Assembly (NCBI GenBank): GCA_009782785.1
Contig: WRIJ01000009.1
Location: forward strand, 25,111-89,110
Reading direction: 5' to 3'
DNA from: Propionibacteriaceae bacterium
GTDB lineage: Bacteria; Actinomycetota; Actinomycetes; Propionibacteriales; Propionibacteriaceae
Length of the DNA stretch: 64,000 bases
The first letter of the stretch is position 1; each line of letters begins with the position of its first letter. The translations under genes were made by a program, and so were the position numbers. Below, piece by piece: positions 1-64,000 of this stretch. The notes beneath the pieces were generated by a model. The model did no database searches, had not been told where the DNA came from, and saw nothing but the letters and a program-made list of their open reading frames with translations.

Positions 1-11
1 GGTAATCGAAT

Positions 12-608
12 ATGAGCAAGAATTTTCAGCGTCCTAATCGCAGGGATGCACTTTTAGGAGATCGCGAGGGTGCGTACGCTATTGCGCGTCACGTCCGCAT
101 GACTCCGATGAAGGTACGCCGCGTCGTTGATGTTGTGAGGGGAATGAGTGTGCCCGATGCACTCAATACTCTTCGTTTCGCCCCTCAGGCCGCATCTGAG
201 CCGGTGTACAAGGTCATCGCGTCCGCTGTTGCTAACGCAGAGAGCACTGAGAACCTTCATGCTAATGATTTGTTCGTTTCGCAGATCTTCGTTGATGAGG
301 GTGTGACGATGCGGCGAATTCGTGCGCGAGCGAAAGGTTCTGCGTCCAGGATTCTCAAACGTGCCTCACATATCACTGCTGTGGTGGAACCTGTGGCTAA
401 TCGCGGTCCGATTCCTCCATCAACCCAGGTGGTGACGATGCGTTGGGATGATCCTCGATTGGATAGCACCACTCAACCGGCTAAGGAAGAAACCCCGGCA
501 TCGACCAAAACTGAGAAGAAGTCGGAGACTGGCGCGAAGAAGGCACCAGCAAAGAAGGCACCAGCGAAGAAGGCTGACAAGGCCTCTCATGAGACTAAGG
601 AGGCCTGA
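12..608 (+). CDS. rplV: 50S ribosomal protein L22
   Basis: 198-aa ORF with an L22 core ([20 protein letters not shown]...[15 protein letters not shown]) and a Lys/Ala-rich C-terminal tail. First gene of a colinear r-protein run. Confidence 0.95.
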
Positions 609-610
609 GC

Positions 611-1432
611 ATGGGTCAAAAGATTAGCCCCATGGGGTTCCGTTTAGGTATCTCGACCGACCATGTGTCGCGTTGGTATTCCGATAAGCAGTACGCAGAG
701 TATCTCGGTGAAGACATTAAAATCCGTGAATTCCTCACCAAGCGTTTGGAGAGGGCGGGCATCTCCTCGATTGAGATCGAGCGCTTCTCTGAGCGAGTGA
801 CCATCTTTCTTCATGCTGCTCGTCCAGGGATCATCATTGGTCGCAATGGTGCTGAAGCTGAGAAGGTACGCTCCGATCTGGAGAAGCTCACCGGCAAACA
901 GGTTCAGCTCAATATCTTGGAAGTGAAAAACCCTGAGATTGATGCACAATTGGTCGCTCAAGGTGTCGCAGAACAACTCGGCGCTCGTGTGGCCTTTAGG
1001 CGTGCCATGCGTAAAGCTCAACAGTCAGCAATGCGTGGCGGTGCACTCGGGATCAGGATCCAGTGTTCTGGTCGTTTGGGTGGTGCTGAAATGAGCCGTG
1101 CAGAGTTCTATCGTGAAGGCCGCGTACCTTTGCACACACTGCGTGCCGATATCGACTATGGCTTCTATGAAGCTCGTACAACTTTCGGTCGCATTGGTGT
1201 CAAGGTGTGGATCTATAAAGGCGATTTGACCGGTACGCGTGCAGAGCGTGTTGCTCAGAAAGCGAATCGCCAATCAGCGTTGACCCGTCAGCGTCCCACG
1301 CGTCGCCCTGGTCGTGGGGAACGTAGCGAGCGTGGAGACAGAAGTGATCGCGGCCGCGGGCGTACCCAGGAAACCCCCGTGGCAGAGACTGCTGTGGTGA
1401 GCGAAACACCGGCAGAAAGCACAGGTGCATAA
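611..1432 (+). CDS. rpsC: 30S ribosomal protein S3
   Basis: 273-aa ORF with KH/S3 motifs ([13 protein letters not shown]..., [10 protein letters not shown]). Starts 3 nt after the rplV stop. Confidence 0.97.
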
Positions 1433-1848
1433 TGTTGATACCTCGTCGCGTGAAATACCGCAAACAACACCATCCTAAGCGTAAAGGTATGGCTAAAGGT
1501 GGTACGACTCTTGCCTTCGGTGACTATGGCATCCAGGCTGTGGAGCCCTCGTACCTCACGAACCGCCAGATTGAAGCCGCTCGTATTGCCATGACTCGTC
1601 ACATCAAGCGTGGTGGAAAAGTGTGGATTAACGTGTTCCCTGACCGTCCCATGACCAAGCATCCTGCTGAATCGCGTATGGGCTCAGGTAAGGGCACTCC
1701 CGAATGGTGGATTGTTAACGTCAAACCCGGACGTGTTCTGTTCGAACTTTCCGGTGTCAGTGAGGATGTGGCTCGCGAAGCTATGCGGTTGGCCATTCAC
1801 AAACTGCCTTTCAAGGCGCGCTTCATTTCGAGAGAGGGTGACAACTGA
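1432..1848 (+). CDS. rplP: 50S ribosomal protein L16
   Basis: 138-aa ORF starting [15 protein letters not shown]... Start overlaps the rpsC stop (ATAATG). Confidence 0.97.
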
Positions 1849-2075
1849 TGGCTACCACCACAGCAGCAGAGTTGAGAACACTCAGCAGAACAGAATTGAA
1901 TTCCCGTGTCGTGGAATTAAAAGAAGAGCTCTTCGGTTTGCGGTTCGCCGCAGCCACAGGGCAGTTGGAGTCCCATGGGCGTCTGCGTGAAGCTCGCAAA
2001 GATATTGCGCGGATCTACACCGTACTCCAGGAACGCAATCTTGGCATCGTGCCTGACCCTGAGAAGGAGATCTGA
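1848..2075 (+). CDS. rpmC: 50S ribosomal protein L29
   Basis: 75-aa ORF in the conserved position between L16 and S17. Contains [25 protein letters not shown]. Start overlaps the previous stop (TGATG). Confidence 0.95.
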
Positions 2076-2335
2076 TGAGTGAGGATAGGGCTAAAAGGAA
2101 AGTCCGCGAAGGGGTTGTGGTGTCCGACAAGATGGATAAAACCATCACCGTCGTCATCGAGGACCGTGTGAAGCATCCTTTGTATAAGAAGGTCATGACC
2201 AGAAGCCAGAGGCTGAAGGTTCACGACGAAGGCAATACTGCTGGACGCGGCGACCGTGTACGGGTGATGGAGACCCGTCCGCTGTCGGCGACGAAGCGGT
2301 GGAGGCTCGTCGAGATCATTGAGAAGGCGCGCTAG
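2075..2335 (+). CDS. rpsQ: 30S ribosomal protein S17
   Basis: 86-aa ORF containing [27 protein letters not shown]. Confidence 0.95.
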
Positions 2336-2360
2336 GGCAGCGGCGAACCAAGGAGAAATA

Positions 2361-2729
2361 ATGATCCAGCAAGAAACTCGGCTCAAAGTTGCCGATAACA
2401 CCGGTGCCAAGGAACTCTTGTGCATCCGTGTTCTCGGTGGCTCTAAACGCCGCTATGCCTATGTCGGTGACACGATTGTTGCCACCGTCAAAGATGCCAT
2501 CCCTGGGGGAGGGGTGAAGAAGGGCGAAGTTGTTCAAGCAGTTGTCGTACGTACGGCAAAAGAACATCGTCGCTCCGATGGCTCGTACATCAAGTTTGAT
2601 GAGAACGCTGCGGTGCTTCTGGGCCAAAATGGCGAACCACGAGGGACCCGTATTTTCGGCCCTGTTGCCCGTGAACTACGCGAGAAGAAATACATGCGTA
2701 TTGTTTCTCTCGCTCCTGAGGTGATCTGA
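2361..2729 (+). CDS. rplN: 50S ribosomal protein L14
   Basis: The track ORF starts at 2319. The canonical L14 N-terminus [17 protein letters not shown] begins at the ATG at 2361, preceded by AAGGAG. Confidence 0.96.
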
Positions 2730-2731
2730 GA

Positions 2732-3103
2732 ATGGCTATGCATGTGAAGAAGGGCGACCACGTACGTGTGATCGCTGGAAAAGATAGGGGAGTCACCGGT
2801 GACATCATCGCTGTGAATCCCGAGAAACAGACAGTGACTGTCGCCGGGGTCAATGTAGTGAAAAGGCACCGCAAAGACTCCCAGGGTGGCACGAACCGCC
2901 AGGTCATCAAGGGTGGGATTTTGAGCTCTGAGGCTCCAATCCATGTCTCGAATGTGGCACTGGTTGTCCGCCAAGGAACGAAGGAAGTAACCACGCGAGT
3001 GGGGTACGAACCGCACGAAGAAACCCGTAAACGTTCTGATGGATCGACCTATTCTGTCATCCGGCACAAGAGGATTTCACGCAAGACTGGGAAGGAGATC
3101 TGA
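2732..3103 (+). CDS. rplX: 50S ribosomal protein L24
   Basis: 123-aa ORF with a KOW motif ([16 protein letters not shown]). Position between L14 and L5. Confidence 0.95.
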
Positions 3104-3750
3104 TGGCGAAGACAACAAATTCTGAGAACAAGGAACTTCCTCGCTTGAAGAAGCAGTACCGGGAAGAGATTGCTCCCAACCTGCTCAAAGAATTCAGCTA
3201 TGACAACGTCATGCGGGTTCCAGGTCTGGTCAAGATCGTGGTCAATATGGGTGTTGGTGAAGCCGCCAAAGATTCGAAAGTGATCGACGCTGCCGTACGG
3301 GACCTGACCCAGATCACGGGACAAAAACCCACCGTGACTAAGGCGCGCAAGTCTATTGCCCAGTTTAAACTGCGTGAAGGAATGCCCATTGGTTGCCACG
3401 TGACCCTGCGTGGGAATCGCATGTGGGAGTTTGCTGATCGCCTCTTGAGCTTGGCACTTCCCCGCATCCGTGACTTCCGTGGATTGTCACCCCTGCAATT
3501 CGATGGCCAAGGAAACTACACTTTCGGGCTCACCGAACAGGTCATGTTCCATGAAATCGATCAGGACAAGATCGACAAGATCCGTGGAATGGACATCACT
3601 TTCGTCACCTCGGCATCAACTGATGACGAAGGTCGCGCACTGCTCACTGGCTTGGGGTTCCCTTTCCAAGCCATGGATGTCGCCCAATCCAATAGGGCAG
3701 CTACGAAGAAGAAGAGGGGCTCTGGCCCCATCGGGAAGAAAAAGAGGTAA
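3103..3750 (+). CDS. rplE: 50S ribosomal protein L5
   Basis: 215-aa ORF with an L5 core ([19 protein letters not shown]...) and a basic C-terminal tail. Confidence 0.95.
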
Positions 3751-3753
3751 GCC

Positions 3754-3939
3754 ATGGCAACCACAGCAATCAAGGTTAAAGCATCGCGTAAGCCCAAATA
3801 TGCAGTACGGGCGTACACCCGATGCCAGAAGTGCGGGCGACCAAAGTCGGTGTACCGCAAGTTCGGCCTCTGCCGTATCTGCCTTCGTACCATGGCCCAC
3901 CGTGGCGAACTGCCCGGCATAACGAAATCCTCCTGGTGA
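3754..3939 (+). CDS. rpsN: 30S ribosomal protein S14, zinc-binding type Z
   Basis: 61-aa ORF with CxxC...CxxC (CQKCGRP...CRIC) and a C-terminal W. Confidence 0.95.
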
Positions 3940-4017
3940 CCTGATGAACTTTTTCCACACGACGACAACACAGCAGGTCCATCAAGGAAACCCCTGTGAG
4001 AAAGAGGCAACAAGCCG

Positions 4018-4425
4018 ATGACTATGACAGACCCGATCGCAGACATGCTCACACGTCTGCGCAATGCCAACATGGCGCATCATGAGACAGCATCGATGCC
4101 GCACTCCAAGATCAAGGTCGGCATTGCTTCTATCCTCAAAAACGAGGGTTACATCACTGACTTTGAGGTCAAAGACCCTGAAGCCGGTAGCATTGCCAAG
4201 ACCCTGACCGTGACGCTCAAGTATGGTGAAAACCGTGAGCGTTCCATTCAGGGACTGAAGCGCATCTCCAAACCAGGGTTGCGCGTCTATGCGAAATCCA
4301 CCTCCTTGCCGAAAGTTCTCGGCGGGTTGGGTGTCGCCATTATTTCCACAAGCCAAGGTCTGCTCACCGACAGGGAAGCAAACCAAAAGTCTGTTGGCGG
4401 GGAAGTCCTCGCTTTCGTCTGGTAG
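4018..4425 (+). CDS. rpsH: 30S ribosomal protein S8
   Basis: 135-aa ORF starting [15 protein letters not shown]... An alternative ATG lies at 4024. Confidence 0.95.
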
Positions 4426-4434
4426 GGGGTTGAC

Positions 4435-4974
4435 ATGTCGCGTATTGGAAAGATGCCCATCACGATCCCAGCTGGGGTTGAAGTGAAGATCGATGGCGAT
4501 GAAGTGAGCGTGAAAGGCCCCAAGGGGACACTGACACACACCGTCGCTTCCCCGATCACTGTAGAAATGAATGACGGTACGTTGGATGTCTCGCGTCCTA
4601 ATGATGAGAGGCTCTCACGTTCACTGCACGGGTTGACTCGCACACTGGTCAACAACATGGTTGTTGGTGTCACCGAAGGCTACGAAAAGAAGCTCGAAAT
4701 CGTGGGTGTGGGTTACCGCGTTGTGCAAAAGAGCCCCACAGAATTGGAGTTCGCTTTAGGTTTCTCCCACCCGGTGAATGTCAAAGCACCCGAAGGGATC
4801 ACTTTTACAGTGGAGAATCCTACAAGGTTCTCTGTCCAAGGGATCTCCAAGCAGGCAGTGGGCGAAGTTGCTGCTAACATCCGCAAGATTCGTAAACCCG
4901 AGCCGTACAAAGGCAAGGGTGTGAGGTACTCCGGCGAGCAGGTACGCCGCAAGGCCGGAAAGGCTGGTAAGTAA
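4435..4974 (+). CDS. rplF: 50S ribosomal protein L6
   Basis: 179-aa ORF starting [17 protein letters not shown]... Confidence 0.96.
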
Positions 4975-5357
4975 TGGCTATATCACTCAAACCCACCAAG
5001 GGAATGTCTCCCAAGGCTGCGGCTTTGGCGAAGAGACAAAACCGTGGACGCAAGAACATCACAGGTACCCCGACCAAACCCCGTTTGGTTGTTACCCGTT
5101 CTGCCCGCCACATCGTGGCTCAAGTCATTGATGACACGAAAGGTCACACTCTCGTGTCAGCCTCCACGATGGAATCCGATCTGAGAGCTTCAAAGGCAGG
5201 CAAAACCGAGAAAGCTAAGAAGGTTGGGGAACTCATTGCCAGCAGGGCAAAAGACGCCGGTGTTGACCAGGTGGTCTTCGACCGGGCTGGACGACAATAT
5301 CATGGGCGCGTTGCTGCTTTGGCAGATGGTGCACGTGAAGCTGGACTCGGTCTGTAG
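4974..5357 (+). CDS. rplR: 50S ribosomal protein L18
   Basis: 127-aa ORF containing [18 protein letters not shown]...[24 protein letters not shown]. Confidence 0.95.
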
Positions 5358-5372
5358 ACGGAAGGAAGAAAC

Positions 5373-5981
5373 ATGGCAGTCAATAACCGCCGCGAACAAG
5401 GCGAATCTGGTGACAACCGACGTCGTGACTCCGCACGCAACCGCGAAGCTGAAGAAGCCTCGAAGTCGAACTATCTTGAGCGTGTTGTCGCGATCAACCG
5501 TGTGGCCAAGGTGGTGAAAGGTGGACGTCGTTTCTCTTTCACAGCACTCGTGGTTGTCGGTGATGGTGATGGCATGGTCGGTGTGGGTTACGGCAAAGCT
5601 AAAGAAGTGCCCGCAGCGATCGCTAAAGGAGTGGAAGAAGCGAAGAAGCGCTTCTTTAAAGTCCCACGCATTTTGAAAACAATCCCTCACCCTGTACAAG
5701 GGGAGGAAGCAGCTGGTGTCGTGATGTTGCGCCCCGCATCACCCGGTACGGGTGTCATCGCTGGTGGTGCTGCCCGCGCCGTACTGGAATGTGCAGGGAT
5801 CCATGACGTATTGGCCAAATCCTTAGGTTCAGCTAATGCCATCAATGTGGTCCATGCGACAGTGAAGGCTCTCAAGACTCTGGAAGAACCCGAGCAGGTA
5901 GCCAACCGTCGCAACAAGACTATTGAGGAAGTCACCCCAGCGGCTCTGCTTGCGGCGAAGCTTAAAGGAGAGGGCAAGTGA
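5373..5981 (+). CDS. rpsE: 30S ribosomal protein S5
   Basis: 202-aa ORF containing [28 protein letters not shown]. Confidence 0.96.
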
Positions 5982-6235
5982 GTAAGAAAACACAGTGTGA
6001 AACAGTGGTCATCACAAGGATCAAGTCTTCGATTGGCGCCAAGAGGAATCATCGTGAAACCTTGAGGTCGTTGGGTTTGAGAAAAATCGGTGACCAGGTG
6101 ACTCGTGAATTGGATCCTATTACCAAAGGCATGGTGCGTACCGTGTCACACATGATCATTGTTGAGAAGACCGAGACCCCCAAGGACAAGCTGACGAAAG
6201 TCGAGCAGGTTGAGCGTGCAAAGGAAGGCGAATAA
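5978..6235 (+). CDS. rpmD: 50S ribosomal protein L30
   Basis: 85-aa ORF with a GTG start overlapping the rpsE stop (GTGA). L30 core ([27 protein letters not shown]) plus a C-terminal extension. Confidence 0.9.
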
Positions 6236-6675
6236 TGGCTCTACAGATTCATCATCTCCGCCCAGCTGAAGGAGCACACACCAAGAAAACCCGTGTAGGT
6301 CGTGGTGAAGCATCTAAAGGTAAAACTGCAGGTCGCGGTACGAAAGGTACCGGCGCTCGTAAGAACGTACCGCTGTACTTCGAGGGTGGCCAGATGCCAT
6401 TGCATCGCCGAGTACCAAAACTGCGCGGTTTCGCTAGCCCCTTCCGTGTGGATTACCAGGTGGTCAATGTTGCGCGCATTGAAGAAATGTTCCCCCAAGG
6501 TGGCACGATCGGTGTAGAAGACCTTGTCAAGAAGGGTTTGGTTCGTAATGCATCGCGTGTCAAGGTGCTTGCGAATGGTGAGTTGAACGTCAAACTGGAC
6601 GTCACAGCTCACGCCTTCTCCGATAAGGCGAAAGAAAAAATCGAAAAGGCCGGTGGGTCCGTCACGACACTGTAG
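6235..6675 (+). CDS. rplO: 50S ribosomal protein L15
   Basis: 146-aa ORF containing [17 protein letters not shown]... Confidence 0.95.
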
Positions 6676-6726
6676 GCACAAGAGCCTGTCGTGGACTGAT
6701 ACCCTAGGTGAGGTGAGGAGAAAAAT

Positions 6727-8031
6727 ATGCTGAGTGCGATCAGGAATGTTTTTAGGTCTGGTGATCTCAATAAGAAGATTCTATTCACGCTCTTCATCGT
6801 TGTGATCTTCCGTTTGGGTTCGACTCTTCCGGTCCCCAATGTGAACATGGTCAATCTCTCGGGATGTGTGAAACAAGCAGCAGAAGCCAGTGATGAAACT
6901 GCTGGACTCTTCTCGATGATCAACCTGTTCTCTGGTGGAGCGATGTTGCAGATGTCGGTTTTTGCCCTCGGCATCATGCCGTACATCACCGCAAGCATCA
7001 TCATGCAGCTCATGACTGTTGTGGTTCCCCGCCTGGAAACCCTCAAAAAGGAGGGGGCATCAGGTACGGCCAAGATCACCCAATATACTCGCTATCTCAC
7101 TGTTATTCTGGCGGTGTTGAACGCGACCACCTATGTTTCGATGGCCGTCAATAAGCAGATTTTTAGAAGCTGCCCCGACGATGTTGTTCACTCGAATGAA
7201 CTTTTCCCAATTGTTGTCATGATCCTCACGATGACCGCTGGTACAGGTATGGTCATGTGGCTTGGTGAGCTCATCACTGATCATGGTGTGGGCCGAGGCA
7301 TGTCGATCCTCATCTTCACCCAAATCGCGGCTCGTTTCCCGGATTCTTTGTGGCAGATTCAACAGCAGAAAGGCTGGTTCCTGTTCCTGCTGGTTTTGGC
7401 CATTGGTTTACTGGTGATGGTGGGCATCATCTTCATGGAGCAAGGTCAACGCCGCGTTCCTGTTCAATACGCGAAACGCATGGTCGGGCGCAAGATGTAC
7501 GGCGGTTCCAAGACCTATATCCCACTCAAAGTGAACCAGTCTGGTGTTATCCCGGTCATCTTTGCTTCATCGATTTTGTACCTACCGTCGATGTTTGCTC
7601 AAATGTTCCCCACATCGAAGGTGTCGATCTTCATCGGGCAATACTTCGTTAAAGGCTCCGAATGGCCCTATAACGTCCTGTTCTTCCTGCTAGTGGTGTC
7701 CTTCTGTTACTTCTATGTGTCGATCACGTTCAACCCTGTGGAGATCTCAGACAATATGAAGAAGTACGGCGGATTCATCCCCGGTATCCGAGCGGGAGCC
7801 CCGACAGCTCGATACTTGAAGTACGTCCTGAGTCGACTGACTTTCCCCGGTTCACTCTATTTGGGTATCGTGGCTCTGATACCGACTTTAGCCTTCGTAC
7901 TCGTGGGTGCATCACAGCAATTCCCCTTCGGTGGTACATCAATCCTGATTGTTGTCGGTGTTGGTCTTGATACGGTCAAGCAGATCCAGTCACAACTCGA
8001 GCAGCGCTCCTACGAGGGCTTCCTTAAATGA
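6727..8031 (+). CDS. secY: Preprotein translocase subunit SecY
   Basis: 434-aa polytopic ORF containing LFSGGAMLQMSVFALGIMPYITASIIMQL. Conserved position after rplO. Confidence 0.97.
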   Translation: MLSAIRNVFRSGDLNKKILFTLFIVVIFRLGSTLPVPNVNMVNLSGCVKQAAEASDETAGLFSMINLFSGGAMLQMSVFALGIMPYITASIIMQLMTVVVPRLETLKKEGASGTAKITQYTRYLTVILAVLNATTYVSMAVNKQIFRSCPDDVVHSNELFPIVVMILTMTAGTGMVMWLGELITDHGVGRGMSILIFTQIAARFPDSLWQIQQQKGWFLFLLVLAIGLLVMVGIIFMEQGQRRVPVQYAKRMVGRKMYGGSKTYIPLKVNQSGVIPVIFASSILYLPSMFAQMFPTSKVSIFIGQYFVKGSEWPYNVLFFLLVVSFCYFYVSITFNPVEISDNMKKYGGFIPGIRAGAPTARYLKYVLSRLTFPGSLYLGIVALIPTLAFVLVGASQQFPFGGTSILIVVGVGLDTVKQIQSQLEQRSYEGFLK

Positions 8032-8044
8032 GATTGTCTGTCGT

Positions 8045-8066
8045 ATAGTGCGCTGGCGCGCACTAT
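8045..8066 (+). terminator. Hairpin after secY (9-bp perfect stem ATAGTGCGC / GCGCACTAT, 4-nt loop)
   Basis: Perfect inverted repeat read directly, 14 nt after the secY stop. No clear U-tract. Confidence 0.5.
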
Positions 8067-8122
8067 CTTCCGGCCAAACGCATACTCACCAACTCCGTCG
8101 TTCTGCGTTCCCTTCCCAGATG

Positions 8123-8271
8123 GTCATTCCGCGGAGGGCACCAGCCCGACTTGGCAGGAATCCAGGTAAACGATCAGCCCTGAAGAATAGTCTGATGGCA
8201 ATGACTAACCACCGATGGTCACCACCAGGGTCAGTGTGATTTCTGGACCCTGCGACTTCGCGCAGGGTGAC
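8123..8271 (+). repeat. Family-A palindromic TIR mini-element, copy A1 (149 bp)
   Basis: Begins GTCATTCCGCGGAG and ends CGCAGGGTGAC (ends fit GTCAYYCYGCG in inverted orientation). Homologous by eye over its full length to 8480-8642 and, reverse-complemented, to 31053-31200. Confidence 0.85.
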
Positions 8272-8280
8272 GGTAGTAGT

Positions 8281-8441
8281 GTCCATTGACCGCAATTGTG
8301 TGATCGGGAGCACGGGTTGTCGTTGCGTTGTGACTCACCATGCAAACCCAGATCAGTGCGTGAAGTAGAGTGACCAGCGTACAAGCGGTCACTACGCGAC
8401 GTTTCTCGACACCCACCATCAGGCGGTAGCGGTCAATAGAC
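8281..8441 (-). repeat. Family-B TIR mini-element, copy B1 (161 bp)
   Basis: Flanked by GTCCATTGACCGC (8281-8293) and GCGGTCAATAGAC (8429-8441), an inverted pair matching at 12 of 13 positions. The reverse-complemented body aligns with 30538-30700. Confidence 0.8.
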
Positions 8442-8479
8442 GACCCGGAACGGTCATTCCGCAGAGCAGTACCAACCAC

Positions 8480-8642
8480 ATCATTCCGCGGAGGGCACCA
8501 GCCCGACTTGGCAGGAATCCAGGTAAACGATCAACCCTGAAGAAGAGTCTGATGGCAATGACTAACCACCGATGGTCACCACCATGGCCAGTATGATTTC
8601 TGGACCCTGCGAGCCTTCGCTTCGCTCAGGCCGCAGGGTGAC
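8480..8642 (+). repeat. Family-A mini-element, copy A2 (163 bp)
   Basis: Direct repeat of A1 about 357 bp downstream. Same arms and body, with a longer loop in the right-hand hairpin. A solo arm GTCATTCCGCAGA lies at 8453-8465. Confidence 0.85.
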
Positions 8643-8750
8643 GGGGGTGGCGTCGACAAGGAACCGTCCCTTTGTGACTCGTGCAGGGAGACGGGGGTGG
8701 TGCTCCGCAGGGTGATGGAGGTGGTGGCGCACAGGGTAATGGAGGTGACC
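8633..8750 (+). repeat. Degenerate tandem array of GCAGGGTGAYGGRGGTGG (4 units)
   Basis: Units read at 8633, 8683, 8707 and 8731. This is the reverse complement of the C-rich arrays at 30706-30790 and 49015-49068. Confidence 0.6.
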
Positions 8751-8841
8751 TCGACCTGCGCTTCAGAGTTTATGGAATCTTTGGTGTCTGAGAGATCCTT
8801 GACTATATTCGTGAGTCGTGAATAAGTCGAAGGGCCCGAAT

Positions 8842-10101
8842 ATGAACCTGAGTGCCAAGCGTTTGACTCTCGTGTGGAGTCTTGTCGTCATGCTCATTGC
8901 TTCCCTGGGTGTAGCCACAGGCCAACCGGTAGCAACAGCAGATACTGGCGATAAGGCGAGCTTCACCAGTGTGGCACCACCCACGACTGTCTCCATGAGT
9001 ATCGATGTTCTAGGCACCTCCCTGACCGAGAATTCTCTCGAACTGTCGGTGACAGGTTCATCGCGCAGCTACCTAGTACCGATGTTTGGTGCAGACTACG
9101 GTTTAACAACCCAAGTTTTGTGCGATCCGGGAACCTTGACGATCACTGCGAGCGCACCACAGAAACTCGAAGTGACACTCATGGTGTCCTTCCTCGATGA
9201 GGAGGGTCTCGTGCTAGCCACCTATGAGGACACCTTGCGCATGTCGCCGACCATTGCTCAAACACCTGAACAACCAGCCACACCGGCACCACAACCAGTC
9301 GTGGAGCAACCCAAGGCCCCCGTACTGCTTCCTGCAACAGCTTTCACACCAACGATCAGTGGTTCCCTCATCGTGACACAGAAACTCACTGCGTCGGCGA
9401 ATCTGCCCTCAGGGTGGAAAGTCAGCGGATACCAATGGTTCCGTGGGAGTGCGGCAATCGCAGGTGCCACAGCCTCCACGTACATTGTGACGGCCAAGGA
9501 TGTGAATCTCACCTTGTCGGTACGAGTAATAGCTACTCGTGACGGATATAAAGATGGTGTGGGTACATCAGCTGCCACCTCGAAAGTTGCTTGGAATTAC
9601 TTGGTGAGTGTTGACAAAACCAAGCTGCTCTCCAAGCATTATACGGTTGGTCGTACTAGCAAAATCGATAAGATCGTTATTCACCACAATGCAGGAAACT
9701 TGAGCATTGATCAGGTGTACAACGTGTGGCAAACCCGTGAAGCATCCGCTCACTACCAGGTACAAAGCGATGGAAAAGTCGGGCGCTTGGTTGCTGATGG
9801 TAACACTGCTTGGCATGCGGGGAACTGGCAAGCCAATGTGACCTCGATCGGTATTGAGCACGCAAACAACACAGGGAAAGCACCCTGGACGATCAGCGAT
9901 TCAGCTATCGATAGTGGTGGTCGTCTCGTGGCAGAATTGTCGATCTATTATGGACTTGGCCGACCCACGTGGATGAAGACGGTCTACCCACACTCGTACT
10001 TTTCTTCAACCTCCTGCCCAGGAGAATTGAGCAAGTCCCAGCAGGCCCAGTACATGGCCCGCGCCCAGTATTGGTACGACCAGCTGATCGCTGGCGCCTA
10101 A
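8842..10101 (+). CDS. Secreted N-acetylmuramoyl-L-alanine amidase (amidase_2/PGRP-type domain at the C-terminus)
   Basis: Signal peptide MNLSAKRLTLVWSLVVMLIASLGVATG. C-terminal IVIHHNAGN...AHYQV...TAWHAGNWQANVTSIGIEHAN. The track ORF starts at a GTG at 8818, so the start is uncertain. Confidence 0.8.
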   Translation: MNLSAKRLTLVWSLVVMLIASLGVATGQPVATADTGDKASFTSVAPPTTVSMSIDVLGTSLTENSLELSVTGSSRSYLVPMFGADYGLTTQVLCDPGTLTITASAPQKLEVTLMVSFLDEEGLVLATYEDTLRMSPTIAQTPEQPATPAPQPVVEQPKAPVLLPATAFTPTISGSLIVTQKLTASANLPSGWKVSGYQWFRGSAAIAGATASTYIVTAKDVNLTLSVRVIATRDGYKDGVGTSAATSKVAWNYLVSVDKTKLLSKHYTVGRTSKIDKIVIHHNAGNLSIDQVYNVWQTREASAHYQVQSDGKVGRLVADGNTAWHAGNWQANVTSIGIEHANNTGKAPWTISDSAIDSGGRLVAELSIYYGLGRPTWMKTVYPHSYFSSTSCPGELSKSQQAQYMARAQYWYDQLIAGA

Positions 10102-10133
10102 AGTGGCTCACTGCTCAAAGGATATGCGAGAAG

Positions 10134-11063
10134 CTAGCGCTTCTTCCTGCGGGGATTCAATCTCTTGACCCCACTCACGACTCGACCTATCCGGGAGCCT
10201 TTCTCTTCGGTGTTCCCCTGCTCATCACTGCTAAGGGTCGCCTCTGAAGCAGTCTGCTCGGGTGAATCAGTGAGAGAATTTTCGGCATTGTCTGCCACCC
10301 ATTGAACATCTTCAGCCTTTTTCAGTGCATCAGCGCGTTCATAGTCGTCGAGGGTGGGCATGGAATATGCCTTGGCGGTGGTGTTGTACATCTGGGCAAT
10401 GACTAGACGCATTCTTTCAGCAAATGCGGGTGCATCTTCACCACTATGTGCTGTGAGTGGATGGCCAATGACTACATGGATCGGTGGATGGTTAGTCGGT
10501 GGTAGTGATCGGTCGTGGGGCCACGCTGCGAAGGCACCCACGAGGGCCAGGGGGATACACGGTACGTCCCGGGTGATCGATAGTGAAGCAACACCAGGTT
10601 TGAAAGAACCCATAGCGCCCGTACGCGAGCGCGTACCTTCAGGGAAAATGAGCAGGGGGATTCCTTCTTCGAGTAACCGCCCAGTGAGCCCCTTATAGTG
10701 GCCACTTCCTCGGGTGCTCGCACTGCGGCGTTCCACAGGATAAGCATTAAAGAGCAAAGATGTGGTGAGCCCTTTGAGTTTCTTGTCGAAGAAATAGTCT
10801 GCGGCAGCACCGGTAGCGATATGTTTCGACAACCTCCTTGGCAGTGCTCCAAGAATCAGTGAAGCATCAAGATGGGAGGAATGATTGGAGATGACAATGA
10901 ACGGGGCGTCAACATTGTCGAGCAATTCTTTACCATGGACTTGAACCTTGCAGGTGGACCACACGAGTGACTTGAGGACAACATCTTGAGCGACGAAGCG
11001 TACGCTCGAACGTACTGGGGAACGGTAGGTGGCAGGATCATTAGCCCTTGAGTTCTTTGCCAC
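10134..11063 (-). CDS. Lysophospholipid (1-acyl-sn-glycerol-3-phosphate) acyltransferase family protein
   Basis: HX4D motif (NHSSHLD) and FPEGTRS motif. I chose the GTG at 11063, which has GAGG 5 nt upstream and overlaps the SDR stop. Alternative starts are the ATG at 11099 and the GTG at 11150. Confidence 0.78.
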   Translation of the reverse strand: MAKNSRANDPATYRSPVRSSVRFVAQDVVLKSLVWSTCKVQVHGKELLDNVDAPFIVISNHSSHLDASLILGALPRRLSKHIATGAAADYFFDKKLKGLTTSLLFNAYPVERRSASTRGSGHYKGLTGRLLEEGIPLLIFPEGTRSRTGAMGSFKPGVASLSITRDVPCIPLALVGAFAAWPHDRSLPPTNHPPIHVVIGHPLTAHSGEDAPAFAERMRLVIAQMYNTTAKAYSMPTLDDYERADALKKAEDVQWVADNAENSLTDSPEQTASEATLSSDEQGNTEEKGSRIGRVVSGVKRLNPRRKKR

Positions 11064-11830
11064 TATTGCCTCGATTTGGTCAATTTGCGAGATATCCATC
11101 GGATGGTACGCCGGGGAAGGATGTGCCCGAGTCCCACGGCGAAACGCCACCTTGCCGTGGGTACGGACAGTACTTTACCGGCACCCAGGTGCTTGAGAGC
11201 TTTGGCGACGAGTTTGTCCGAATCGATCCAGACAAAACCTGGAAGGTTGTGTGCCTTGACTCCACCACGGGAATGGAATTCTGTCTTCACCCACCCGGGT
11301 AGCAGCGCCATCACTTTCACACCCGTACCGCGCAATTCATTAGACAAACCTTCGGTATAAACCGTGCACCAAGCTTTGATGGCTGAATAGTTGCCGGTAG
11401 TGATCGTGGTCGACGAGCTGGACACGTTGAGGATTGCTCCATGCCCGCGACTGGTCATGGCACGCCCTGCAGCACCAGAGAGAACCAGGACCGCCCGGCA
11501 CATGACTTCAAATGCTCGGTCATGGACTGAAACATCCTCAACCAGGAGTGAATCGTGGACGGCAAAACCGGCGTTGTTCACCAGAAGATCGATCGGGCGT
11601 GCAGGGTCTTCGATTCGCTTCGCTAGACGGTCAACATCCCTCCGTTTGGCGAGGTCTGTGGGAATGACTTCCACGGCTATGGAGTGTTGGTCGCGGAGTT
11701 GCCCAGCAACATTCTCTAAGCCTTCGCGGTCCCGGGAAGCCAGAACGAGGTCGTACCCGCTGGCAGCGAGCGCAGTGGCGAAAGAGTGGCCAATACCAAC
11801 CGTACCGCCGGTGATGAGTGCAGTGGGCAT
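11063..11830 (-). CDS. Short-chain dehydrogenase/reductase (SDR) family oxidoreductase
   Basis: 255-aa ORF with TGGTVGIGHS (TGxxxGxG), NNAG and YSAIK (YxxxK). Its ATG overlaps the ackA stop. Confidence 0.85.
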   Translation of the reverse strand: MPTALITGGTVGIGHSFATALAASGYDLVLASRDREGLENVAGQLRDQHSIAVEVIPTDLAKRRDVDRLAKRIEDPARPIDLLVNNAGFAVHDSLLVEDVSVHDRAFEVMCRAVLVLSGAAGRAMTSRGHGAILNVSSSSTTITTGNYSAIKAWCTVYTEGLSNELRGTGVKVMALLPGWVKTEFHSRGGVKAHNLPGFVWIDSDKLVAKALKHLGAGKVLSVPTARWRFAVGLGHILPRRTIRWISRKLTKSRQ

Positions 11831-13047
11831 CAGTTCATCACCCGATAGGTTTCCCGAGCCATGGCGAGCTCTTCATTGGTGGGTACGACCAAGACAGCAA
11901 TGCTCGAATCGGGCGCAGAAATCTCTGTGGCGTCCTTGTTGCGTGGTGTGTTTTTGGCCGGGTCAAGTTTGACCCCGAAACCTGCCAGGCGATCGCAGAT
12001 GCGTGCGCGAGTCATATTGTCATTCTCACCCACACCAGCAGTGAAGACGATCATGTCAACACGACCCAGGACAGCCATATAAGCGCCGATATAGCTGATC
12101 AAGCGGTGAATATAGACGTCCATGGCTTGGGCAGCGTTGGCATCACCAGCATCAATTTTTGCCCACAGGTCACGGAAATCGGAGGCGCCATCGGCAAGCC
12201 CAGCCATTCCGGACTGTTTGTTGAGCAGGTTGTCGACCTGCTGGGCATCCATGCCAGCCACTCGTTGCAGGTAGGAGAAGATGCCGGGGTCAATATCTCC
12301 CGAGCGAGTCCCCATGACCAAACCAGCGAGGGGAGTGAGCCCCATTGATGTTTCGATAGCCACCCCACCTCGTACTGCTGAAATGGAGGCACCATTACCC
12401 ATGTGACAGATGATCTGGTTCACATCCTCGACGTTCTTTCCCAAGAACTCCGCTGAAGCTTTCGAGACATAGCTGTGCGATGTGCCATGGAAGCCGTACT
12501 TGCGGATGTGGTATTTCTCAGCGACCTCGCGATCAATGGCGTAGGTGTAGGCCTCGGGGGGCAGGGTAGAGAAGAAGGCAGTGTCAAAGATAGCAACGTG
12601 CGGTACATTGGGCAGCGCTTGCTGGGCTGCTTTGATTCCAGCTATCCCAGGTGGATTATGCAACGGTGCTAGACCCGAGAGTTCAGTGAGGCCGTCGATC
12701 ACGTCGTCGTTGATGAGTGTTGTCTCGCGGAAACGCTCCCCACCGTGGACTGCTCGATGCCCAACCGCGACTACGTCTTCTAGTGGGGGCCCCCAGGTGT
12801 GGAAGGCGCGGGTGACCAGCGCTAGTGCCGCTGTGTGGTCGGCGATGGTCTCGTCGATCGTTTCTTTATGCCCACCAGTAGTGTGGGTGATGTTGCCATC
12901 GGTGAGTCCGATTTTTTCCACCATACCTGAAGCGAGAACCTCTTCGTTATCAATATCAATCATCTGGTATTTCACCGATGATGAACCACAGTTCAACACG
13001 AGGATGGGAGTGGGCACAGGGTCCTCCTTCGTTGGATGGGGGACCAC
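11830..13047 (-). CDS. ackA: Acetate kinase
   Basis: 405-aa ORF containing ILVLNCGSSSVKYQ, HRAVHGG and GFHGTSH. Confidence 0.95.
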   Translation of the reverse strand: MVPHPTKEDPVPTPILVLNCGSSSVKYQMIDIDNEEVLASGMVEKIGLTDGNITHTTGGHKETIDETIADHTAALALVTRAFHTWGPPLEDVVAVGHRAVHGGERFRETTLINDDVIDGLTELSGLAPLHNPPGIAGIKAAQQALPNVPHVAIFDTAFFSTLPPEAYTYAIDREVAEKYHIRKYGFHGTSHSYVSKASAEFLGKNVEDVNQIICHMGNGASISAVRGGVAIETSMGLTPLAGLVMGTRSGDIDPGIFSYLQRVAGMDAQQVDNLLNKQSGMAGLADGASDFRDLWAKIDAGDANAAQAMDVYIHRLISYIGAYMAVLGRVDMIVFTAGVGENDNMTRARICDRLAGFGVKLDPAKNTPRNKDATEISAPDSSIAVLVVPTNEELAMARETYRVMN

Positions 13048-13087
13048 TTGAGGGTCCGGAAGATAATTCTACCGGGGTGTGAGGCGG

Positions 13088-14113
13088 TTAGTCACCTGCA
13101 GGTGGCTCATCTTGGGCTTGAATAGCTGTGATGGCGATCGTATTCACGATGTCTTCGACGAGCGCTCCACGCGAGAGATCGTTCACCGGCCGGTTGAGCC
13201 CTTGGAGGATTGGACCGATGGGCAGCGCGTGGGCTGTTCGCTGGACCGCTTTATAGGTGATGTTTCCACAATTCAGGTCGGGGAAAATATAGACCGTAGC
13301 ATGACCGGCTACCAAGGAGCCGGGAAGTTTTGTCTGAGCTACAGTCTCATCGAAGGCCGCATCAAATTGGATGGGTCCTTCCACAGCGAGATTCTCGTCG
13401 AGTTTCTTCACTAGGGCTGTGGCTTGGGCGACCTTATCAACATCGGGGCCTGTTCCGGAATCCCCGGTGGAATAACTCAACATGGCCACCTTGGGGTCAA
13501 TATTGAATTGCCGTGCTGTCTGGGCTGATGCGTAAGCGATCTGTGCCAGATCATTGGGTGTGGGATTGGGAGTCACTGCACAATCGGCGAAAACCAGGAC
13601 ACGATCAGTCAGGCACATCAAGAAAGCACCAGAGACAGACGTGACTCCGGGTTTGGTTTTGATGAACTGAAAAGCTGGGCGAATCGTTTCCGCTGTTGTC
13701 GTGATCGCACCCGACACCATGCCATCAGCCATCCGCAGATGCACCATCATGGTCGCGAAAAAGGACAGATCCTCCATGGTCTTGCGAGCTTCTGGAATGG
13801 ACAGTCCTTTCTCTTTGCGCAGTTCTGCGTACTGGGTTGCGAAAGTATCAAGAAGCTCAGGGTCGGTGGGATCGAGGAATCTGGCACCATCCAGATCAAC
13901 TGATAGTTGTTCACTGCGGGTGCGAATAGTCTGCTCATCACCGAGAAGGATGAGTTTGGCAATACCTTTTTGTAGGACGATCCCTGCGGCAGTGATGATG
14001 CGGTCTTCGTGTCCTTCGGGAAGTACGATGGTTCGTGGATGTGCGCAAGCCTTATCGATGAGTTCTTGTTGGAAGGTTTCGGGGGTACGCCCCAGGGATT
14101 CGCAGCAGGTCAT
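13088..14113 (-). CDS. pta: Phosphate acetyltransferase (PTA_PTB domain form)
   Basis: 341-aa ORF immediately upstream of ackA. Has the conserved C-terminal GLNRPVNDLSRGA. Confidence 0.93.
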   Translation of the reverse strand: MTCCESLGRTPETFQQELIDKACAHPRTIVLPEGHEDRIITAAGIVLQKGIAKLILLGDEQTIRTRSEQLSVDLDGARFLDPTDPELLDTFATQYAELRKEKGLSIPEARKTMEDLSFFATMMVHLRMADGMVSGAITTTAETIRPAFQFIKTKPGVTSVSGAFLMCLTDRVLVFADCAVTPNPTPNDLAQIAYASAQTARQFNIDPKVAMLSYSTGDSGTGPDVDKVAQATALVKKLDENLAVEGPIQFDAAFDETVAQTKLPGSLVAGHATVYIFPDLNCGNITYKAVQRTAHALPIGPILQGLNRPVNDLSRGALVEDIVNTIAITAIQAQDEPPAGD

Positions 14114-14173
14114 AGCAGAAATCTACCAGCCTTGGATGTGGGTGAGGCCCGTCGACCAGCTAGTGACCTGAGA

Positions 14174-14179
14174 TAAACT
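14174..14179 (+). promoter_or_regulatory. Candidate -10 hexamer TAAACT for a leaderless metG transcript
   Basis: The TANNNT hexamer ends 7 nt before the metG ATG. No Shine-Dalgarno lies upstream of the ATG. Confidence 0.3.
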
Positions 14180-14186
14180 ATCGACC

Positions 14187-15977
14187 ATGTCAAAGATTCT
14201 TGCGGCTGTCGCTTGGCCTTATGCCAATGGTCCGCGCCATATCGGCCACGTCTCAGGTTTTGGGGTTCCTTCAGATGTTTTTGCTCGCTACCAGCGTATG
14301 ATCGGTAACGATGTGCTCATGGTGTCGGGTTCTGATGAGCACGGTACAGCGATCCAGGTGCAAGCAGATCGGGAAGGCCTCACCCCCCAGCAGACTGCTG
14401 ACAAGTATCACTCCATCATCTGTGAAGAGCTTCAACAACTCGGACTCACCTATGATTTGTTCACTCGAACAACCACAAACAACCACTGTGAGGTTGTCCA
14501 AGAGCTCTTCCGAGCCCTGCACGCCAATGGATATGTGGTCCCGCACAAAGGAATGGGAGCTATTTCTCCGAGTACGGGGCGTACCCTGCCTGATCGCTAT
14601 ATCGAAGGAACCTGCCCACTGTGCAAGTCTGAGGATGCTCGTGGTGATCAGTGCAATTCTTGCGGCAAGCAGTTGGATCCCATCGATTTGATCAACCCTC
14701 GATCATCCCTGGATGGGGAGGTGCCTGAGTTTGTTGAAACTGAGCATTTCTTTCTCGATCTTCCTGCACTGGCGCAAACACTGCGCACATGGTTGGATAC
14801 TCGCCAAGATTGGCGTCCCAATGTGTTGAACTTCTCGCTCGAATTGCTCAAGGATCTCAAGCCTCGAGGGATCACCCGCGACCTGGATTGGGGGATTCGT
14901 GTGCCCATTGATGGATGGCGCGACAATCCGATGAAATCTATCTATGTCTGGTTTGATGCGGTCATCGGCTACCTCTCTGCGTCAATAGAGTGGGCTCTGC
15001 GGCAAGGAGACCCGCAAGCATGGCGCGAGTGGTGGCAGAATCCTGAAGCACAGTCGTACTATTTCCTCGGCAAAGACAACATCACCTTCCATTCGGTCAT
15101 CTGGCCAGGGATACTCTTGGGCGCTAATGGTCAAGGGGATCGTGGTGGGGAACCCAGCACTTTTGGCGAGCTGAATCTTCCCACAGAAGTGGTGTCATCA
15201 GAGTTCCTCATGATGGGTGGTGGGAAGTTTTCCACCTCCTACAACAGAGTGATTTATGTCCGTGATTTCTTGAAAGAGTTTGGCCCAGATGCACTGCGTT
15301 ACTACATTGCTGTGGCCGGGCCGGAGAACACTGACACTGTGTTCACTTGGGAGGAGTTTGTTCGCCGTATCAACACTGAACTGGCGAACGAATGGGGTAA
15401 CCTCGTTAATCGCTCGATTTCTATGGCACATAAGAACAATGGAGTTATTCCCACCCCTGGTGAGCTCACCGAGATTGACACTCGAGTTTTGGACACTGCT
15501 CGTCAAGGCTTTGAGGTGGTTGGTGATCTGCTGTCCAAGGCAAAGTTCAAGGCGGCGATCACTGAAGCAATGCGGGTAGCATCTGCAGCTAATCGTTACC
15601 TCTCCGAAACTGAACCGTGGAAGCTGAAAGATAATCCAACTCGCCGAGATACTGTCTTACATACGACTCTCCAAGTGGTCAGTGATGTCAACACCATGCT
15701 CACGCCTTTCCTTCCTCACGCCTGCCAGAAGGTGTACGAAGCCTTGGGGGGTACGGGAGTGTGGGCTGCACAGCCAGAGATTCGCCACGTCAGTGAGGAC
15801 GGCCAAGACCCCTATCCGATCTTAACTGGTGACTATGATTCGCAATTGGCTTTTTGGAAGTCTATCCCTGTTGAGGTTGGCCGGGTGTTGAACAAACCGG
15901 AACCGCTCTTCCCGAAACTGGATGAGTCCTTGGGTGAAACTGGCCCATCATGGGCACCCATATCTGTCGATGGTTGA
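14187..15977 (+). CDS. metG: Methionine--tRNA ligase
   Basis: 596-aa ORF with [13 protein letters not shown] (HIGH), Zn knuckles CPLC...CNSC, and a KFSTS (KMSKS-type) loop. Confidence 0.95.
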
Positions 15978-16009
15978 TTATCTATCGGTGGTTGATGCAC
16001 TCCCTCCTT

Positions 16010-16059
16010 GTCACCCTGCGGAGCCCACTAGGGCGACTCGCAGTGCTCCGCGGAATGAC
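16010..16059 (-). repeat. Minimal family-A-related element (50 bp): both arms joined by a 24-nt core
   Basis: GTCACCCTGCGGA-gcccactagggcgactcgcagtgc-TCCGCGGAATGAC. The same core occurs at 35238-35273 and, reverse-complemented, at 46246-46281. A further solo arm (GCTTCGCTCCGCAGAATGAC) lies at 16101-16120. Confidence 0.75.
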
Positions 16060-16137
16060 GGGAGAGGCGCGGCGGTTTTTGCGAGTGCCAGCCGGTCAAG
16101 GCTTCGCTCCGCAGAATGACAGGGCTGGTGCCATCAG

Positions 16138-16926
16138 TTACAAGAAGAGATCACCCACGAAGGGGGCCAGCAGTGCGTACCCCACAAAGGCAAAGATATC
16201 CATGAGTGTGTGGGCAATCACGAGGGGCATCACTCTCTTAGTTTTCAGATAGATGAGTCCAAAGACGGCACCCATGACCAGGTTTCCGAGAAAGCCACCA
16301 AACCCTTGATAGAGGTGATAACTTCCACGGATCGTGGCTGAGAAGAAAATGATTGCTGCAGGTGCCCAACCAAGAGTCTTCAAGCGAGTGAAAAGATAAC
16401 CCACCATGACAACTTCTTCACTGACCCCAGCAACCAGTGCAGAACAAATGAGTATCGGAATAGTCCACCAGTGGGCGTCCAGATTTGCTGGGGCAACCTC
16501 AGTGTTGATCCCGATCCATCGGGAAAGAAAATAGAATCCCAGCCCAGGGATTCCTATCCCTGCACAGATAGCTACACCCCATCCGAGATCCTTCCATGGC
16601 TGGTGCAGGTTGAATCCGATCAGTGAGCGCGCTTGGCCGTACCCCAGGTAGAGCAGGTACAACACCAGCAGTACGAGGGCTGTCGGGGTGAGGAAGAAGT
16701 AGAGCTGATAACCGAGATCCAACCATGGCCTACTGGGGGTCATGGAGGAGTTCATGGTGGTGGTTTGGTCCGCTAGGGGAACTCCACGGGTGAGTTTTTC
16801 GATGATGGACAGCATTGCTGAGATGGCGCTTCGTCCAAAACCTACTCCCAGCACGATGAGAATCTCTAGTGCAATGAAGAGGCGAACTCTGCGGGAACGC
16901 TGGTCTAAGTGGTGTTGGCCCTCCAC
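16138..16926 (-). CDS. CPBP family intramembrane glutamic endopeptidase (CAAX protease-like)
   Basis: 262-aa polytopic ORF with the EEVVMVGY (EExxxR-like) motif, FSATIRGSYH and HTLMD. Confidence 0.8.
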   Translation of the reverse strand: MEGQHHLDQRSRRVRLFIALEILIVLGVGFGRSAISAMLSIIEKLTRGVPLADQTTTMNSSMTPSRPWLDLGYQLYFFLTPTALVLLVLYLLYLGYGQARSLIGFNLHQPWKDLGWGVAICAGIGIPGLGFYFLSRWIGINTEVAPANLDAHWWTIPILICSALVAGVSEEVVMVGYLFTRLKTLGWAPAAIIFFSATIRGSYHLYQGFGGFLGNLVMGAVFGLIYLKTKRVMPLVIAHTLMDIFAFVGYALLAPFVGDLFL

Positions 16927-16929
16927 CGG

Positions 16930-17853
16930 TTACCGACTCAGTATTCCACGCAGGAAGAAGAAAAAATTGGCTGGTCTTTCCGCGATCCGTTGAATGAAAT
17001 AGGAGTACCAATTCTCTCCGAAGGGGATATACACCCTGACCGTATGCCCAAGATCAACGAGCCGTTCCTGTTCAAGAGTGCGTACACCGTACAACATCTG
17101 GTATTCGAAATCCTCTAGTCCACGGTTGTTGTGGGCAGCTAATTCTTGGGCAATGTCGATCATCACAGGATCGTGGGTGGCAAGAAGGGGGAGTCCTTCA
17201 CCTTCCATCAGGACCTTCATACAACGAATGAAGCTCAAATTGACGTCATGTTTGTCTGCGTACGAGGCCTGGCTTGGTGGGAGGTAAGCACCCTTGGAGA
17301 GTCGAATGCGTGAACCAACTCCACCCAGTGCACGACAATCCTCTTCAGTACGGCGCAGATTGGCTTGGAGTAGACACCCAAGATCCGGGAATTGCCCGCG
17401 AAGGACCCCGACAACCCGGATAGCTTTCTTGACGGTGGGTAGCCCCTCCATGTCAATGGTGAGAGTCGTGCCGACCTCTGCAGCTTTCTCAGCGATCCGC
17501 CCCGCATTGGCTGCAGCGAGTGTTTCTCCATCACGCAAACCCAAACCGAGCGCGCTTAGTTTCACCGAGACTTCCACATCACTACCAAAGTTGCTGTCTT
17601 TCATGTGGTCAAGGAATTCAACGTACTTGGCCACGACCTGGTCGGCCTCTTCAGCTGAGTGAACCTCATGACCAAGATAATCGACTGTGACCTTCATTCC
17701 TTTATCCAGCAGTGTCTGGACCACCTGTGATGCCTCCTCCCACTTTGTTCCAGCGACAAAGTGTTTGACCACTCGTCGACTCAATGGGTTGGCAAGCAGG
17801 AGTCGCTTCACGCTCTGGTTGCGAGACAGAGCGAGGAAGAATGAGCGATACAT
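16930..17853 (-). CDS. Proline dehydrogenase family protein
   Basis: PRODH-like TIM-barrel signature (...LQANLRRTEED...RIRLSKGAY...YQMLYGV). I chose the start MYRSFFLALSR at 17853, which has GGAAGGA upstream. The track ORF extends to 17958. Confidence 0.83.
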   Translation of the reverse strand: MYRSFFLALSRNQSVKRLLLANPLSRRVVKHFVAGTKWEEASQVVQTLLDKGMKVTVDYLGHEVHSAEEADQVVAKYVEFLDHMKDSNFGSDVEVSVKLSALGLGLRDGETLAAANAGRIAEKAAEVGTTLTIDMEGLPTVKKAIRVVGVLRGQFPDLGCLLQANLRRTEEDCRALGGVGSRIRLSKGAYLPPSQASYADKHDVNLSFIRCMKVLMEGEGLPLLATHDPVMIDIAQELAAHNNRGLEDFEYQMLYGVRTLEQERLVDLGHTVRVYIPFGENWYSYFIQRIAERPANFFFFLRGILSR

Positions 17854-18049
17854 GTCAATGTCCTTCCATGAGGGCGATCCGGCACGTGGAGCCTCTTTGG
17901 TGGTGGGTCTGCTAGTGATTCTAGTTGAAACCTGTCGGCTTCGCCTGAGGTTTCCCACGAGGATATTACCTTGCCCACCTATTGGGACGATTTCGCTCCA
18001 TGAGAGCTCTCGATTTCGTGACTGGAGTTTCGCCAGGCAGAATAGGGGT

Positions 18050-18685
18050 ATGCATCTCGATCATGTCACCTATGCCGCTGGACCTCTCGGCTTGGAACAA
18101 GAAGCCCGCCGACTCGAATCCCTGCTCGGTGTGAAGTCGTTTGATGGGGGACTCCATCCTGGTTTTGGTACGCAAATGCGTTTGATCCCTCTTGCTGAGG
18201 GGCGCCATATTGAAATTGTCGAAGTGCTTGATCACCCCGCAGCCGAGAAGGCACCCTATGGTCAGGCTGTGCGTGCCCGTAGCGAAATGGGTGGCGGTTG
18301 GCTGGGTTGGGTTATTTGTTTAGATGATCTGACCGGTTATGAAAACCGTCTTGACCGTAAAGCTCGTCAAGGTGCTCGGAATTTCCCTGATGGGCGCCGA
18401 TTGGAATGGGAACAGTTGGGTGTGATGGGTTTGATTGCTGACCCACAGGTTCCCTTCTTTATCCGTTGGATTTCGGAACCCGGACTTCTGCCTTCCGCTC
18501 TCGAAGGTACGATCATTCTGCACGAGATAGAAATTGCTGGGAGTCGTGGGCGGGTCGAAGAATGGCTCGGTGAGGAACTACCAGACACCTTCGATGGTGT
18601 GAGGATCAACTTTGATGCTCCCAGTGGCTATCCAGGGATCATGTCAGTGACTTTCGAAACTGACCAGGGTCTGGTCAGAATCTAG
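18050..18685 (+). CDS. Glyoxalase-like/VOC family protein
   Basis: Begins MHLDHVTYAAGP..., typical of the glyoxalase-like domain. The upstream part of the track ORF (17687-18049) is antisense to the PRODH gene. Confidence 0.62.
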   Translation: MHLDHVTYAAGPLGLEQEARRLESLLGVKSFDGGLHPGFGTQMRLIPLAEGRHIEIVEVLDHPAAEKAPYGQAVRARSEMGGGWLGWVICLDDLTGYENRLDRKARQGARNFPDGRRLEWEQLGVMGLIADPQVPFFIRWISEPGLLPSALEGTIILHEIEIAGSRGRVEEWLGEELPDTFDGVRINFDAPSGYPGIMSVTFETDQGLVRI

Positions 18686-18738
18686 GGCGCACACCCCGAT
18701 TGATGTCTTCGACTGTGGTGGCGAGGAACCACCAGTGT

Positions 18739-20127
18739 CTATCCTTTCTTCTTGCGACGAAGATCCATCAGATTCAACACAAACCCCACCGTGGGAGCTT
18801 CAACAAGTGAGAGCGAGTCAGCAAACTTCTCTCCAGAACTGAGTGTGTTATCTTGAGGAATGATTGCCGTCGTGACCCCTAACCGGGTCGCTTCAGCGAG
18901 TCTCTTCGGAAGGTCAGCAACTCGGCGTACCTCACCAGCGAGCCCAATCTCACCTATAGCCACAGTATTGCCAGGCATTGGTTGGTCACTCATCGCTGAT
19001 GCCAAAGCACAGGCGAGCCCAAGATCAGAACCCGGGTCAGAGATTCTAGCCCCAGACACTGTGGATGCATAGACATCCATGGTGTGGCACTTCATGGATG
19101 CTCTTCGTTGCAGAACCGCGAGCACCATGGCAAGGCGTGAATACTCCAATCCTTGGGCAACTCGGCGTGGATTCGCAGATCCGCTGGGCACAACAAGCCC
19201 CTGAATCTCTGCAACTAAGGCCCGCCGCCCCTCCACAGCCACTGTCACCGCCGTACCAGGAGTAGGTTCACTGTGGGACGAGGTGAAAATCCCTGAAGGA
19301 TCTGGCACTTCGACAATGCCAGTGTCACACATTTCGAAACACCCAATCTCATCAGCAGGCCCGAAGCGATTCTTGGTTGCTCGAATCAGGCGGAATCCAC
19401 TATGGCGATCACCTTCAAAATTCACCACCACATCCACCACATGTTCCAAGGTGCGAGGCCCAGCAATAGCTCCATCTTTGGTGACATGGCCCACGATGAT
19501 CACTGGAATTCCACATCGTTTAGCCACCTGGACAAGCCCTGAGGCGACTTCTTTGACTTGGGCTACTCCACCAGGGGAACCCTCCGTGCCAGAGCTAATA
19601 GTTTGAACAGAATCAACCACAACCAGTGAAGGCTGGAGGGACTCAATGTGGCCCAGCACCACGCAGAGATCTGTTTCTGCGGTGAGGAAGAGTGTCTCAG
19701 TTTCCGCCTTTGTCCTACGTGCCCTCATTCGTACCTGAGCTGGCGATTCTTCTCCACTGACATAGAGGGTCGTACCATAATTCTTCGCCCAGCGTGCAGC
19801 CACCTCAAGAAGCAGAGTGGATTTCCCCACACCAGGTTCACCAGCGAGCAGGATCACCCCACCACTGACGAGACCACCACCAAGGACACGATCAAACTCA
19901 CCAATAGTGGTGGCAATATGTTGGGACTGTGTTGGATCAACGTCCGTGATAGGAACAGCGCGAGTCAGTGGAATCACAGGAGCGATCCTTGTCGCGCAGC
20001 GCTGAGCACTCTCATCGAGGGTTCCCCATTGCTGGCATTCCCCACACCTGCCCACCCATTTTGCACTCGTCCACCCACACTCACCACAGGTGAAAAGGGC
20101 CTTCGTCGTTGTTGCTGTCTTCGTCAT
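18739..20127 (-). CDS. radA: DNA repair protein RadA
   Basis: 462-aa ORF with an N-terminal Zn finger (CGECGW...CGEC), Walker A (GEPGVGKST), KNRFG and a Lon-like C-terminal domain. Confidence 0.95.
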   Translation of the reverse strand: MTKTATTTKALFTCGECGWTSAKWVGRCGECQQWGTLDESAQRCATRIAPVIPLTRAVPITDVDPTQSQHIATTIGEFDRVLGGGLVSGGVILLAGEPGVGKSTLLLEVAARWAKNYGTTLYVSGEESPAQVRMRARRTKAETETLFLTAETDLCVVLGHIESLQPSLVVVDSVQTISSGTEGSPGGVAQVKEVASGLVQVAKRCGIPVIIVGHVTKDGAIAGPRTLEHVVDVVVNFEGDRHSGFRLIRATKNRFGPADEIGCFEMCDTGIVEVPDPSGIFTSSHSEPTPGTAVTVAVEGRRALVAEIQGLVVPSGSANPRRVAQGLEYSRLAMVLAVLQRRASMKCHTMDVYASTVSGARISDPGSDLGLACALASAMSDQPMPGNTVAIGEIGLAGEVRRVADLPKRLAEATRLGVTTAIIPQDNTLSSGEKFADSLSLVEAPTVGFVLNLMDLRRKKKG

Positions 20128-20188
20128 AGGTTCACTCTAGGAAGCACCACTGACATTTTTCCTCGTCGATCTTTACTAGGCTAGAGAC

Positions 20189-21205
20189 ATGTGGATTCCA
20201 GGTGCCATCTTTGGGTTGTTGCTCCTGATTGCTGTGATCCGCGATCCACGCAGGCTCAGGTGTGCGATCCTGTTCTTGGCGATGGTGGTGAGTTTTCTCT
20301 TCTTTGGCGTCAGTAGTGTGGTGAGTTCACAACCTCATGACAAGTACGGGCCGTACATCCTCTTCGCCCTGGTTGTCTTAGCCATCGTAGTCGTGGTCAT
20401 CCTAGGCGTTGTGCTTATTCTCAACGGTTTCACCATGGTACGTCAGGAAGGAAGGCGGTTGTCGAATCTTCTTGGACTCCTGCTCGGTGTGCTCATGGTG
20501 GGGTATGTGTCCATAGCAGTGTGGGCGGTGTTGACCAGTAATACCCAAGGGTTTGTCTGGGTGATCCTTGTTGGTTTCCCGCTGGTCTTCCTCGGTTTCG
20601 GATTTGTCGCCTACCTCCTCTATTCCTGGATCTATCTGTTTGCTGCCAGGCGATGGGGACCACCACCAGATGCGATCATTGTTCTGGGTGCTGGTTTGAT
20701 CAATGATCAGGTCCCTCCACTATTGGCGAGTCGTCTCGATGGTGGAATAGCTTTACTGAACGATACCCAGGCGACCACTCCACCGCTGTTGGTGGTCTCG
20801 GGGGGGCGCGGCAGTGATGAGGCGCGTAGCGAAGCCGAAGCAATGGCTGAATATTTAGTAGACAAGGGAATAGATGTGGCTCAGATCATTGAAGAGCCTC
20901 ATTCACGTACCACCAAAGAAAACATCTCCTTGAGTGGGGAGCTTCTTGCGCAGCGAGGATGTGAGGGTACGATGGTTGCAGTCACCAACACTTTTCACAG
21001 TTTTCGTTCAGCCATGCTTATGTCGCGGGCGCGGATGAAAGGGTATGCCTTAGGTTCACCCACGGCCAAGTATTTCTGGCCAGCGGCAGTGATACGGGAG
21101 TACGCGGCGATCCTGGCTGACTCCCTAGGATTTGTCATCATGTCACTAGTGGTGTGCCTGATGCCACTAGCGTTATTTATTCTCGTACGTCTCGTGGGAA
21201 GGTGA
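20189..21205 (+). CDS. Membrane-anchored YdcF/ElyC/SanA (DUF218) family protein
   Basis: 338-aa ORF with about 5 N-terminal TM helices, then IIVLGAGL...LVVSGGRGSDE...EPHSRTTKEN. Confidence 0.75.
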   Translation: MWIPGAIFGLLLLIAVIRDPRRLRCAILFLAMVVSFLFFGVSSVVSSQPHDKYGPYILFALVVLAIVVVVILGVVLILNGFTMVRQEGRRLSNLLGLLLGVLMVGYVSIAVWAVLTSNTQGFVWVILVGFPLVFLGFGFVAYLLYSWIYLFAARRWGPPPDAIIVLGAGLINDQVPPLLASRLDGGIALLNDTQATTPPLLVVSGGRGSDEARSEAEAMAEYLVDKGIDVAQIIEEPHSRTTKENISLSGELLAQRGCEGTMVAVTNTFHSFRSAMLMSRARMKGYALGSPTAKYFWPAAVIREYAAILADSLGFVIMSLVVCLMPLALFILVRLVGR

Positions 21206-22312
21206 AGGCTCAACCCACTGACCTCGATACATCACCCGTGTCACGAAAAAGTCTTGATCCCAACACACGAGATCGCCTGGAGTGTGGGTATCGATTCGTC
21301 CTGCACGAATGTTCAGATAAGTGGACGGATTTTCTGTCGCTGCTCGAAGTGCGATCTCGGGAGCCACACCGGATTCGATGGCCAAGCGTACTGCTCGGTC
21401 CAAGGTGAGAGTTGATCCTGCAATCGTGTCAGTTCCTGCGAGGTGAGCTCTGCGATCTCGTACCTCCACTGTGAGATCCCCCAGGGTGTAGTCACCATCT
21501 GGCGCACCAGCTGCAGCCATAGCATCACTGATGAGAACTACGCGCCCCGGTTGAGCGTTCATAACGTGGGCGATGAGATCACGGTGGACGTGGACACCGT
21601 CACAGATGAGCTCCAAGAAGACCCGGTCATCGCTGAGCAGTGCTAGGGCTGCTCCACCATCACGATGGAGGATTTCACCCATAGCATTGAACAGGTGGGT
21701 CGCACCACGTACTCCTGCTTCTATAGCACGTACGGTCGTACGATGATCTGCTGCCGAATGGCCTAGTGCGACTAGGATTCCATGGTTGGTCAGTTCAGTG
21801 ATGGCTTCGAGCGCAAAGGGAAGTTCACCAGCGAGAGTGACCATGGCGATGGCACTACCACCTGCGTCGACCAGTGTGGCAAGGTCATCAAGATTAGGGG
21901 TGCGAAGAAAGGACTCATCGTGGGCGCCCTTGTACATCGTGGAGAGCCAGGGGCCTTCGAGATGGATTCCGCCAAGTTGCCCAGATTCCACCAGTGGTTG
22001 GAGGTTTCGGATCTGTGTGGACAGTTTCTCGATACTTGCGCTCACCAGGGAAGCCACCATCGTGGTCGTACCATGGGACCGGTGTGCCTCTAAGACAGCC
22101 AGTGCGCCTGGGGGGGTGTCTCCAAATTGTGCCCCTCCACCACCATGGGCATGGACGTCGACTAAGCCAGGGGAAAGAATCTCAACATGGTGATCAGTTG
22201 GTGTGGGTGGTTCGCCTAACCCCCAATCCAGGATCTCGCAGCCAGCGACCTCCACCCATCCTGGTGCGAAATCGGTACGCGCGAGCATTCTCGTGGCGGA
22301 TATTACGGTCAT
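21173..22312 (-). CDS. nagA: N-acetylglucosamine-6-phosphate deacetylase
   Basis: Contains VDVHAHGGGG, HLEGPWLS, LGHSAADH and THLFNAM. I chose the start MTVISATR at 22312, which has GAGGGGG upstream. The track ORF extends to 22366. Confidence 0.9.
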   Translation of the reverse strand: MTVISATRMLARTDFAPGWVEVAGCEILDWGLGEPPTPTDHHVEILSPGLVDVHAHGGGGAQFGDTPPGALAVLEAHRSHGTTTMVASLVSASIEKLSTQIRNLQPLVESGQLGGIHLEGPWLSTMYKGAHDESFLRTPNLDDLATLVDAGGSAIAMVTLAGELPFALEAITELTNHGILVALGHSAADHRTTVRAIEAGVRGATHLFNAMGEILHRDGGAALALLSDDRVFLELICDGVHVHRDLIAHVMNAQPGRVVLISDAMAAAGAPDGDYTLGDLTVEVRDRRAHLAGTDTIAGSTLTLDRAVRLAIESGVAPEIALRAATENPSTYLNIRAGRIDTHTPGDLVCWDQDFFVTRVMYRGQWVEPSPSHETYENK

Positions 22313-22471
22313 GGATGCCCCCTCGACCAACATGAAAATCCCTTTGTCTGGGACTTTTCTTCGCATAAGTAGATGAAGAACTCGTAGAATACTCTACCGA
22401 AGTGGAACGACCAGCTGGTACAAGATTGACTCGATTCTTCGTTTCACCCACTGCAACGGACAAGGATCCCC

Positions 22472-23803
22472 ATGAGAGTACGGATGATCGCGATAGGTGT
22501 CGCGGTGATGTTGGCTCTTGGTGGTTGCGGAGCCCCAGAACCGAGGGCCCAGGACATCTCACTGTGGCTCGTTCAAGGCAGTACGCCAGCACCCGTACAA
22601 GAATATTTGATTCAACAGTACGCGATCTATAACGGTGGACGACTGTCGATTAGTGAAATGCCTGCTCGGGCGGTCGTTGTGCGAGGATTCGAAGCTAAGA
22701 CAGGGGACTTTGAACGCCCTGATGTCATCGAAATGCCTGACTATGCAACAACAACCTTGGCAGCAAATGAGGCCTTCAGTGATATTAGTGACCTGTATTC
22801 TTCCTATGGGGGGTCACATCTGGTGAGTGCCCTGACTGATCTGGGGATCTATGAGGGCAAACACTACACACTGCCGTACCAGTTCACGACCAAATATGTG
22901 TACTACCGCAAGGACATTTGGGCTTTGGCGGGAATAGAAAAACCACCATCAACCTTGGATGATCTTCACCAAGGCGCAATCACTGTGACTGACAAGAATC
23001 CTCGAAGGATTGATGATTTTTCAGGATTCTTTCTTGCCAACCAGGATTGGCATGATGGGGTGTCGTGGATTTATGCCCGTGGTGGTGAGATTGCTCGCCG
23101 TGGTGAGGATGGGCTTTGGGAATCCACGTTGAGTGATCCCCAAACCTTGAGTGCGCTCCGTGAACTTCAACAACTCCATGCAGGTGCGAATAGGGCACCA
23201 TGGGATTCCCCCGTGGATCGCCCGTGGATCTATCTCAACGATATTGACTGGATCTATGACGAAACTGGAACCAATGTCCCTACTTCCGTGAGCGCTGCGA
23301 CGATCATGGCCGATGATTCGATGCGTACCCGAGTAGGGGACCGTGTCAGAACAGAAATGGGTACCCGAACCAGGGAATGGAATAGTGACACTTTCGGTGC
23401 CTTTGCTCTGCCAGGTGCTGATGGAGGGGTCGCCCCATCGCATCTTCGCGGTTCCACCATCGGAATCATCGCTTCATCCCCGCGTCAACAAGGAGCCAGA
23501 GACTTGTTGGACATCATCTATTCGCGGGACTTTCAGACTATGCTGGGGCGTGTGGGTCTCGGTGCGGGCAATGAGGATTATTGGGAGTTCTTGGGAGATG
23601 ATGAGTTCGCAGAGATGACCACAGCTATTGCCCGTGCGGCTACCTCGACACCAACAGCACCTGGATGGCTCTATGTGGAACAGTCTGGGGAACTTCAAGC
23701 CTTCTTCACCCGTGTTGTACGCGGGGGCGACATCGAATCTCTCGCAAGCCAGTACGACGATATTCTGACACCGTTACTCAATACACTCGAACCACCAGGC
23801 TAA
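22472..23803 (+). CDS. Extracellular solute-binding lipoprotein (carbohydrate ABC-type)
   Basis: 443-aa ORF with a lipobox (MLALGGCGA) and a family-1 SBP-like sequence. No permease or ATPase gene is adjacent. Confidence 0.75.
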   Translation: MRVRMIAIGVAVMLALGGCGAPEPRAQDISLWLVQGSTPAPVQEYLIQQYAIYNGGRLSISEMPARAVVVRGFEAKTGDFERPDVIEMPDYATTTLAANEAFSDISDLYSSYGGSHLVSALTDLGIYEGKHYTLPYQFTTKYVYYRKDIWALAGIEKPPSTLDDLHQGAITVTDKNPRRIDDFSGFFLANQDWHDGVSWIYARGGEIARRGEDGLWESTLSDPQTLSALRELQQLHAGANRAPWDSPVDRPWIYLNDIDWIYDETGTNVPTSVSAATIMADDSMRTRVGDRVRTEMGTRTREWNSDTFGAFALPGADGGVAPSHLRGSTIGIIASSPRQQGARDLLDIIYSRDFQTMLGRVGLGAGNEDYWEFLGDDEFAEMTTAIARAATSTPTAPGWLYVEQSGELQAFFTRVVRGGDIESLASQYDDILTPLLNTLEPPG

Positions 23804-23845
23804 GAGCCGTAGAGTAGGGGTAGCACAACTGGTTAGGGAGCTCAC

Positions 23846-24784
23846 GTGTACAGTTTAGGACTCGATATTGGTGCCACGAAGGCGCATGGTGTTGTTCTTG
23901 ATTCGTCAGACAAAGTTATTGCCGAACATGCAGTATTCACTCGCCGCGGCCCCGAAGGGGTCTTGGCCGTACTCATGGAAATAGCAAACAAGGTCGCTCA
24001 AGAGGTCGGTATTGGTTTGCGTGATTTTGACGCTGTTGGGGTGGGTATCGCTGGAGTGGTGAACCGTCACAGTGGTGAGATCATCAACTCAGTCAATTTG
24101 GACTTGGATCATTTCGGGCTCGTGAGTGAGATTTCTGAGCACTTCTCTGTCCCTGTGCATATCGACAATGATGTGAAAGCGACCGTTGTTGCCGCTGGAA
24201 TGATTCTCGATTCCCTCTCGGTGACCTATGTTAATTTTGGTACCGGTGTTGCTGCGGCGACCCTCGATGGGCGTCTCATTCGAGGCCATGACAATCTTGC
24301 TGGCGAAATTGGGCATATCATTCTCGATCCTCATGGTGAGCCGTGCCGATGTGGGAAACAAGGATGTATCGAGACCATTACTGGTGGGGGATACCTAGCC
24401 CCCCGCATGGATGCCTTGGGTCTGGATTGGACCGTACTCAATGAAGACACCTCCCCCTTGGGCCAAGCTGCACTTGATCAGGCAATCAGGGCGATTGCGC
24501 GTGTGGTGGCTTTTGTCTCCTTGGCCTACAGCTCCGATCACGTACTGCTCGGCGGTGGGGTGGTCCAAGCTGCACCCTGGTTACTACCAACGTTGAAAGA
24601 GTTCTTGAGCGACCGGGCCCATCTGGTGTTTCCGGATTATGTTTTGATGGCGTCAAAGCTTGAGTTTTTGGACAACGATCTTCAAGCTCCAGCGATCGGT
24701 GCGGCACTCATTGGGCAAGGGTGGACTGAAGGTTACAAGCTGGTCGATGGTGGGCACCGTACCTGTGAATGTGGGGACTCATAA
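23846..24784 (+). CDS. ROK family sugar kinase
   Basis: 312-aa ORF with a GTG start, GLDIGATK, and the Zn motif GHIILDPHGEPCRCGKQGCIE. Confidence 0.85.
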   Translation: MYSLGLDIGATKAHGVVLDSSDKVIAEHAVFTRRGPEGVLAVLMEIANKVAQEVGIGLRDFDAVGVGIAGVVNRHSGEIINSVNLDLDHFGLVSEISEHFSVPVHIDNDVKATVVAAGMILDSLSVTYVNFGTGVAAATLDGRLIRGHDNLAGEIGHIILDPHGEPCRCGKQGCIETITGGGYLAPRMDALGLDWTVLNEDTSPLGQAALDQAIRAIARVVAFVSLAYSSDHVLLGGGVVQAAPWLLPTLKEFLSDRAHLVFPDYVLMASKLEFLDNDLQAPAIGAALIGQGWTEGYKLVDGGHRTCECGDS

Positions 24785-24833
24785 CTCCATCAGTATCGGC
24801 CACAGCTTCGTCGCAGGGGTCTATTGTTGAGGT

Positions 24834-26162
24834 ATGAAGCTTGACCTCGGCACATTGGAATTGGGTGTCGCCACCTCAGCTACACAAATTGAGGGTGGCA
24901 ACGCAGACACGAATTGGCATCGGTGGGCAGCCATCCCTGGCAAGGTGAAAGATGGTACGTCCCCCGCGCGGGCTGCTGACCACTGGAATCGAGTCGATGA
25001 AGACATTGCCCTGCTCAGTGAGCTTGGTGTTCGCCACTACCGCATGGGGCTGGAGTGGGCACGCATTGAACCCCAAGAAGGAGTTTTTGATACCAGTGCT
25101 ATTGCCCACTATGTTGACGAAGTGAAGGCACTGCGAGCTGCGGGTATCGCACCGCTGGTCACCTTGCATCATTTCAACAATCCTGGATGGTTGGAGGAGC
25201 GTGGGGCTTGGACCCGTCCTGAGACGGTGGGGGTCTTTGTTCGGTACGTCCACCGCATGGTTCATGAACTGAAAGACTATGTTTCGGAGTGGATCACTAT
25301 CAATGAGCCGAATGTGTACGCCACGAACGGGTACGTGTTTGGGCAGTGGCCACCAGGGAAGAAGAGTATCCCTGAGGCCATGAAAGTGATGAGCCTTCTC
25401 GCCCATGGCCACATTCAGGCGTACCAGGAGATTCACAAGATTCAACCCCATGCCAAGGTGGGGGTGGCTCAACATCTGCGCCCCTTCGATCCGGCCTTTT
25501 CCTATAACCCTTTCGATCGCCTGGGAGCCACTGCGATGGCGTACCTCTTCCAGTGGGCTAGTTTCGATGCGATGGCGTACGGACGTTTCAAAGCGCCACT
25601 GAAAGGTTCAGCGACTGTGTCACCTGGGCGCTACTATGACTTCACGGGAGTGAACTATTATACGCGATCGTGGGTCAGTGGTGTGACGCAGGGTACGCGG
25701 GGGAATTCGCCAGTCAATGACATGGGGTGGGAAATCTATCCTGAAGGTTTGAGTCGTCTGCTCACGCAGGTAGCTTCGCGGTATCCTGGCCCGATTTATG
25801 TGACAGAAAATGGTACCCCGGATGCGACTGACTCTTTCAGGGCGCGCTACCTCTATGATCATCTGGGGGCTGTGATGACATCCGGTGTGGAGGTTGAGCG
25901 TTACTACCACTGGAGCTTCATGGACAATTGGGAATGGATCGAAGGGGAGGGGCCGCGGTTTGGGTTGGTTGCTCTCGACTATGACACTCAGGAGAGGTTC
26001 ATCTGTGAGTCTGGGCGTCTGTACGCAGACATCATCACCCACGGTGGTGTGAGTGAAGAAGCGTACGCCCGATGGGTTGAACCGTCGGCGCGTTCCTCAG
26101 CTGTTAGTGGGGCTGGGAACAGTGCACCTCGCGTACGGCGACCAGGGCCTCCCGTACTGTAG
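24834..26162 (+). CDS. Glycoside hydrolase family 1 (beta-glucosidase/6-phospho-beta-glycosidase type)
   Basis: 442-aa ORF with TINEPNVY (acid/base NEP) and YVTENGTPD (nucleophile ENG). Confidence 0.9.
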   Translation: MKLDLGTLELGVATSATQIEGGNADTNWHRWAAIPGKVKDGTSPARAADHWNRVDEDIALLSELGVRHYRMGLEWARIEPQEGVFDTSAIAHYVDEVKALRAAGIAPLVTLHHFNNPGWLEERGAWTRPETVGVFVRYVHRMVHELKDYVSEWITINEPNVYATNGYVFGQWPPGKKSIPEAMKVMSLLAHGHIQAYQEIHKIQPHAKVGVAQHLRPFDPAFSYNPFDRLGATAMAYLFQWASFDAMAYGRFKAPLKGSATVSPGRYYDFTGVNYYTRSWVSGVTQGTRGNSPVNDMGWEIYPEGLSRLLTQVASRYPGPIYVTENGTPDATDSFRARYLYDHLGAVMTSGVEVERYYHWSFMDNWEWIEGEGPRFGLVALDYDTQERFICESGRLYADIITHGGVSEEAYARWVEPSARSSAVSGAGNSAPRVRRPGPPVL

Positions 26163-26298
26163 GGGCTCAGGCGACCAGTGGTGAGGTAGCGTACTCCCCA
26201 AGGGTGATGGACACACGTCGGTGGTATGGGTCGCTGGGAGTTAGAATTGATACATAAAACATGGACACATGTTCATGTGTTGATGTGGAGGGCTTCCT

Positions 26299-27075
26299 AT
26301 GACCAAGAAAACCTGTAAATACGCAGGACGTCCCGTGCTCGCGGGAATCCTGGCATTGTTGATCGTCTTGCCTTTGGCTGCGTGCACTGATGTATCTGGG
26401 AAAGAAGATTTCCTCGGTGAATGGCATGCTGGAATACCTCAGCAGCAGAGCTTGTCAGCCCCTACCTTGTGGAGTCCCCAGGAATGGGAAGTCTGGAATA
26501 ACAGTGACGTCATTGAATTCCAACGTAACGGTGGGATTACTGTCAACGGAGGCACAGAATCCCAGTATTCGTGGACATTGAAAGGAGATAAGCTACACAT
26601 CGCAGACGGGAAGAAGGTCCACGTGTGCGTTCTTGGAGTAGCTGGCCACATTATGACCATGTCTAACTGTGAATGGGAATATGCTCAAGGTGGAGTTTTC
26701 TACTCTGTTGATTACGTGGAATCCACCAAGACGCATATTGACCGAACAGCTGACACACCTAGTGATCCACCATCTCCTACCATTCCACCCGAACAAAAGT
26801 TTGTGGGGACATGGTGTTATCTCCCGGACATTCCAGATGTTGTGCTGGGCGAAGTCTGTTATGGTTTTATGGATTCCGGTGAGATGAGGATTTCGTACTG
26901 GGAAGAGTACTTTGAAGGAACCTGGCATCTTGAAGGAAATCAGCTCATTGTGGACGGCTCCTTCTATGACTATTTTGGGTCTGAACCGTACAGCGCTACC
27001 TGCACCTATGAGGTGGCTCAGACATCCATGACCTTGAGTTGTTCAGGGGATACGTTCACGATGACCCGGCAATGA
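26299..27075 (+). CDS. Lipoprotein with two lipocalin-like repeats (paralog 1)
   Basis: Lipobox VLPLAACTD. Has two G(E/T)W...C..Y...(M/L)T(M/L)S(N/C)C-type modules related to the three downstream lipoproteins. Confidence 0.7.
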   Translation: MTKKTCKYAGRPVLAGILALLIVLPLAACTDVSGKEDFLGEWHAGIPQQQSLSAPTLWSPQEWEVWNNSDVIEFQRNGGITVNGGTESQYSWTLKGDKLHIADGKKVHVCVLGVAGHIMTMSNCEWEYAQGGVFYSVDYVESTKTHIDRTADTPSDPPSPTIPPEQKFVGTWCYLPDIPDVVLGEVCYGFMDSGEMRISYWEEYFEGTWHLEGNQLIVDGSFYDYFGSEPYSATCTYEVAQTSMTLSCSGDTFTMTRQ

Positions 27076-27173
27076 GCCGTACGCCAAGCTCTACTCACCA
27101 CTGAACAGGTGGTCGGTGAGATGAAATCCAAGCGCTAGAATGATGCCACTGGCAACACATCAAAAGGATAGTG

Positions 27174-27674
27174 ATGAAACTCAAAAATACCTTCCTTGCC
27201 TTGGTGGTAGCTTTCGCAGTTGCTGCCCCTTTGACTGCGTGTACGGGTTACATGAATCCGTACACCAGAGGTTATCCACAGCCGGTGGGCGATGGCTATA
27301 ACGATTGGCCAGACCCTGATCCGTACACTCCCGCTCCCGCTCCTACTCCCACTCCGGTTCAGCGCGGATCAAGTTCAAGTGTTGTGGGGACCTGGGATGT
27401 CATCGACATGGGTATGGACAACTTCTCTCTTGGTGAAATGGTCGACTGGCTGGATTCCTGCACGATGGAGTTCAGTAGCAATGGGTCTCTGGAAATGAGA
27501 GCCGAGCTTTTCGGCTACTCTGACTCAGAGTACGGTACCTGGTCGGTGTCCGGCAGCAAAATAGATATTTCACTCTCAGGGGTTTACACGACATGTGACT
27601 ATCGCATATCTGGCTCAAAAATGTCCATCAACCATTGCGATGATGGTACCGTCCTCGAGCTGAAGCGTAGGTGA
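27174..27674 (+). CDS. Lipoprotein, lipocalin-like (paralog 2)
   Basis: Lipobox AAPLTACTG, Pro-rich linker, then VGTWDVIDMG...TCDYRISGSKMSINHCDDG. The ATG at 27174 has AAGGA upstream. Confidence 0.7.
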   Translation: MKLKNTFLALVVAFAVAAPLTACTGYMNPYTRGYPQPVGDGYNDWPDPDPYTPAPAPTPTPVQRGSSSSVVGTWDVIDMGMDNFSLGEMVDWLDSCTMEFSSNGSLEMRAELFGYSDSEYGTWSVSGSKIDISLSGVYTTCDYRISGSKMSINHCDDGTVLELKRR

Positions 27675-27903
27675 GGGAGCTGTGCGAGGTCACCCACCTG
27701 AAACCATGTTCATGGCGATCATTGTGCTGGGTGCCTCTGTGTGTAGGAGCCGTGCCATGGCGCTGGACAATTCCTGCTAATCTTGATGGTGTGCAACAGT
27801 GAGTACCGCTTGGAGTCATTCCACTAGGGGGGCTTTCTCAGCGTCGGCAGTGTGTAGTGCACTGGCGAATTTGTCGCGATTGAACAAGGGAAGGACCCAT
27901 TTC

Positions 27904-28281
27904 ATGACATCAAAAATCTCCACAGTGAGAAAAACTCTCGTAGCAGCAGCCCTTGCAGTATTTGTCGCACTCCCATTGTCGGCCTGTGGCAGCACATCCG
28001 ATGACCCTATCGTGGGCAAGTGGGAAGTCATAGAAGTAGATGGAAAATCTATCGACATGATAGCATGGTCCATGTCTATTGATTTCAAGGCAAATGGGAA
28101 ACTGATAGCAATCCATTATGGTGACAAGATCACAGGAACTTGGACTACCGAGGGTACGAAAGTGACTATCAAGGATTCCCGGGAAACCATGGTCTGCGAT
28201 TACACGGTTGCAACAGGAAAGCTCATGCTTAATGACTGTGATGGCGTGGTTGGATCGTCGTTGACACTCGTACCAGCGTAG
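27904..28281 (+). CDS. Lipoprotein, lipocalin-like (paralog 3)
   Basis: MTSKISTVRKTLVAAALAVFVALPLSACGS lipobox, with GGGAAGGA upstream of the ATG at 27904. The N-terminal extension of the track ORF from 27799 is unlikely. Confidence 0.75.
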   Translation: MTSKISTVRKTLVAAALAVFVALPLSACGSTSDDPIVGKWEVIEVDGKSIDMIAWSMSIDFKANGKLIAIHYGDKITGTWTTEGTKVTIKDSRETMVCDYTVATGKLMLNDCDGVVGSSLTLVPA

Positions 28282-28326
28282 TAACACCACTCAATTGTGG
28301 TGCTCTGAGCATCAAGAACTATCGAT

Positions 28327-28354
28327 GAACCGCGGGCCCCAGCGTCCGCGGTTC
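28327..28354 (+). terminator. Hairpin GAACCGCGG-N10-CCGCGGTTC after paralog 3
   Basis: 9-bp GC-rich stem read directly. Duplicated at 29013-29040. Confidence 0.5.
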
Positions 28355-28589
28355 TCAACTGGGTAGAACGAGCTGGTGATGGAAAGCTCAGCTCTTGTGG
28401 GATGCTACCGAGGTGGGTGTCTCTGTGTGTAGGTGCTGTGCCATGGCGCTGGACAATTCCTGCTAATCTTGATGGTGCGCAACAGTGAGTACCGCTTGGA
28501 GTCATTCCACTAGGGGGGCTTTCTCAGCGTCGGCAGTGTGCAGTGCACTGGCGAATTTGTCGCGATTGAACAAGGGAAGGACCCATTTC

Positions 28590-28967
28590 ATGACATCAAA
28601 AATCTCCACAGTGAGAAAAACTCTCGTAGCAGCAGCCCTTGCAGTATTTGTCGCACTCCCATTGTCGGCCTGTGGCAGCACATCCGATGACCCTATCGTG
28701 GGCAAGTGGGATGTGACTGAAGTAGAAGGAATATCTATCGCCGGGTCAGGTACATCCATGTCTTTCGAATTCAAGGCAAACGGGAAAATGACAGCCACGA
28801 CCGACGGAGACAAGGGCCAAGGAACCTGGACTGTCGCTGGGAACAAGGTGACTATTAAGGATCGCGAAGAAACCATGGTCTGCGATTACACGGTTGAAAC
28901 AGACAAGCTCATGCTCAATGACTGTGATGGTTTGGGTGGCCTGTCGTTGACACTCGTACCAGCGTAG
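28590..28967 (+). CDS. Lipoprotein, lipocalin-like (paralog 4)
   Basis: Same signal peptide and lipobox as paralog 3. The mature core is diverged. Confidence 0.75.
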   Translation: MTSKISTVRKTLVAAALAVFVALPLSACGSTSDDPIVGKWDVTEVEGISIAGSGTSMSFEFKANGKMTATTDGDKGQGTWTVAGNKVTIKDREETMVCDYTVETDKLMLNDCDGLGGLSLTLVPA

Positions 28968-29012
28968 TAACACCACTCAATGGTGGTGCTCTAAGCACAT
29001 TGAACTAACGAT

Positions 29013-29040
29013 GAACCGCGGGCCACAGTGCCCGCGGTTC
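29013..29040 (+). terminator. Hairpin GAACCGCGGG-N8-CCCGCGGTTC after paralog 4
   Basis: 10-bp stem, ending 22 nt before the gltX start. Confidence 0.5.
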
Positions 29041-29049
29041 TCATCTGGG

Positions 29050-29055
29050 TAGAAT
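29050..29055 (+). promoter_or_regulatory. Candidate -10 hexamer TAGAAT for leaderless gltX
   Basis: TAGAAT ends 6 nt before the GTG at 29062 (9 nt before the ATG at 29065). No SD is present. The duplicated decoy copy at 28364-28369 reads TAGAAC. Confidence 0.4.
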
Positions 29056-29061
29056 AAGCCG

Positions 29062-30546
29062 GTGATGGAAAGCTCAGTTCTTGTGCGCGTACGCGTTGCC
29101 CCCTCGCCGACAGGTGACCCCCATGTGGGGACCGCCTACATGTCGCTGTTCAATTGGGCGTACGCACAGAAAACCGGTGGACAATTCGTACTGCGCATCG
29201 AAGACACCGATCAAGCAAGATATGTGGAAGGCTCCGAGAAGCAGATCTTCGACCTGTTGGCGTGGCTCGGTTTGACCTGGGATGAGGGTCCCGATATTTC
29301 CGGCCCGTACGCCCCGTACCGCCAATCGGAACGCCTCGACACCTATCGCCCGTACGTGGATCAACTCATCGAGGCCGGACACGCGTACTACTGCTGGTGC
29401 TCTTCGCAGCGCTTAACCCAGATGAGGGATGAGCAGGCCAAAGCGAAACTGTCCACCACTGGGTACGACCGGCTCTGCTATGGCAAGACACGTGAAGAAC
29501 GTGCCCAGCTTCCCGGGTTCAGTGAAACCCCGGTCGTACGCATGCTCATTCCTGATGATATGGACCTGGGTTTCGTGGATATGATTCGTGGTCAGATCAG
29601 TGCTCCGCGCCCCGATGATCAGGTCATACTGAAAGCCGATGGATTCCCGACCTACCATATGGCCGTGGTGGTCGATGATCATCTGATGGGGATCACCCAT
29701 GTCGTACGTGGGGAAGAGTGGATCTCCTCCACGCCAAAACACATCCTGCTCTATCAGTGGCTCGGGTGGGAGGTGCCGGCGTGGTGCCATATGCCGCTGC
29801 TGCGCAATACCGACAAGTCGAAGATTTCGAAACGCAAGAATCCAGCTGCGCGGTTAGTGTGGTTCCAGGAGGAAGGTTATCTACCTGAGGCCCTGTTGAA
29901 CTTCCTGCAACTCATGGGATACCCACCCACCGACGACCAAGAAGTGTGTTCCTTCGAGGATTTTGTGGCCGATTTTGACTGGGCGAAAGTTAATACGGTC
30001 GGTCCAGTGTTTGATGTGAAGAAACTGGACTGGCTCAATGGGCACTATCTTCGCGCGCTGAGTGAAGACGAGTTGGCTCGACGGATCGTGGACTATATCG
30101 AGACCTATCAGGCAGATGGGCTTTCAAGGCTTCTCGGAAAACGGAGTGCTGATTGGAAGCAGGTTGTTCGCCAGGCTGTTCCTCTGATTGCTCCACGGCT
30201 TGTGACCCTGAAAGAGGCTTTAGAGAAGGTACGGTTCCTGTTGGTTGATTTCGTCGCAGTCGATGATGCTGCGCGGGCCAAAGTTGCTGAGGATGCGCCG
30301 ATGGTGTTGCCCCTGGCTGCCGAGGTTCTCGAATCCTTGGTGGACTTCCAAGCCTCTGCGATCCAGGAGGCTCTCGTGACGGGACTCGTTGACGAGCAAG
30401 GATTGTCCAAGAAAACGGTATTCGCCCCGATCAGGGTTGCGATCGCTGGGGCATTGGTGTCCCCACCCCTGTTTGAGTCCATGGAGATTCTCGGGCGCGA
30501 CGAGTCATTGAAACGTCTGCGTGAGTTTCTTCGGTGTGTCCATTGA
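29062..30546 (+). CDS. gltX: Glutamate--tRNA ligase
   Basis: 494-aa ORF with RVAPSPTGDPHVGTAY (HIGH-type) and KISKRK (KMSKS-type). The start could be the GTG at 29062 or the ATG at 29065. Confidence 0.95.
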   Translation: MMESSVLVRVRVAPSPTGDPHVGTAYMSLFNWAYAQKTGGQFVLRIEDTDQARYVEGSEKQIFDLLAWLGLTWDEGPDISGPYAPYRQSERLDTYRPYVDQLIEAGHAYYCWCSSQRLTQMRDEQAKAKLSTTGYDRLCYGKTREERAQLPGFSETPVVRMLIPDDMDLGFVDMIRGQISAPRPDDQVILKADGFPTYHMAVVVDDHLMGITHVVRGEEWISSTPKHILLYQWLGWEVPAWCHMPLLRNTDKSKISKRKNPAARLVWFQEEGYLPEALLNFLQLMGYPPTDDQEVCSFEDFVADFDWAKVNTVGPVFDVKKLDWLNGHYLRALSEDELARRIVDYIETYQADGLSRLLGKRSADWKQVVRQAVPLIAPRLVTLKEALEKVRFLLVDFVAVDDAARAKVAEDAPMVLPLAAEVLESLVDFQASAIQEALVTGLVDEQGLSKKTVFAPIRVAIAGALVSPPLFESMEILGRDESLKRLREFLRCVH

Positions 30547-30700
30547 CCGCAGTTGCTTGACGGTGAGTGTCTAGAAACATCGCGTAGTGACTGCTTATGC
30601 GCTGGTCACTGTTATTTCTCGCACTGATCTGGTGAGGTTTGCACGGTGAGTCACAACGCAACGATTTCATGGGCACACTGCTAGGCAGTCGCGGACCGAC
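30538..30700 (+). repeat. Family-B TIR mini-element, copy B2 (about 163 bp)
   Basis: Starts with GTCCATTGACCGC, identical to 8281-8293, and overlaps the last two sense codons and the stop of gltX. The body aligns with the reverse complement of 8281-8441. The right end is degenerate. Confidence 0.78.
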
Positions 30701-30705
30701 TGTAT

Positions 30706-30790
30706 CCCCACCCTTGTCACCCCGCAGAAGAAACACCCCACCCCCGTCACCCTGCGGAGCGAAGATCGCCCCACCCCCGTCACCCTGCGG
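30706..30790 (+). repeat. Tandem array (3 units, about 25-34 bp) of CCCCACCCCCGTCACCCTGCGGA
   Basis: Units read at 30706, 30731 and 30765. The last unit merges into the arm of the next family-A copy. Confidence 0.65.
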
Positions 30791-30949
30791 ACGGGTGACG
30801 AGCTAAGCGAGGAACACCGTCTCGCAGGGTCCAGATATCACAGTCATCATGAGTAAGAGTCTGCCTAACCCGTCCACCATCAACAGACTCCACAACCATG
30901 GTTAATCGCCTGTCTAGATTCTGCGAGTCGCTTCGCTCCGCAGAATGAC
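30779..30949 (-). repeat. Family-A mini-element, copy A3 (171 bp, long-loop hairpin variant)
   Basis: GTCACCCTGCGGACGGGTGACGAGCTAAGCGAGGAACACCGTCTCGCAGGGTCC ... GGATTCTGCGAGTCGCTTCGCTCCGCAGAATGAC. The long hairpin differs by one base from the one at 49069. An extra partial arm lies at 30962-30979. Confidence 0.8.
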
Positions 30950-31052
30950 AGGGTTGAGGGTGTCGCTCCGCAGAATGACGTGGAAGGTGTCACCCTGCGG
31001 AATCACGCTGCACCTCCGTCACCCTATGAATGAGCGAAGACCACCAACCCCG

Positions 31053-31200
31053 GTCACCCTGCGCGAAGTCGCAGGGTCCAGATATCACACTTGCCATGGT
31101 GGTGACCGTCGGTGGTGGGTGATGCTCCCCAGACTCTTCTTCGGGGATCTCGCTGATCTGGATTCCTGCCAAGTCGTGCTGGCGCACTCCGCGGAATGAC
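31053..31200 (-). repeat. Family-A mini-element, copy A4 (148 bp)
   Basis: Its reverse complement aligns over the full length with A1 and A2 (8123-8271, 8480-8642). Confidence 0.85.
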
Positions 31201-31234
31201 AGTTTCGAGTCATCCATGGACCACTTCGTACCGT

Positions 31235-31240
31235 GATAAT
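31235..31240 (+). promoter_or_regulatory. Candidate -10 hexamer GATAAT for leaderless glnS
   Basis: The hexamer ends 8 nt before the GTG start at 31249. No SD is visible. Confidence 0.3.
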
Positions 31241-31248
31241 CTGGCCGG

Positions 31249-32979
31249 GTGAACGAACCAACAACATCCGCAGGTGATTTCATTGCCGATACGGTGAGAG
31301 CTGACAATGAGAACGGTACGTACTCAGGGCGCGTCCAAACCCGGTTCCCACCCGAACCGAACGGCTACTTGCACATCGGTCACGCCAAGGCGATCACCGC
31401 CGATTTCGGAATCGCAGAGCAATTCTCTGGCACCTGTAACCTCCGGTTCGATGACACCAATCCTGACACTGAAGAAACCGAATATGTCGAATCAATCATT
31501 GACGACATTGAGTGGCTGGGGTTCCATCCGAATCAAGTGTTCTATGCATCGGACTATTTCGAGTCCCTCTATGACTGGGCGGAAGTGCTCATCACCAAGG
31601 GGCTCGCATACGTCGATGACCAGGATCAGGAAACCATCCAGCTCCAACGTGGAGGGTTCGGGAAACCGGGAGTGGAGTCGCCGTACCGTGATCGTACGGC
31701 AGAAGAAAACATGGAACTGTTTCGTGCGATGAGGGCTGGGGAGTTCGCTGATGGCGCGAAAGTGCTGCGGGCCAAGATCGATATGCAGTCGGAGAACATG
31801 CAGTTGCGCGATCCGGTGATGTACCGCATCCGACGCGGTTTCCACCACCGTACTGGCGACACCTGGGTGATTTATCCGACCTATGACTGGGCTCACGGGC
31901 AATCGGATGCCCTGGAGGGGGTCACCCATTCAATGTGTACCCTCGAGTTTGTCACCAATCGTCCACTCTACGACTGGTATCTCAACCATCTTGATCTTCC
32001 GTACGAGAAACCCCAGCAGCTCGAGTTCGCCCGCCTGGAACTCACCCACACGGTGACTTCGAAGCGGAAACTTCGCCAACTGATTGACGATGGTGTGGTC
32101 GATGGGTGGGATGATCCGAGAATGCCCACCCTTCAAGGGTTGCGTCGGCGCGGATATCCAGCGAGTGCGATCAGGAACTTCTGTGCGCATATCGGGATCA
32201 ACAAGACCAATTCTCGCCATTCCTTGGAGGAGCTGGAGTCGTTTGTTCGTACTGAACTCAATCGAAGCTCCCAGCGCAGAATGGCAGTACTCCGACCGCT
32301 GAAACTCGTCATCGATAATTGGCCAACCGAGGATGGACGTACGATTGAAGAAGTTCGAGATGCTGGTGATCAGTCCCCGGGAATCACCACCTGGTTCGAG
32401 ATCGCTAACAATCCGGAGAATGCGGATGATGGGATGCGGCGCGTACCGTTCACAGGCGAGCTGTGGATCGAGTCCGATGATTTCGCGGAAGTTCCACCAC
32501 CGAAGTTTTTCCGCCTGAGTGTGGGGCGTGAGGTACGCTTGCGCGGGGCCTTCCTTGTCACGGCAACTGAGGTCGTCACAGATGACCAGGGTGAGGTTGT
32601 GGAAGTACGTGCGACCTATGACCCGGCATCCGAGGGGGGCAATGCGCCTGATGGCCGCAAGGTGAAATCCACGATGCACTGGGTGAGCGCCACCCATGGG
32701 CTGGACGCGGAGGTACGCCTCTATGAGCGACTGTTTTCGGCCTTGGTGCCCGGGGAAACCACTGGTGACCCACTCGATGACTTGACGAAGAACTCGGTGG
32801 AGGTCTTGGCTGCCAAGGTGGAACCTGCTCTCGCTTCTGGCGATGACGGTGTCGATCCGGGGCAGGTCGTCCAGTTCGAGCGGATCGGTTATTTCGCTGC
32901 TGACCCGAGTCATCCGATGCTTTTTCATCGTACGGTGGGCCTGCGCGACGAGTGGGCCTCCCTCCAGAAGAGGAGTTGA
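31249..32979 (+). CDS. glnS: Glutamine--tRNA ligase
   Basis: 576-aa ORF containing TRFPPEPNGYLHIGHAKAI, CNLRFDDTNP and VTSKRKL. GlnRS-type C-terminal anticodon-binding beta-barrels. Confidence 0.92.
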   Translation: MNEPTTSAGDFIADTVRADNENGTYSGRVQTRFPPEPNGYLHIGHAKAITADFGIAEQFSGTCNLRFDDTNPDTEETEYVESIIDDIEWLGFHPNQVFYASDYFESLYDWAEVLITKGLAYVDDQDQETIQLQRGGFGKPGVESPYRDRTAEENMELFRAMRAGEFADGAKVLRAKIDMQSENMQLRDPVMYRIRRGFHHRTGDTWVIYPTYDWAHGQSDALEGVTHSMCTLEFVTNRPLYDWYLNHLDLPYEKPQQLEFARLELTHTVTSKRKLRQLIDDGVVDGWDDPRMPTLQGLRRRGYPASAIRNFCAHIGINKTNSRHSLEELESFVRTELNRSSQRRMAVLRPLKLVIDNWPTEDGRTIEEVRDAGDQSPGITTWFEIANNPENADDGMRRVPFTGELWIESDDFAEVPPPKFFRLSVGREVRLRGAFLVTATEVVTDDQGEVVEVRATYDPASEGGNAPDGRKVKSTMHWVSATHGLDAEVRLYERLFSALVPGETTGDPLDDLTKNSVEVLAAKVEPALASGDDGVDPGQVVQFERIGYFAADPSHPMLFHRTVGLRDEWASLQKRS

Positions 32980-32988
32980 CGAGGGTGG

Positions 32989-33080
32989 GTCATTCCGCGG
33001 AGTGCGCCAGCACGACTTGGCAGGAATCCAGACTAGTGATCAACCACAATGACCGAGTCTGTCAATGATCACCGGTGGGT
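32989..33080 (+). repeat. Family-A mini-element, truncated copy (left arm plus body, no right hairpin)
   Basis: GTCATTCCGCGGAGTGCGCCAGCACGACTTGGCAGGAATCCAG... matches the reverse complement of 31150-31200. It starts 10 nt after the glnS stop and ends about 17 nt before the purC start. Confidence 0.75.
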
Positions 33081-33084
33081 CAGA

Positions 33085-33090
33085 TAGGAT
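33085..33090 (+). promoter_or_regulatory. Candidate -10 hexamer TAGGAT for leaderless purC
   Basis: The hexamer ends 6 nt before the GTG at 33097. No SD is present. Confidence 0.3.
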
Positions 33091-33096
33091 GCTCGG

Positions 33097-33981
33097 GTGA
33101 CTTATCCTCTGCTCCATGCCGGCAAGGTACGCCGGCTCTATGAACTGCCCGATCCCGAGTTGATGCTCATGGTGGCCTCTGATTCGATCTCAGCTTTCGA
33201 CTATGTGCTCGACACTCCCATCCCGGACAAGGGGATCATTCTTACCCAGATGTCCTTGTGGTGGTTCGACCAACTAGCGGACGTGGTCGACAACCATGTC
33301 GTGTGGGCTTCACGCCTTGATGGCGCCGAGGGCCCGTACCCGATCCCAGATGACTGGCAGGGCCGGTGCATGGTCGTCAAGAAACTGGACATGTTCGAGG
33401 TGGAGTGCATTGCCCGCGGGTACATCACCGGTTCGGGATGGGCGGAGTACCAAGAATCCCAGACGATCACAGGAATCCCCCTGCCTGCGGGACTCATTCA
33501 CGCCAGTCAGCTGCCTGAGCCGATCTTCACTCCCTCGACGAAAGCAGAGATTGGTCTCCACGATGAGAACATCTCCTTCGAGCAGGTCGTGACAATCGTG
33601 GGTGAGGCGGATGCGGCCCGACTCCGCGATCTCACCAAAAAAGTTTTCACTCGTGCTAGTGAGATCGCCGTAACTCGCGGAATCATTCTCGCTGACACCA
33701 AGTTCGAATTTGGGCGCGATAGCCGCGGCGAGATCATTCTCGCTGACGAGGTCCTCACCCCGGACTCTTCACGATTCTGGGATATCAACGACCACACTCC
33801 CGGTCAACAAGTTCCCAGTTTCGACAAGCAGTACGTACGTGACTGGTTGGCGCTCGAATCAGGATGGGATAAAAAAGGATCGAGTGCTCCACCGCCACTA
33901 CCGGACGATATTGTTGCAGCCACGCGGGCGAGGTATGTGGAGGCGTACCATCGTTTGACTGGAAACACCGACATCACCTGA
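33097..33981 (+). CDS. purC: Phosphoribosylaminoimidazole-succinocarboxamide (SAICAR) synthase
   Basis: 294-aa ORF containing GKVRRLYE, ASDSISAFD and ILADTKFEFG. Confidence 0.95.
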   Translation: MTYPLLHAGKVRRLYELPDPELMLMVASDSISAFDYVLDTPIPDKGIILTQMSLWWFDQLADVVDNHVVWASRLDGAEGPYPIPDDWQGRCMVVKKLDMFEVECIARGYITGSGWAEYQESQTITGIPLPAGLIHASQLPEPIFTPSTKAEIGLHDENISFEQVVTIVGEADAARLRDLTKKVFTRASEIAVTRGIILADTKFEFGRDSRGEIILADEVLTPDSSRFWDINDHTPGQQVPSFDKQYVRDWLALESGWDKKGSSAPPPLPDDIVAATRARYVEAYHRLTGNTDIT

Positions 33982-34004
33982 TCGAGACGCACTAGGATGG
34001 TGAC

Positions 34005-34241
34005 ATGGCTCTAGTTGTTGTCAATGTTATGCCCAAGCCGGAGATCCTCGACCCCCAAGGCAAGGCGGTGACCGGTGCCCTTGGACGCATGGGCCACCAG
34101 GGGTTCTCGGTACGTCAAGGCAAGCGCTTCGAGATTGAGGTCACTGGTGAGGTGAACGAGGATCGCTTGAAAGAGATCAGTGAGTTTGCTGAATCTTTGC
34201 TTGCGAACACGGTGATCGAAGACTTCGAGGTCGTGGCATGA
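34005..34241 (+). CDS. purS: Phosphoribosylformylglycinamidine synthase subunit PurS
   Basis: 78-aa ORF containing [15 protein letters not shown]. Confidence 0.92.
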
Positions 34242-34903
34242 AAATCGGGGTGGTGACCTTTCCTGGTTCTCTCGATGATTCTGATGCTTTGAGGGCGGTA
34301 CGTCTCATGGGTGGCCAGGGTGTGCCACTGTGGCACCAAGACGATGACCTGCACGGGGTTGATGCGGTGATACTACCGGGTGGTTTCTCCTATGGTGACT
34401 ATCTGCGTTGTGGTGCGATCGCTCGGTTTTCACCCGTGATGGAACAGATCGTACGCCAAGCTAAGTCAGGAATGCCTTTGTTGGGTATTTGTAATGGCTT
34501 CCAGGTCTTGTGTGAAGCGCGACTTCTTCCTGGAGCGCTGATTCGAAATGTGGGGCAGAAGTTCACTTCGGTGACGACACCTTTGAGGCTTGAGTCAACG
34601 TCGACCGCTTGGACGAATGCGTACGCCCAGGGCCAAGAGATCAGCATTGTGCTCAAGAATGGCGAAGGCAACTACCAAGCAGACATTGAAACAGTGACAC
34701 AACTCGAAGCTGAGGGGCGAGTGGTGGTTCGCTACCTCGACAACCCGAATGGGTCAGTGAATGACATTGCGGGGATCACTAACGAACGCGGGAACGTGGT
34801 GGGTCTCATGCCTCACCCCGAACACAATGTGGATCCCACGATCACGACCAACCTTGATGGCCAGGGCTTCTTTCAGTCGTTAGAGGCTTTCTTGAGTCGC
34901 TGA
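34238..34903 (+). CDS. purQ: Phosphoribosylformylglycinamidine synthase I (glutaminase subunit PurQ)
   Basis: 221-aa ORF with [10 protein letters not shown], the GICNGFQ nucleophile elbow and MPHPE. Overlaps the purS stop. Confidence 0.95.
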
Positions 34904-35008
34904 ATGGGAACACAAAAGGTACAGGTGGTTTCAAGTGGTCATTGCATCATGCACGGTTTGTGGGTCTAATAATAGTTGTTGGAAGGTTTCTGTGGCTTTC
35001 CTTGCCTA

Positions 35009-35281
35009 GTCATTCCGCGCCAGCGCGCCAGCGCGACTCGCGGAATCCAGGCTCCACAATCACCACGGTTGTGGAGTCTGTTCATGGTGGTTACATTCGG
35101 GAGACTCACCAATCCGCTTAATGTGATTCCTGGATTCTGTTTCTCACTCCGTTCGTTCAACCACTTCCTTGACCTCGACATGAATGCAAGCATCCCTGCC
35201 CTCGGTCTTCGTCGTGGTGCGAGTCGCGAAGCCTGTGCTGCGGAGCCCGCTAGGGCGACTCGCAGTGCTCCGCAGAATGAC
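35009..35281. repeat. Repeat island: about 273-bp element bounded by two GTCATTC(C/T)GCG arms in inverted orientation
   Basis: Left arm GTCATTCCGCG-ccagcgcgccagcgcgact-CGCGGAATCC. Internal hairpin CTCCACAA-N9-TTGTGGAG. Right part carries the core CTGCGGAGCCCGCTAGGGCGACTCGCAGTGCTCCGCAGAATGAC. An extra GCAGAATGAC lies at 35288-35297. Confidence 0.75.
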
Positions 35282-35311
35282 GGAGAAGCAGAATGACGGG
35301 GTTGGGGTGGC

Positions 35312-35554
35312 TCAGCGGTTTTCGGGGAGGGATTCCCAGATTTCTTTACATTCGGGGCACACCGGGTATTCCTGGGGGTTGCGGGATGGAACCCAGATTT
35401 TTCCGCATAAGGCAACGACAGGGGTACCCATGACCATGGCTTCGGTGAGTTTCTCCCGCGTCACATAGTGAGAGAGGCGCTCGTGGTCTTGGGTGTCCTC
35501 CCTCACCGTCTCACGTTCGAGTACGGTGGTGGATCCTGGGGCTAGCTCACTCAT
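35312..35554 (-). CDS. DUF3039 domain-containing protein
   Basis: 80-aa ORF. HYVTREKLTEAMVMGTPVVALCGKIWVPSRNPQEYPVCPECKEIW matches the conserved actinobacterial DUF3039 pattern as I recall it. Confidence 0.72.
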   Translation of the reverse strand: MSELAPGSTTVLERETVREDTQDHERLSHYVTREKLTEAMVMGTPVVALCGKIWVPSRNPQEYPVCPECKEIWESLPENR

Positions 35555-35650
35555 GGGTCCATTATTTCATCAACCCGGTGAGATGGGCCCCATGGGCACA
35601 TCCCCTACCGCGATAGACTAGGAATCTGCTGAAGGATAAGGACAACCATC

Positions 35651-36454
35651 GTGAAAAAGATCATGAGTTTTTTCGTGGGTGCAGGTTTGCTGCTCGTGGG
35701 TACAGGATGTTCCACTCCACCAGGAGGGGCAGCTGCAGTAGTGAACAATCAGGTCATCAGTGACGCGGTGGTGCAGAAAACATCTCTCATTCTTGCCGAG
35801 TATCTGTATGACGAGTACGTTGCTCAGCGTGAAGCCGGTGAATCCGGTGAATACACTGATGAGAGCGAACCCGCCCAAGCTAATGAATCTCTAGGGGCTG
35901 ATGTCACCGATGATTTCCCTGAAATCGACTTCACTGATGAGGGCCTTGAGGCCAACCCAAATGAAGACATTGCATCGCCAGAAGAGAACGACGCCTTCAC
36001 TGGCGAAGGCCGAGATAACACGAACGAAGAATTGAGCACCGATGACCTTGACTTTCAGGACCTGGTGGTAAGCATGCTTCAAGGCACTTTGGACTCACAG
36101 ATTGTTGGCGCGATTTTAGGTCAGGCGTTTGCGGAAGTTGACGTTGTCTTCAGCGATGAGGATAAAGACCGCTGGGTGATGTACGTTGAACCCGAGTTCA
36201 TTCAGCGATGCTGGGATGACCCTGTGTGTCGTGAGGGATTGGACGGTTATGTCACACAGCAACTGGCCTTTGAGTACATCAACACCGAACCCATGGATTT
36301 CGAGAAATTCGATGCTGCCCTCGACAACATGTCAGTGTGGATGAACCCACGCTATGGCCAATGGGACCCTCAGCAATTGAATAGCAGTGCTTTCCTCGAT
36401 AAGCGCCCGGGTGGAATCCTTGCTGAAACACTTCTGCTCACACCACCAGCCTAA
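35651..36454 (+). CDS. Lipoprotein with acidic low-complexity segment (SurA N-terminal-like)
   Basis: GTG start with AAGGA upstream and lipobox LVGTGCST. Has an Asp/Glu-rich central region. No firm family assignment. Confidence 0.6.
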   Translation: MKKIMSFFVGAGLLLVGTGCSTPPGGAAAVVNNQVISDAVVQKTSLILAEYLYDEYVAQREAGESGEYTDESEPAQANESLGADVTDDFPEIDFTDEGLEANPNEDIASPEENDAFTGEGRDNTNEELSTDDLDFQDLVVSMLQGTLDSQIVGAILGQAFAEVDVVFSDEDKDRWVMYVEPEFIQRCWDDPVCREGLDGYVTQQLAFEYINTEPMDFEKFDAALDNMSVWMNPRYGQWDPQQLNSSAFLDKRPGGILAETLLLTPPA

Positions 36455-36456
36455 CT

Positions 36457-37113
36457 ATGCCCGAGACAGACACCATCCTCACCCAGCTTCGCCGACTTCA
36501 CGAGGTCATGCATACCCTGCGGGAAAAATGCCCATGGGACCACCAGCAAACCCATGAGACTCTCATGACCTATCTCATTGAAGAAACTGCAGAAGTTGTT
36601 GAAGCAGTCGAGATGGGTGATGACGAGAACCTTCTCGAAGAACTTGGTGATCTTCTTCTTCAAGTATTTTTCCACGCCGAGATTGCCTCCGAGCGTGGAG
36701 CCTTCGACTTGGGCGATATCGCTCAGGCGATTTCTGACAAACTCATTGCCCGCCACCCGTACATCTATCAAGACGAATCTATTCCGAAAGATGTGTGGGG
36801 GTCCTGGGAGAAGCGTAAACGCGAAGAAAAGAATAGGGCATCCAGTGTCGATGGCATCCCTGATGGCTTGAGTTCACTGGCGAGAGCCTACAAGGTGGTG
36901 ACGAGGATAAGATCCCACGACGTTGGTCTCCCTCTTGCTGATACCCCGATTTCGTCTCAGGAGGTGGGGGAGCAATTGCTGGAGATTGTGGCCCGCGCCC
37001 ATGCCCACAATATTGACCCGGATCAGGCTTTACGCCAAGCAGTGCGCCGCCTCGAAGTGAACGTACGCGATGTTGAACCTCAGTCTTCGGATTCTGGGGC
37101 TAAGCGACCCTGA
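36457..37113 (+). CDS. mazG: Nucleoside triphosphate pyrophosphohydrolase MazG
   Basis: 218-aa ORF containing LREKCPWDHQQTHETLMTYLIEETAEVVEA...EELGDLLLQVFFHA. Confidence 0.9.
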   Translation: MPETDTILTQLRRLHEVMHTLREKCPWDHQQTHETLMTYLIEETAEVVEAVEMGDDENLLEELGDLLLQVFFHAEIASERGAFDLGDIAQAISDKLIARHPYIYQDESIPKDVWGSWEKRKREEKNRASSVDGIPDGLSSLARAYKVVTRIRSHDVGLPLADTPISSQEVGEQLLEIVARAHAHNIDPDQALRQAVRRLEVNVRDVEPQSSDSGAKRP

Positions 37114-37140
37114 ATTGACCTGATCACTAGACTGACTGAT

Positions 37141-38694
37141 ATGAATCATTCCCGCGAACTTGTTCTCGTTGTTGACTATGGTGCCCAGTATGCTCAACTC
37201 ATTGCGCGAAGGGTGCGTGAAGCGAAGGTGTACTCTGAGATCATTCCTCACTGCGCCACCGTGGCAGAGATCAAAGAGAAGCAACCTTCGGCGATTATCC
37301 TCTCCGGTGGACCTGCTTCGGTTTATGAAGTTGGAGCTCCCCAGGTTGATCCTGGTCTTTTCGATCTGGGCATCCCTGTCTTGGGAATCTGTTATGGCTT
37401 CCAAGCAATGGCATTGAGTTTGGGCGGGCAGGTCGATCGTACTGAGTTGAGAGAGTACGGACGTACGCAGGTGCACGTCCATACTCCAGGGGTATTACTG
37501 TCTGAGGTACCTCGTCAATTCTCTGTCTGGATGAGCCATAGTGTCTCAGTTCACCAAGCACCACCAGGGTTTCAACCCTTGGCCACCAGTGATGGTGCTG
37601 AAGTGGCTGCCATGGAAGACACCGCACGCAAACTCGCGGGGGTCCAATGGCATCCAGAAGTCCACCATTCACAGTACGGCCAGCAGGTGCTTGACTATTT
37701 CCTCCATGAGATAGCTGGCCTGGGCCATTCCTGGGATTCTTCAACGATTATTGAAGACTCAGTCCAAGCCATCAGGGAACAAGTGGGGGATGCTCGCGTC
37801 CTGTGCGGGCTGTCGGGGGGAGTAGACTCGGCGGTCGCTGCAGCACTAGTTCAGAAAGCTATTGGTGACAATCTCACCTGTGTCTTTGTTGATCATGGAC
37901 TCTTGCGAGCGGGGGAAGCTGAAGCGGTTGAGAAAGACTTTGTGGCCGCCACTGGTGCCCAATTGGTGGTTGCCGACGCCAAAGAACAATTCCTTGGGGT
38001 GCTTGGGGGAGTAACCGACCCTGAACTCAAACGTAAAGCTATCGGCCACCAGTTCATTCGTACCTTCGAAGAGGAAGCAAGAAAGCTTGGTCGTGACCAG
38101 CAGATCAGGTTCCTCGTCCAAGGAACCCTCTACCCTGATGTGGTCGAATCTGGCGGCGGAACGGGTACGGCCAATATCAAATCCCACCATAATGTGGGTG
38201 GGCTTCCCGATGATTTGAGTTTCGAGTTGGTTGAGCCTCTTCGTACCCTCTTCAAAGATGAGGTACGTGCGGTCGGTGAACAATTGGGGCTCCCAGTTGA
38301 CATGGTGTGGCGTCATCCTTTCCCTGGCCCCGGTTTGGGGATTCGCATCATTGGGGAGGTCACCGAAGCCCGGCTCGCTATCTTGCGCCACGCCGATGCG
38401 ATTACCCGCGAGGAACTCACTGCTGCGGGTCTTGATCGTGACATCTGGCAGTTCCCTGTCGTACTGCTTGGTGATGTACGTTCCGTCGGTGTCCAAGGAG
38501 ATGAGCGCACCTATGGTCATCCTATTGTTCTTCGCCCAGTCACGAGTGAAGATGCGATGACTGCTGACTGGGGGAGATTGCCGTACGAGGTTTTGGAGAA
38601 AATCTCCACACGGATCACTAATGAAGTCCCAGAGGTCAATCGGGTCGTTCTCGACATTACGTCGAAGCCGCCAGGCACTATCGAATGGGAATAA
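37141..38694 (+). CDS. guaA: GMP synthase (glutamine-hydrolysing)
   Basis: 517-aa ORF with a GATase domain (GICYGFQ, WMSH), the ATP-PPase loop SGGVDS, and a C-terminal ...PPGTIEWE. Confidence 0.97.
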
Positions 38695-38828
38695 TTCTCG
38701 GCACCAAGAAACGAGTGGCACGTAAAGTTTTGAGGAAGTGTCCCACTGGAGTGTATTTCTCGGGGTATCGCCACGACATGGGCTTTCGCTCACCAGTTAG
38801 GATGAGGGAAACACCCCAGGCAGGCTAG

Positions 38829-41057
<2,229 letters not shown>

Positions 41058-41078
41058 ATAATAAGTCTCCGACACCAC

Positions 41079-41114
41079 CATGGCGGTGGCCCCTGAGAGG
41101 GGGTCACCGCCATG
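41079..41114. terminator. Long hairpin between convergent katG and the antiporter gene (likely bidirectional terminator)
   Basis: CATGGCGGTG-GCCCCT-GAG-AGGGG-GT-CACCGCCATG. A 10-bp perfect outer stem plus a 5-bp inner stem. Confidence 0.6.
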
Positions 41115-41140
41115 ATGCTGTTGAGAGAGATGTTGGTGCG

Positions 41141-42874
41141 TTATTCGCCTTTGCTCAGACGTATCTGGATGGCGAGTTCTTCAGCATCGAGTTCACTCAG
41201 AGCGTGGCGCAGCACGCTCGAGGAGTACGTGCCGGTCGTACGCAGATCGAGCAGAGCTTTGCGCTGGGCTCTGATCTTCATCAAAGGAATCATTTCTTCA
41301 GGCACAGTTTTCCCTGCAGGGGCGCTCCAATTCTTGCCGGCCTGGCTGAGTTGCCCGGCCAGACGATCCCATTCTCCAGCTGGTTCCGAGTCTTGGCCAT
41401 CCAAACCAACACCTTTCACGAACCAACCCAAGGTTCCTCCCTGGATGATGAGGGATCCTGCAGCGACAAAGAACGCAATGAGGATCATCATCGAACGGTG
41501 CGGAGTGTCGAGGGGAAGGGTTTGAGCTGCAGCCAAGGTAACTACTCCTCGCATGCCACCCCAGATCAGTAAGCCACCCTCTTTGAAACCGAGCGGTTGG
41601 CGCATGAGATACTCTGCATCAGCAAGATAGCGCTGAATGAGGGTGCTGACATATTCCACGCGATGAGATTTGCGCTCCTGTTTAGAATCAAAGTTTTTGA
41701 GCCGAGACTTCAACTGTGCTCGACGCTCCATCATGATCTCTTCGCGTTTCTTCCACTCCACATCTTGAGGTGCATCCTTGATCGCCTTGCTTCGTTTGAT
41801 CTTCTTCTTTGATGAATGTGAGAGCCGGCTGATCAGGGCAGCAATGAAACCGCCACGCAAAATGATGGCAAGCAGGAGGGCGAGGGCAGCTATTCCTACT
41901 GCCGTCCACACAGTGTCTTGGGTGCTCGTGACATCATTGACCAGCGCTCGCAGTTCGAGACCCATGATGAAGAACACCGTACCTTCAAGCAAGAACTCGA
42001 GGGTATGCCAGTTTGCTGAATCAGACAGACGCTGACGGGCATCAAGATGTTTGGGCCCAGAGTGTGCGGCCACCAACCCGGCGGCAACGACCGCAACCAA
42101 ACCGGAGGCATGGCAGACCTCTTCAGCAAAGATGTAGGCCACGAAAGGAATGAGGAGGGACGATGCAGTCGCTGGCGCTGCCAACGGAATGAGTTTGCGA
42201 ATTCGAAGGCCCAACCAGCCAATGATCCCACCAATGAGGGCTGCTCCAAGGGCGGCCCAGAAGAACTGGAGAAGGATAGACCACCAGGGGATGGGGGTGA
42301 TCGTACCATCAGGGGAAGCCAGGGCAGCAGCAGAAGCTGAGGCAGCGGCAACAGCAGAACGCAGCAGCACCAATGACGTGGCGTCATTGAGCAAGGATTC
42401 ACCTTGCAAGATATTCCTGACCCGTGAGGGAACTCCTAGACGTCGAATGATGGTGGTGGCAGCTGCATCGGTGGGGCTCAAAATGGCACCCAAAGCAATA
42501 CAGTAACCCATGTTCACATCAGGCAGGATCCAGTGAATGATGAACCCCAAAATGACTGCACTGCAGATCACTAACAGCACTGCTAATCCACCAACTGCAG
42601 CAAAGTCGCGTCGGAAATCAACAGTAGGAATAGCTATAGCGGCGGCATATAACAATGGCGGCAGGATGATCACCAAGATCCAGTCAGGGGGAATCGAGGG
42701 GATGTTCACGAAGGGAAGAAAACTGATCCCCACACCAACGAGCATGAGGATCAGTGGAGGGGCGATTCCCAACTTGTCTGACACTGTTGACAAGCCGATA
42801 ACGATGGCTGCCACTAGGACAATGAGAAGAACCTGAGGGATCAAACCCTCCATATCAGGAAATAGATTCACCAT
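41141..42874 (-). CDS. Na+/H+ antiporter (CPA1/NhaP-type) with cytoplasmic C-terminal domain
   Basis: 577-aa ORF with about 11-12 TM helices, AILSPTDAAA and ESLLNDATSLV motifs, and a charged C-terminal tail. Confidence 0.9.
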   Translation of the reverse strand: MVNLFPDMEGLIPQVLLIVLVAAIVIGLSTVSDKLGIAPPLILMLVGVGISFLPFVNIPSIPPDWILVIILPPLLYAAAIAIPTVDFRRDFAAVGGLAVLLVICSAVILGFIIHWILPDVNMGYCIALGAILSPTDAAATTIIRRLGVPSRVRNILQGESLLNDATSLVLLRSAVAAASASAAALASPDGTITPIPWWSILLQFFWAALGAALIGGIIGWLGLRIRKLIPLAAPATASSLLIPFVAYIFAEEVCHASGLVAVVAAGLVAAHSGPKHLDARQRLSDSANWHTLEFLLEGTVFFIMGLELRALVNDVTSTQDTVWTAVGIAALALLLAIILRGGFIAALISRLSHSSKKKIKRSKAIKDAPQDVEWKKREEIMMERRAQLKSRLKNFDSKQERKSHRVEYVSTLIQRYLADAEYLMRQPLGFKEGGLLIWGGMRGVVTLAAAQTLPLDTPHRSMMILIAFFVAAGSLIIQGGTLGWFVKGVGLDGQDSEPAGEWDRLAGQLSQAGKNWSAPAGKTVPEEMIPLMKIRAQRKALLDLRTTGTYSSSVLRHALSELDAEELAIQIRLSKGE

Positions 42875-42941
42875 GTTGGTATTCTTCCCTATAATGATGT
42901 CGTTTCCAAATACTGGCTATTATTCGGACATAGGAGGTCAA

Positions 42942-43244
42942 ATGACCAAGATCCCGTCAGCTCTCGAGGAAGCAAGACACTCCATCGACAATCTGGATGC
43001 TGCGTTGATTCATCTTCTTGCGGAGCGTTTTAAGATCACTCAACGGGTGGGCCAGTTGAAAGCAAGCCTCAACCTTCCCCCAGCAGACCTAGCACGGGAA
43101 GCAGATCAGGTGCGCCGATTGCGTACTCTAGCAGAAGAATCGCAACTCGATCCCGAATTTGCCGAGAAGGTGGTGACCTTCATTATGACCGAGGTTATTC
43201 ACCACCATGATCAAATCCGTGATCAGTGGAATGTCAGTGGGTAG
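42942..43244 (+). CDS. Chorismate mutase (AroQ class)
   Basis: 100-aa ORF. The ATG is preceded by TAGGAGG. Contains IDNLDAALIHLLAERFKITQRVGQLK. The track ORF start at 42873 is unlikely. Confidence 0.85.
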   Translation: MTKIPSALEEARHSIDNLDAALIHLLAERFKITQRVGQLKASLNLPPADLAREADQVRRLRTLAEESQLDPEFAEKVVTFIMTEVIHHHDQIRDQWNVSG

Positions 43245-43251
43245 GACATAG

Positions 43252-44630
<1,379 letters not shown>

Positions 44631-44631
<1 letters not shown>

Positions 44632-45215
44632 TGCCGGGTAAGCCGCCACGCCACACTCCAAGTCGGGGATCTCACCGACCTGGAGTTCGCCGTGGTGGGC
44701 GAGTGGTGCGAAACCCTGCTTCATCACCGGAATCTTCTGTACGCTCACAGAGTCGAGAATCCTCGGCAGGTTTGTCCCTGGTTCAGCGTACGATTGCTGT
44801 CGCGGCCACTTTTGCTCTCTTGCTGATCTTTTTCGTATCGAGATTTAGTGTCTATCTCAGCCAGCAGCGAGACATTGCTGAGGTCCGGGCGGATATTGCC
44901 GCTCATCGAGTGGAGATCGCCCGTCTCCAAGACGAACTTGATCGATGGCAGGATCCAGCCTATGTGAAGGCCCAGGCCCGTGATCGTCTCGGGTGGGTTA
45001 TGCCCGGTGAAGTGGGGTACCGGGTGGTTGATGAGAATGGCCAATTGATCGGTGGGTTTTTGTCAGGAATTGATGACACGTACGGCGAAGTGAATCTGCC
45101 GTGGTACGAGGTTCTTGGGGAGAGTCTGATTATTGCTGATCAGCCTACTGGTGAGGTGAAGGCCCCTGGTGACACGGTTGTATACGATCCAAGCGATGGC
45201 GAGACGCCGCGGTGA
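44631..45215 (+). CDS. Septum formation initiator family protein (FtsB/DivIC-like)
   Basis: 194-aa ORF with a basic N-terminus, one TM helix and a coiled coil (IARLQDELDRWQDPAYVKAQARDRLGW). Conserved position after eno. Confidence 0.8.
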
Positions 45216-45808
45216 GTGATGAACAGGCATGTGGGGACAGCGTCGACCCTCATGTGGGTGACCAATCGAGCAATGGTGGGGGGCTCACGCCTGGCGATGC
45301 CGATATTGTCACCAGGCAGTTGGGGCGTACTCCCAGAGGAGCAGTGAAAGTCGCATGGCGATGCCCACAAGGGCACCCTGGCGTGGTGATGACGAGGCCG
45401 CGTTTGAGCGATGGCACACCCTTTCCCACACTGTATTACCTCACCTGCCCGGCAATCGTGAAAGCATGCTCGACCTTGGAAGCTGACGGTTTGATGGCTT
45501 CGTTGACTGCGCGTTTAACTGACGATGTTCAATTCGCTGCGGCGTACGGACAAGCCCATGACTCCTATCTGGTGGATCGTGAAACTTTGGCTCAGGAATT
45601 GGGGATCGAGGTGCCAGAGATTTCAGGGATTTCGGCTGGCGGAATGCCATCGCGGGTGAAATGCTTGCACACTGTGGTGGCACACAGTTTGGCCAAGGGA
45701 CCTGGTGTGAATCCTTGTGGGGATGAGGCCTTGGAGGCCATCGGAGTCTTTTGTCGATCGGGGTGTGCCCAGGTTTGTGGGCCTGCTAGTGAGCGAGAGG
45801 TGTCATGA
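45212..45808 (+). CDS. DUF501 domain-containing protein
   Basis: 198-aa ORF containing RCPQGHPGVVMTRPRL..GTPFPTLYYLTCP. Conserved eno/FtsB-like/DUF501/ppx synteny. Confidence 0.8.
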   Translation: MSDEQACGDSVDPHVGDQSSNGGGLTPGDADIVTRQLGRTPRGAVKVAWRCPQGHPGVVMTRPRLSDGTPFPTLYYLTCPAIVKACSTLEADGLMASLTARLTDDVQFAAAYGQAHDSYLVDRETLAQELGIEVPEISGISAGGMPSRVKCLHTVVAHSLAKGPGVNPCGDEALEAIGVFCRSGCAQVCGPASEREVS

Positions 45809-46899
45809 GAGTAGGGGTTATTGATTGTGGTACGAACACCACCAGGATCCTCATCTGTGATGGGGATGTTTCCGGGGTTCCTCAAGAGGTTGTGAGGGAG
45901 TTGAGATTTACCCGGTTGGGGGAGGGGGTTGATCGAAGTGGGAGTTTCACTAGTGACGGGCTGAAGCGTACTTTTGCGGCTGTTGAAGAATATGCTCAGA
46001 TGTTGGAGGCGTACCAGGTGGACACGGTACGTTTTGTCGCAACCTCAGCTGCCCGCGATGTACACAACCGTGAAGATTTTATTAGTGGGGTGAGAACCCG
46101 CCTGGGTATCGAACCGGAGATTATCTCAGGCGAGGAAGAGGCATACTTGAGTTTTCTTGGAGCACTCACTTCTTCCGCCATGGCATCCGATCCACCTCTG
46201 GCTCCGGTCACCTTGTGTGAAGCGGAGCTCCCTCCGGTCACCCTGTGGAGCACTGCGAGTCGCCCTAGCGGGCTCCGCAGCGCAGGCTCCGCGACTCGCA
46301 GGGTCCACGATCAACCACCAAACAACGATCAATCGGTCCTCGTCGTTGACATCGGTGGTGGGTCAACCGAACTGATTCGCGGGTTCCTCTCGGGGCGCCT
46401 CGAATCGAGAGTCAGTCTTGATATGGGGTCAGTTCGTCTTCGTGAACGGTACCTTCACGGTGATCCACTCACTGTTCCCCAGATCGATCAAGCACGAAGC
46501 TTCGTTAGTGAGCTACTGGATGGTTGTGGTGTTGCCATCGGCGATGTGGATGTCTTTATTGGAGTTGCAGGTACGTTGACTTCACTGTCGGGTATGAACC
46601 AATCTTTGGATTCTTATGATCGTACGAAAGTACACAATTCCACCCTGGAGGTGGATGACATCTTAACCCTGCAGGAGCACTTGTTGACCTTGAGTGTGGA
46701 TGAGGTCATCAACCAGTATCCGAGTCTCCCAGCACCACGCGCCGAGGTGATTGGTGCTGGAGCACTCATTGCTAGCGAGATTGCTCGCAGAGTCGGGCGT
46801 ACGATGATTGTTCGCGAAACAGATATTTTGGATGGTGCTGCCATGCAACTCTTCAGAGAGCCGCGATCGTCCACATGGCACAAGCCCATCGAGGTGTGA
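45805..46899 (+). CDS. ppx: Ppx/GppA family phosphatase (exopolyphosphatase), carrying an in-frame repeat-derived insertion
   Basis: 364-aa ORF containing VIDCGTNTTRIL, GEEEAYLSFLGA and LVVDIGGGSTEL. The segment at 46207-46306 matches the intergenic repeats. Confidence 0.87.
   Translation: MRVGVIDCGTNTTRILICDGDVSGVPQEVVRELRFTRLGEGVDRSGSFTSDGLKRTFAAVEEYAQMLEAYQVDTVRFVATSAARDVHNREDFISGVRTRLGIEPEIISGEEEAYLSFLGALTSSAMASDPPLAPVTLCEAELPPVTLWSTASRPSGLRSAGSATRRVHDQPPNNDQSVLVVDIGGGSTELIRGFLSGRLESRVSLDMGSVRLRERYLHGDPLTVPQIDQARSFVSELLDGCGVAIGDVDVFIGVAGTLTSLSGMNQSLDSYDRTKVHNSTLEVDDILTLQEHLLTLSVDEVINQYPSLPAPRAEVIGAGALIASEIARRVGRTMIVRETDILDGAAMQLFREPRSSTWHKPIEV
46207..46306 (-). repeat. Family-A-related repeat segment inside the ppx coding sequence
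   Basis: Carries two GTCACC(T/C)TGTG arms and the core GCACTGCGAGTCGCCCTAGCGGGCTCCGCAG (reverse complement of 35240-35270 and 16018-16048). Ends CGCGACTCGCAGGGTCC. Confidence 0.8.
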
Positions 46900-46915
46900 G
46901 ATCATAAGTGATCGG

Positions 46916-46988
46916 GCCCCCATAGCCCAACGGCAGAGGCAGTCGACTTAAAATCGATCCAGTGTCGGTTCGAATCCGACTGGGGGCA
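46916..46988 (+). tRNA. tRNA with anticodon UAA (nominally Leu) but a class-I fold (5-nt variable loop)
   Basis: Manual cloverleaf: acceptor GCCCCCA/TGGGGGC, D arm GCCC-AACGGCAG-AGGC, anticodon arm GTCGA-CTTAAAA-TCGAT, variable loop CCAGT, T arm GTCGG-TTCGAAT-CCGAC, discriminator A. CCA is not encoded. Confidence 0.72.
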
Positions 46989-47029
46989 CGGGGGTTGGTG
47001 GTGTCACAGACACTTACCTGTCAGCTAAA

Positions 47030-47416
47030 ATGAAATCATTCTACCTGGACAGGGCCAAACAGCTAGTGGAGTCAACCTATCAGGAGTTCTCCCTTCAGGT
47101 GTCGCTGGATGGGTGGACCAGCGATCTTCCTGGGGATATTTCACAAGAAGACTTCCAGATGTGGGCCCAGGATAACCTTACTGTGAAGGCCGTAGTGATT
47201 CTTCCGTATGATGGCACTGCGAGTGAAGAAACATTGAGAGCTGAGTCAGCGCCGATCGAAACAGGTTTGGCTAGCTTAGGTGGACAAGCATCGAATGTCA
47301 CATTGAAGTACTACTCGTACGATGGTTTTGCGGTAGAGCAGCAGCGTTTTAATAATGAACAAGCCCTTCTCAATGATCATGGTGATGTTCTCCTGACATA
47401 CAACTGGACTAAGTAA
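47030..47416 (+). CDS. Hypothetical protein
   Basis: 128-aa ORF with no recognisable motif, no signal peptide and no clear SD. Confidence 0.4.
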   Translation: MKSFYLDRAKQLVESTYQEFSLQVSLDGWTSDLPGDISQEDFQMWAQDNLTVKAVVILPYDGTASEETLRAESAPIETGLASLGGQASNVTLKYYSYDGFAVEQQRFNNEQALLNDHGDVLLTYNWTK

Positions 47417-47461
47417 CCTGGCACTGTTTGGGGCACGTCAGCCGAGGAAGAGGTATGAACA

Positions 47462-47614
47462 ATGACAGCAGCAGAAATCCGAGTTCGACTGAAACAGGAA
47501 GAAGACTTGCTTAACAAAGCCAGACAAGATGAGTGTGATACTGCCCGAACCTTGTCCGACCTCCAAGACTACAAGCAGGCCCACGACAGTGAGGTAGTGG
47601 GGCCAGCAACTTGA
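47462..47614 (+). CDS. Possible small coiled-coil protein (50 aa)
   Basis: ATG preceded by GAGGAAGAGG. Translates to MTAAEIRVRLKQEEDLLNKARQDECDTARTLSDLQDYKQAHDSEVVGPAT. Below the track cutoff and has no homology signal. Confidence 0.2.
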   Translation: MTAAEIRVRLKQEEDLLNKARQDECDTARTLSDLQDYKQAHDSEVVGPAT

Positions 47615-47618
47615 CCCT

Positions 47619-48032
47619 CTAGACGAATGGGTTGATGACGACAATTCCGTTGTAATCCTGTCCGTGGGAAAGGTCTTCCGACAGGAGTTGTTGACATCCG
47701 CTAGCCCGGGCGGCTTCGATGATCCCTGCATCCCAGTACGACACACCGAATTGTTGCCTCGTGTGCAGAGCACGGCGCATCACGGTAAGGGTGTTGGCTT
47801 GAATAGGGAAACGGGTGAAAGACTCAACAAATTGTGTTGCTTGCTCATGGGTGAGTGGATCAGTGCGCGTTGCTCTAGTCGCCTGCACATAGAACTCTTG
47901 AAGCACCTGGACAGATAGGGCGATCCCACCGTCTTCTAGGATTCCACGGGCAATGGTTGCCTTGGGTTCTTCCTGATCGTCGCGCGATATCGCGTACAGT
48001 AGAATATTGGTGTCACAGAAGCGCACGGTCAT
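47619..48032 (-). CDS. vapC: Type II toxin VapC (PIN domain ribonuclease)
   Basis: 137-aa ORF with the PIN acidic residues in context (FCDTNILLYA..., ...LLSEDLSHGQ). Confidence 0.85.
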   Translation of the reverse strand: MTVRFCDTNILLYAISRDDQEEPKATIARGILEDGGIALSVQVLQEFYVQATRATRTDPLTHEQATQFVESFTRFPIQANTLTVMRRALHTRQQFGVSYWDAGIIEAARASGCQQLLSEDLSHGQDYNGIVVINPFV

Positions 48033-48252
48033 GAACCTCTTCTCGGCTCAGACGATCACTCGCTTGGAAGGCATGAACCTCATCCAGGGTACGGCGTTGT
48101 AGCTCAGCAAGACGCTCGAACTCACCACTGTCATCGCTGAGCGAGCGAAGAAAACCTGTGACGAGAGCGCTGAGGGATGTGTCAGCCACTGCAGCATGCA
48201 CTCGGGCGCTTCGGTATACCTCATCGGGAATGGCAACAGTCACATTTCTCAC
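48013..48252 (-). CDS. vapB: Type II antitoxin (ribbon-helix-helix/VapB-like)
   Basis: 79-aa ORF with a GTG start. N-terminal beta-strand/helix pattern VTVAIPDEVYRSARVHAA. Overlaps vapC by 20 nt. Confidence 0.7.
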   Translation of the reverse strand: MRNVTVAIPDEVYRSARVHAAVADTSLSALVTGFLRSLSDDSGEFERLAELQRRTLDEVHAFQASDRLSREEVHDRALL

Positions 48253-48345
48253 AGTTTCACTGTATCACAGCAACACACTTGTCCACAGGAGGTCGATTGT
48301 GAGTGTGTGGCACATGAGCGCCCTCCCAACTAACCTATGTAACGG

Positions 48346-48418
48346 TGGAGCTAACGGGATTCGAACCCGTGGCCTCTTCCATGCCATGGAAGCGCGCTAC
48401 CAACTGCGCCATAGCCCC
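48346..48418 (-). tRNA. tRNA-Ala (anticodon GGC)
   Basis: The reverse complement folds as GGGGCTA-TG-GCGC-AGTTGGTA-GCGC-G-CTTCC-ATGGCAT-GGAAG-AGGCC-ACGGG-TTCGAAT-CCCGT-TAGCTCC-A. The G3:U70 Ala identity pair is present. Confidence 0.95.
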
Positions 48419-48498
48419 AGTGCGGTTATCTACCTTACCCTGGTGGTGCCACACATGTCCACGTGGCGTATACACTGGATGCAAGGAGGGAGGATGCC

Positions 48499-49008
48499 AT
48501 GCCACGACCGAAGAATTCCACTGAGTTGATTGAAGCTGCCACCAGCGAGTACGACAAGCTTATGGCTCTCGTCACCTCGATCCCAGCCGAACAACAAGAA
48601 CTTGAGTTTGCTTTTGAGGACCGTGATCGCACAGTACGCGACGTACTAGCTCATTTGAGCGAATGGCACTACATGATGAGTAGGTGGTACGACCAGGGGA
48701 TGTCTGGCGAGAAGCCCATTATGCCGGCTGATGGGTACACGTGGAAAACACTTCCCGAACTCAATTTGAGAATTTGGGAAGAAGCCCAGGAGATCCCACT
48801 CGATAAGGCCCGAGCAGAACTCGACGAAACCCACCAGGTCATGATGACCCTGATCACCCACCACAGCGATGAGGAACTGTTCACCAAGAAGTATTATCCA
48901 TGGACGGGTACGACCTCGCTGGGTGCGTACCTCATCTCTTCGACCTCCAGCCACTACGACTGGGCTTCTAAGAAACTGAAGAAAGCCATCAAAACCTGGA
49001 AGGGCTGA
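48499..49008 (+). CDS. ClbS/DfsB family four-helix-bundle protein (DUF1706)
   Basis: 169 aa from the ATG at 48499, with AGGAGGGAGG upstream. Contains ...ELIEAATSEYDKL..., DVLAHLSEWH and EELFTKKYYPWTGTTSLGAYLISSTSSHYDWASKKLKK. Confidence 0.72.
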   Translation: MPRPKNSTELIEAATSEYDKLMALVTSIPAEQQELEFAFEDRDRTVRDVLAHLSEWHYMMSRWYDQGMSGEKPIMPADGYTWKTLPELNLRIWEEAQEIPLDKARAELDETHQVMMTLITHHSDEELFTKKYYPWTGTTSLGAYLISSTSSHYDWASKKLKKAIKTWKG

Positions 49009-49068
49009 CATTTACCCCGCCCACCAGTCACCAACTTTCCCCGTCACGACGTACGTGCCTCCATTTTT

Positions 49069-49237
49069 GTCACCCTGCGGACGGGTGACGAGCGAAGCGA
49101 GGAACACCGTCTCGCAGGGTCCAGATATCACACTGACGACGGTGGTGACCGCCGGTGGTTAATAGTCGCCAGCAGACTCACTGTCGTGGTTGATCGCTTG
49201 TCTGGATTCCGCGAGTCGCTTCGCTCCGCGGAATGAC
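49069..49237 (-). repeat. Family-A mini-element, copy A5 (169 bp, long-loop variant)
   Basis: The body and left-hand arm are identical to 49502-49650 except for one base seen by eye (T/C in GGTTGA(T/C)CGC). Preceded by degenerate C-rich units at 49015-49068. Confidence 0.85.
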
Positions 49238-49248
49238 CGTTCTGGGTC

Positions 49249-49490
49249 GTTCATTGACCGCGACCCCCTGGTGACGAGTGTCTTTAAACGTCGCGTGGTG
49301 ACTGTATCTCTGTTTTCGTCACCCACAGACTCACCAGTGGTGGCAAACCGTTTGTCTGGATTCCGCGACTTTGCGCGGAATGACGGATATGGGTCACACT
49401 GTGCACATCATGGCCGTATCGTCTCCATGGAGGTGAGTGACAACGCAGCGATTCCTCATGGTCACTGTGGAGCAGTTGCGGTCGGTTGGC
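49249..49490 (+). repeat. Family-B mini-element, copy B3, interrupted by a partial family-A insertion (about 49318-49384)
   Basis: Ends are GTTCATTGACCGC and GCGGTCGGTTGGC. Internal blocks GTGTCTTTAAACGTCGCGTGGTGAC and GGTGAGTGACAACGCAGCGA match B1/B2. The nested hairpin is GGATTCCGCG-ACTTTG-CGCGGAATGAC. Confidence 0.7.
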
Positions 49491-49501
49491 ACTCCACTCA
49501 C

Positions 49502-49650
49502 GTCACCCTGCGGAACGAAGTGACTCGCAGGGTCCAGATATCACACTGACGACGGTGGTGACCGCCGGTGGTTAATAGTCGCCAGCAGACTCACTGTCGT
49601 GGTTGACCGCTTGTCTGGATTCCGCGAGTCGCTTCGCTCCGCGGAATGAC
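49502..49650 (-). repeat. Family-A mini-element, copy A6 (149 bp)
   Basis: Near-identical to A5 apart from a shorter hairpin loop. Confidence 0.85.
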
Positions 49651-49710
49651 AGGGTATGTCGCTTCGCTCCGCGGAATGACAGGGTATGTCGCTTCGCTCC
49701 GCGGAATGAC
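49628..49710 (+). repeat. 30-bp tandem repeat, 2.8 copies (GTCGCTTCGCTCCGCGGAATGACAGGGTAT)
   Basis: Perfect abutting copies at 49628, 49658 and 49688 (the last is truncated). They reiterate the arm of copy A6. Confidence 0.9.
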
Positions 49711-49861
49711 CGGTGAGGGGCAGTGCCGCCCACCATGGATGAGTGCGGTATGCGGAATGACTGGGTGGTGACTGCCAGTGCTAACGGGAGCGAGGTTTAA
49801 CGAACGTGGGAGTATGTCATCGTTTAATTGATCGTTGACACGGGGTTATGTCAGCGATTTC

Positions 49862-50302
49862 TTACTGGCAGTTGACAGCATCTTCCAAGCAAGCTGGGAA
49901 TATCGGATTGTTTTGGTCGTACCCGCATTCCGAGTATCCATTCCAATTGAGGCGGTATTTTCCTGCTGCGACTGCTTCTTCAAGACTCCCGACGTGAATT
50001 ACAGAAGAGCCGTTCTTGAAAGCTCCAATGAGGTTAGCGTCGATAAGCTCATCAGCATCCAAGATGCCATTCAGATTATTGTCCTTGTGGGAACACAAGT
50101 GATAAACGGAACCCTTCTCAACCCAATAGACCTCACAATTCTGCGAGAAAGCACAAGCAACCCTCTGCATCTCGGTCATATTCTCGACTGATGTCGGGTT
50201 ACCTGCCGAGCACCCACTGGCAAGCATCATGAGGATTCCTGCAGTCGTTGCTAGGAGTGTACGGGTGACAAGGGATCGGCGTGAAGAAGAGTGATTGTTC
50301 AT
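49862..50302 (-). CDS. Cys-rich lipoprotein, unknown function
   Basis: 146 aa from the ATG at 50302. Lipobox MMLASGCSAG. 7 further Cys residues in the mature part. Confidence 0.6.
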   Translation of the reverse strand: MNNHSSSRRSLVTRTLLATTAGILMMLASGCSAGNPTSVENMTEMQRVACAFSQNCEVYWVEKGSVYHLCSHKDNNLNGILDADELIDANLIGAFKNGSSVIHVGSLEEAVAAGKYRLNWNGYSECGYDQNNPIFPACLEDAVNCQ

Positions 50303-50336
50303 AGGATCTATCGTAGATGTGTTTGTGTTTGTCACT

Positions 50337-51308
50337 CTAATCGCGCCCGAGCTTGGAATCCAAAGCATGGATTTGGGTTTCGAGTTCGCCTAAGCGGATC
50401 TTGAGGCGCATGACCTCTGCGGCGGCAGACGAGTACGCCCCACCTGCACCCAGAGTAAGGACAACCCCTGATCCATGAGACTTCTTTGCTCCAGCTGGAT
50501 CAGTGGTCGCCAACTTTTGCTCGGCATTAGCAAGATCAGTCTTGACTTTGGTGATCTGCTGAGAAAGGCGAGCCCTACGTCCGTACGTACCCTGCTCACC
50601 AGATTCTTTGCGACGACCAGGTTCCTTGCGTGCCCAGGAATAAAACTCTTGGGTAACCTCGCGGAGTTTCTTCGCCAAAGACCCGTTCTTGTCACGACCG
50701 GCGTACCCCGCCTCCTGAAAAGCGATCTGTATCCGGCGTACCTCCTGATGGGCGAGAACCAAGTCAGGTTCACCCACCAAGGCTTTCACCTGGTCAATGA
50801 GCCCAGCTTTTGCCCGTGCAGATTCACGCTGATCGTCTAGAGACTGGGATCGTGCCTCCTTGCGGCGAGCATAGAGCGTGTCCTGTGCTGCCTTGAACCG
50901 ACCCCATAGTTCGCGCTCACCGGGCGCTTGCCCAATCTCTTTCCAGGAGGCCATCAGCGAAGCCATAGTCTCCGTGGCTTGACGGATATCGGAGCGTTTC
51001 GCCAGATCCTCAGCCGTCGCAATGAGAGACTCCTTCGCCCTCTTCGCCTCCCCGGCTTCCGCTTGGCGCAAATCACGCAAGAGCCCCAAGCGAGAATAGA
51101 GCTGATCTTGGGCCTGGTTGAACCGCGCCCACAATGCATTGTCTTCAGACTTAGTCGTACGACCAGCTAACTTCCACTGTTCAAGGAGAGCCTTCATTTC
51201 GCCGGGTGCTGTTTTGGCTGGGGAGATCATGGCCACCAGTTCTGCTTGGGTGATGAGTGCTTCCTTCGTGGCCCTGGTTGCTGCGCGCTGGGACTCTTTA
51301 GCGTCCAT
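50337..51308 (-). CDS. DUF349 domain-containing protein
   Basis: 323 aa from the ATG at 51308, with GGAGGGGAGGAA upstream. Has repeated W(A/G)RF..AQD.LY.R helical modules. Confidence 0.8.
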   Translation of the reverse strand: MDAKESQRAATRATKEALITQAELVAMISPAKTAPGEMKALLEQWKLAGRTTKSEDNALWARFNQAQDQLYSRLGLLRDLRQAEAGEAKRAKESLIATAEDLAKRSDIRQATETMASLMASWKEIGQAPGERELWGRFKAAQDTLYARRKEARSQSLDDQRESARAKAGLIDQVKALVGEPDLVLAHQEVRRIQIAFQEAGYAGRDKNGSLAKKLREVTQEFYSWARKEPGRRKESGEQGTYGRRARLSQQITKVKTDLANAEQKLATTDPAGAKKSHGSGVVLTLGAGGAYSSAAAEVMRLKIRLGELETQIHALDSKLGRD

Positions 51309-51415
51309 GATTCCTCCCCTCCTGGCTGACTGTGCAAGGTAGTTTACCTTCCATTGAAGAAAAACATTGCCCAAAGTCTTGCCAGACCCACCTAGTGTTT
51401 CGGTAAGGTGTCCCT

Positions 51416-52126
51416 GTGGCATCTACATCATTGAGCGTGCATCAGAAGGCATTGCGCTCCACAGTTGCGAAGAAAGTCCTCATGGCCCTCACGGGACTCG
51501 TGTTGATCTTCTTCCTTCTCATGCACATGTTTGGCAATTTGAAAGTTTTCGTCGGCGAGAATTCCTACAACTATTACGCTGGTTGGTTGAAGGAACAAGT
51601 GCTGTACCCCATCCTTCCGCACGGTTTGTTTATCTGGATCTTTCGAGCGTTCCTGTTAACCTGCCTGGTCGTCCATGTCTACTGCATGGCAACCTTGTGG
51701 GCAACAAGTTTGAAAGGTCGAGGACCGAAGTACGTACGGACGAACCGCAAGCAAACCTTGTCGAGTAGGTTCATGAGATGGCTGGGTCTGATCTTGATCA
51801 CTCTCCTCCTCCTTCACCTGCTCATGTTCACTATTGGTGGAATGACTTTTGGTGACTCTTTCGAATTCCAGCCGGACAATCCGTACGCCATGTTTGTCGG
51901 AGCCTTCTCCCACTGGTGGATTGTGGCCATTTATGTGGTCTTTATTGGTGCAGTGTGCATGCACGTACGCCACGGTTTCTATTCTGCTTTCACGACCCTG
52001 GGGATCAACGTTGGTCCGGGTGCTCGTCGTACTTTGAATATCCTTGCCTACACTGTGGCAGGCCTGCTCTTCGTGGGTTTCATCTTGTCCCCCATGGGCG
52101 TACTTCTTGGATTGGTGGTGGCATAA
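51416..52126 (+). CDS. sdhC: Succinate dehydrogenase/fumarate reductase cytochrome b subunit (b558 type)
   Basis: 236-aa ORF with a GTG start and 5 TM helices with conserved His residues. Immediately upstream of sdhA. Confidence 0.85.
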   Translation: MASTSLSVHQKALRSTVAKKVLMALTGLVLIFFLLMHMFGNLKVFVGENSYNYYAGWLKEQVLYPILPHGLFIWIFRAFLLTCLVVHVYCMATLWATSLKGRGPKYVRTNRKQTLSSRFMRWLGLILITLLLLHLLMFTIGGMTFGDSFEFQPDNPYAMFVGAFSHWWIVAIYVVFIGAVCMHVRHGFYSAFTTLGINVGPGARRTLNILAYTVAGLLFVGFILSPMGVLLGLVVA

Positions 52127-52129
52127 ATC

Positions 52130-54139
52130 ATGGCAGCGACAGTTAAATCCTCCGCGAAGGCATTCTTTAGTGTGGGGCAGGATATCCACGATACTAAGGC
52201 TCCCGATGGCCCTATTGAAACGAAATGGTCAACCCGGAAGTTTGAAGCCAAACTCGTCAACCCTGCTAATCGCCGCAAGCTAACCGTCATCATTGTCGGG
52301 ACAGGTCTCGCTGGTGCTTCAGCTGGTGCAACACTCGGTGAAGCTGGTTACAACGTTCACAGTTTCTGTTTCCAAGATAGTCCGCGTCGGGCCCATTCGA
52401 TTGCAGCTCAAGGTGGCATTAATGCGGCCAAGAATTATCGCAACGATAATGACTCGGTTCACCGGTTGTTCTATGACACGGTCAAAGGTGGGGACTATCG
52501 TGCCCGTGAGACAAATGTTCATCGCCTCGCTGAGGTCTCGGCAGGGATCATTGACCAGTGCGTAGCTCAGGGTGTTCCTTTTGCTCGAGAGTACGGCGGT
52601 TTGCTGGATACTCGCTCTTTTGGTGGGGTGCAGGTCCAGCGTACGTTTTATGCTCGTGGACAAACCGGCCAACAGTTGCTCATTGGCGCTTACCAAGCTT
52701 TGCAGCGTCAGGTTGCAGCAGGTACGGTCACCATGCATGCTCGTCACGAGATGCTCGAACTGATTATCCATGATGGGCGGGCTCGTGGGATCGTCACTCG
52801 TGACTTGATCACTGGGGAGATCGAAACCTGGTATGCGGATGCTGTTGTTCTTGCATCGGGTGGCTACGGCAACGTGTTCTTCCTGTCGACGAACGCCATG
52901 GGATCGAATGTGACAGCAAGTTGGAGGGCTCACCGCAAGGGCGCATACTTCGGCAATCCGTGTTACACCCAAATCCATCCAACGTGTATCCCTGTCACTG
53001 GGGAACATCAGTCGAAGCTCACCCTCATGAGTGAGTCTCTGCGCAACGATGGCCGCATCTGGGTGCCGAAGAATCCGGCTGATGCCGAGAAGGATCCGCG
53101 TGCAATCCCCGAAAGCGAACGTGATTATTACCTGGAGAGGATCTATCCCTCTTTTGGCAACCTTGTTCCCAGAGATATTGCTTCCCGTCAAGCGAAATAC
53201 ATGTGTGATGAGGGCCGCGGTGTTGGCCCGGCGATTGCTGAAACCGATCATGCCACAGGTGAGACGGTTTCTCGTCGTCGCGGTGTCTACCTTGATTTCG
53301 CTGATGCTATTGAGCGTTTGGGGAAGAAAGCGATCGCCACCAAGTACGGCAATCTGTTTGATATGTATCGGCAGATTACTGGAGAAAATCCGTACGAAAC
53401 CCCGATGCGCATATATCCAGCTGTTCACTACGTGATGGGTGGGCTCTGGGTTGATTATGATCTGATGAGCTCCATTACCGGGCTTTTCGTCACTGGGGAA
53501 GCTAACTTCTCCGACCATGGGGCGAACAGGTTGGGGGCTTCTGCTCTGATGCAGGGTCTCTCTGACGGCTACTTCGTTCTACCGAATACGATCAATGATT
53601 ATCTTGCTGCTGGTCCTTTCGAAGCTATTGATGACACAACTCCAGCGGTCGCTGAAGCCCTCAATGATGCCCGAGGAAGAATTGCGAAACTCCTCGCGGT
53701 TCAAGGGGAGCGTTCAGTGGATTCTTTCCACCGCGAACTCGGTTCGATCATGTGGGAGTACTGCGGAATGGAACGTACCGAAGCCGGACTCATCACAGCG
53801 ATCGAAAGAATCAAGGCTTTACGTCAAGAATTCTGGTCGAACGTTCGTGTCACTGGTGTAAATGAGGATTTCAATCAAGCACTCGAACGTGCAGGCCGAG
53901 TCGCTGACCTCATCGATCTTGGTGAGCTCATGTGTGTAGATGCCCTTCATCGTCGTGAATCCTGTGGTGGGCACTTTAGGGCTGAATCGCAAACCGATGA
54001 CGGCGAGGCTTTACGCCATGATGATGAATTTGCTTATGTCGCCGCCTGGGAATATGCCGGTGAGGGGCAGGTTCCCGTACTGCATAAAGAGCCTTTGAAG
54101 TACGAGGCGATCGAGTTGAAGCAACGGAGTTACAAGTGA
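52130..54139 (+). CDS. sdhA: Succinate dehydrogenase/fumarate reductase flavoprotein subunit
   Basis: 669-aa ORF with the FAD fold [23 protein letters not shown] (FAD-linking His region) and [10 protein letters not shown]. Confidence 0.96.
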
Positions 54140-54903
54140 AAATCACATTGAAAGTGTGGCGCCAAGCCAACAAGAACGCTGCCGGGTCTATGGAGACCTA
54201 CCATCTTGATGGTGTTTCTGAGAACTCATCCTTCCTAGAGATGCTAGACATGCTCAACGAGCAGTTAACAGCCGCGAACAAGGAGCCGGTGGCGTTTGAC
54301 TATGACTGCCGTGAAGGTATTTGCGGTATGTGCGGGATCGTGATCAACGGGTCGGCCCATGGGCGGTACGAATCGGATGTAGCGACCACGACTTGCCAGC
54401 TTCACATGCGCAGTTTCAAAGACGGAGATGTCATTGAGGTGGAGCCATGGCGTACTGGTGCCTTCCCTGTGGTGAAGGACCTCGTGGTTGATCGTTCGGC
54501 TTTTGACCGGATCATCCAAGCTGGGGGATTCGTTTCAGTGAATACTGGTTCGGCCCCTGAAGCGCACGCCACCCCAGCACCCAAACGTCAAGCTGATCGT
54601 GCTTTTGATGTGGCGACCTGTATCGGTTGTGGTGCCTGTGTGGCTGCTTGTCCCAATGGTGCGGGCATGCTGTTCACTTCAGCAAAAATCACTCACCTGG
54701 CGAACCTTCCCCAAGGCCAACCGGAACGCCGTTTGCGAGTGAAAGCTATGATTGCTGCCCATGACGCCAATGGTTTTGGTGGATGCCAGAACGTCGGTGA
54801 GTGCGCTTCAGTGTGCCCGAAGGAGATTCCTCTCGAATCGATTGCCCAGTTGAACCGGGATTTGATTGCATCGATGTTCCGGGGTGACGGCAAGACTTCC
54901 TGA
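54136..54903 (+). CDS. sdhB: Succinate dehydrogenase/fumarate reductase iron-sulfur subunit
   Basis: 255-aa ORF with Cys clusters [22 protein letters not shown] and [12 protein letters not shown]. Confidence 0.95.
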
Positions 54904-55123
54904 AACCAGACTCAGGATGGTGCCGGAGAGGTTCCGCGTTCAAACTTAGCGCCCTTGATGAACGTTTTCTGTCCACACGGAGTTGATGTTCATTCCCAGC
55001 TCTTTTGTCACAGGTGCCCCCACTATGGCAGAATTGTTCATCGCGCTGTGACCCCTGCCACAGGGGGGTAGTCACAGTGCAGATGAGACAACTATCTGGT
55101 GACCTGTGGCACCTGGAGGAAAC

Positions 55124-55474
55124 ATGAACCCACTCATTCAAGAAATCAATGCCGAATCCCTACGCGATGATATCCCCGATTTCCGCCCTGGAGATTCAGT
55201 CAAAGTCCATGTGAAAGTTGTCGAAGGTAACCGCTCCCGTGTCCAGGTGTTTGCTGGTGCAGTGATCGCCAGAACAGGATCAGGAATCCAAGAATCCTTC
55301 ACCGTACGCAAGGTTTCTATGGGTGTCGGTGTGGAACGTACCTTCCCTGTCCATTCACCGATCATCGACAAGATCGAGGTCGAGCGTCGCGGAGATGTCC
55401 GTCGTGCCAAGCTTTATTACCTGCGTGGACTTCGTGGGAAGAAAGCAAAGATCAAAGAGAAGCGCTTCGCCTGA
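55124..55474 (+). CDS. rplS: 50S ribosomal protein L19
   Basis: Begins MNPLIQEI... at 55124, with GGAGGA upstream. Contains [16 protein letters not shown]. Confidence 0.96.
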
Positions 55475-55566
55475 GACGAGGATTGGTGCGCTGGTTTGAT
55501 GAGAACTATCTCAGAGCAAGTGCGCAATTCTGTTGAGCGTATTCATCTGCCGTGAGGAGGTCTGAG

Positions 55567-56436
55567 ATGGTTGACAAGCAAGTATGGGTCGATAGTGGAT
55601 CTTTAATTGAAACCCTCGAAGACGAAGAGTCGGTAGACGAAGTCGAGGTTCTGGAAAGCCCAACTGACAATCATTCGACCAAGAAGAAACGCCCACTAGC
55701 TGTCAGAGTGCTCCGGGGAGCCGGTGAGATTCTGTTCTATTTTTTGATCGCCATCATCGTCGTGGGCCTTGTTCGCATCTTCCTTCTCCAAAACTTTATC
55801 GTACCCTCAGGCTCCATGGAGGAGACACTCCAAATCGACGACATGATCCTCGCATGGAAACCAGGCCAACCCCATCGTGGGGACATTGTCGTCTTTCGTG
55901 ATGATCTTCAATGGTTGGCCCCCAAGTTCAGAGGTGACCCGCCCGCGGATCCCCTTGAAACATTGAACACCTGGGAGAAGTTTCTCACCAAAGTAAAACT
56001 TCGACCTCCCCCCAATGAGCAGTATCTTGTGAAACGGGTGATTGGCCTTGAAGGTGACACAGTTGAATGCTGTGATCCCCAGGGAAGAATTATGGTCAAT
56101 GAGTATCCTCTTGATGAATCCTACATACTGTACGACAATGCCCAAATGGCTTTGAGACCCTTTAGTGTTGTTGTCCCTGAAGGCCGCATGTTTGTCTTAG
56201 GCGATCATCGTGACAATTCGAAGGATTCCCGAGCGGTGCTGTGCAGTACCAACCTTGACGATCCGTTACCCTATGCGACCCCTGAAGTTGATAGCATCCA
56301 GGGGAGAGTGTTTTTGATTTTGAGACCTTTAGCTCACTTCCGTGCTTTCTCCGCGCAGGAAGCCTTCGGAGAGGTTCCTGAGCCTACGTCAGATCCACCA
56401 ACACTCACAACAGCCCCCTGGGAATGCCCGGAATAA
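55567..56436 (+). CDS. lepB: Signal peptidase I
   Basis: Contains SGSMEETL (catalytic Ser box), VKRVIGLEGD (Lys box) and GDHRDNSKDSR. The ATG at 55567 has AGGAGG upstream. Confidence 0.9.
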   Translation: MVDKQVWVDSGSLIETLEDEESVDEVEVLESPTDNHSTKKKRPLAVRVLRGAGEILFYFLIAIIVVGLVRIFLLQNFIVPSGSMEETLQIDDMILAWKPGQPHRGDIVVFRDDLQWLAPKFRGDPPADPLETLNTWEKFLTKVKLRPPPNEQYLVKRVIGLEGDTVECCDPQGRIMVNEYPLDESYILYDNAQMALRPFSVVVPEGRMFVLGDHRDNSKDSRAVLCSTNLDDPLPYATPEVDSIQGRVFLILRPLAHFRAFSAQEAFGEVPEPTSDPPTLTTAPWECPE

Positions 56437-56440
56437 CCCT

Positions 56441-57052
56441 ATGTACGAAGACATGCTTCTTGCCGCTGGTCTTGGGCCTGTTGCTGGGGTCGATGAGGCA
56501 GGGCGCGGTGCTTGTGCAGGGCCCCTCGTAGCAGCAGCGGTGATACTGTCTGAGGACCCAGCTAAGCAGATCCATGGTCTTGATGATTCAAAAAACCTCA
56601 GCGAAGCACAGCGTTTGGCCCTGTTTCCACTGATCATGGAGAACGCTATCGCGGTGTCTCAGGTCATTGTTGAGGCTCGTGAGTGTGACACCATGGGCAT
56701 CCAGGAGGCAAATATTCATGCACTGCGCCAGGCCGTACTTGAACTTGAAGTGAGTCCAGGTTTCGTCATCACCGATGGGTACTCGGTCAGTGGTTTACCG
56801 ATGCCCAGTGTGGGCATGTGGAAGGGGGACAAGGTATCCCCATGTGTCTCAGCGGCATCCATTATCGCCAAGGTCACTCGCGATCGCATCATGGATGGTC
56901 TCGACTCGATGTATCCGCTGTACTATTTCTCCCAACATAAGGGGTACGCCACCTCCGTACACCAAAAGGTGCTCGATGCCTATGGGCCTTGCCCACAGCA
57001 TCGCCTGAGCTACCGCAACGTCGCACGAACCACTACAGTAGAGGAATCATGA
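56441..57052 (+). CDS. rnhB: Ribonuclease HII
   Basis: Begins MYEDMLLAAGLGPVAGVDEAGRGACAGPLV at 56441. The track ORF starts at 56342 inside lepB. Confidence 0.93.
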   Translation: MYEDMLLAAGLGPVAGVDEAGRGACAGPLVAAAVILSEDPAKQIHGLDDSKNLSEAQRLALFPLIMENAIAVSQVIVEARECDTMGIQEANIHALRQAVLELEVSPGFVITDGYSVSGLPMPSVGMWKGDKVSPCVSAASIIAKVTRDRIMDGLDSMYPLYYFSQHKGYATSVHQKVLDAYGPCPQHRLSYRNVARTTTVEES

Positions 57053-57360
57053 GTGCAGAAGAACTGGAAATCTACGAAGCCGAACTTGAGCTTGCCATCT
57101 ATCGGGAATACAAGGATGTTGTGGGAATCTTCAAGTGGGCGGTGGAGACAGAACGACGTTTCTATCTCTGCAATAAGGTCGATTTGAAAGTACGTACTGA
57201 GGGTGGTGACGTGTACTACGAGGTCTCAATGGAGGATGCGTGGGTGTGGGATATGTACCGCCCAGCGCGTTTCGTGAAGACAGCCAAGGCGCTCACATTC
57301 CGTGATGTTGCTATTGAGGAAATCGCCCACAGCGACCTGCAGGTCCCTGAGCAGGGATAG
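57049..57360 (+). CDS. DUF2469 domain-containing protein
   Basis: 103 aa. Its ATG overlaps the rnhB stop (ATGA). Contains MSAEELEIYEAELELAIYREYKDVV. Conserved rplS-lepB-rnhB-DUF2469 synteny. Confidence 0.85.
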   Translation: MSAEELEIYEAELELAIYREYKDVVGIFKWAVETERRFYLCNKVDLKVRTEGGDVYYEVSMEDAWVWDMYRPARFVKTAKALTFRDVAIEEIAHSDLQVPEQG

Positions 57361-57441
57361 TTTCCTGGTTGGTCAATGGATTCTGCGACTGCGCGCAGAA
57401 TGACGGGGGTGGTGGATCCTGCAGGTCCCTGAGCAGGGATA
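57336..57441 (+). repeat. Perfect 24-bp direct repeat (CCTGCAGGTCCCTGAGCAGGGATA at 57336-57359 and 57418-57441) flanking a solo repeat arm
   Basis: The 58-bp spacer contains GGATTCTGCG-ACTGCG-CGCAGAATGAC followed by GGGGGTGGTGG, which is the family-A arm plus the G-rich motif. Confidence 0.85.
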
Positions 57442-57443
57442 AT

Positions 57444-60400
57444 CTATTCGCTGCGTAGCGCTTCGACTGGATCTTTACGGCTTGCTGCTGAACTGGGAAT
57501 CAACCCAGCGAGGAAGGTCAGCGCCATGGACACCGCAATGAGAATGAGGGCGGCGTTGAGAGGCAACCGAGCGATACGATCCACGTCGGTGAGTTTATAG
57601 ACCAACGGATTGGCAATGATCGTCAAACCTAGGGTGATGAGTACACCCATGAGCCCGGCAACGAAACCAACAATGAGTGTCTCTGCATTGAATACATTAC
57701 CTATGTCGCGTTTGGAGGCACCGAGTGCTCGCAGGATGCCAATCTCTTTACGCCGTTCCAACACGGAGATGTAGGTGATGACCCCGATCATAATAGAGCT
57801 CACCACCAATGAGATAGACACGAAGGCAACAAGCACTGCTGAAATCTTGTCAATGATGTCGGTCACAGAGGTCATGAGAGTCCCGACAATATCGGTGTAC
57901 GTAATGACTTTGTCTTCGTCTTCTTTCTTCATCCGGTCGTTGTAGGAGTCGAGAGAATCCAGGACAGCTTGTTTGGCTGCGAAGTCATTGGGATAAATAT
58001 CGATCGAGTACGGGTCGTCAAGTTCTGCGTACCCCAAAGTCTGAAGATTAGACTCCACACTGTGGCGCTGGCGGTTCATCATGGACATCAGCAGTGAGGT
58101 CAACTGTTCAGGGTCAAGATCAAAGTCGAAAATGTCTGCGAACCTTTGTGGGTCAATATCCATCGCCGACGACAGTTGGCTGGTGAGTTGGCTCATGGAT
58201 GCTTGCATAGCGATCGACAATTGGCTCTGGAGATTGCCCATCATGGAAGTGAGCATGGTTTGCATGGTGGTCTGCATGTATCCAGCAAGGGCTTGGGAAG
58301 CTTGAGCTTCGAGTGTGTCGGTGTTGATGGTGTTCATCAGCCGCCCCATGAATACTGCCTGGTTCTGGGGTTGGTTGAACCATTCTGCAAAGGAGCCGCC
58401 AATATCGCCGGGAAGATTAGGCATAGTGGTGGGGAATTCGCTCGGCATTGAGGTCGGTAACCCCGTGGGCAGCGAACTGGGTAGCGCTGTGGGCCCCGTG
58501 GTGGGCAGTGCAGTGGGCAGCATAGTGGGGGCACTCGTCGGATCACCAGTGGGATCCCCAGTAGACCCAGGATCACTAGGTTCGCTGGAGGTTTGAGCAG
58601 ATGGCTCAACCGATTGCTGCGGCAAGGCTGAGGGGGAAGGTTGGGTGGGAGTCGTAGGGTCGCTTTGGGGGGCAGGAGGAATCACTGGCAGGGTGGCGGA
58701 ACCCATGGTGTCTCGCAGATAGTCAGAAAGGGTTTGGGTGAGTAAATCTGTGAGTGCTTCATCAGAGACTTCGATGCTCATTCCTGAGAGCATGGCAGTT
58801 AAGTCAGGGGGTGGAACCTGCGGCATAGACCCACTCATACTCGACAGATCCATTGACCCTAGTGAGGGCCCTGAAGGCATCGACAACCCAGAGAAGTCGA
58901 CATTGAACATTGAACCGAAAGCATCCGCGTCGATATTGAGCAGCGAAGAGAAATCAAAGTCGCCCATCCCAGGGTTCTCTGCTTCCTCCTCAAAGGTTAT
59001 TCCAGAAAAAACATTCAGCTCCGGGTTAGCCAACTGGGCGCGTACGATATCGGAATCAGCGGCTTGGTCAATGAGGTGGTAGACCATGCTCATGGGGTAG
59101 TACAGTCCCGGCCGGAGCATCACATTCGTGGAGTCTTCCGCAGAGGTCACCACACCCACAACCCTCAGTGTTGTTCCAGAAGAAACCACATACCTCATCC
59201 AGGTCTCGTCATTGCTACGATCAGTCCAGAGCTTGTATTTCGCGTCGTACTCGTAAAACCTGGCCGCATTGACAAGCTTGAAGGTCACCGACATCACATC
59301 GTCATAGGACAATCTCACCCTATTATCTGGAGTGTGAATAGGTTTATTCTCACTCATGTCCTGGATCATCTGGTCCAGCTCTGCAGGATCACGTAGACCC
59401 ATGGTGTAGAGGGCCATATCCGAAATGCCCCCAGAGCCAGTCACGACGAGAACGAGCTCATCAGGGCCTTGAGGCCAACGGCCAGCCAGGACGTCGTACT
59501 GGTCGGATATCAATGACATGTCATCGGGTAGTGAATTGAACACATTGGTCGTCATGCCCATATTCATCAGTGCTGAGGATGAATCACCACCAAAACCTAG
59601 GGAGGTAAACATCTTGTTCGGGTTGACCTGGCGTACTTCGTTGGTGGTGTCGGTAGAAAAAATCTGCGGGGTGACGTTGTAGTTGTATTGAATTGACCGT
59701 ACGTGGTCACTGATCCCAGATTCGGGAGAATCGAGATAGGTTTTCAAAGACTTTAAATCATTGGAGGCGACCTCTGAGAGCATGCGGGTGATCATGGCAA
59801 CCTCATGGAGGTCCGAATCTCCAGTGTCGTGAATAGAGTCGTGGATGTCCTGACCTGCCATGATCATACTTGTCATGTCGATGCCTTGGGTCTGGATTTG
59901 TAGAGGATAAAGCGAGAGAGTGTTTTCCTCCACCCCACGAATATAGGCATTAACCCCGTTAGCCAAGGCGAGGATCGTGGCAATGCCAACAATGCCAATG
60001 GATCCAGCGAAACTGGTCATGAGGGTGCGACCCTTTTTCGTCATGAGGTTTCTGAAACTCAAGGAAATAGCGGTCAGGAAGCTCATGGAGGTGCGGCGAG
60101 CTTTCTTCGCATGGCGGACGTTGCTGTGTGGATGGTACGGGTCGGTGTCATCAACGACTTTTCCATCGCGCAGAGAAATAGTTCGAGTGGCGTACTCTTC
60201 AGCTAGTTCCGGGTTATGGGTGACCATGATCACCAAGCGCTGTTGAGCAATATCCTCAAGCAGGTTCATCACATGAACGCCAGTTTTGGAGTCGAGAGCA
60301 CCCGTGGGCTCATCAGCGAGAAGGATTTCAGGGTCGTTGATCAAGGCGCGGGCGATAGCCACGCGTTGCATCTGACCACCAGAGAGCTGATTGGGGCGTT

Positions 60401-60809
60401 TGTAGATGTGTTCACCCAGATCGACTTGGTGGAGGGCGGCTTTGGCGCGGCGAGTACGCTCTGCTTTGCTCACCCCCGACAAGGTGAGAGCGAGTTCCAC
60501 GTTGGCGAGAACAGTTTGGTGGGGAATGAGGTTGTAGTTTTGGAAGACGAAACCGATGCGATTATTTCGGTAGGTGTCCCAGTCCCGATCGGAGTATTTC
60601 CGCGTGGAAACATCATCAATAATGAGGTCCCCCGCGTCAGCGTGATCCAATCCGCCCACGATATTAAGCATGGTGGTTTTGCCTGAACCCGAAGGGCCAA
60701 GGATGGCGACAAATTCGTTGTCGCGGAAAGTAACACTCACTCCATCGAGGGCAGCTTGAGTAAAAGAGCCAGTACGATAGGTCTTGTGAACATTGTCTAA
60801 ATGGAGCAC
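57444..60809 (-). CDS. Fused ABC transporter ATP-binding / FtsX-type permease protein (MacB-like) with a very large extracytoplasmic region
   Basis: Walker A GPSGSGKTT, signature LSGGQMQR and Walker B LLADEPT. Then one TM helix, roughly 730 aa including a Pro/Thr/Ser-rich stretch and a Met/Gln/Ser-rich stretch, and a C-terminal FtsX 3-TM module. I chose the GTG at 60809; the track ORF extends to 60908. Confidence 0.85.
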   Translation of the reverse strand: MLHLDNVHKTYRTGSFTQAALDGVSVTFRDNEFVAILGPSGSGKTTMLNIVGGLDHADAGDLIIDDVSTRKYSDRDWDTYRNNRIGFVFQNYNLIPHQTVLANVELALTLSGVSKAERTRRAKAALHQVDLGEHIYKRPNQLSGGQMQRVAIARALINDPEILLADEPTGALDSKTGVHVMNLLEDIAQQRLVIMVTHNPELAEEYATRTISLRDGKVVDDTDPYHPHSNVRHAKKARRTSMSFLTAISLSFRNLMTKKGRTLMTSFAGSIGIVGIATILALANGVNAYIRGVEENTLSLYPLQIQTQGIDMTSMIMAGQDIHDSIHDTGDSDLHEVAMITRMLSEVASNDLKSLKTYLDSPESGISDHVRSIQYNYNVTPQIFSTDTTNEVRQVNPNKMFTSLGFGGDSSSALMNMGMTTNVFNSLPDDMSLISDQYDVLAGRWPQGPDELVLVVTGSGGISDMALYTMGLRDPAELDQMIQDMSENKPIHTPDNRVRLSYDDVMSVTFKLVNAARFYEYDAKYKLWTDRSNDETWMRYVVSSGTTLRVVGVVTSAEDSTNVMLRPGLYYPMSMVYHLIDQAADSDIVRAQLANPELNVFSGITFEEEAENPGMGDFDFSSLLNIDADAFGSMFNVDFSGLSMPSGPSLGSMDLSSMSGSMPQVPPPDLTAMLSGMSIEVSDEALTDLLTQTLSDYLRDTMGSATLPVIPPAPQSDPTTPTQPSPSALPQQSVEPSAQTSSEPSDPGSTGDPTGDPTSAPTMLPTALPTTGPTALPSSLPTGLPTSMPSEFPTTMPNLPGDIGGSFAEWFNQPQNQAVFMGRLMNTINTDTLEAQASQALAGYMQTTMQTMLTSMMGNLQSQLSIAMQASMSQLTSQLSSAMDIDPQRFADIFDFDLDPEQLTSLLMSMMNRQRHSVESNLQTLGYAELDDPYSIDIYPNDFAAKQAVLDSLDSYNDRMKKEDEDKVITYTDIVGTLMTSVTDIIDKISAVLVAFVSISLVVSSIMIGVITYISVLERRKEIGILRALGASKRDIGNVFNAETLIVGFVAGLMGVLITLGLTIIANPLVYKLTDVDRIARLPLNAALILIAVSMALTFLAGLIPSSAASRKDPVEALRSE

Positions 60810-61015
60810 TGTTATCCATCCCCTCGCATCGTGAACTCTGCTGTGAAAGCGGTATTGAAAACACAATTCTACCGTGAATTGGGGGTTCGCGGCGATCGAT
60901 GTACACAAGGTTAGGGGTTATCTCCGTGGAGCCCCTGAGCAGCAAACACCGCCTGACACGGAGTTCTGCCACCTTTCGGTACACTGGGAATCTGAATACA
61001 CAAGAGGGGTGAGCG

Positions 61016-61699
61016 ATGTCGGAACCTATGATCGAATTAACATCGGTCACGAAGGAATACCACCTTGCCTCGGGACCCGTGACTGTACTCGATAAAGTTG
61101 ACCTCACCATTCCACGAGGAGATATCGTTGCTCTGCGCGGGGTTTCCGGATCAGGAAAATCCACTCTGCTGCATCTCCTGGGGGCCATTGATCGACCCAC
61201 CTCAGGGACGGTGAAAGTCGACGGGCTTGATCTGTCGAGTTTAACCCCTGCCGGGCAGTCAGATTTCCGCGCACGTTCGATCGGATTCGTCTTCCAGTTT
61301 TTCAATCTGATGCCCACGTTAACTATTGCTGAGAACGTCTCCAGTGCTTTGGAGCCCCTACGTGTCAACAGGCGCGAGAGAGACGAGGCTGTACGAGTTT
61401 CCCTAGCCAGTGTGGGACTCATGGATCAGGCCAACAAGTATCCTGCCCAACTTTCTGGTGGCCAACAGCAGCGTGCTGCCATTGCTCGTGCCATCGCCAA
61501 GAAACCGCCCGTACTGCTGGCTGATGAACCCACAGGGGCCCTCGATGTGAATACTGCTGGTGTGGTCCTCGACTATCTGGGAAAGATGCAATCAGAGATG
61601 GGCTGTACGCTGATCATTGCCACCCACGACCCAGTGGTCTCTGACTTCACCAAGACGGTTTATCGTGTCGGCGGTGGGGAGCTGGTTCGTGAGCGCTAA
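61016..61699 (+). CDS. ABC transporter ATP-binding protein (MacB/LolD-type)
   Basis: 227-aa ORF with [17 protein letters not shown] and [11 protein letters not shown]. Confidence 0.92.
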
Positions 61700-64000
61700 C
61701 AAACACTCTCAGGGTTCCGCTTCTCTCGACAGTGTGGATCCTTTCGACCCTCAGTCAGTAGCTGTACCTCGCCGACTGCTGTCACCCGTGGTTGCCCACG
61801 TACTCGGGTCCGCTGCTACCATGCGTGGTCGACTCGCCGCCTTGATCGGAATCACTGCAGCCTGTTTAGGAATCTTCATTGGTGGTTTGTCAGCAATAGA
61901 TTCCACACTCACTGCTCGCGATCAGTGGTTTGAAGAAGGGAAACTCGCCGATCTCCAAGTCTATTTTCGTAGTGTTCCTTCCGACCTGCTTCCAGACTTT
62001 TCTGAGATTGACGGTGTCGAGGACTGGCGTTCACGGGCAGTTGTACGAGGAACAGTAGAGGTGCCAGATAATCCCCATCTCACGATGCAACTCGTCAGTG
62101 GGCCGTACACCAACGACCTTGACCTGCAGTCACTCGTACTGCTCGATGGAGAATACTTGGATGAAGATGACACTGACTCTCTTCTCATCGACTGGCATCT
62201 CAGTGATGCCCACCAGGTCGGCGTCGGTGACGAATTGCGGGTCACTATCGGTGATCATGACCTGACATTGACAGTACGAGGAGTGGTTCGTGATGCAGAA
62301 TTCTTGTTGGCACCAGCAAACCCTTCACTGTTTATACCCACCAAAGGTTCCCTAGGAATAGGGTTCGTCAACGAAGACACCATTGCTGACATTGATGGTT
62401 TCTTGCCCGTCAATTCTGTCCTCATCCGTGGATCAGTTGACAACAGCCATTTGCGCCAGCGGGTCCTCGATTTTGTGGCCGACAAGGACCTCACCCAGGC
62501 GTATGCACTGGGGGCTGAGGAGCAATTTTCGTCACTGTATTTGGAGAAGAATCTTGCTGCTTTCGCCACGGTGGTGCCTGTCATCGTCACCGTGACCGGT
62601 TTGTCATCGATCTTTGTCACCTTCTTCCTTCTCGCCCAATGGTTGACCAGGGAGCGCCAAGCATTAGGCGTACTCATGACCCTGGGGTACACCGCGAGGC
62701 GTTTGGCCATGGCGTTCATGGTTGTTATTGGGATATTGGCCTTCATCTCGATTCTGCTCGGTATAGCTGTTGGGTGGTTCCTCGCCAGGCTGTTTATTTC
62801 CAAATTCGCTACCTCGGTGGGCTTGCCTCTGGCTGCCACACACCTGACAGGTTTGTACGTGTGGACCAGTGTGGCTGGTGCCTGTGCGATGTTCATGGCA
62901 GCTGCGATCTATGCAGGTGTTCAAGTGAGTCATATGACTCCGCTGGATGCGATGCGGCAGGTTACTTCTCGTGGGCGGCATCCTGGGCGATTATCAGGAT
63001 GGTTGGGGGCGATACTTCCAACGAGTTGGTTGAGGATAGCGGTACGAAATACCGTACGAGACAAGCTTGTCTCCGTACTGACTATCGTGTCGATGGCGTT
63101 AGGTTTCGGCATCACGGCGAGTTTTTCGATCGCCTTCTATTCAGTGATTTCCACAGCGCAGTCCCAGGTTGATGCGAGCACCTGGGATGTGCTCGTTGAT
63201 TTTCGTACCCCCCTTGATGAGGACACTCTGACAGGCATTGCCGTGGGGTGCGATGCTGGTGACGTGACAGGTATTATCCGTGGGGCCGTACAAGTCACAG
63301 CACATGATCGCAGCGCCAACCTCTATGCGGGAGGTTTCGACCCGCAGCACTTGTGGTACAAAATTCCGAAGCTCCTCGAAGGTGAGGATGTGAATTCCCA
63401 CCAGCGTGAAGGGATCTTGATAGAGGTATCTACAGCCCAGGAGCTCGGGGTGGGGCTGGGAGACACAGTGGCTTTGGATTCCACCTCAGGGCACTACCAA
63501 GGTGAGGTGATCGGGATCTTCTCTGGGGCGCTGCCTGGGGAAGCCCGATTGACTCGTGACTTTGCTGGGGAAGTCTTCTCTTTAGAAGGAATGCACACAG
63601 GTATGCTGATTCAATCCTCTGATGATCTGGAGGAAAAATCGAAGTGTTTGAATAGCCATAGCGATGTTCAACAAGTGATGCCACTCCAGGAGATTCGTGA
63701 AGAAATCACATCGCTGTCGGATCAAATCACCTCGATCCTTCGCATCGGTTCTGCAGTGTCCATCGTGGTGGCTTTGCTCTTTGTTGTCGCCTGCTTGGGG
63801 TACACAGTCTTGAAACGTTCCGGGTCTTATCAACTCTTGCGGGCCTTGGGTTACAGGGATCGGGTAGTCGTGGCAACGATTGTTACCGAGACGTTGATCT
63901 TGGGGATATGTGCCATGGTTCTTGCCGTACCTATTGGTGCGCTGACAGCTGACTATACTGCCTGGAGAATCTCGCAAGTATGGTTCCACATTGACACTGA
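61689..64000 (+). CDS. ABC transporter permease with two FtsX modules (partial, runs off the window end)
   Basis: The frame is open from the GTG at 61689 (overlapping the ATPase stop) to 64000 by manual translation. An alternative ATG lies at 61821. It has TM-rich blocks with FtsX-type motifs (...RERQALGVLMTLGYTARRL..., ...YQLLRALGYRDRVV...). It is not in the ORF track because no stop lies within the window. Confidence 0.8.
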   Translation, partial: MSANKHSQGSASLDSVDPFDPQSVAVPRRLLSPVVAHVLGSAATMRGRLAALIGITAACLGIFIGGLSAIDSTLTARDQWFEEGKLADLQVYFRSVPSDLLPDFSEIDGVEDWRSRAVVRGTVEVPDNPHLTMQLVSGPYTNDLDLQSLVLLDGEYLDEDDTDSLLIDWHLSDAHQVGVGDELRVTIGDHDLTLTVRGVVRDAEFLLAPANPSLFIPTKGSLGIGFVNEDTIADIDGFLPVNSVLIRGSVDNSHLRQRVLDFVADKDLTQAYALGAEEQFSSLYLEKNLAAFATVVPVIVTVTGLSSIFVTFFLLAQWLTRERQALGVLMTLGYTARRLAMAFMVVIGILAFISILLGIAVGWFLARLFISKFATSVGLPLAATHLTGLYVWTSVAGACAMFMAAAIYAGVQVSHMTPLDAMRQVTSRGRHPGRLSGWLGAILPTSWLRIAVRNTVRDKLVSVLTIVSMALGFGITASFSIAFYSVISTAQSQVDASTWDVLVDFRTPLDEDTLTGIAVGCDAGDVTGIIRGAVQVTAHDRSANLYAGGFDPQHLWYKIPKLLEGEDVNSHQREGILIEVSTAQELGVGLGDTVALDSTSGHYQGEVIGIFSGALPGEARLTRDFAGEVFSLEGMHTGMLIQSSDDLEEKSKCLNSHSDVQQVMPLQEIREEITSLSDQITSILRIGSAVSIVVALLFVVACLGYTVLKRSGSYQLLRALGYRDRVVVATIVTETLILGICAMVLAVPIGALTADYTAWRISQVWFHIDT

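Follow-up and report, generated by a model that had tools for sequence, protein, structure and literature searches.

Hairpin-bounded repeat arrays have been known in Neisseria since 2000 in the form of the NIMEs, which are dRS3-RS-dRS3 arrays (Parkhill 2000; Bentley 2007, PMC1797815). The origin and multiplication of repeats of the dRS3, NIME and NTS type have been an open question since the first meningococcal genomes. More recently, NTS/dRS3 were described as an Ssn-related motif class tied to a GIY-YIG ssDNA nuclease of ca 94 amino acids (Chenal et al. 2025, Nat Commun, PMC11893778). The NTS has the form CGTC-ATTCCCGCG-loop-CGCGGGAAT-CYRG, where the three bases 5' of the stem are required for cleavage and the C directly after the stem is required for binding (PMC11893778). 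That work provides a partner enzyme for the repeats, but no route of spread (PMC11893778).

The stretch of DNA analysed here, called the window, is 64 kb long and belongs to an uncultured termite-gut Propionibacteriaceae genome. It contains eight islands made from two hairpins with 8-bp stems, called H1 (GTCA-TTCCGCG...CGCGGAA-TCCAG) and H2 (GTCA-CCCTGCG...CGCAGGG-TCCAG). On the basis of sequence comparisons, we consider it likely that these islands represent arrays of Ssn-related hairpin repeats, a class to which the NTS/dRS3 repeats and NIME arrays of Neisseria also belong. Taken as such, the repeats of the window are a new example of a known system, mostly short copies that would have lost the GIY-YIG gene.

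The features expected of this class are found in the hairpins themselves. They are inverted repeats of 20-50 nt with oriented flanks, GTC being located 5' of the stem and a C directly after it. In each of them the 5' GTC is conserved, the 8-bp stem starts at the A of GTCA, the loop is variable, and the 3' TCCAG is again conserved. The stem arm reads TTCCGCG, TTCTGCG or CCCTGCG, and the two arms covary (CCCTGCG/CGCAGGG, TTCTGCG/CGCAGAA and TTCCGCG/CGCGGAA, but also TTCCGTG/CACGGAA, TCCTGCG/CGCAGGA and TCCTGCA/TGCAGGA). Folded as ssDNA, the end hairpins form the 8-bp stem with a 6-nt loop at -7 to -9 kcal/mol, with z-scores of -3.6 to -5.2, and both GTC and TCCAG stay unpaired.

The hairpins are strongly enriched in the window. 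The full pattern GTCAYYCYGCG-N(4-34)-CGCRGRRTCCAG has 10 exact matches, to be compared with 0.00 expected, while GTCATTCCGCGGAG with up to two mismatches is found 15 times (0.58 expected) and GTCACCCTGCG with up to one mismatch 12 times (1.7 expected). The published SRM motif, HGTCWYN(0-2)YYVSBRHN(0-5)WNVSBRGN(0-2)RNCYNB, misses them because stem length and loop details differ: it has no match in the window (0.54 expected), none at the hairpins flanking the ssn genes of the five contigs discussed below (L067, L084, L111, L119 and L121), and only three chance-like matches in 391 kb of loci from a sister MAG. The dRS3 consensus ATTCCC-N8-GGGAAT also gave no match in the window.

The features of the eight islands are collected in Table 1. 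In total there are ca 30 copies, and a layout with repeated units of 50-150 bp is seen at 8123-8753, 30538-31200 and 49069-49761. Most copies sit shortly 3' of genes.

Table 1. Hairpin repeats of the window and their components (coordinates refer to the window; percentages are identities).
Feature	Position	Strand	Details
Family A, copy 1 (A1)	8123-8271	-	H1 8123-8165 (NTS-like strand +, long loop, imperfect 3' arm), 77-nt centre, H2 8243-8271 (NTS-like strand -); without ssn gene
Module B, full copy	8281-8441	+	Ends GTCCATTGACCGC / GCGGTCAATAGAC; array spacer between H2 hairpin and next H1 arm
Solo H1 5' arm	8453-8466	+	GTCATTCCGCAGAG
Family A, copy 2 (A2)	8480-8642	-	H1 8480-8522, H2 8600-8642
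Four tandem solo H2 5' arms	8631-8753	-	Each with C-rich upstream flank
Hybrid hairpin and solo H1 arm	16010-16120	.	Hybrid 16010-16059, solo H1 arm 16107-16120
Module B, 127-nt copy	30538-30664	-	83% over 127 nt; terminal GTCCATTGACCGC provides the gltX stop codon TGA
Array	30716-30999	+	Solo H2 arms 30716, 30746, 30989-30999; family A copy 30779-30949 (H2 30779-30834, H1 30914-30949), matching the L111 ssn unit in its two subterminal regions; solo H1 arm 30966-30979
Family A copy	31053-31200	+	84%; H2 31053-31081, H1 31158-31200
H1 hairpin and start of A centre	32989-33047	+	Hairpin 32989-33031; starts 10 nt past the glnS stop codon
Mixed island	35009-35297	.	H1 35009-35050, H3 module 35238-35281, solo H1 arms 35271-35281, 35287-35297
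Copy within ppx	46207-46308	+	Degenerate solo arm 46207-46225; H2 hairpin with H3-type loop 46237-46308
Family A copy	49069-49237	+	73-74%; H2 49069-49124, H1 49202-49237
Module B copy	49249-49490	-	Interrupted by nested partial centre and short H1 hairpin 49356-49384
Family A copy and tandem arms	49502-49761	+	A 49502-49650 (73-74%); 30-nt tandem solo H1 arms 49667-49680, 49697-49710; degenerate arm 49751-49761
Short solitary H1-type hairpin	57336-57441	-	Hairpin 57376-57404, bracketed by perfect 24-nt direct repeat (57336-57359, 57418-57441)

The island after secY contains A1, module B, a solo arm and A2. Family A consists of H1, about 78 nt and an inverted H2, and its fold is an extended, imperfect hairpin (dG -41 kcal/mol, z-score -3.3) in the manner of a REPIN-like inverted doublet. 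In A2, the first base of H1 is A instead of G, and the 20-nt loop of H2 includes GCGAAGC. Module B at 8281-8441 has imperfect terminal inverted repeats of 24 nt; by itself, the 13-mer of B is only weakly enriched in the window (7 matches, 2.0 expected), and four of the seven are true B ends. The island closes with the four GCAGGGTGAYGGRGGTGG units, which start at 8631, 8681, 8705 and 8729. A CRISPR-like reading of these tandem units was rejected, since their "spacers" do not differ from one another and each unit is half a hairpin.

In the hybrid at 16010-16059, the "H3" loop module lies between the 5' arm of H2 and the inverted 5' arm of H1. The sequence 3' of the H1 hairpin at 35009-35050 resembles the ssn unit described below in its left subterminal region. 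In ppx (45805-46899), the hairpin insertion is in frame and adds ca 45 residues ahead of the DIGGGS motif; this is the only copy within a coding sequence. In the family A copies at 8123, 8480, 31158 and 32989, the loop of H1 is long and its 3' arm imperfect, and these copies may no longer be substrates.

An earlier note, made from the letters of the window, had described families A and B, a solo arm and G-rich units in the island after secY and had pointed to further copies at 16010, 32989, 35009-35297, 46207 and 57377. All of these are present, the G-rich units being the tandem H2 arms, and the repeats are non-autonomous and hairpin-bounded, with a layout like that of REP/BIME doublets, in a window without a transposase or RAYT gene. 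The copy at 46207-46308 is not intergenic and has to be placed within ppx. The family reaches beyond the window, and its presence differs between related species.

We now consider the gene that is associated with the hairpins. In three related termite-gut contigs, called L111, L119 and L121, the same H1 and H2 flank a gene for a GIY-YIG protein of 95 amino acids. The complete unit of the lineage is H1, ca 65 nt, the single-domain GIY-YIG gene (ssn), ca 80 nt and an inverted H2. In L111, the ssn reading frame (11498-11785) is recognised with E=6.7e-42 by a profile for which 120 homologues of the GIY-YIG protein of L067 were used, and by Pfam GIY-YIG (PF01541) with E=9e-16. Sequence comparison places its Tyr8, Tyr19 and Glu66 at a spacing identical to that of the catalytic Y6, Y17 and E64 of SsnA. 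L119 and L121 belong to the sister MAG (contig WRIC01000008.1) and encode proteins with 88% and 73% identity to that of L111. For L111 itself, the GC content of 53%, the B-like modules and paralogous surface proteins point indirectly to the organism of the window.

The association is not limited to this lineage. An identical H2 hairpin is also found in proteobacterial, Desulfovibrionales, Patescibacteria and low-GC MAGs, and in the proteobacterial contigs L067 and L084 it directly adjoins GIY-YIG genes. C-terminal tails encoded by such hairpins are present in about half of the 120 closest homologues. The hairpin-ssn-hairpin arrangement is thus seen in L111, L119, L121, L067 and L084, and not inside the window. 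There, and in 84 loci with the exception of two proteobacterial ones, tblastn, the home-built profile and a GIY-YIG regular expression gave no ssn gene; the ssn genes of the lineage come from a metagenome scan. Identical metagenome contigs extend the window by 3.2 kb upstream and 7.7 kb downstream, and this DNA contains no nuclease gene either.

These results bear on the possibility that the repeats are of the REP/REPIN type and are mobilised by a Y1 (HUH) REP-associated tyrosine transposase encoded elsewhere. The architecture, with its inverted hairpin doublets, mosaic clusters and intergenic sites, agrees with this. However, the gene found between the hairpins encodes a GIY-YIG nuclease, the conserved 5' bases are GTCA and not the GTAG-type tetranucleotide of REP sequences, and phmmer with E. 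coli RayT gave a best E-value of 0.14 in the six-frame translations of the window and of 84 and 30 loci, which amount to ca 0.8 Mb and not to whole genomes. We therefore judge a REP/REPIN origin to be extremely improbable.

The corresponding possibility for a DDE transposase is that of classical MITEs such as the Correia elements, i.e. deletion derivatives of an insertion sequence that move by cut-and-paste via their terminal inverted repeats. Units of 150-170 bp with inverted ends of 11 nt would fit, as would the presence that varies between species and the one nested copy. Yet the ends are hairpins complete in themselves, which are also met with singly, halved and in tandem, and the conserved C-rich/G-rich flanks are inverted relative to each other instead of direct. 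No target-site duplication or direct-repeat flank was noticed when the flanks of the A ends were read by eye, there is no transposase or multi-copy gene in the ca 0.8 Mb sampled, and the full-length relative encodes only the 95-aa GIY-YIG protein. This origin is accordingly considered very unlikely.

The explanation in terms of Ssn-related repeats is favoured also by the relation between family A and the ssn unit. The L111 segment 11392-11466 matches window 30949-30875 at 86.7%, and 11825-11880 matches 30877-30822 at 82%, while a stretch of 41 nt in L111 is 100% identical to window 49610-49650. What family A lacks is the internal 358 nt of the L111 unit, that is, the part with ssn. Since the two hairpins and the subterminal sequence are common to family A and the ssn unit, family A would most simply be a deletion derivative without the gene. 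The direction could be either, namely a gene that was lost or one that was captured between pre-existing hairpins.

Module B can be placed in the same context. Window 8230-8468, that is, H2, B and the solo arm, matches L111 at both 11060-11303 and 11854-12098 (E=5e-34 and 3e-30), and the island after secY is thus colinear with the L111 ssn locus. Besides the full copy there are two further copies of B in the window, and all three lie next to A; B also lies next to the ssn gene in L111, in the same order as in the window, and does not occur in the DNA sampled from the sister species. B thus behaves as a spacer module that is specific to the lineage and belongs to the same arrays as A. At orthologous intergenic sites, the window and the sister MAG differ in the presence and content of the repeats. 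Between-species alignments of these sites, whose intergenic DNA is too diverged, resolved neither a target-site signature nor exact junctions between empty and filled sites.

Three statements of the earlier note have to be modified in view of these findings. In place of a Y1/RAYT or DDE transposase as driver, the partner gene encodes the 95-aa GIY-YIG protein, flanked by H1 and H2 in the related contigs. The proposal of two families bounded by terminal inverted repeats was overstated for B, because its three copies are always beside A, B is missing in the DNA sampled from the sister species, and it follows the same order near ssn in L111. The suggestion that the element may be undescribed cannot be maintained, because hairpins of this kind, the NTS/dRS3 or Ssn-related motif class, were treated by Chenal et al. 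2025 (PMC11893778), and NIMEs have been known since 2000.

Another option is that the islands are non-mobile local arrays, produced by slippage, tandem duplication and homologous recombination, with the hairpins kept as transcription terminators or mRNA stabilisers. Several local features speak for this: half-arms are repeated in tandem at periods of 24-33 nt, neighbouring copies are nearly identical (99% for 49111-49237 and 49524-49650; 95% over 140 nt for A1 and A2), the A-B-A order recurs, the hairpin at 57376 is surrounded by the 24-nt direct repeat, and most copies come right after genes. However, this scenario leaves unexplained the identical 29-nt hairpins across phyla, the oriented conservation of the unpaired flanks, the linkage of the hairpins to ssn genes, and the copies at unrelated loci and within ppx. 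There are no T-tract terminators at the island after secY, where a scan for consensus promoters and terminators gave counts not above those of shuffled sequences; Rfam at gathering thresholds returned only two tRNAs for the whole window, and a permissive Rfam scan of 8000-8800 returned one chance-level match. Local growth as the whole explanation is thus unlikely, while as the way in which arrays expand it can be combined with the Ssn explanation.

We have also considered that the hairpins are used as integration sites, as published for dRS3, which is the integration site of Nf/MDA phages. Against this, Pfam detects no recombinase, prophage or insertion sequence in the window, and the H2 pattern has no match in 2.9 million viral contigs. 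The sampled loci contain no multi-copy gene family: an all-versus-all comparison of the proteins of the sampled Propionibacteriaceae DNA yielded only ABC ATPase paralogues and pseudo-ORFs encoded by the hairpins. Such a use is very unlikely and, even if real, would have come after the repeats had originated.

For the arrays of Ssn-related repeats, the following mechanism can be envisaged by extrapolation from Chenal et al. 2025. In single-stranded DNA, as it arises for example during replication or after DNA uptake or transfer, each hairpin would extrude. It would then be bound by an Ssn nuclease, the gene of which would lie at another site of the genome, and be nicked a few nucleotides upstream of GTCA. 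Since the two hairpins of family A are on opposite strands and point towards the inside of the unit, nicks would be predicted just beyond both of its ends. One expected effect would be that incoming ssDNA is restricted or modulated, and likewise recombination near the flanked genes; another would be that the repeats spread and the arrays grow when nicks initiate repair, or by template switching or recombination. The arrays themselves further include module B and the tandem half-arms.

A further step would be to regard family A and H1-ssn-H2 as a true non-autonomous/autonomous pair, in which the 95-aa GIY-YIG ssDNA nuclease drives movement instead of a transposase. The nicks outside the inward-facing hairpins would in this case start a copy-out or repair-mediated spread. 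We hold this reading only tentatively and consider it somewhat unlikely; if true, it would explain how repeats of the NTS/dRS3/NIME type reach hundreds of copies, and also the near-identical hairpins and nucleases across phyla.

The value of this lineage is that intact hairpin-ssn-hairpin units occur together with gene-less copies that have kept subterminal sequence, with arrays in the order of an ssn locus, and with differences between sister species at orthologous sites. With these four features side by side, the idea of IS-like Ssn elements is directly testable. In addition, the published search motif overlooks a widespread class of hairpins with 8-bp stems beside ssn genes, and current censuses therefore probably undercount the system, Actinomycetota included. 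There are also consequences for annotation, as the repeats create spurious ORFs and extend or end real genes (gltX, ppx), and they break metagenome assemblies.

Finally, the repeats can be compared with the known systems. The in-frame hairpin in ppx recalls the Rickettsia palindromic elements, where a palindromic repeat is tolerated in frame in a coding gene; here, however, only one of the ca 30 copies is coding. With MITEs and Correia elements they share a similar size, inverted ends and the non-autonomous/autonomous relation to a longer coding unit, but the ends are independent hairpins and the coding unit is without a transposase of known class. The likeness to the REP/BIME/REPIN-RAYT systems lies in the intergenic palindromes, inverted doublets and mosaic clusters, in a gene of single or low copy number that lies between its own repeats and, by analogy, in the recognition of single-stranded hairpins; the partner here is a GIY-YIG nuclease and not a Y1 HUH transposase, and the conserved flanks differ. 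As in the NIMEs, hairpin inverted repeats surround repeat units of 50-150 bp in arrays beside genes that vary between strains or species, whereas the spacer families (the A centre and B) are unrelated to the Neisseria RS units and the spacer can be traced to the ssn flanks.

The closest correspondence is with the Ssn-related motifs of PMC11893778. Common to both are the oriented hairpin, in which GTC precedes the stem and a C follows it, the many and mostly intergenic copies, the hairpin-ssn-hairpin unit with a single-domain GIY-YIG gene of ca 95 amino acids, and identical hairpins across phyla. The repeats described here differ in that the stem has 8 bp instead of 9, the loops are often 13-50 nt long, a C-rich flank takes the place of a variable one upstream, and the host is an actinobacterium, a termite-gut member of the Propionibacteriaceae. 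Furthermore, the ends of the unit bear two different arm types, H1 and H2, and the gene-less copies keep the subterminal sequence of the intact unit, a relation not encountered in the portions of PMC11893778 drawn on here.

The repeating unit of the islands is not a 150-nt element, it is a hairpin built from two types of arm. The first type, H1, reads GTCA-TTCCGCG/TTCTGCG ... CGCGGAA/CGCAGAA-TCCAG, and the second, H2, reads GTCA-CCCTGCG ... CGCAGGG-TCCAG. Folded as single-stranded DNA, each hairpin forms an 8-bp stem, with a 6-nt loop in the minimal form and with GTC and TCCAG unpaired; free energy lies between −7 and −9 kcal/mol, with z-scores of −3.6 to −5.2. Loop length varies between 6 and about 50 nt, and GCGAAGC is frequent inside the loops. 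The earlier note had described two families of elements bounded by terminal inverted repeats, called A and B here. Both sequences are present, and A, B, the solo arm and the four-unit array all lie where they had been placed, but A consists of H1, a centre of ca 78 nt and an inverted H2, while B proves to be a spacer of the arrays.

Repeat copies in the window, and orthologous sites that differ from those of the sister MAG (loci L051 and L058)
Feature	Position	Remarks
A1	8123-8271	95% identity to A2 over 140 nt
A2	8480-8642	
B, full copy	8281-8441	24-nt imperfect inverted ends
Solo arm	8453-8466	
Four GCAGGGTGAYGGRGGTGG units	post-secY island	repeat family D2
Further A copies	30779-30949, 31053-31200, 49069-49237, 49502-49650	self-comparison
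Fragments	16010-16120, 32989-33047, 35009-35297	self-comparison
Fragment in ppx	46207-46308	self-comparison
Fragment, solitary H1 hairpin	57376-57404	self-comparison
Empty sites	window 54893-55023 and 41053-41149	
Filled counterparts	L058 5298-5746, L051 6332-6672	compact H1-30 nt-H2 units

The arms are highly enriched in the window (G+C 53.7%), where GTCATTCCGCGGAG occurs 15 times against 0.58 expected, GTCACCCTGCG 12 times against 1.7, and the whole hairpin, GTCAYYCYGCG-N(4-34)-CGCRGRRTCCAG, 10 times against 0.00. In all, 13 hairpins are full and 4 others have an imperfect 3' arm; ca 15 solo 5' arms were counted besides, many of them repeated in tandem, every 24-33 nt, together with the C-rich flank upstream of them. 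The two arms of the hairpins covary from type to type, which is what selection on the stem would predict. In a comparison of 259 distinct hairpins from the lineage, the 9-nt flank upstream is rich in C (57-76% at seven positions), and downstream the sequence A-NN-CCACAGT is conserved. What is recognised or copied thus extends beyond the hairpin itself. Slippage and recombination alone would fit the local near-identical copies and the tandem half-arms, and probably contribute to the growth of the arrays; however, they leave unexplained the oriented flanks, the identity across phyla and the linkage to the gene ssn. A role as terminator or RNA could exist as a side effect; no T-tract terminator was found at the post-secY island, and no Rfam family matches.

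The islands are intergenic, among housekeeping genes, with the sole exception of the fragment in ppx, which sits in frame. Residues 126-177 of the window Ppx stand in place of 8 residues in the closest solved homologue, and the protein has 364 aa, compared to mostly 304-309 aa in homologues. The same loop holds a larger hairpin-encoded insertion, with the peptides LDPATSRRVT and SARSRRIQNS, in two orthologues from the sister MAG and a related contig (P0147, P0141). The DIGGGSTEL motif is missing from both in the alignment, and these enzymes may therefore be inactive. Module B has three copies in the window, one of them interrupted by a nested H1 hairpin, and a fragment just past its end. The TGA stop and the last three codons of gltX (29062-30546) lie within the terminal GTCCATTGACCGC of a B module (30538-30550), and the orthologue of the sister species has a different end. 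A perfect 24-nt direct repeat (57336-57359 and 57418-57441), whose first copy takes in the stop of the DUF2469 gene that lies upstream, brackets a 58-nt segment with the solitary H1 hairpin, and may be the footprint of a single-hairpin insertion or duplication.

Two other features of the window were noted. A 672-bp tandem duplication (27728-28399 and 28414-29085, 88% identity) carries two tandem 160-aa Lipocalin_4-like ORFs (27799-28281 and 28485-28967), and the ENA metagenome contigs matching the window end and begin there. A PIN-domain ORF (47619-48032) with a small upstream ORF resembles a toxin-antitoxin pair, and is flanked by tRNA-Leu (46916-46989) and tRNA-Ala (48344-48418).

The window sequence is identical to contigs of one ENA assembly and of JGI metagenome 3300002505, and its Ppx has 100% identity to an NCBI protein entered as "MAG: exopolyphosphatase [Propionibacteriaceae bacterium]". 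A scan for H2, with one genome per species, gave at least 82 stretches, and 51 of those listed belong to the termite-gut MAG Propionibacteriaceae Nt197P3bin23 (WRIC01). The window genes have 73-85% nucleotide identity to this MAG, which thus represents a sister species. The 391 kb sampled from it contain 252 hairpins, and orthologous intergenic sites differ in presence and content, with no exact insertion junctions resolvable between the two species. The family is thus not a local duplication confined to the window. At L058 5300-5750, in the sister MAG, a compact H2-H1 unit is enclosed by another repeat family, whose units contain GTGACAAACGCCCCGTCCCC and are present in direct and inverted copies. 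Unexpectedly, an H2 hairpin identical in all 29 nt also occurs, in each case with H1-like partners, in Thiopseudomonas, Nitrosospira and Burkholderiaceae MAGs, in Desulfovibrionales and Patescibacteria MAGs, and in a 37%-GC MAG labelled Rickettsia typhi. In the last of these (L003, L016-L018, L036, L038, L061, L079; 35-41% GC) the same hairpins are dense, ca 1 per kb; the base composition of this MAG is at odds with R. typhi, and the label may therefore be wrong.

At two proteobacterial loci (L067, L084), a small GIY-YIG gene has H2 as its 3' end and is flanked by more hairpins on both sides. The protein has 4462 database relatives; the best 120 of these have 70-96% identity across phyla, and in about half of the 120 the C-terminal tail is the translated hairpin, for example WMDSGPCDFAQGD or ...AQND. 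A GIY-YIG gene is absent from the window and, apart from these two loci, from the first 84 loci of related DNA. A scan of JGI metagenomes for the lineage-specific junction CGCAGGGTCCAGAWATCAC gave 24 stretches, to which the Nt197 termite-gut metagenome contributed 18 and that of the window 2. Among them is L111 (12.35 kb, 53.3% GC), with a 95-aa ORF at 11498-11785 that matches a profile built from homologues of the L067 protein (E=6.7e-42) and Pfam GIY-YIG (E=9e-16), and in which Tyr8, Tyr19 and Glu66 have the spacing of the SsnA catalytic residues. An H1 hairpin with 100% identity to window 49610-49650 across 41 nt precedes this ssn gene, and an inverted H2 follows it. Its closest relatives (88% and 73% identity) are two genes of the sister MAG annotated as GIY-YIG nuclease (contig WRIC01000008.1), both in the same H1-ssn-H2 frame and adjoined by gene-less A copies; other actinobacterial homologues are in Leucobacter and Ruaniaceae.

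The source of L111 is probably the same organism as that of the window, or one very closely related to it, as judged from the common 53% GC, the B-like modules, of which the sampled DNA of the sister MAG has none, and paralogues of its giant surface protein. This protein has a C-terminal membrane-spanning stretch and a basic tail, and its paralogues occur in other B-containing contigs. The ssn gene of L111 adjoins the gene for a 3411-aa surface protein, and the sister MAG copies (L119, L121), ca 10 kb apart, bracket giant Big_1/Invasin_D3 surface-protein genes, which recalls the clustering of NTS repeats around surface-protein genes in Neisseria. The hairpins flanking the Ssn protein P0243 are of the TTCCGTG/CACGGAA type and those flanking P0242 and P0241 of the TTCCGCG/CGCGGAA type; the window has only the latter H1 type, plus TTCTGCG. 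The H1 arm subtype here tracks the ssn paralogue, and these two or three data points hint at co-evolving specificities.

The sequence common to the L111 unit and the A copies extends past the hairpins, by about 45-55 nt on the left (11392-11466 vs window 30949-30875, 86.7%) and about 20-55 nt on the right (11825-11880 vs 30877-30822, 82%; 11853-11909 vs 31096-31040, 89.5%), and the 358 nt holding ssn are absent from A. The simplest reading of this alignment is that A derives from the H1-ssn-H2 unit by a deletion that took out the gene. Colinearity with L111 is seen in the post-secY island as well, where window 8230-8468 (H2, B and a solo H1 arm) aligns with 11060-11303 (E=5e-34) and 11854-12098 (E=3e-30), two segments that bracket the ssn unit. 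Module B is thus a spacer of hairpin arrays and not an independent second transposon family.

The RAYT or transposase partner suspected in the earlier note was not detected. A RAYT/REP system is unsupported, since no Y1 transposase was detected in the ca 0.8 Mb of related DNA sampled and the conserved flank differs; the gene between the hairpins is ssn. Classical DDE-type MITEs are unlikely, since no transposase was found in the same DNA, no target-site duplication is evident in the flanks examined by eye, and the ends are also present singly and as halves. That the window lacks a transposase, as had been noted, is borne out by Pfam annotation, which gives no nuclease either.

By analogy with the activity on such hairpins described in PMC11893778, the Ssn of the lineage would act in trans on the window hairpins. 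Since those of A face inward on opposite strands, a nick is predicted immediately beyond either end. Repair synthesis, template switching or recombination could begin at such nicks and would then copy units and multiply half-arms, and the arrays would affect the fate of incoming single-stranded DNA. Just past the right end of the window (L089 9426-12486) lie genes for UPF0102, ComM-like Mg-chelatase and DprA proteins, which handle such DNA in transformable bacteria.

Chenal et al. 2025 (PMC11893778) describe the NTS of Neisseria, CGTCATTCCCGCGMAVGCGGGAATCYRG, as a longer motif that is oriented and that nearly half of the dRS3 copies contain. They report NTS and Ssn-related motifs (SRM) from many phyla, with copies numbering in the hundreds, and both flank the gene of SsnA, a GIY-YIG protein of 94 aa with a single domain. 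For SsnA to bind, the hairpin must be single-stranded DNA, and the cut falls a few nt upstream; cutting needs the three bases before the stem and binding needs the C after it. In N. meningitidis, transformation by DNA with flanking NTS is reduced by the system. The degenerate SRM search sequence given there has 0 matches in the window, 0 at the ssn-flanking hairpins of five loci and 3 chance-like ones in 391 kb, and the dRS3 consensus is absent from the window. However, the window hairpins have the exact anatomy described for NTS and the genomic association of Ssn-related motifs, and the islands share the layout of NIME arrays, in which dRS3 hairpins are spaced by 50-150-bp repeat units (Bentley et al. 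2007, PMC1797815). The element is therefore not the undescribed one that had been proposed. The hairpins belong to the known Ssn/NTS/NIME kind, as an 8-bp-stem class missed by the published motif, here in termite-gut Propionibacteriaceae. They add to it an in-frame copy, in ppx, and a pair of intact and gene-less units with arrays colinear with an ssn locus, which bear on how such repeats spread.

Follow-up and report, generated by a model that had tools for sequence, protein, structure and literature searches.

We show that the ppx/gppA gene of a Propionibacteriaceae bacterium from a gut metagenome contains an insert of palindromic repeat DNA that is absent from orthologs, and that the reading frame is open across this insert and the catalytic motifs of the protein are intact. 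Very probably, the repeat was inserted in-frame in the ppx linker and is translated as a tolerated loop. All positions refer to the window, that is, the whole 64-kb stretch of DNA that was analysed.

The ppx gene and its long linker

The ppx/gppA ORF occupies positions 45805-46899 of the plus strand and encodes 364 aa. According to the ORF list, the DUF501 gene lies upstream and its stop is overlapped by the ATG of ppx; the local gene order is eno-divIC-DUF501-ppx. The window Ppx matches PF02541 in Pfam (E 5.6e-47) and PDB 3cer (E 3e-49). Each match is split into two stretches, which for 3cer are query residues 3-125 and 178-334, and both leave a gap at residues ~125-177. As expected of a Ppx/GppA protein, there are two ASKHA-type domains with DxGxN (phosphate 1), the catalytic E and DxGGGS/T-E (phosphate 2). 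The motifs DCGTNT (residues 7-12), GEEEA (109-113) and DIGGGSTE (182-189) are all kept. An alignment of 77 Ppx sequences, which counts the window protein among its members, has 59 invariant columns, among them D7, G9, N11, E112, D182, G184-G186, S187, T188 and E189. The window Ppx has all 59.

The linker from LSFLGAL to VLVxDIGGGS is 56 aa long in the window Ppx. It is 9 aa in 50 of the 77 proteins and 8-22 aa in all except the window protein, in line with the original prediction that this linker is normally short. The excess over the modal linker is ~47 aa. Thus, the addition of 35-40 residues proposed from the sequence is real, but the figure was slightly low. The ORF translates as quoted in that prediction: the translation of the segment falls between GEEEAYLSFLGAL and VLVVDIGGGSTEL, with the frame open across it. 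One peptide of the stretch at residues 120-180 is VTLWSTASRPSGLR. The insert lies 3' of the code for helix 109-120 and 5' of the strand of the DIGGGSTE phosphate-binding motif.

The AlphaFold2 (AF2) model of the window Ppx has a mean pLDDT of 88 and a pTM of 0.86, and both domains exceed a pLDDT of 95. Residues 121-176 are predicted as coil with a pLDDT of 34-63. A Foldseek comparison of this model with PDB 3cer gave a TM of 0.85-0.88. As modelled, the two-domain Ppx fold is intact and the insert is a disordered interdomain loop, an outcome in favour of the original prediction. Reading the insert as an intein or intron was rejected, since Rfam gave no intron match and the protein has no additional domain.

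The window comes from a MAG, and repeats of 70-130 nt, close to the read length, can mislead assemblers. Nevertheless, the chance that the insert is an assembly artefact of this repeat-rich MAG appears to be very slight. On either side of it, the sequence continues one and the same gene in a single frame and follows the orthologs collinearly, an arrangement that no chimeric join would give. The window sequence is 100% identical over 19-21 kb to a JGI contig and an ENA contig, with the reservation that the three assemblies may share raw reads and their agreement is not fully independent. Two different relatives also have inserts at the same place. A pseudogenising frameshift or stop, which would have spoken against the original prediction, is absent from ppx in the window and in these two other assemblies.

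The nearest ppx without the insert encodes a protein 53-55% identical to the window Ppx. In the protein database, no relative was more than 55% identical to it besides the exact sequence itself. No closely related genome offers an empty site, so that the insertion event is deduced from distant orthologs.

The repeat inside ppx

The repeat-derived DNA in ppx extends over positions 46193-46329 (plus strand, ~137 nt) and encodes most of the extra loop, residues ~130-175. BLASTN matches to 85 other copies of the family cover it from ~46193 to ~46329 and are densest at 46232-46308. This extent fits the 47 aa (141 nt) by which the linker is longer than in the modal ortholog. The arms and core described earlier at 46207-46306 were found at their places: the arms GTCACCTTGTG (46207-46217), GTCACCCTGTG (46237-46247) and CGCAGGGTCC (46297-46306), and the 31-nt core GCACTGCGAGTCGCCCTAGCGGGCTCCGCAG (46250-46280).

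The segment consists of two units. Unit 1 is a half element of 30 nt (46206-46235, plus strand) with the tag GGTC, a degenerate stem arm ACCTTGTG and the spacer GAAGCGGAGCTCCCTCCG. It aligns to 31014-31061 and sits 30 nt 5' of unit 2, which is the period of the intergenic tandem units (49638/49668/49698 and 30937/30967). Unit 2 is a full-length member of family A (46236-46307, plus strand). Its tag GGTC occupies 46236-46239 and its tail CCA 46305-46307. The left stem ACCCTGTG (46240-46247) and the right stem CGCAGGGT (46297-46304), both on the plus strand, enclose an expanded loop of 49 nt (46248-46296, plus strand). A nested palindrome is formed in this loop by CTGCGAGTCGC (46253-46263) and GCGACTCGCAG (46291-46301). 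The architecture of unit 2 is repeated in 51 related copies. Unit 2 is 91% identical over 93 nt to contig L156, which is derived from the metagenome that also gave L002, a contig identical to the window.

The RNA fold of 46196-46320 has an energy of -58.2 kcal/mol (z -2.8). A role of the intragenic hairpin as an intrinsic terminator was ruled out, as no T-run follows it on the 3' side. Reading the sequence around the element, we found an imperfect 9-nt direct repeat, CGATCCACC (46188-46196, plus strand) and CGATCAACC (46308-46316), 120 nt apart. This pair may be a target-site duplication. In comparison with MITEs, the 8-bp stem arms of the ppx element could act as terminal inverted repeats. 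No transposase was found, and a parent IS for the ppx element was not identified.

We suggest that a non-autonomous, CGTC-REP-like palindromic repeat inserted in the part of ppx that codes for the short linker joining domains I and II at the protein surface. The inserted DNA would be a half unit plus a full unit with an expanded loop. Transposition-like copying of a hairpin element may have brought it there, and selection would have kept only insertions at tolerant, loop-coding sites. Because the insert is stop-free in the frame used and its length is a multiple of three, its translation would be a loop of ~47 residues without structure. None of the invariant residues is lost and the two catalytic domains are intact; the Ppx protein is probably made and still active.

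Copies of the family in the window and in relatives

An exact copy of the core GCACTGCGAGTCGCCCTAGCGGGCTCCGCAG is present at 35238-35268 and another, which differs at one base, at 16016-16046, both on the minus strand. Both matches had been predicted, with coordinates 2 nt off (35240-35270 and 16018-16048). Altogether there are 3 core matches in the window, against 0.00 expected from 100 dinucleotide shuffles. In gapped alignments, 46232-46300 is 91% identical to 35285-35218 over 69 nt, and 46220-46280 is 82% identical to 16077-16016. The closest copy in the window (35218-35285, minus strand) is intergenic and lies just past a stop codon read on the minus strand. The second intergenic family A copy (16016-16077, minus strand) is located between the convergent ORFs 14187-15977 (plus) and 16138-16926 (minus), and the RNA fold of 15995-16135 (minus strand) has an energy of -65.4 kcal/mol.

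The window contains 31 tag-plus-stem units, of which 12 have the tag CGTC, 9 TGTC, 8 GGTC and 2 AGTC. All multi-unit clusters are between ORFs, with ppx as the sole exception, and ppx is the only gene hit in-frame within the 64 kb. An intergenic cluster of the same REP superfamily at 8100-8745 has units of the ACCCTGCG and ATTCCGCG stem types and is flanked by one ORF that ends at 8031 and another that starts at 8818. The intergenic REP cluster at 30700-31210 includes a canonical 28-nt hairpin, GTCACCCTGCGCGAAGTCGCAGGGTCCA (31053-31080). The one at 49060-49770 has three 30-nt units in tandem, as well as a 127-nt segment whose two occurrences lie 413 nt apart. A solitary canonical unit, CGTC-ATTCTGCG-CGCAGT-CGCAGAAT-CCA (57377-57405, minus strand), lies 39 nt 3' of an ABC transporter ORF (57444-60908, minus strand). 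Rfam searches of the whole window at the gathering threshold and of 48900-49900 at E<=1 gave two tRNAs only and no repeat family. The window ORFs 34966-35415 and 49190-49549 were judged to be spurious, as they consist of repeat DNA poor in stops and their translations resemble no conserved protein that we could recognise.

The segment in ppx is a member of a dispersed family, as was proposed, and this family is also present in relatives. We found 51 non-redundant copies of the same subfamily in related contigs, and the genome scan gave at least 94 loci. About 12-14% of the sampled copies in relatives are in-frame in genes. Congeneric termite-gut MAGs carry the family in-frame in the ppx linker; in both the syntenic MAG Nt197P3bin23 and contig L099, ppx has REP units of the family at the same linker. 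Other in-frame hosts in relatives are DnaE, GcvT, GlcNAc-2-epimerase, an aminotransferase, an ABC ATPase and a bPH_2 protein. The ppx linker of the sister genome holds different units of the same family from those of the window, and two dnaE variants hold different units at the same two sites. From these sequences, we infer that a resident copy may attract further copies or be remodelled over time.

The long linker could also be read as a native, lineage-specific loop expansion, whose likeness to the repeat would be coincidental or copied from the gene outward. The loop is indeed free to vary in length: four Propionibacteriaceae Ppx (P0006, P0018, P0019 and P0073) have linkers of 20-50 aa with unrelated sequence, and repeat motifs are absent from the linker DNA of P0018 and P0019, the two read as DNA. 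However, the segment in the window has 91% identity to intergenic copies, and from tag and stem through loop to second stem and tail it is built like a complete member of a family that has dozens of copies in relatives. In other genes the element occurs in other reading frames and in both orientations, which does not fit an origin as ppx coding sequence. The copy census contradicts this reading as well: no ppx-flanking sequence lies beside the intergenic copies, so they are not ppx pseudogene fragments. We give native expansion almost no credence.

The sister-genome ppx (P0027, P0021) has lost the DIGGGSTEL motif, the VLVVDIGGGSTELI strand, at the repeat site. In two near-identical strains of the sister lineage, ppx has a dS of 0.08-0.16 and a dN/dS of 0.23-0.52, compared to a dS of 0.003 for eno. 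This gene has lost a strand and diverged beyond its neighbours; therefore, the repeat insertion there accompanies gene decay. It might be supposed that in the window, too, the insertion is real but ppx is a non-functional gene decaying in the whole clade, with the frame open only as the repeat is poor in stops. In the consensus element, 5 of 6 frames contain no stop, and thus an open frame is weak evidence of selection; at least four different frames are used in genes. Moreover, the window Ppx is 51% identical to that of the congener, compared to 67-95% for the neighbouring proteins. We nevertheless consider decay of the window ppx improbable. Accelerated change on the branch of the congener accounts for the low identity between the two proteins. 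The window Ppx averages 57% identity to other Propionibacteriaceae Ppx, which is nearer to the 60-63% these have among themselves than to the 53% of the sister copy. None of the invariant positions is lost, the ORF is full-length with its start on the upstream stop, and both domains are modelled with high confidence. The preferred reading thus remains an insertion tolerated by a working gene.

Several matches from the scans were discarded. Long ORFs through repeat clusters in L011, L039, L055, L107 and L141 (plus strand) were judged to be spurious: they are stop-poor, and no conserved protein sequence was recognised in their translations. The metagenome-scan matches L101, L105, L108 and others are chance pattern matches in a conserved soil-metagenome gene, the single matches L111, L118, L127 and L142 from the same scan were dropped on inspection, and the Pseudonocardia genome-scan match L027 seems to have arisen by chance in sequence unrelated to the family.

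Relation to known repeats and significance

The general build of the family is a (C/G/T)GTC tag, an 8-bp stem ACCCTGYG/CGCAGGGT and a CCA tail. Its 28-nt hairpin is GTCACCCTGCG-CGAAGT-CGCAGGGTCCA. Among 64 short hairpins in related MAGs, the tag is CGTC in 48, TGTC in 9 and GGTC in 7; the CCA tail, which the ppx copy also has, is present in 60, and the commonest loop is the 6-nt CGAAGT (45 of 64). Other copies have loops of 13, 20, 33 or 49 nt that hold nested palindromes. The 28-nt hairpin is almost base for base common to Gammaproteobacteria, Desulfobacterota, Patescibacteria and other phyla. It had no matches in viral contigs, and therefore there is no sign of a phage vehicle.

CGTC-tagged REPs (CGTC-1 to CGTC-4) have the tag CGTC with TGTC and CCTC accepted as variants, a stem of 8-9 bp with A-T pairs at the first and second positions, a loop that is 4-5 nt long except in some species, and an unpaired CCA tail (Di Nocera et al. 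2013, PMC3733652). They are present in high copy, mainly in intergenic positions, 3' of ORFs or between convergent ORFs, and form dimers and clusters (PMC3733652). The family studied here is likened to them by this general description. It has in common with them the CGTC/TGTC tag, the CCA tail, the high copy number, the mainly intergenic position and the dimers and clusters; cross-phylum spread and intragenic copies, often in replication and repair genes, are seen in both. The ATTCTGCG/CGCAGAAT stems have 8 bp with A-T at both first positions. In contrast, the ACCCTGCG/CGCAGGGT stem of the ppx type has A-T at the first position only, the second being C-G, and the GGTC tag of the ppx copy is an unlisted variant. 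The loop is 6 nt or 13-49 nt, as opposed to the published 4-5 nt. As judged from the sequences, loop length speaks for a new family that lies inside the CGTC REP superfamily or next to it.

The original prediction likened the insert to Rickettsia palindromic elements (RPE), and the resemblance turned out to be closer than claimed: the CGTC tag, the 8-bp stem and the CCA tail are those of the superfamily of RPE-4 and RPE-6. RPEs (Ogata et al. 2000) are palindromic repeats that lie between genes and in-frame in unrelated housekeeping genes, and each is reported to encode a conserved peptide (summarised in PMC10969869 and PMC3733652). In R. conorii, RPE-4 and RPE-6 have been assigned to the CGTC-tagged REP superfamily (PMC3733652), and the element here has a like build of tag, stem and tail. 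The link to RPEs is drawn from this assignment; Rfam contains no RPE family. RPEs are translated as an extra peptide at a fold-compatible position, as here. They hit several genes per genome, dnaE among them, which is also a host in the relatives studied here. The settings differ, as Rickettsia is an obligate intracellular alphaproteobacterium and the genome here is that of a gut actinobacterium. Whereas each RPE is reported to encode a conserved peptide, the peptide here is not conserved, with at least four frames used across genes. Thus, with in-frame insertions in several unrelated genes at fold-compatible sites, the element behaves like an RPE, but behaviour alone does not show RPE membership.

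That such insertions are undescribed in actinobacteria, as the original prediction supposed, agrees with what could be checked in part. Actinobacteria are not among the five phyla listed in the 2013 survey of CGTC REPs (PMC3733652). The literature searched gave nothing relevant on Propionibacteriaceae repeats or in-frame palindromic repeats in actinobacteria. A full-text search of papers for six 11-mers of the element returned unrelated primer matches only.

The REP/BIME sequences of E. coli have a GTAG tag and an associated RAYT gene, and are mobilised by RAYT transposases. Like the family here, they are short imperfect palindromes in mosaic clusters of alternating orientation, with two stem variants that permit G-U pairing on one strand, as ACCCTGCG and ATTCTGCG do here; their GTAG tag differs from the CGTC-like tag of our element. 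A tblastn search for RAYT with an approximate E. coli query found none in a small sample of ~1.2 Mb of loci and the window, which is a weak negative. To our knowledge, no dedicated transposase is known for CGTC-type REPs. For ERIC/YPAL, pneumococcal BOX/RUP/SPRITE and cyanobacterial MITEs, it is documented that ORFs carried by the repeat can be fused in-frame with host genes. These elements are longer, have terminal inverted repeats as well as target-site duplications, and show no sequence relationship to the element here. In many cases, their insertion inactivates a gene or lengthens its end, in contrast to the internal loop in ppx.

The wider reading, possible but doubtful, is that in this termite-gut Propionibacteriaceae clade a REP family is colonising housekeeping proteins on the scale of RPEs, and that sites once hit nucleate further insertions. 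If so, the ppx linker and the two dnaE sites would be nuclei for more insertions, generating rapidly evolving protein loops. The near-identity of the 28-nt hairpin across phyla would imply either a very strongly constrained recognition site of the mobilising enzyme or recent interphylum spread, and bears on what mobilises CGTC-type REPs. Apart from this wider reading, the insert in ppx adds an actinobacterial gut lineage to the groups with selfish palindromic DNA inside protein-coding genes, which are Rickettsia and a few members of the Proteobacteria and Verrucomicrobia. Ppx is a suitable test case, as it is a small, well-understood enzyme with solved homolog structures, and carries ~47 repeat-derived residues at the hinge between its two catalytic domains. 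Two outcomes are seen in it: the insertion in the window appears to be tolerated, and the sister genome lost the phosphate-binding strand at the repeat site. For annotation, spurious ORFs through stop-poor repeat clusters deserve distrust, and genes in such genomes may be mis-called frameshifted or 'hypothetical', as P0027 is annotated.

Repeat-derived DNA in the linker of ppx/gppA

The window comes from an uncultured Propionibacteriaceae MAG, and NCBI lists the exact Ppx protein under that taxon. The ppx/gppA ORF (45805-46899, + strand) encodes 364 aa and follows the genes for enolase, DivIC and DUF501, in that order; its ATG overlaps the DUF501 stop codon. A tRNA gene (46916-46988, +) begins 17 nt past the ppx stop codon, another lies at 48346-48418 (-), and between the two are a PIN-domain ORF (47619-48032, -) and small unannotated ORFs. 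Pfam assigns the product to Ppx/GppA (PF02541, E 5.6e-47), with the profile match broken into two stretches. The best solved homolog, 3cer of Bifidobacterium longum, aligns with residues 3-125 and 178-334, and between these blocks 3cer itself has only about 9 residues. Using a 77-sequence alignment, we confirmed that the linker from LSFLGAL to VLVxDIGGGS is short in orthologs: it measures 9 residues in 50 of the 77 sequences and 8-22 in all but the window Ppx, which has 56. The excess is about 47 residues, or 141 nt. When 85 further family copies were compared by BLASTN, their matches spanned 46193-46329, that is, 137 nt, so two independent estimates of the insert agree. Four Ppx proteins with long linkers (P0006, P0018, P0019 and P0073) were left out of the alignment. 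Their linkers are unrelated in sequence to that of the window, and repeat motifs were not found in the linker DNA of P0018 or P0019, the two that were read. Thus, the loop generally tolerates a change in length; the window linker, however, is repeat DNA. P0018 (L098 1489-2598, a Propionibacteriaceae ppx) also has another insert, of about 36 aa, close to its C-terminus (...LLDAPQSVLPPLRSGPVLCGDPEKTRLRIPEDGNQV...), whose DNA contains CCGCTTCGCTCCG and CAGAATTCCAGA, reminiscent of degenerate units of the window repeat family.

The repeat segment is present in ppx as the original prediction described it, and the frame is open across it. Its 31-nt core (46250-46280), the family A core, has three matches in the window, versus none in 100 dinucleotide-preserving shuffles. 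The predicted recurrence of the core held, but both predicted positions were 2 nt too high: the exact copy lies at 35238-35268 (-) and the copy with one mismatch at 16016-16046 (-). In gapped alignments, 46232-46300 is 91% identical to 35285-35218 over 69 nt, and 46220-46280 is 82% identical to 16077-16016 over 62 nt. Both of these copies (35218-35285 and 16016-16077) are intergenic. The idea that the linker is native, and not an inserted repeat, is contradicted by the copy census and by the use of the element in other frames and orientations elsewhere, and we give it next to no credence. An assembly artefact is highly improbable. Both flanks are collinear ppx, and a contig of JGI metagenome 3300002505 and an ENA assembly contig are 100% identical to the window across 19-21 kb; these separate assemblies agree, though they may have raw reads in common.

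The insert consists of a 30-nt half unit followed by one full unit. The half unit (46206-46235) contains GGTC, ACCTTGTG and a spacer. The full unit (46236-46307) contains the tag GGTC, the left stem ACCCTGTG, a 49-nt loop with the nested palindrome CTGCGAGTCGC...GCGACTCGCAG, the right stem CGCAGGGT and the tail CCA. The 30-nt spacing of the units equals the period of tandem units in intergenic clusters. The RNA fold of 46196-46320 has an energy of -58.2 kcal/mol (z -2.8). An intrinsic terminator was ruled out for this hairpin, because no T-run follows it. An imperfect 9-nt direct repeat flanks the insert (CGATCCACC at 46188 and CGATCAACC at 46308, 120 nt apart); judged by its sequence, it could be a target-site duplication.

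The Ppx protein and ppx of the sister lineage

Across the 77 aligned sequences, the window Ppx among them, 59 columns are invariant; they include DCGTNT (7-12), the catalytic Glu of GEEEA and DIGGGSTE (182-189). With this alignment as input, AlphaFold2 gave a model with a mean pLDDT of 88 and a pTM of 0.86, with values of 92-99 in blocks outside the insert. Residues 121-176 were modelled as coil (pLDDT 34-63) between helix 109-120 and strand 177-183. According to Foldseek, the model matches 3cer with a TM of 0.85-0.88, and other Ppx/GppA structures as well. The model therefore shows the insert as a disordered loop in the segment that joins the two domains, where it might hinder the domain movement used by Ppx/GppA enzymes.

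The sister genome Nt197P3bin23, a congeneric termite-gut MAG (locus L003), is syntenic with the window, and the neighbouring proteins are 67-95% identical. Its ppx (10001-11170) carries the same repeat family at the same linker. The insert is larger, partly in the opposite orientation, and has two copies of CTGGACCCTGCGACTTCGCGCAGGGTGAC, a sequence found in the window at 8241-8269. The VLVVDIGGGSTELI strand is absent from ppx of L003 and of its close variant L099 (5001-6104), and the frame is still open (367-389 aa). Between these near-identical strains, ppx has a dS of 0.08-0.16 and a dN/dS of 0.23-0.52, versus a dS of 0.003 for enolase. Similarity to the outgroup Ppx is 53% for the sister copies and 57% for the window protein. 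NCBI names one of the two sister products 'hypothetical protein'. Because the strand is missing, ppx dS and dN/dS are raised and outgroup similarity is lower, we read the sister-lineage ppx as being under relaxed constraint or as having lost its function. This pattern could reflect either gene decay or a patch of recombination. No such sign was seen in the window ppx. The apparent decay in the sister lineage favours the view that the window ppx is a pseudogene too, but the catalytic residues of the window Ppx are fully conserved, and we consider this view unlikely.

The repeat family in the window and in relatives

The window contains 31 tag-plus-stem units, in clusters. The ppx pair alone is intragenic; all others lie between ORFs, in clusters at 8100-8745, 15990-16137, 30700-31210, 32985-33050, 35010-35300 and 49060-49770 and as a solitary unit (57377-57405, -) just downstream of an ABC transporter gene. 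The simplest element is a 28-nt hairpin, GTCACCCTGCG-CGAAGT-CGCAGGGTCCA (for example, 31053-31080). Nested palindromes give longer loops of 13, 20, 33 and 49 nt, and a second stem type, ATTCTGCG/CGCAGAAT, usually stands tail to tail with the first. No Rfam family matches the repeats. A comparison of the family A core with metagenome contigs gave 51 non-redundant actinobacterial copies of identical layout, the majority from the metagenome that yielded Nt197P3bin23, one of a set of MAGs from higher-termite guts. Of 64 short hairpins in the related MAGs, 48 have C before the GTC, 9 have T and 7 have G; the tail is CCA in 60.

In relatives, the repeat also lies in-frame in other conserved genes. 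Of two contigs with copies in DnaE, one has three and the other two, with different repeat content at the sites that they share. The Pfam domain of GcvT is split in two, that of a GlcNAc-2-epimerase is in three stretches, and an ABC ATPase uses 246 residues across a 137-position profile; a class I/II aminotransferase and a bPH_2 membrane protein carry the repeat as well. Among the matches listed, about 7 of the 51 family A copies are in-frame in this way, as are about 11 of the 94 repeat clusters in the loci sampled; the two sets overlap. The consensus element is stop-free in five of six frames, and at least four are in use in genes. Hence, the element encodes no conserved peptide, and its tolerance of frame lies in the DNA itself.

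Since the repeats are stop-poor, ORFs of 68-149 aa cross the clusters (34966-35415, -; 34976-35296, +; 49190-49549, +) and, in other frames, the ppx insert (46157-46375, +; 46126-46332, -). Gene-calling software will probably output these ORFs as hypothetical proteins. After some family A cores, the usual right arm gives way to a conserved module, about 80-90 nt long (window 35140-35240, -; L104, L122, L129, L135 and L152). In relatives it reads ...caccacgacgcagaccgagggca..gcttgc..catgccgaggtcaaggaagtggttgacgaacgaagtgagga, and in L122 it is translated in-frame within dnaE. The solitary unit lies between two exact copies of the 23-nt ATCCCTGCTCAGGGACCTGCAGG (57440-57418 and 57358-57336, minus-strand reading), itself a small hairpin; these could be an unusually long insertion-made duplication or a duplicated terminator. 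A 300-nt direct repeat of 98% identity (27728-28027 and 28414-28713, 686 nt apart) overlaps two ORFs of 160 aa each (27799-28281 and 28485-28967). It has the appearance of a tandem duplication of a gene, with no relation to the REP family.

Relation to published REPs and possible spread of the element

Published CGTC-tagged REPs are defined by a CGTC/TGTC tag, an 8-9 bp stem beginning with A-T and a CCA tail, and the superfamily includes RPE-6 and RPE-4 of Rickettsia conorii and dRS3 of Neisseria (PMC3733652). The account of its distribution in that paper gives five phyla, without Actinobacteria. The tag and tail of the window-family hairpins fit the definition. However, the loops of CGTC-1 to CGTC-4 are 4-5 nt, versus 6 nt or more here, and because of this misfit we filed the element not with them but as a relative, probably a new family. 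In-frame palindromic repeats are well documented, as RPEs and as intragenic GTAG and CGTC REPs of several Proteobacteria and Verrucomicrobia (PMC10969869, PMC3733652). Intragenic REPs are described as frequent in replication and repair genes (PMC3733652), and dnaE is likewise among the hosts here. The novelty lies in the host group, in the variant with an expanded loop and in ppx as a target.

The element may spread via a copy mechanism that recognises the hairpin, and selection would then purge insertions save where the product tolerates them. The repeat content of the ppx linker, and that of two dnaE sites, differs between genomes. This suggests that new copies preferentially target a copy already in place, or that recombination among copies reshuffles it. 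A RAYT transposase mobilises GTAG REPs; for CGTC REPs, no mobilising enzyme is known (PMC3733652). A tblastn search with an approximate E. coli query, a weak test, found no RAYT in the window and about 1.2 Mb of sampled loci.

The 28-nt hairpin, with identical stem, tag and tail, occurs in Thiopseudomonas (including the isolate T. denitrificans X2), Rhodanobacteraceae, Alcanivorax, Aeromonas, Geobacter, Desulfobulbaceae, Hyphomicrobiales, a Patescibacteria MAG, Ruaniaceae KH17 and others. We counted at least 94 loci in genome contigs (L004-L097), versus about 4 chance matches by our own calculation; viral contigs had none. Another hairpin, GGATTCTGCGACT...CGCAGAATGAC, often comes next. The wide occurrence of the 28-nt hairpin could mean that its recognition site is under strong constraint, or that the element has passed between phyla. 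Many copies are in a MAG titled 'Rickettsia typhi isolate ME-21oct19-15' (CAMAYG01; L006, L029, L031, L038, L066 and L068). R. typhi has a G+C content of about 29%. Because the MAG has 38% in the three contigs measured (L006, L029 and L038), its label is probably wrong.

Follow-up and report, generated by a model that had tools for sequence, protein, structure and literature searches.

Positions 49015–49710 of the window, the whole 64-kb stretch of DNA analyzed here, hold a repeat island that reads on the plus strand as degenerate C-rich units, a copy of element A (A49a), a copy of element B (B49), a second A copy (A49b) and a 30-nt tandem array, in agreement with the coordinates and module order of the first-pass annotation. 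Element A consists of two convergent hairpins around a ~77-nt core: a forward hairpin termed P (stem CCCTGCG) and an inverted one termed Q (stem TTCCGCG). The hairpins share the general form GTCA, 7-bp stem, variable loop, stem and TCCAG, and two of them, the second inverted, bound each A. Between a Q hairpin and the P hairpin that follows it lies element B, a spacer-type module with a length of about 185 nt.

The C-rich units (49015–49068, plus strand) are composed of a spacer and a GTCAC outer-arm half-site, with GTCAC at 49027 and 49043. A49a (49069–49237, plus strand) opens with a forward P-type hairpin (49069–49124; GTCA-CCCTGCG-33-nt loop-CGCAGGG-TCCAG) with a stem supported by covariation, continues with a core (49125–49201) featuring an invariant CAGACT and the conserved GGTGGTGACC, and closes with an inverted Q-type hairpin (49202–49237), read on the minus strand as GTCA-TTCCGCG-loop-CGCGGAA-TCCAG. 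B49 follows at about 49238–49501 (plus strand) and comprises the conserved A-to-B linker CGTTCTGGGTCGT, a B body with the terminal inverted repeat CATTGACCGC...GCGGTC and a C-rich spacer. A49b (49502–49650, plus strand) contains a P hairpin with a 13-nt loop (49502–49537), a core and a Q hairpin (49615–49650). The 30-nt tandem array (49628–49710, plus strand; 2.8 copies with 100% matches) has a unit made of distal loop, outer arm CTCCGCGGAATGAC and the spacer AGGGTAT, with an additional degenerate half-site beyond it at 49751–49761. The C-rich and 30-bp arrays, one on either side of A, are equivalent, as both repeat the outer hairpin arm with its spacer in tandem. This equivalence had been overlooked previously, as had the affiliation of the A ends with NTS/SRM-type hairpins discussed below.

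The two local A copies had been described as near-identical with unequal loop lengths; 49111–49237 and 49524–49650 differ at 1 of 127 positions, and the 5' hairpin loops measure 33 nt in A49a and 13 nt in A49b. Near-identity fits the suggested recent duplication or conversion. B49 additionally hosts a nested 67-nt element (49318–49384, plus strand), an internally deleted A that starts with GTCACCC, includes CAGACT and ends in a Q hairpin (49356–49384), with GGAATGAC at its end; downstream lie GGATATGG and then a second GTCAC. Since this piece is missing from the B copies B8 and B30 of two other islands and from B125, a fourth B on a neighboring contig, it is a true insertion with element-like ends, as proposed, and not part of the B consensus.

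Further islands and copies are distributed across the window. A partner island downstream of secY (8123–8760, minus strand) is collinear with island 49 and comprises, on its minus strand, C-rich units (8643–8760), A8a (8481–8642), an extra half-site (8453–8463), B8 (about 8279–8467) and A8b (8123–8271). The third island occupies the gltX–glnS intergenic region (30536–31225, plus strand); its first half contains B30 (30536–30705), half-site units (30706–30778) and A30a (30779–30949), and its second half contains further half-sites (30950–31052), A31b (31053–31200) and a B-start fragment (31201–31222). Smaller loci include an island between metG and an Rce1-like gene (15998–16125, plus strand) that is made up of hairpin arms and contains the loop module CTGCGGAGCCCACTAGGGCGACTCGCAG, a solitary 3' half of A from CAGACT to a Q-type hairpin between glnS and purC (32988–33061, minus strand), an A copy with a very long loop insertion in its 5' hairpin between purQ and a DUF3039 gene (35009–35300, minus strand) and a solitary hairpin, GTCATTCTGCGCGCAGTCGCAGAATCCA (57377–57430, minus strand), with a 23-nt direct repeat, ATCCCTGCTCAGGGACCTGCAGG, on both sides. 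Inside the ppx/gppA gene, an element-derived in-frame insertion of 141 nt or 47 codons (46190–46330, plus strand) includes a P-type hairpin with the long loop module. In two species, ppx carries an insertion at the same loop.

The source is a metagenome-assembled genome (MAG), and repeats are prone to misassembly, so an artefact of assembly or chance resemblance was considered as an origin of the island. The islands, however, are 100% identical in sequence between two assemblies built independently from separate data sets (JGI 3300002505 and ENA ERZ27257320), and the island is therefore not an assembly artefact. The organism is present in several termite-gut metagenomes, namely these two and Logan SRR6220664. 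Pattern counts also lie far above those of shuffled sequence: the window contains ten full hairpins of the form GTCAYYCYGCG-N3-33-CGCRGRRTCCAG (zero expected) and 47 half-site motifs (4.3 in shuffles). We therefore assign a negligible probability to an artefactual or chance origin.

According to the first-pass annotation, the A-B-A order recurs in inverted orientation at secY, suggesting a repeated composite unit of about 650 bp. The recurrence is well supported. Aligning 49015–49710 to the reverse complement of 8123–8750 gave 74% column identity with C-rich units, A, B and A all collinear, and BLAST matched 49069–49650 to 8642–8123 with an E value of 3e-37. The B bodies, for which non-homology would have made the shared order superficial, are homologous (83% over 80 nt) and share the block GGTGAGTSACAACGCARCGA. 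Even position-specific detail is retained, as the first A in islands 8 and 49 has a long 5' loop with GAGCGAAGCGARG and the second a short loop with CGAAGT. Conservation extends to the A-to-B junction, CGTTCYGGGTCGT, at four or five sites. Such features are consistent with a composite mobile unit of ~650 bp, in which the two A copies mobilize the enclosed B and the block was transposed between loci. Several observations nevertheless contradict a fixed unit of this type. Other orders exist, with the third island reading B, A, A and truncated B and the fourth reading half-A, B and hairpin. A copies are 99% and 94–96% identical within an island but only about 70–78% between islands, such that transposition of a block would require later conversion in both islands. 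Modules reassort between copies, and as a consequence the nearest relative differs between loop, core and 3' hairpin: 5' hairpins of A49a and A30a are 98% identical with cores at 48%, and the 5' hairpins of A31b and A8b are 100% identical. Target-site duplications were found neither around A49a, A49b, A30a, A31b, A8a and A8b nor around the A-B-A blocks, the sole flanking direct repeat being the 23-nt one of the solitary hairpin at 57377. Likewise, no transposase of any kind was detected in the 64-kb window, ~10 kb of flanking contigs and 45 kb of WRIC01, a related termite-gut MAG. At the orthologous DUF1706/DUF349 spacer, WRIC01 contains one short A in opposite orientation and a 24-nt array, and B is absent from this site. 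A composite transposon thus fits the data less well than a mosaic array, and we consider a transposed A-B-A block unlikely, although the position-specific loop types of islands 8 and 49 leave room for a single en-bloc duplication of A-B-A.

When a metagenome collection was scanned with a B-specific 20-mer, two unrelated chance matches were obtained and the source organism itself was not recovered, indicating that B is rare or lineage-specific. One spacer in the related MAG (L052 X) was evaluated as a candidate diverged B and dismissed for want of a convincing alignment. Two scans of viral contigs for A-specific patterns yielded zero matches, and translated repeat peptides (RFRGND, SFPRKRES and similar) had no match in the literature.

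The hairpins are real and under selection. Across 32 distinct hairpins of this lineage, the three variable stem positions covary almost perfectly, with the outer stem pair being C-G in 13 cases, T-A in 19 and mismatched in none and the fourth pair being T-A in 19, C-G in 12 and T.G in one. Compensation is local in the P stems and likewise in the Q stems; long-range pairing between P and Q would contain mismatches. Four Q hairpins (A8a, A8b, A31b and the 32988 type) feature a degenerate inner arm. Loops, with lengths of up to 6–55 nt, host nested modules. This compensatory variation might reflect RNA structure, with A, B or both representing noncoding RNA genes or structured 3'-untranslated region elements, for example, mRNA stabilizers or small RNAs. 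Most copies are situated just past stop codons, and A folds more stably than shuffled sequences (z = −4.1), both in favor of this reading. The opposite strand of A, however, folds almost equally well (z = −3.7), copies occur in both orientations relative to adjoining genes and once in frame within a coding region, and tandem arrays of half-hairpins are meaningless in terms of RNA structure. For B, folding is not significant (z = −1.7 and −0.5). A conserved helix in the A core was also considered, but the consensus fold showed weak covariation, with double changes at two pairs among seven sequences, and we claim no core structure. An Rfam 15 scan of the whole window at gathering thresholds returned two tRNAs and nothing else, a scan of 48900–49900 at E values up to 10 gave no match, and neither promoter-like nor terminator-like sites were found in 49015–49710. 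An RNA function as the origin of these elements therefore appears very unlikely.

A better match for the hairpins is provided by the NTS/SRM class, a class that includes the Neisseria dRS3 repeats and is targeted by Ssn GIY-YIG single-strand DNA nucleases (Chenal et al. 2025, PMC11893778). As published, the NTS reads CGTCATTCCCGCGMAVGCGGGAATCYRG; SsnA binds and cuts it on single-stranded DNA only, with 'GTC' upstream and C past the palindrome being critical and the loop dispensable (PMC11893778). The window's Q hairpin, GTCATTCCGCG-loop-CGCGGAATCCAG, has the features that define NTS/SRM hairpins (20–50 nt in that definition), namely a palindrome with oriented conserved flanks, GTC(A/T) upstream and C-Y-R-G downstream. 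Shared characters include the asymmetric flanks (C)GTCA ... TCCAG, a stem start of TTCC/CCCC, a variable loop, retention of the experimentally critical GTC and post-palindrome C, and abundant copies clustered around genes in both orientations, with repeats enriched in host-associated bacteria. In contrast to strict NTS/SRM hairpins, those of the window escape the published SRM regular expression HGTCWYN(0-2)YYVSBRHN(0-5)WNVSBRGN(0-2)RNCYNB, which gave zero matches in the window (shuffle mean 0.6) and zero in the loci of the related MAG. P stems fail because they carry a T where V is required, and the loop rules contribute to the failure, as loops are longer or differ in the penultimate base. 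Stems in the window are shorter by one base pair than that of the Neisseria NTS and include a second type, CCCTGCG. The host also differs: it is a Gram-positive actinobacterium with no ssn gene seen in the window and its ~10-kb extensions, and Ssn homologs have been reported chiefly from Gram-negative bacteria.

To place the hairpins in a wider context, we draw on a Q-hairpin scan of a genome collection that returned at least 116 loci in 73 genomes, mostly of other phyla, with the source genome not among the matches listed. At least 142 forward-to-reverse hairpin units were present in 54 of the 116 loci listed (73 genomes), and many of these, in many phyla, carry equivalent arrays of outer half-hairpins and C/G-rich sequence. 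Arrays of C-rich spacer plus left arm occur in WRIC01 (24-nt period, 4.4 copies), in Azoarcus loci and in gammaproteobacterial loci. Hairpins that share stem and flanks with Q and differ in the loop, such as CGTCATTCCGCGACTTGATCGCGGAATCCAG, pass the SRM expression in other genomes and flank Ssn-like genes; among the loci listed, at least 84 matches were counted in at least 48 loci. Some units in other genomes pair canonical NTS hairpins with TTCCGCG-type hairpins. In a Thiomonas MAG (L049), GTCATTCCGCGCGTAGTCGCGGAATCCAG lies immediately upstream of both members of a tandem GIY-YIG gene pair (~96 aa each); this 29-mer is identical to hairpins of the related Propionibacteriaceae MAG and two loop bases away from the nested hairpin of the window. 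Clustering of open reading frames from the 116 loci listed revealed a small GIY-YIG cluster in three genomes and no transposase cluster. The Thiomonas Ssn-like protein has 3209 homologs, none labeled Propionibacteriaceae among the 120 listed, which does not speak for or against the source genome. The 64-kb window, its flanking contigs (~10 kb) and 45 kb of WRIC01 yielded no GIY-YIG/Ssn gene, and we therefore infer the link between the window's hairpins and an Ssn nuclease by analogy only.

A close architectural parallel is offered by Neisseria NIMEs, defined as hairpins flanking RS families of 50–150 bp clustered in arrays and stated in 2007 to be unobserved outside Neisseria (PMC1797815). Module maps of the four islands and WRIC01 show the same anatomy, with hairpins flanking repeat-segment families and arrays that vary at syntenic loci. 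Similarities extend to hairpin arrays parted by 50–200-bp repeat-segment families, variable length and content between syntenic loci, RS-like modules with short terminal inverted repeats and arrays that adjoin genes. Unlike in NIMEs, tandem half-hairpin arrays are a prominent extra feature of the window, and neither the A core nor B is related by sequence to the RS families of Neisseria. The dRS3 pattern ATTCCCN8GGGAAT has zero matches in the window, where a related form, ATTCCGCG...CGCGGAAT, is present.

With its forward hairpin, core and reverse hairpin, A also has the architecture of a REPIN, that is, two inverted palindromes and a spacer. Inverted extragenic palindrome pairs with a spacer characterize the REP/BIME and REPIN–RAYT systems of Enterobacteria and Pseudomonas (PMC3116915, PMC3337134). 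REP/BIMEs likewise form mosaic arrays clustered past gene 3' ends, and REPs and REPINs are thought to act as single-stranded DNA hairpins for a single-copy domesticated enzyme. A might accordingly be a classical nonautonomous transposon, either a miniature inverted-repeat transposable element (MITE) of a DDE insertion sequence or a RAYT-mobilized REPIN, with the hairpin ends as terminal inverted repeats. The ends of A49b, 37-nt imperfect inverted repeats with about 81% identity, and the deleted copies inserted in B49 and in frame in ppx are compatible with this idea. Classical MITEs and composite transposons, however, combine inverted ends with fixed-length target-site duplications, which are lacking here, and the compensatory changes preserve each local hairpin and not end-to-end complementarity, the two stems of a pair having diverged. 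RAYT-associated REPs typically have a GTAG head, in contrast to GTCA in the window. Neither a RAYT nor any other Y1_Tnp-type gene is present among the window's annotated genes, and the examined sequence (the 64-kb window, flanking contigs and the related MAG) contains no Y1 or DDE transposase. For the hairpin class that A matches instead, the known enzyme belongs to the GIY-YIG nucleases, not to the Y1 HUH transposases. Mobilization of A as a MITE or REPIN is thus improbable. Rickettsia palindromic elements (RPEs) are single palindromes of 100–150 bp that insert in frame in protein genes without destroying them. The ppx insertion resembles them in being palindromic and in frame and in leaving the gene undestroyed; the sequences are unrelated, however, and the window's elements are hairpin-pair mosaics, which RPEs are not.

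Shuffled modules, the orders of the other islands and turnover at the orthologous site lead us to read the island as a mosaic array. We regard it as probable that it is a NIME/BIME-like array around NTS/SRM hairpins, shaped by hairpin-centered recombination and by local duplication or conversion. In this scenario, hairpins would extrude in single-stranded DNA and be recognized by a hairpin-specific enzyme whose gene lies elsewhere in the genome, with an Ssn-type GIY-YIG single-strand nuclease as the leading candidate. A nick beside a hairpin could then initiate template switching, recombination or gene conversion among the many homologous hairpins, and nicking with exchange between hairpins would copy, stack and shuffle modules. 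The A-B-A order would have emerged from an (A-B)n-type array with local homogenization and not by transposition of a fixed composite. In this reading, B corresponds in role to the 'RS' segments that separate dRS3 hairpins in the NIME arrays of Neisseria.

No new kind of system emerges from this finding; the hairpin repeat is of a known kind that has undergone a lineage-specific expansion in this Propionibacteriaceae genome. Its relevance lies in the taxonomic reach. NIME-type arrays were once thought to be restricted to Neisseria, and SRM hairpins were described in 2025 mainly from Gram-negative bacteria, whereas in the window the NTS/SRM class builds arrays of elaborate structure in Propionibacteriaceae MAGs, a termite-gut-related lineage of actinobacteria. 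As the published pattern misses the window's variants, the hairpin family is probably more widespread than reported. In practical terms, such arrays break assemblies, create spurious open reading frames (109-aa and 54-aa 'genes' were called in the islands) and can alter gene ends, as for gltX and ppx. They also record evolutionary signals that comprise module shuffling, local homogenization, nested insertion, syntenic turnover and in-frame insertion into a conserved enzyme. More speculatively, the arrays could be the footprint of a copy-and-stack mechanism that is active in a Gram-positive lineage and centered on hairpins, with an Ssn-type nick by the outer arm and template switching, a possibility that we put forward with low confidence. 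If true, it would explain the universal half-hairpin and C/G-rich arrays in taxa ranging from Actinobacteria to Proteobacteria, and housekeeping genes could acquire in-frame insertions through it, such as ppx at the same loop in two species. Ssn/SRM would then constitute a cross-phylum mobile-repeat system comparable to RAYT/REPIN, with a role beyond modulating transformation in Neisseria.

The island at 49015-49710 opens with degenerate C-rich units carrying one GTCAC half-site each, followed by a first A copy (A49a, 49069-49237), a B body (B49, about 49249-49490), a second A copy (A49b, 49502-49650) and a 30-nt tandem array of 2.8 perfect copies (49628-49710), the module order reported in the first-pass annotation. 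When the reverse complement of the secY island (8123-8750) was aligned to 49015-49710, every module proved collinear, with 74% identity in aligned columns (BLAST E = 3e-37, about 600 columns). Homology extends to the B bodies, which match at 83% over 80 nt and have a 20-mer in common. The two local A copies are near-identical, differing at 1 of 127 positions and in their 5' hairpin loops (33 versus 13 nt). The segment 49318-49384 is an extra element of B49; it is missing from B8 in the secY island, from B30 in a third island (30536-31225) and from a fourth B on an adjoining contig and, therefore, is not a constituent of all B copies. The initial observation was thus real and accurately described. 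Misassembly as the source of the islands was excluded by contigs from two independent assemblies (JGI sample 3300002505 and ENA assembly ERZ27257320), in which the islands have 100% the same sequence.

All A copies share a common layout comprising a P hairpin at the 5' end (GTCA-CCCTGCG-loop-CGCAGGG-TCCAG), a CCAGAWATCA block, a core with an invariant CAGACT and, at the 3' end, a Q hairpin read on the opposite strand (GTCA-TTCCGCG-loop-CGCGGAA-TCCAG). With P at the 5' end and Q inverted at the 3' end, A is a core within a convergent pair of like hairpins. The left C-rich and right 30-nt arrays are mirror images, both consisting of tandem spacer and outer-arm units, with the 30-nt unit additionally holding the distal part of the loop. 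One strand of the half-hairpin arrays (window 49700-49790, and 14996-15100 of L124, a contig of WRIC01, a related Propionibacteriaceae MAG) consists of (GGGGAGTGGGTTGCGYAGGGTGAC)n G-tract runs with a theoretical capacity for G-quadruplex formation, and GC skew climbs sharply at the right edge of the island. A conserved linker, GGAATGAC-CGTTCYGGGTCGT-CATTGACCGC, precedes B at four or five sites, and B bears a terminal inverted repeat (CCATTGACCGC...GCGGTCAATGG); folding of single B strands gave no significant structure (z = -1.7 and -0.5). Of 32 distinct hairpins of the lineage, 13 have C-G and 19 have T-A as the outermost stem pair, with no mismatch, while the fourth pair is T-A in 19, C-G in 12 and T.G in one. 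This stem covariation clearly places the hairpins under selection as local stem-loops. RNA genes are a disfavored explanation for such structures: the two A strands fold about equally (z = -4.1 versus -3.7), copies lie in either orientation and also within a coding region, the half-hairpin arrays follow no RNA logic, an Rfam search returned no match to the island and no promoter-like or terminator-like signal was found.

The proposal that A-B-A is a mobile composite holds only in part. It is supported by the collinearity of the secY and 49 islands and by their shared loop types, the first-A loop being long with GAGCGAAGCGARG and the second-A loop short with CGAAGT in both. A fixed mobile unit, however, conflicts with the order B, half-sites, A, half-sites, A, truncated B in island 30536-31225 and with an island on the adjoining contig that consists of half-A, B and a hairpin, where only the 5' half of B is common to the others. 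Segment histories also differ. The 5' hairpin of A49a is 98% identical to that of A30a from island 30536-31225 but the cores share only 48%, and the 5' hairpin of A31b, the other A copy of that island, is 100% identical to that of A8b at secY. Cores are 99% (A49a/A49b) and 94% (A8a/A8b) identical within islands but 62-75% between them, and in their 3' hairpins A49a/A49b cluster with A30a, whereas A31b clusters with A8a/A8b. In both islands, the high-identity tract begins with the right-hand arm of the 5' hairpin, placing duplication or conversion boundaries within the hairpin loop. Target-site duplications were absent around A copies and A-B-A blocks. Their absence also counts against A being a classical MITE or REPIN-RAYT element, as do the GTCA head, in place of the GTAG typical of RAYT-associated REPs, and the fact that no Y1 gene was seen among the window's annotated genes. 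The architecture of these elements is nevertheless similar (PMC3116915, PMC3337134). At the orthologous locus in WRIC01, a MAG from a higher-termite gut (naming per PMC7024585), the DUF1706/DUF349 spacer contains a single short A-like unit in the opposite orientation, behind which a 24-nt half-hairpin unit is repeated 4.4 times, and it has no B. In NIME arrays, hairpins alternate with repeat-segment families and content varies among syntenic loci (PMC1797815), a definition that fits the module shuffling and syntenic turnover of the window islands.

The extra segment in B49 opens with GTCACCC, after which come the 3' half of an A core (CAGACT...) and, as its end, a Q hairpin that is perfect, has a short loop and terminates in ...GGAATGAC; on the 3' side of the segment stand GGATATGG and a second GTCAC, corresponding to B's own internal GTCAC. 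The segment resembles an A copy with an internal deletion, inserted into B at a GTCAC. A further insertion interrupts ppx/gppA (ORF 45805-46899), where 47 in-frame codons (46190-46330) comprising a P-type hairpin with the long loop module immediately precede the conserved DIGGGSTE motif and are missing in seven homologs (about 306 aa). The WRIC01 Ppx (P0027; L124 10422-10539, WRIC01000001.1) has its own element-derived insertions at the same loop of the protein, with hairpins in the opposite orientation and a repeated LDPATSRRVTE peptide. The insertions in the two MAGs suggest either separate hits or an inversion, at a site that is tolerated or preferred. A module of about 50 nt (CACTGCGAGTCGCCCTAGCGGGCTCCGCAGCRCAGGCTCCG) recurs inside hairpin loops in copies 88-96% identical (window 16016-16061, 35238-35283 and 46237-46300; 6140-6200 and 7285-7345 in L035 from WRIC01000003.1), indicating that loops act as insertion or recombination points. 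In L035 (6130-7465), the 5' part of A (hairpin plus CCAGATATCACACT) lies on both sides of about 1.06 kb with two minus-strand ORFs (202 and 97 aa) lacking a Pfam match, which, judged from its layout, resembles a gene cassette captured between hairpins. At window 57334-57451, a solitary short hairpin (GTCATTCTGCGCGCAGTCGCAGAATCCA) has a perfect 23-nt direct repeat (ATCCCTGCTCAGGGACCTGCAGG), itself with a small palindrome, on its two flanks; it is the only copy with a surrounding duplication.

The Neisseria Transformation Sequence (NTS) is a 28-nt element (CGTCATTCCCGCGMAVGCGGGAATCYRG) containing dRS3 (Chenal et al. 2025, PMC11893778). Binding and cutting by SsnA, a single-domain GIY-YIG protein of 94 aa, require the sequence as ssDNA and are confined to one strand; critical bases are GTC 5' and C 3' of the palindrome, cleavage persists after loop replacement or extension, and related 'SRM' hairpins adjoin ssn homologs across bacteria (PMC11893778). 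The window hairpins retain the same critical flanks exactly. Scanning one genome per species for the Q-hairpin pattern yielded at least 116 loci in 73 genomes, those listed spanning Bacteroidota, several proteobacterial classes, Thermodesulfobacteriota, Chloroflexota, Patescibacteria and others. In 54 of the 116 loci listed, we counted 142 units of forward hairpin (..TCCAG), spacer and inverted hairpin (CTGGA..), often alongside outer half-hairpins and C/G-rich tandem units (for example, L093, L107 and L115). Elsewhere, TTCCGCG-stem hairpins with the same flanks match the published SRM pattern (84 matches in 48 of the 116 loci listed), and canonical NTS hairpins occur as partners of TTCCGCG hairpins inside single units. 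In a Thiomonas MAG, two GIY-YIG genes (PF01541, about 96 aa) stand in tandem, and each has GTCATTCCGCGCGTAGTCGCGGAATCCAG, a 29-mer identical to hairpins in WRIC01, directly on its 5' side. Each of these Ssn-like genes (L049 5950-6800) has a forward hairpin before it and an inverted hairpin with a G-rich spacer after it, and the second is apparently truncated. Within the window, the published SRM pattern gave 0 matches, which traces to a T in the P stem and to the pattern's rules for the loop, and the exact dRS3 pattern is absent; we, therefore, refer to the hairpins as NTS/SRM-class variants rather than strict members. No ssn gene was found in the 64-kb window, in its extensions (about 10 kb) or in 45 kb of WRIC01. 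The Thiomonas Ssn-like protein has 3209 homologs, and none of the best 120 carried a Propionibacteriaceae label.

The window consists of housekeeping DNA of a Propionibacteriaceae MAG, its Ppx being 100% identical to an NCBI exopolyphosphatase from such a MAG. It contains genes including the ribosomal protein operon with secY, ackA-pta, metG, radA, gltX, glnS, purC, purQ, eno, ppx and sdhABC, and its annotated genes include no transposase, integrase, GIY-YIG or Y1 gene. Repeat copies occupy eight window sites, nearly all immediately 3' of stop codons and half (4/8) between convergent genes, with two additional sites in the next 7.7 kb. At gltX, the left end of B30 (CCATTGACC), together with a degenerate half-hairpin, encompasses the last codons and TGA stop (30520-30546), so that the repeat supplies the end of the gene. 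Just upstream of island 49, a PIN-domain toxin gene and a small upstream partner (47438-48032), probably a toxin-antitoxin pair, lie between two tRNAs (46916-46988 and 48346-48418), a position held by other genes in WRIC01. A 300-nt direct repeat (27728-28027 and 28414-28713; 98% identical, 686 nt apart) reflects two tandem paralogous 160-aa lipocalin-like (DUF5640/Lipocalin_4) genes and has no relation to the hairpin family. The 109-aa and 54-aa 'proteins' that gene callers placed within the repeat islands (L117 10704-11152 and L121 13768-13932) are almost certainly spurious ORFs through repeats.

We interpret the island as a NIME/BIME-like mosaic, specific to this lineage, that is built from hairpin repeats of the NTS/SRM class. 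Its modules recombine at or near hairpins, and at fixed loci copies have been acquired, lost and inverted. By analogy with NTS, the hairpins may be bound as ssDNA by an Ssn-type nuclease or other hairpin-specific enzyme encoded elsewhere, with a putative nick 5' of GTCA. Outer-arm arrays, local A duplication or conversion and module shuffling would then result from template switching or from homologous exchange between the numerous hairpins. These findings bring Gram-positive gut symbionts into the range of a hairpin/nuclease system described only recently, reveal that the published motif under-detects the hairpin family and document in-frame insertion and half-hairpin arrays among the hairpin repeats of this lineage.
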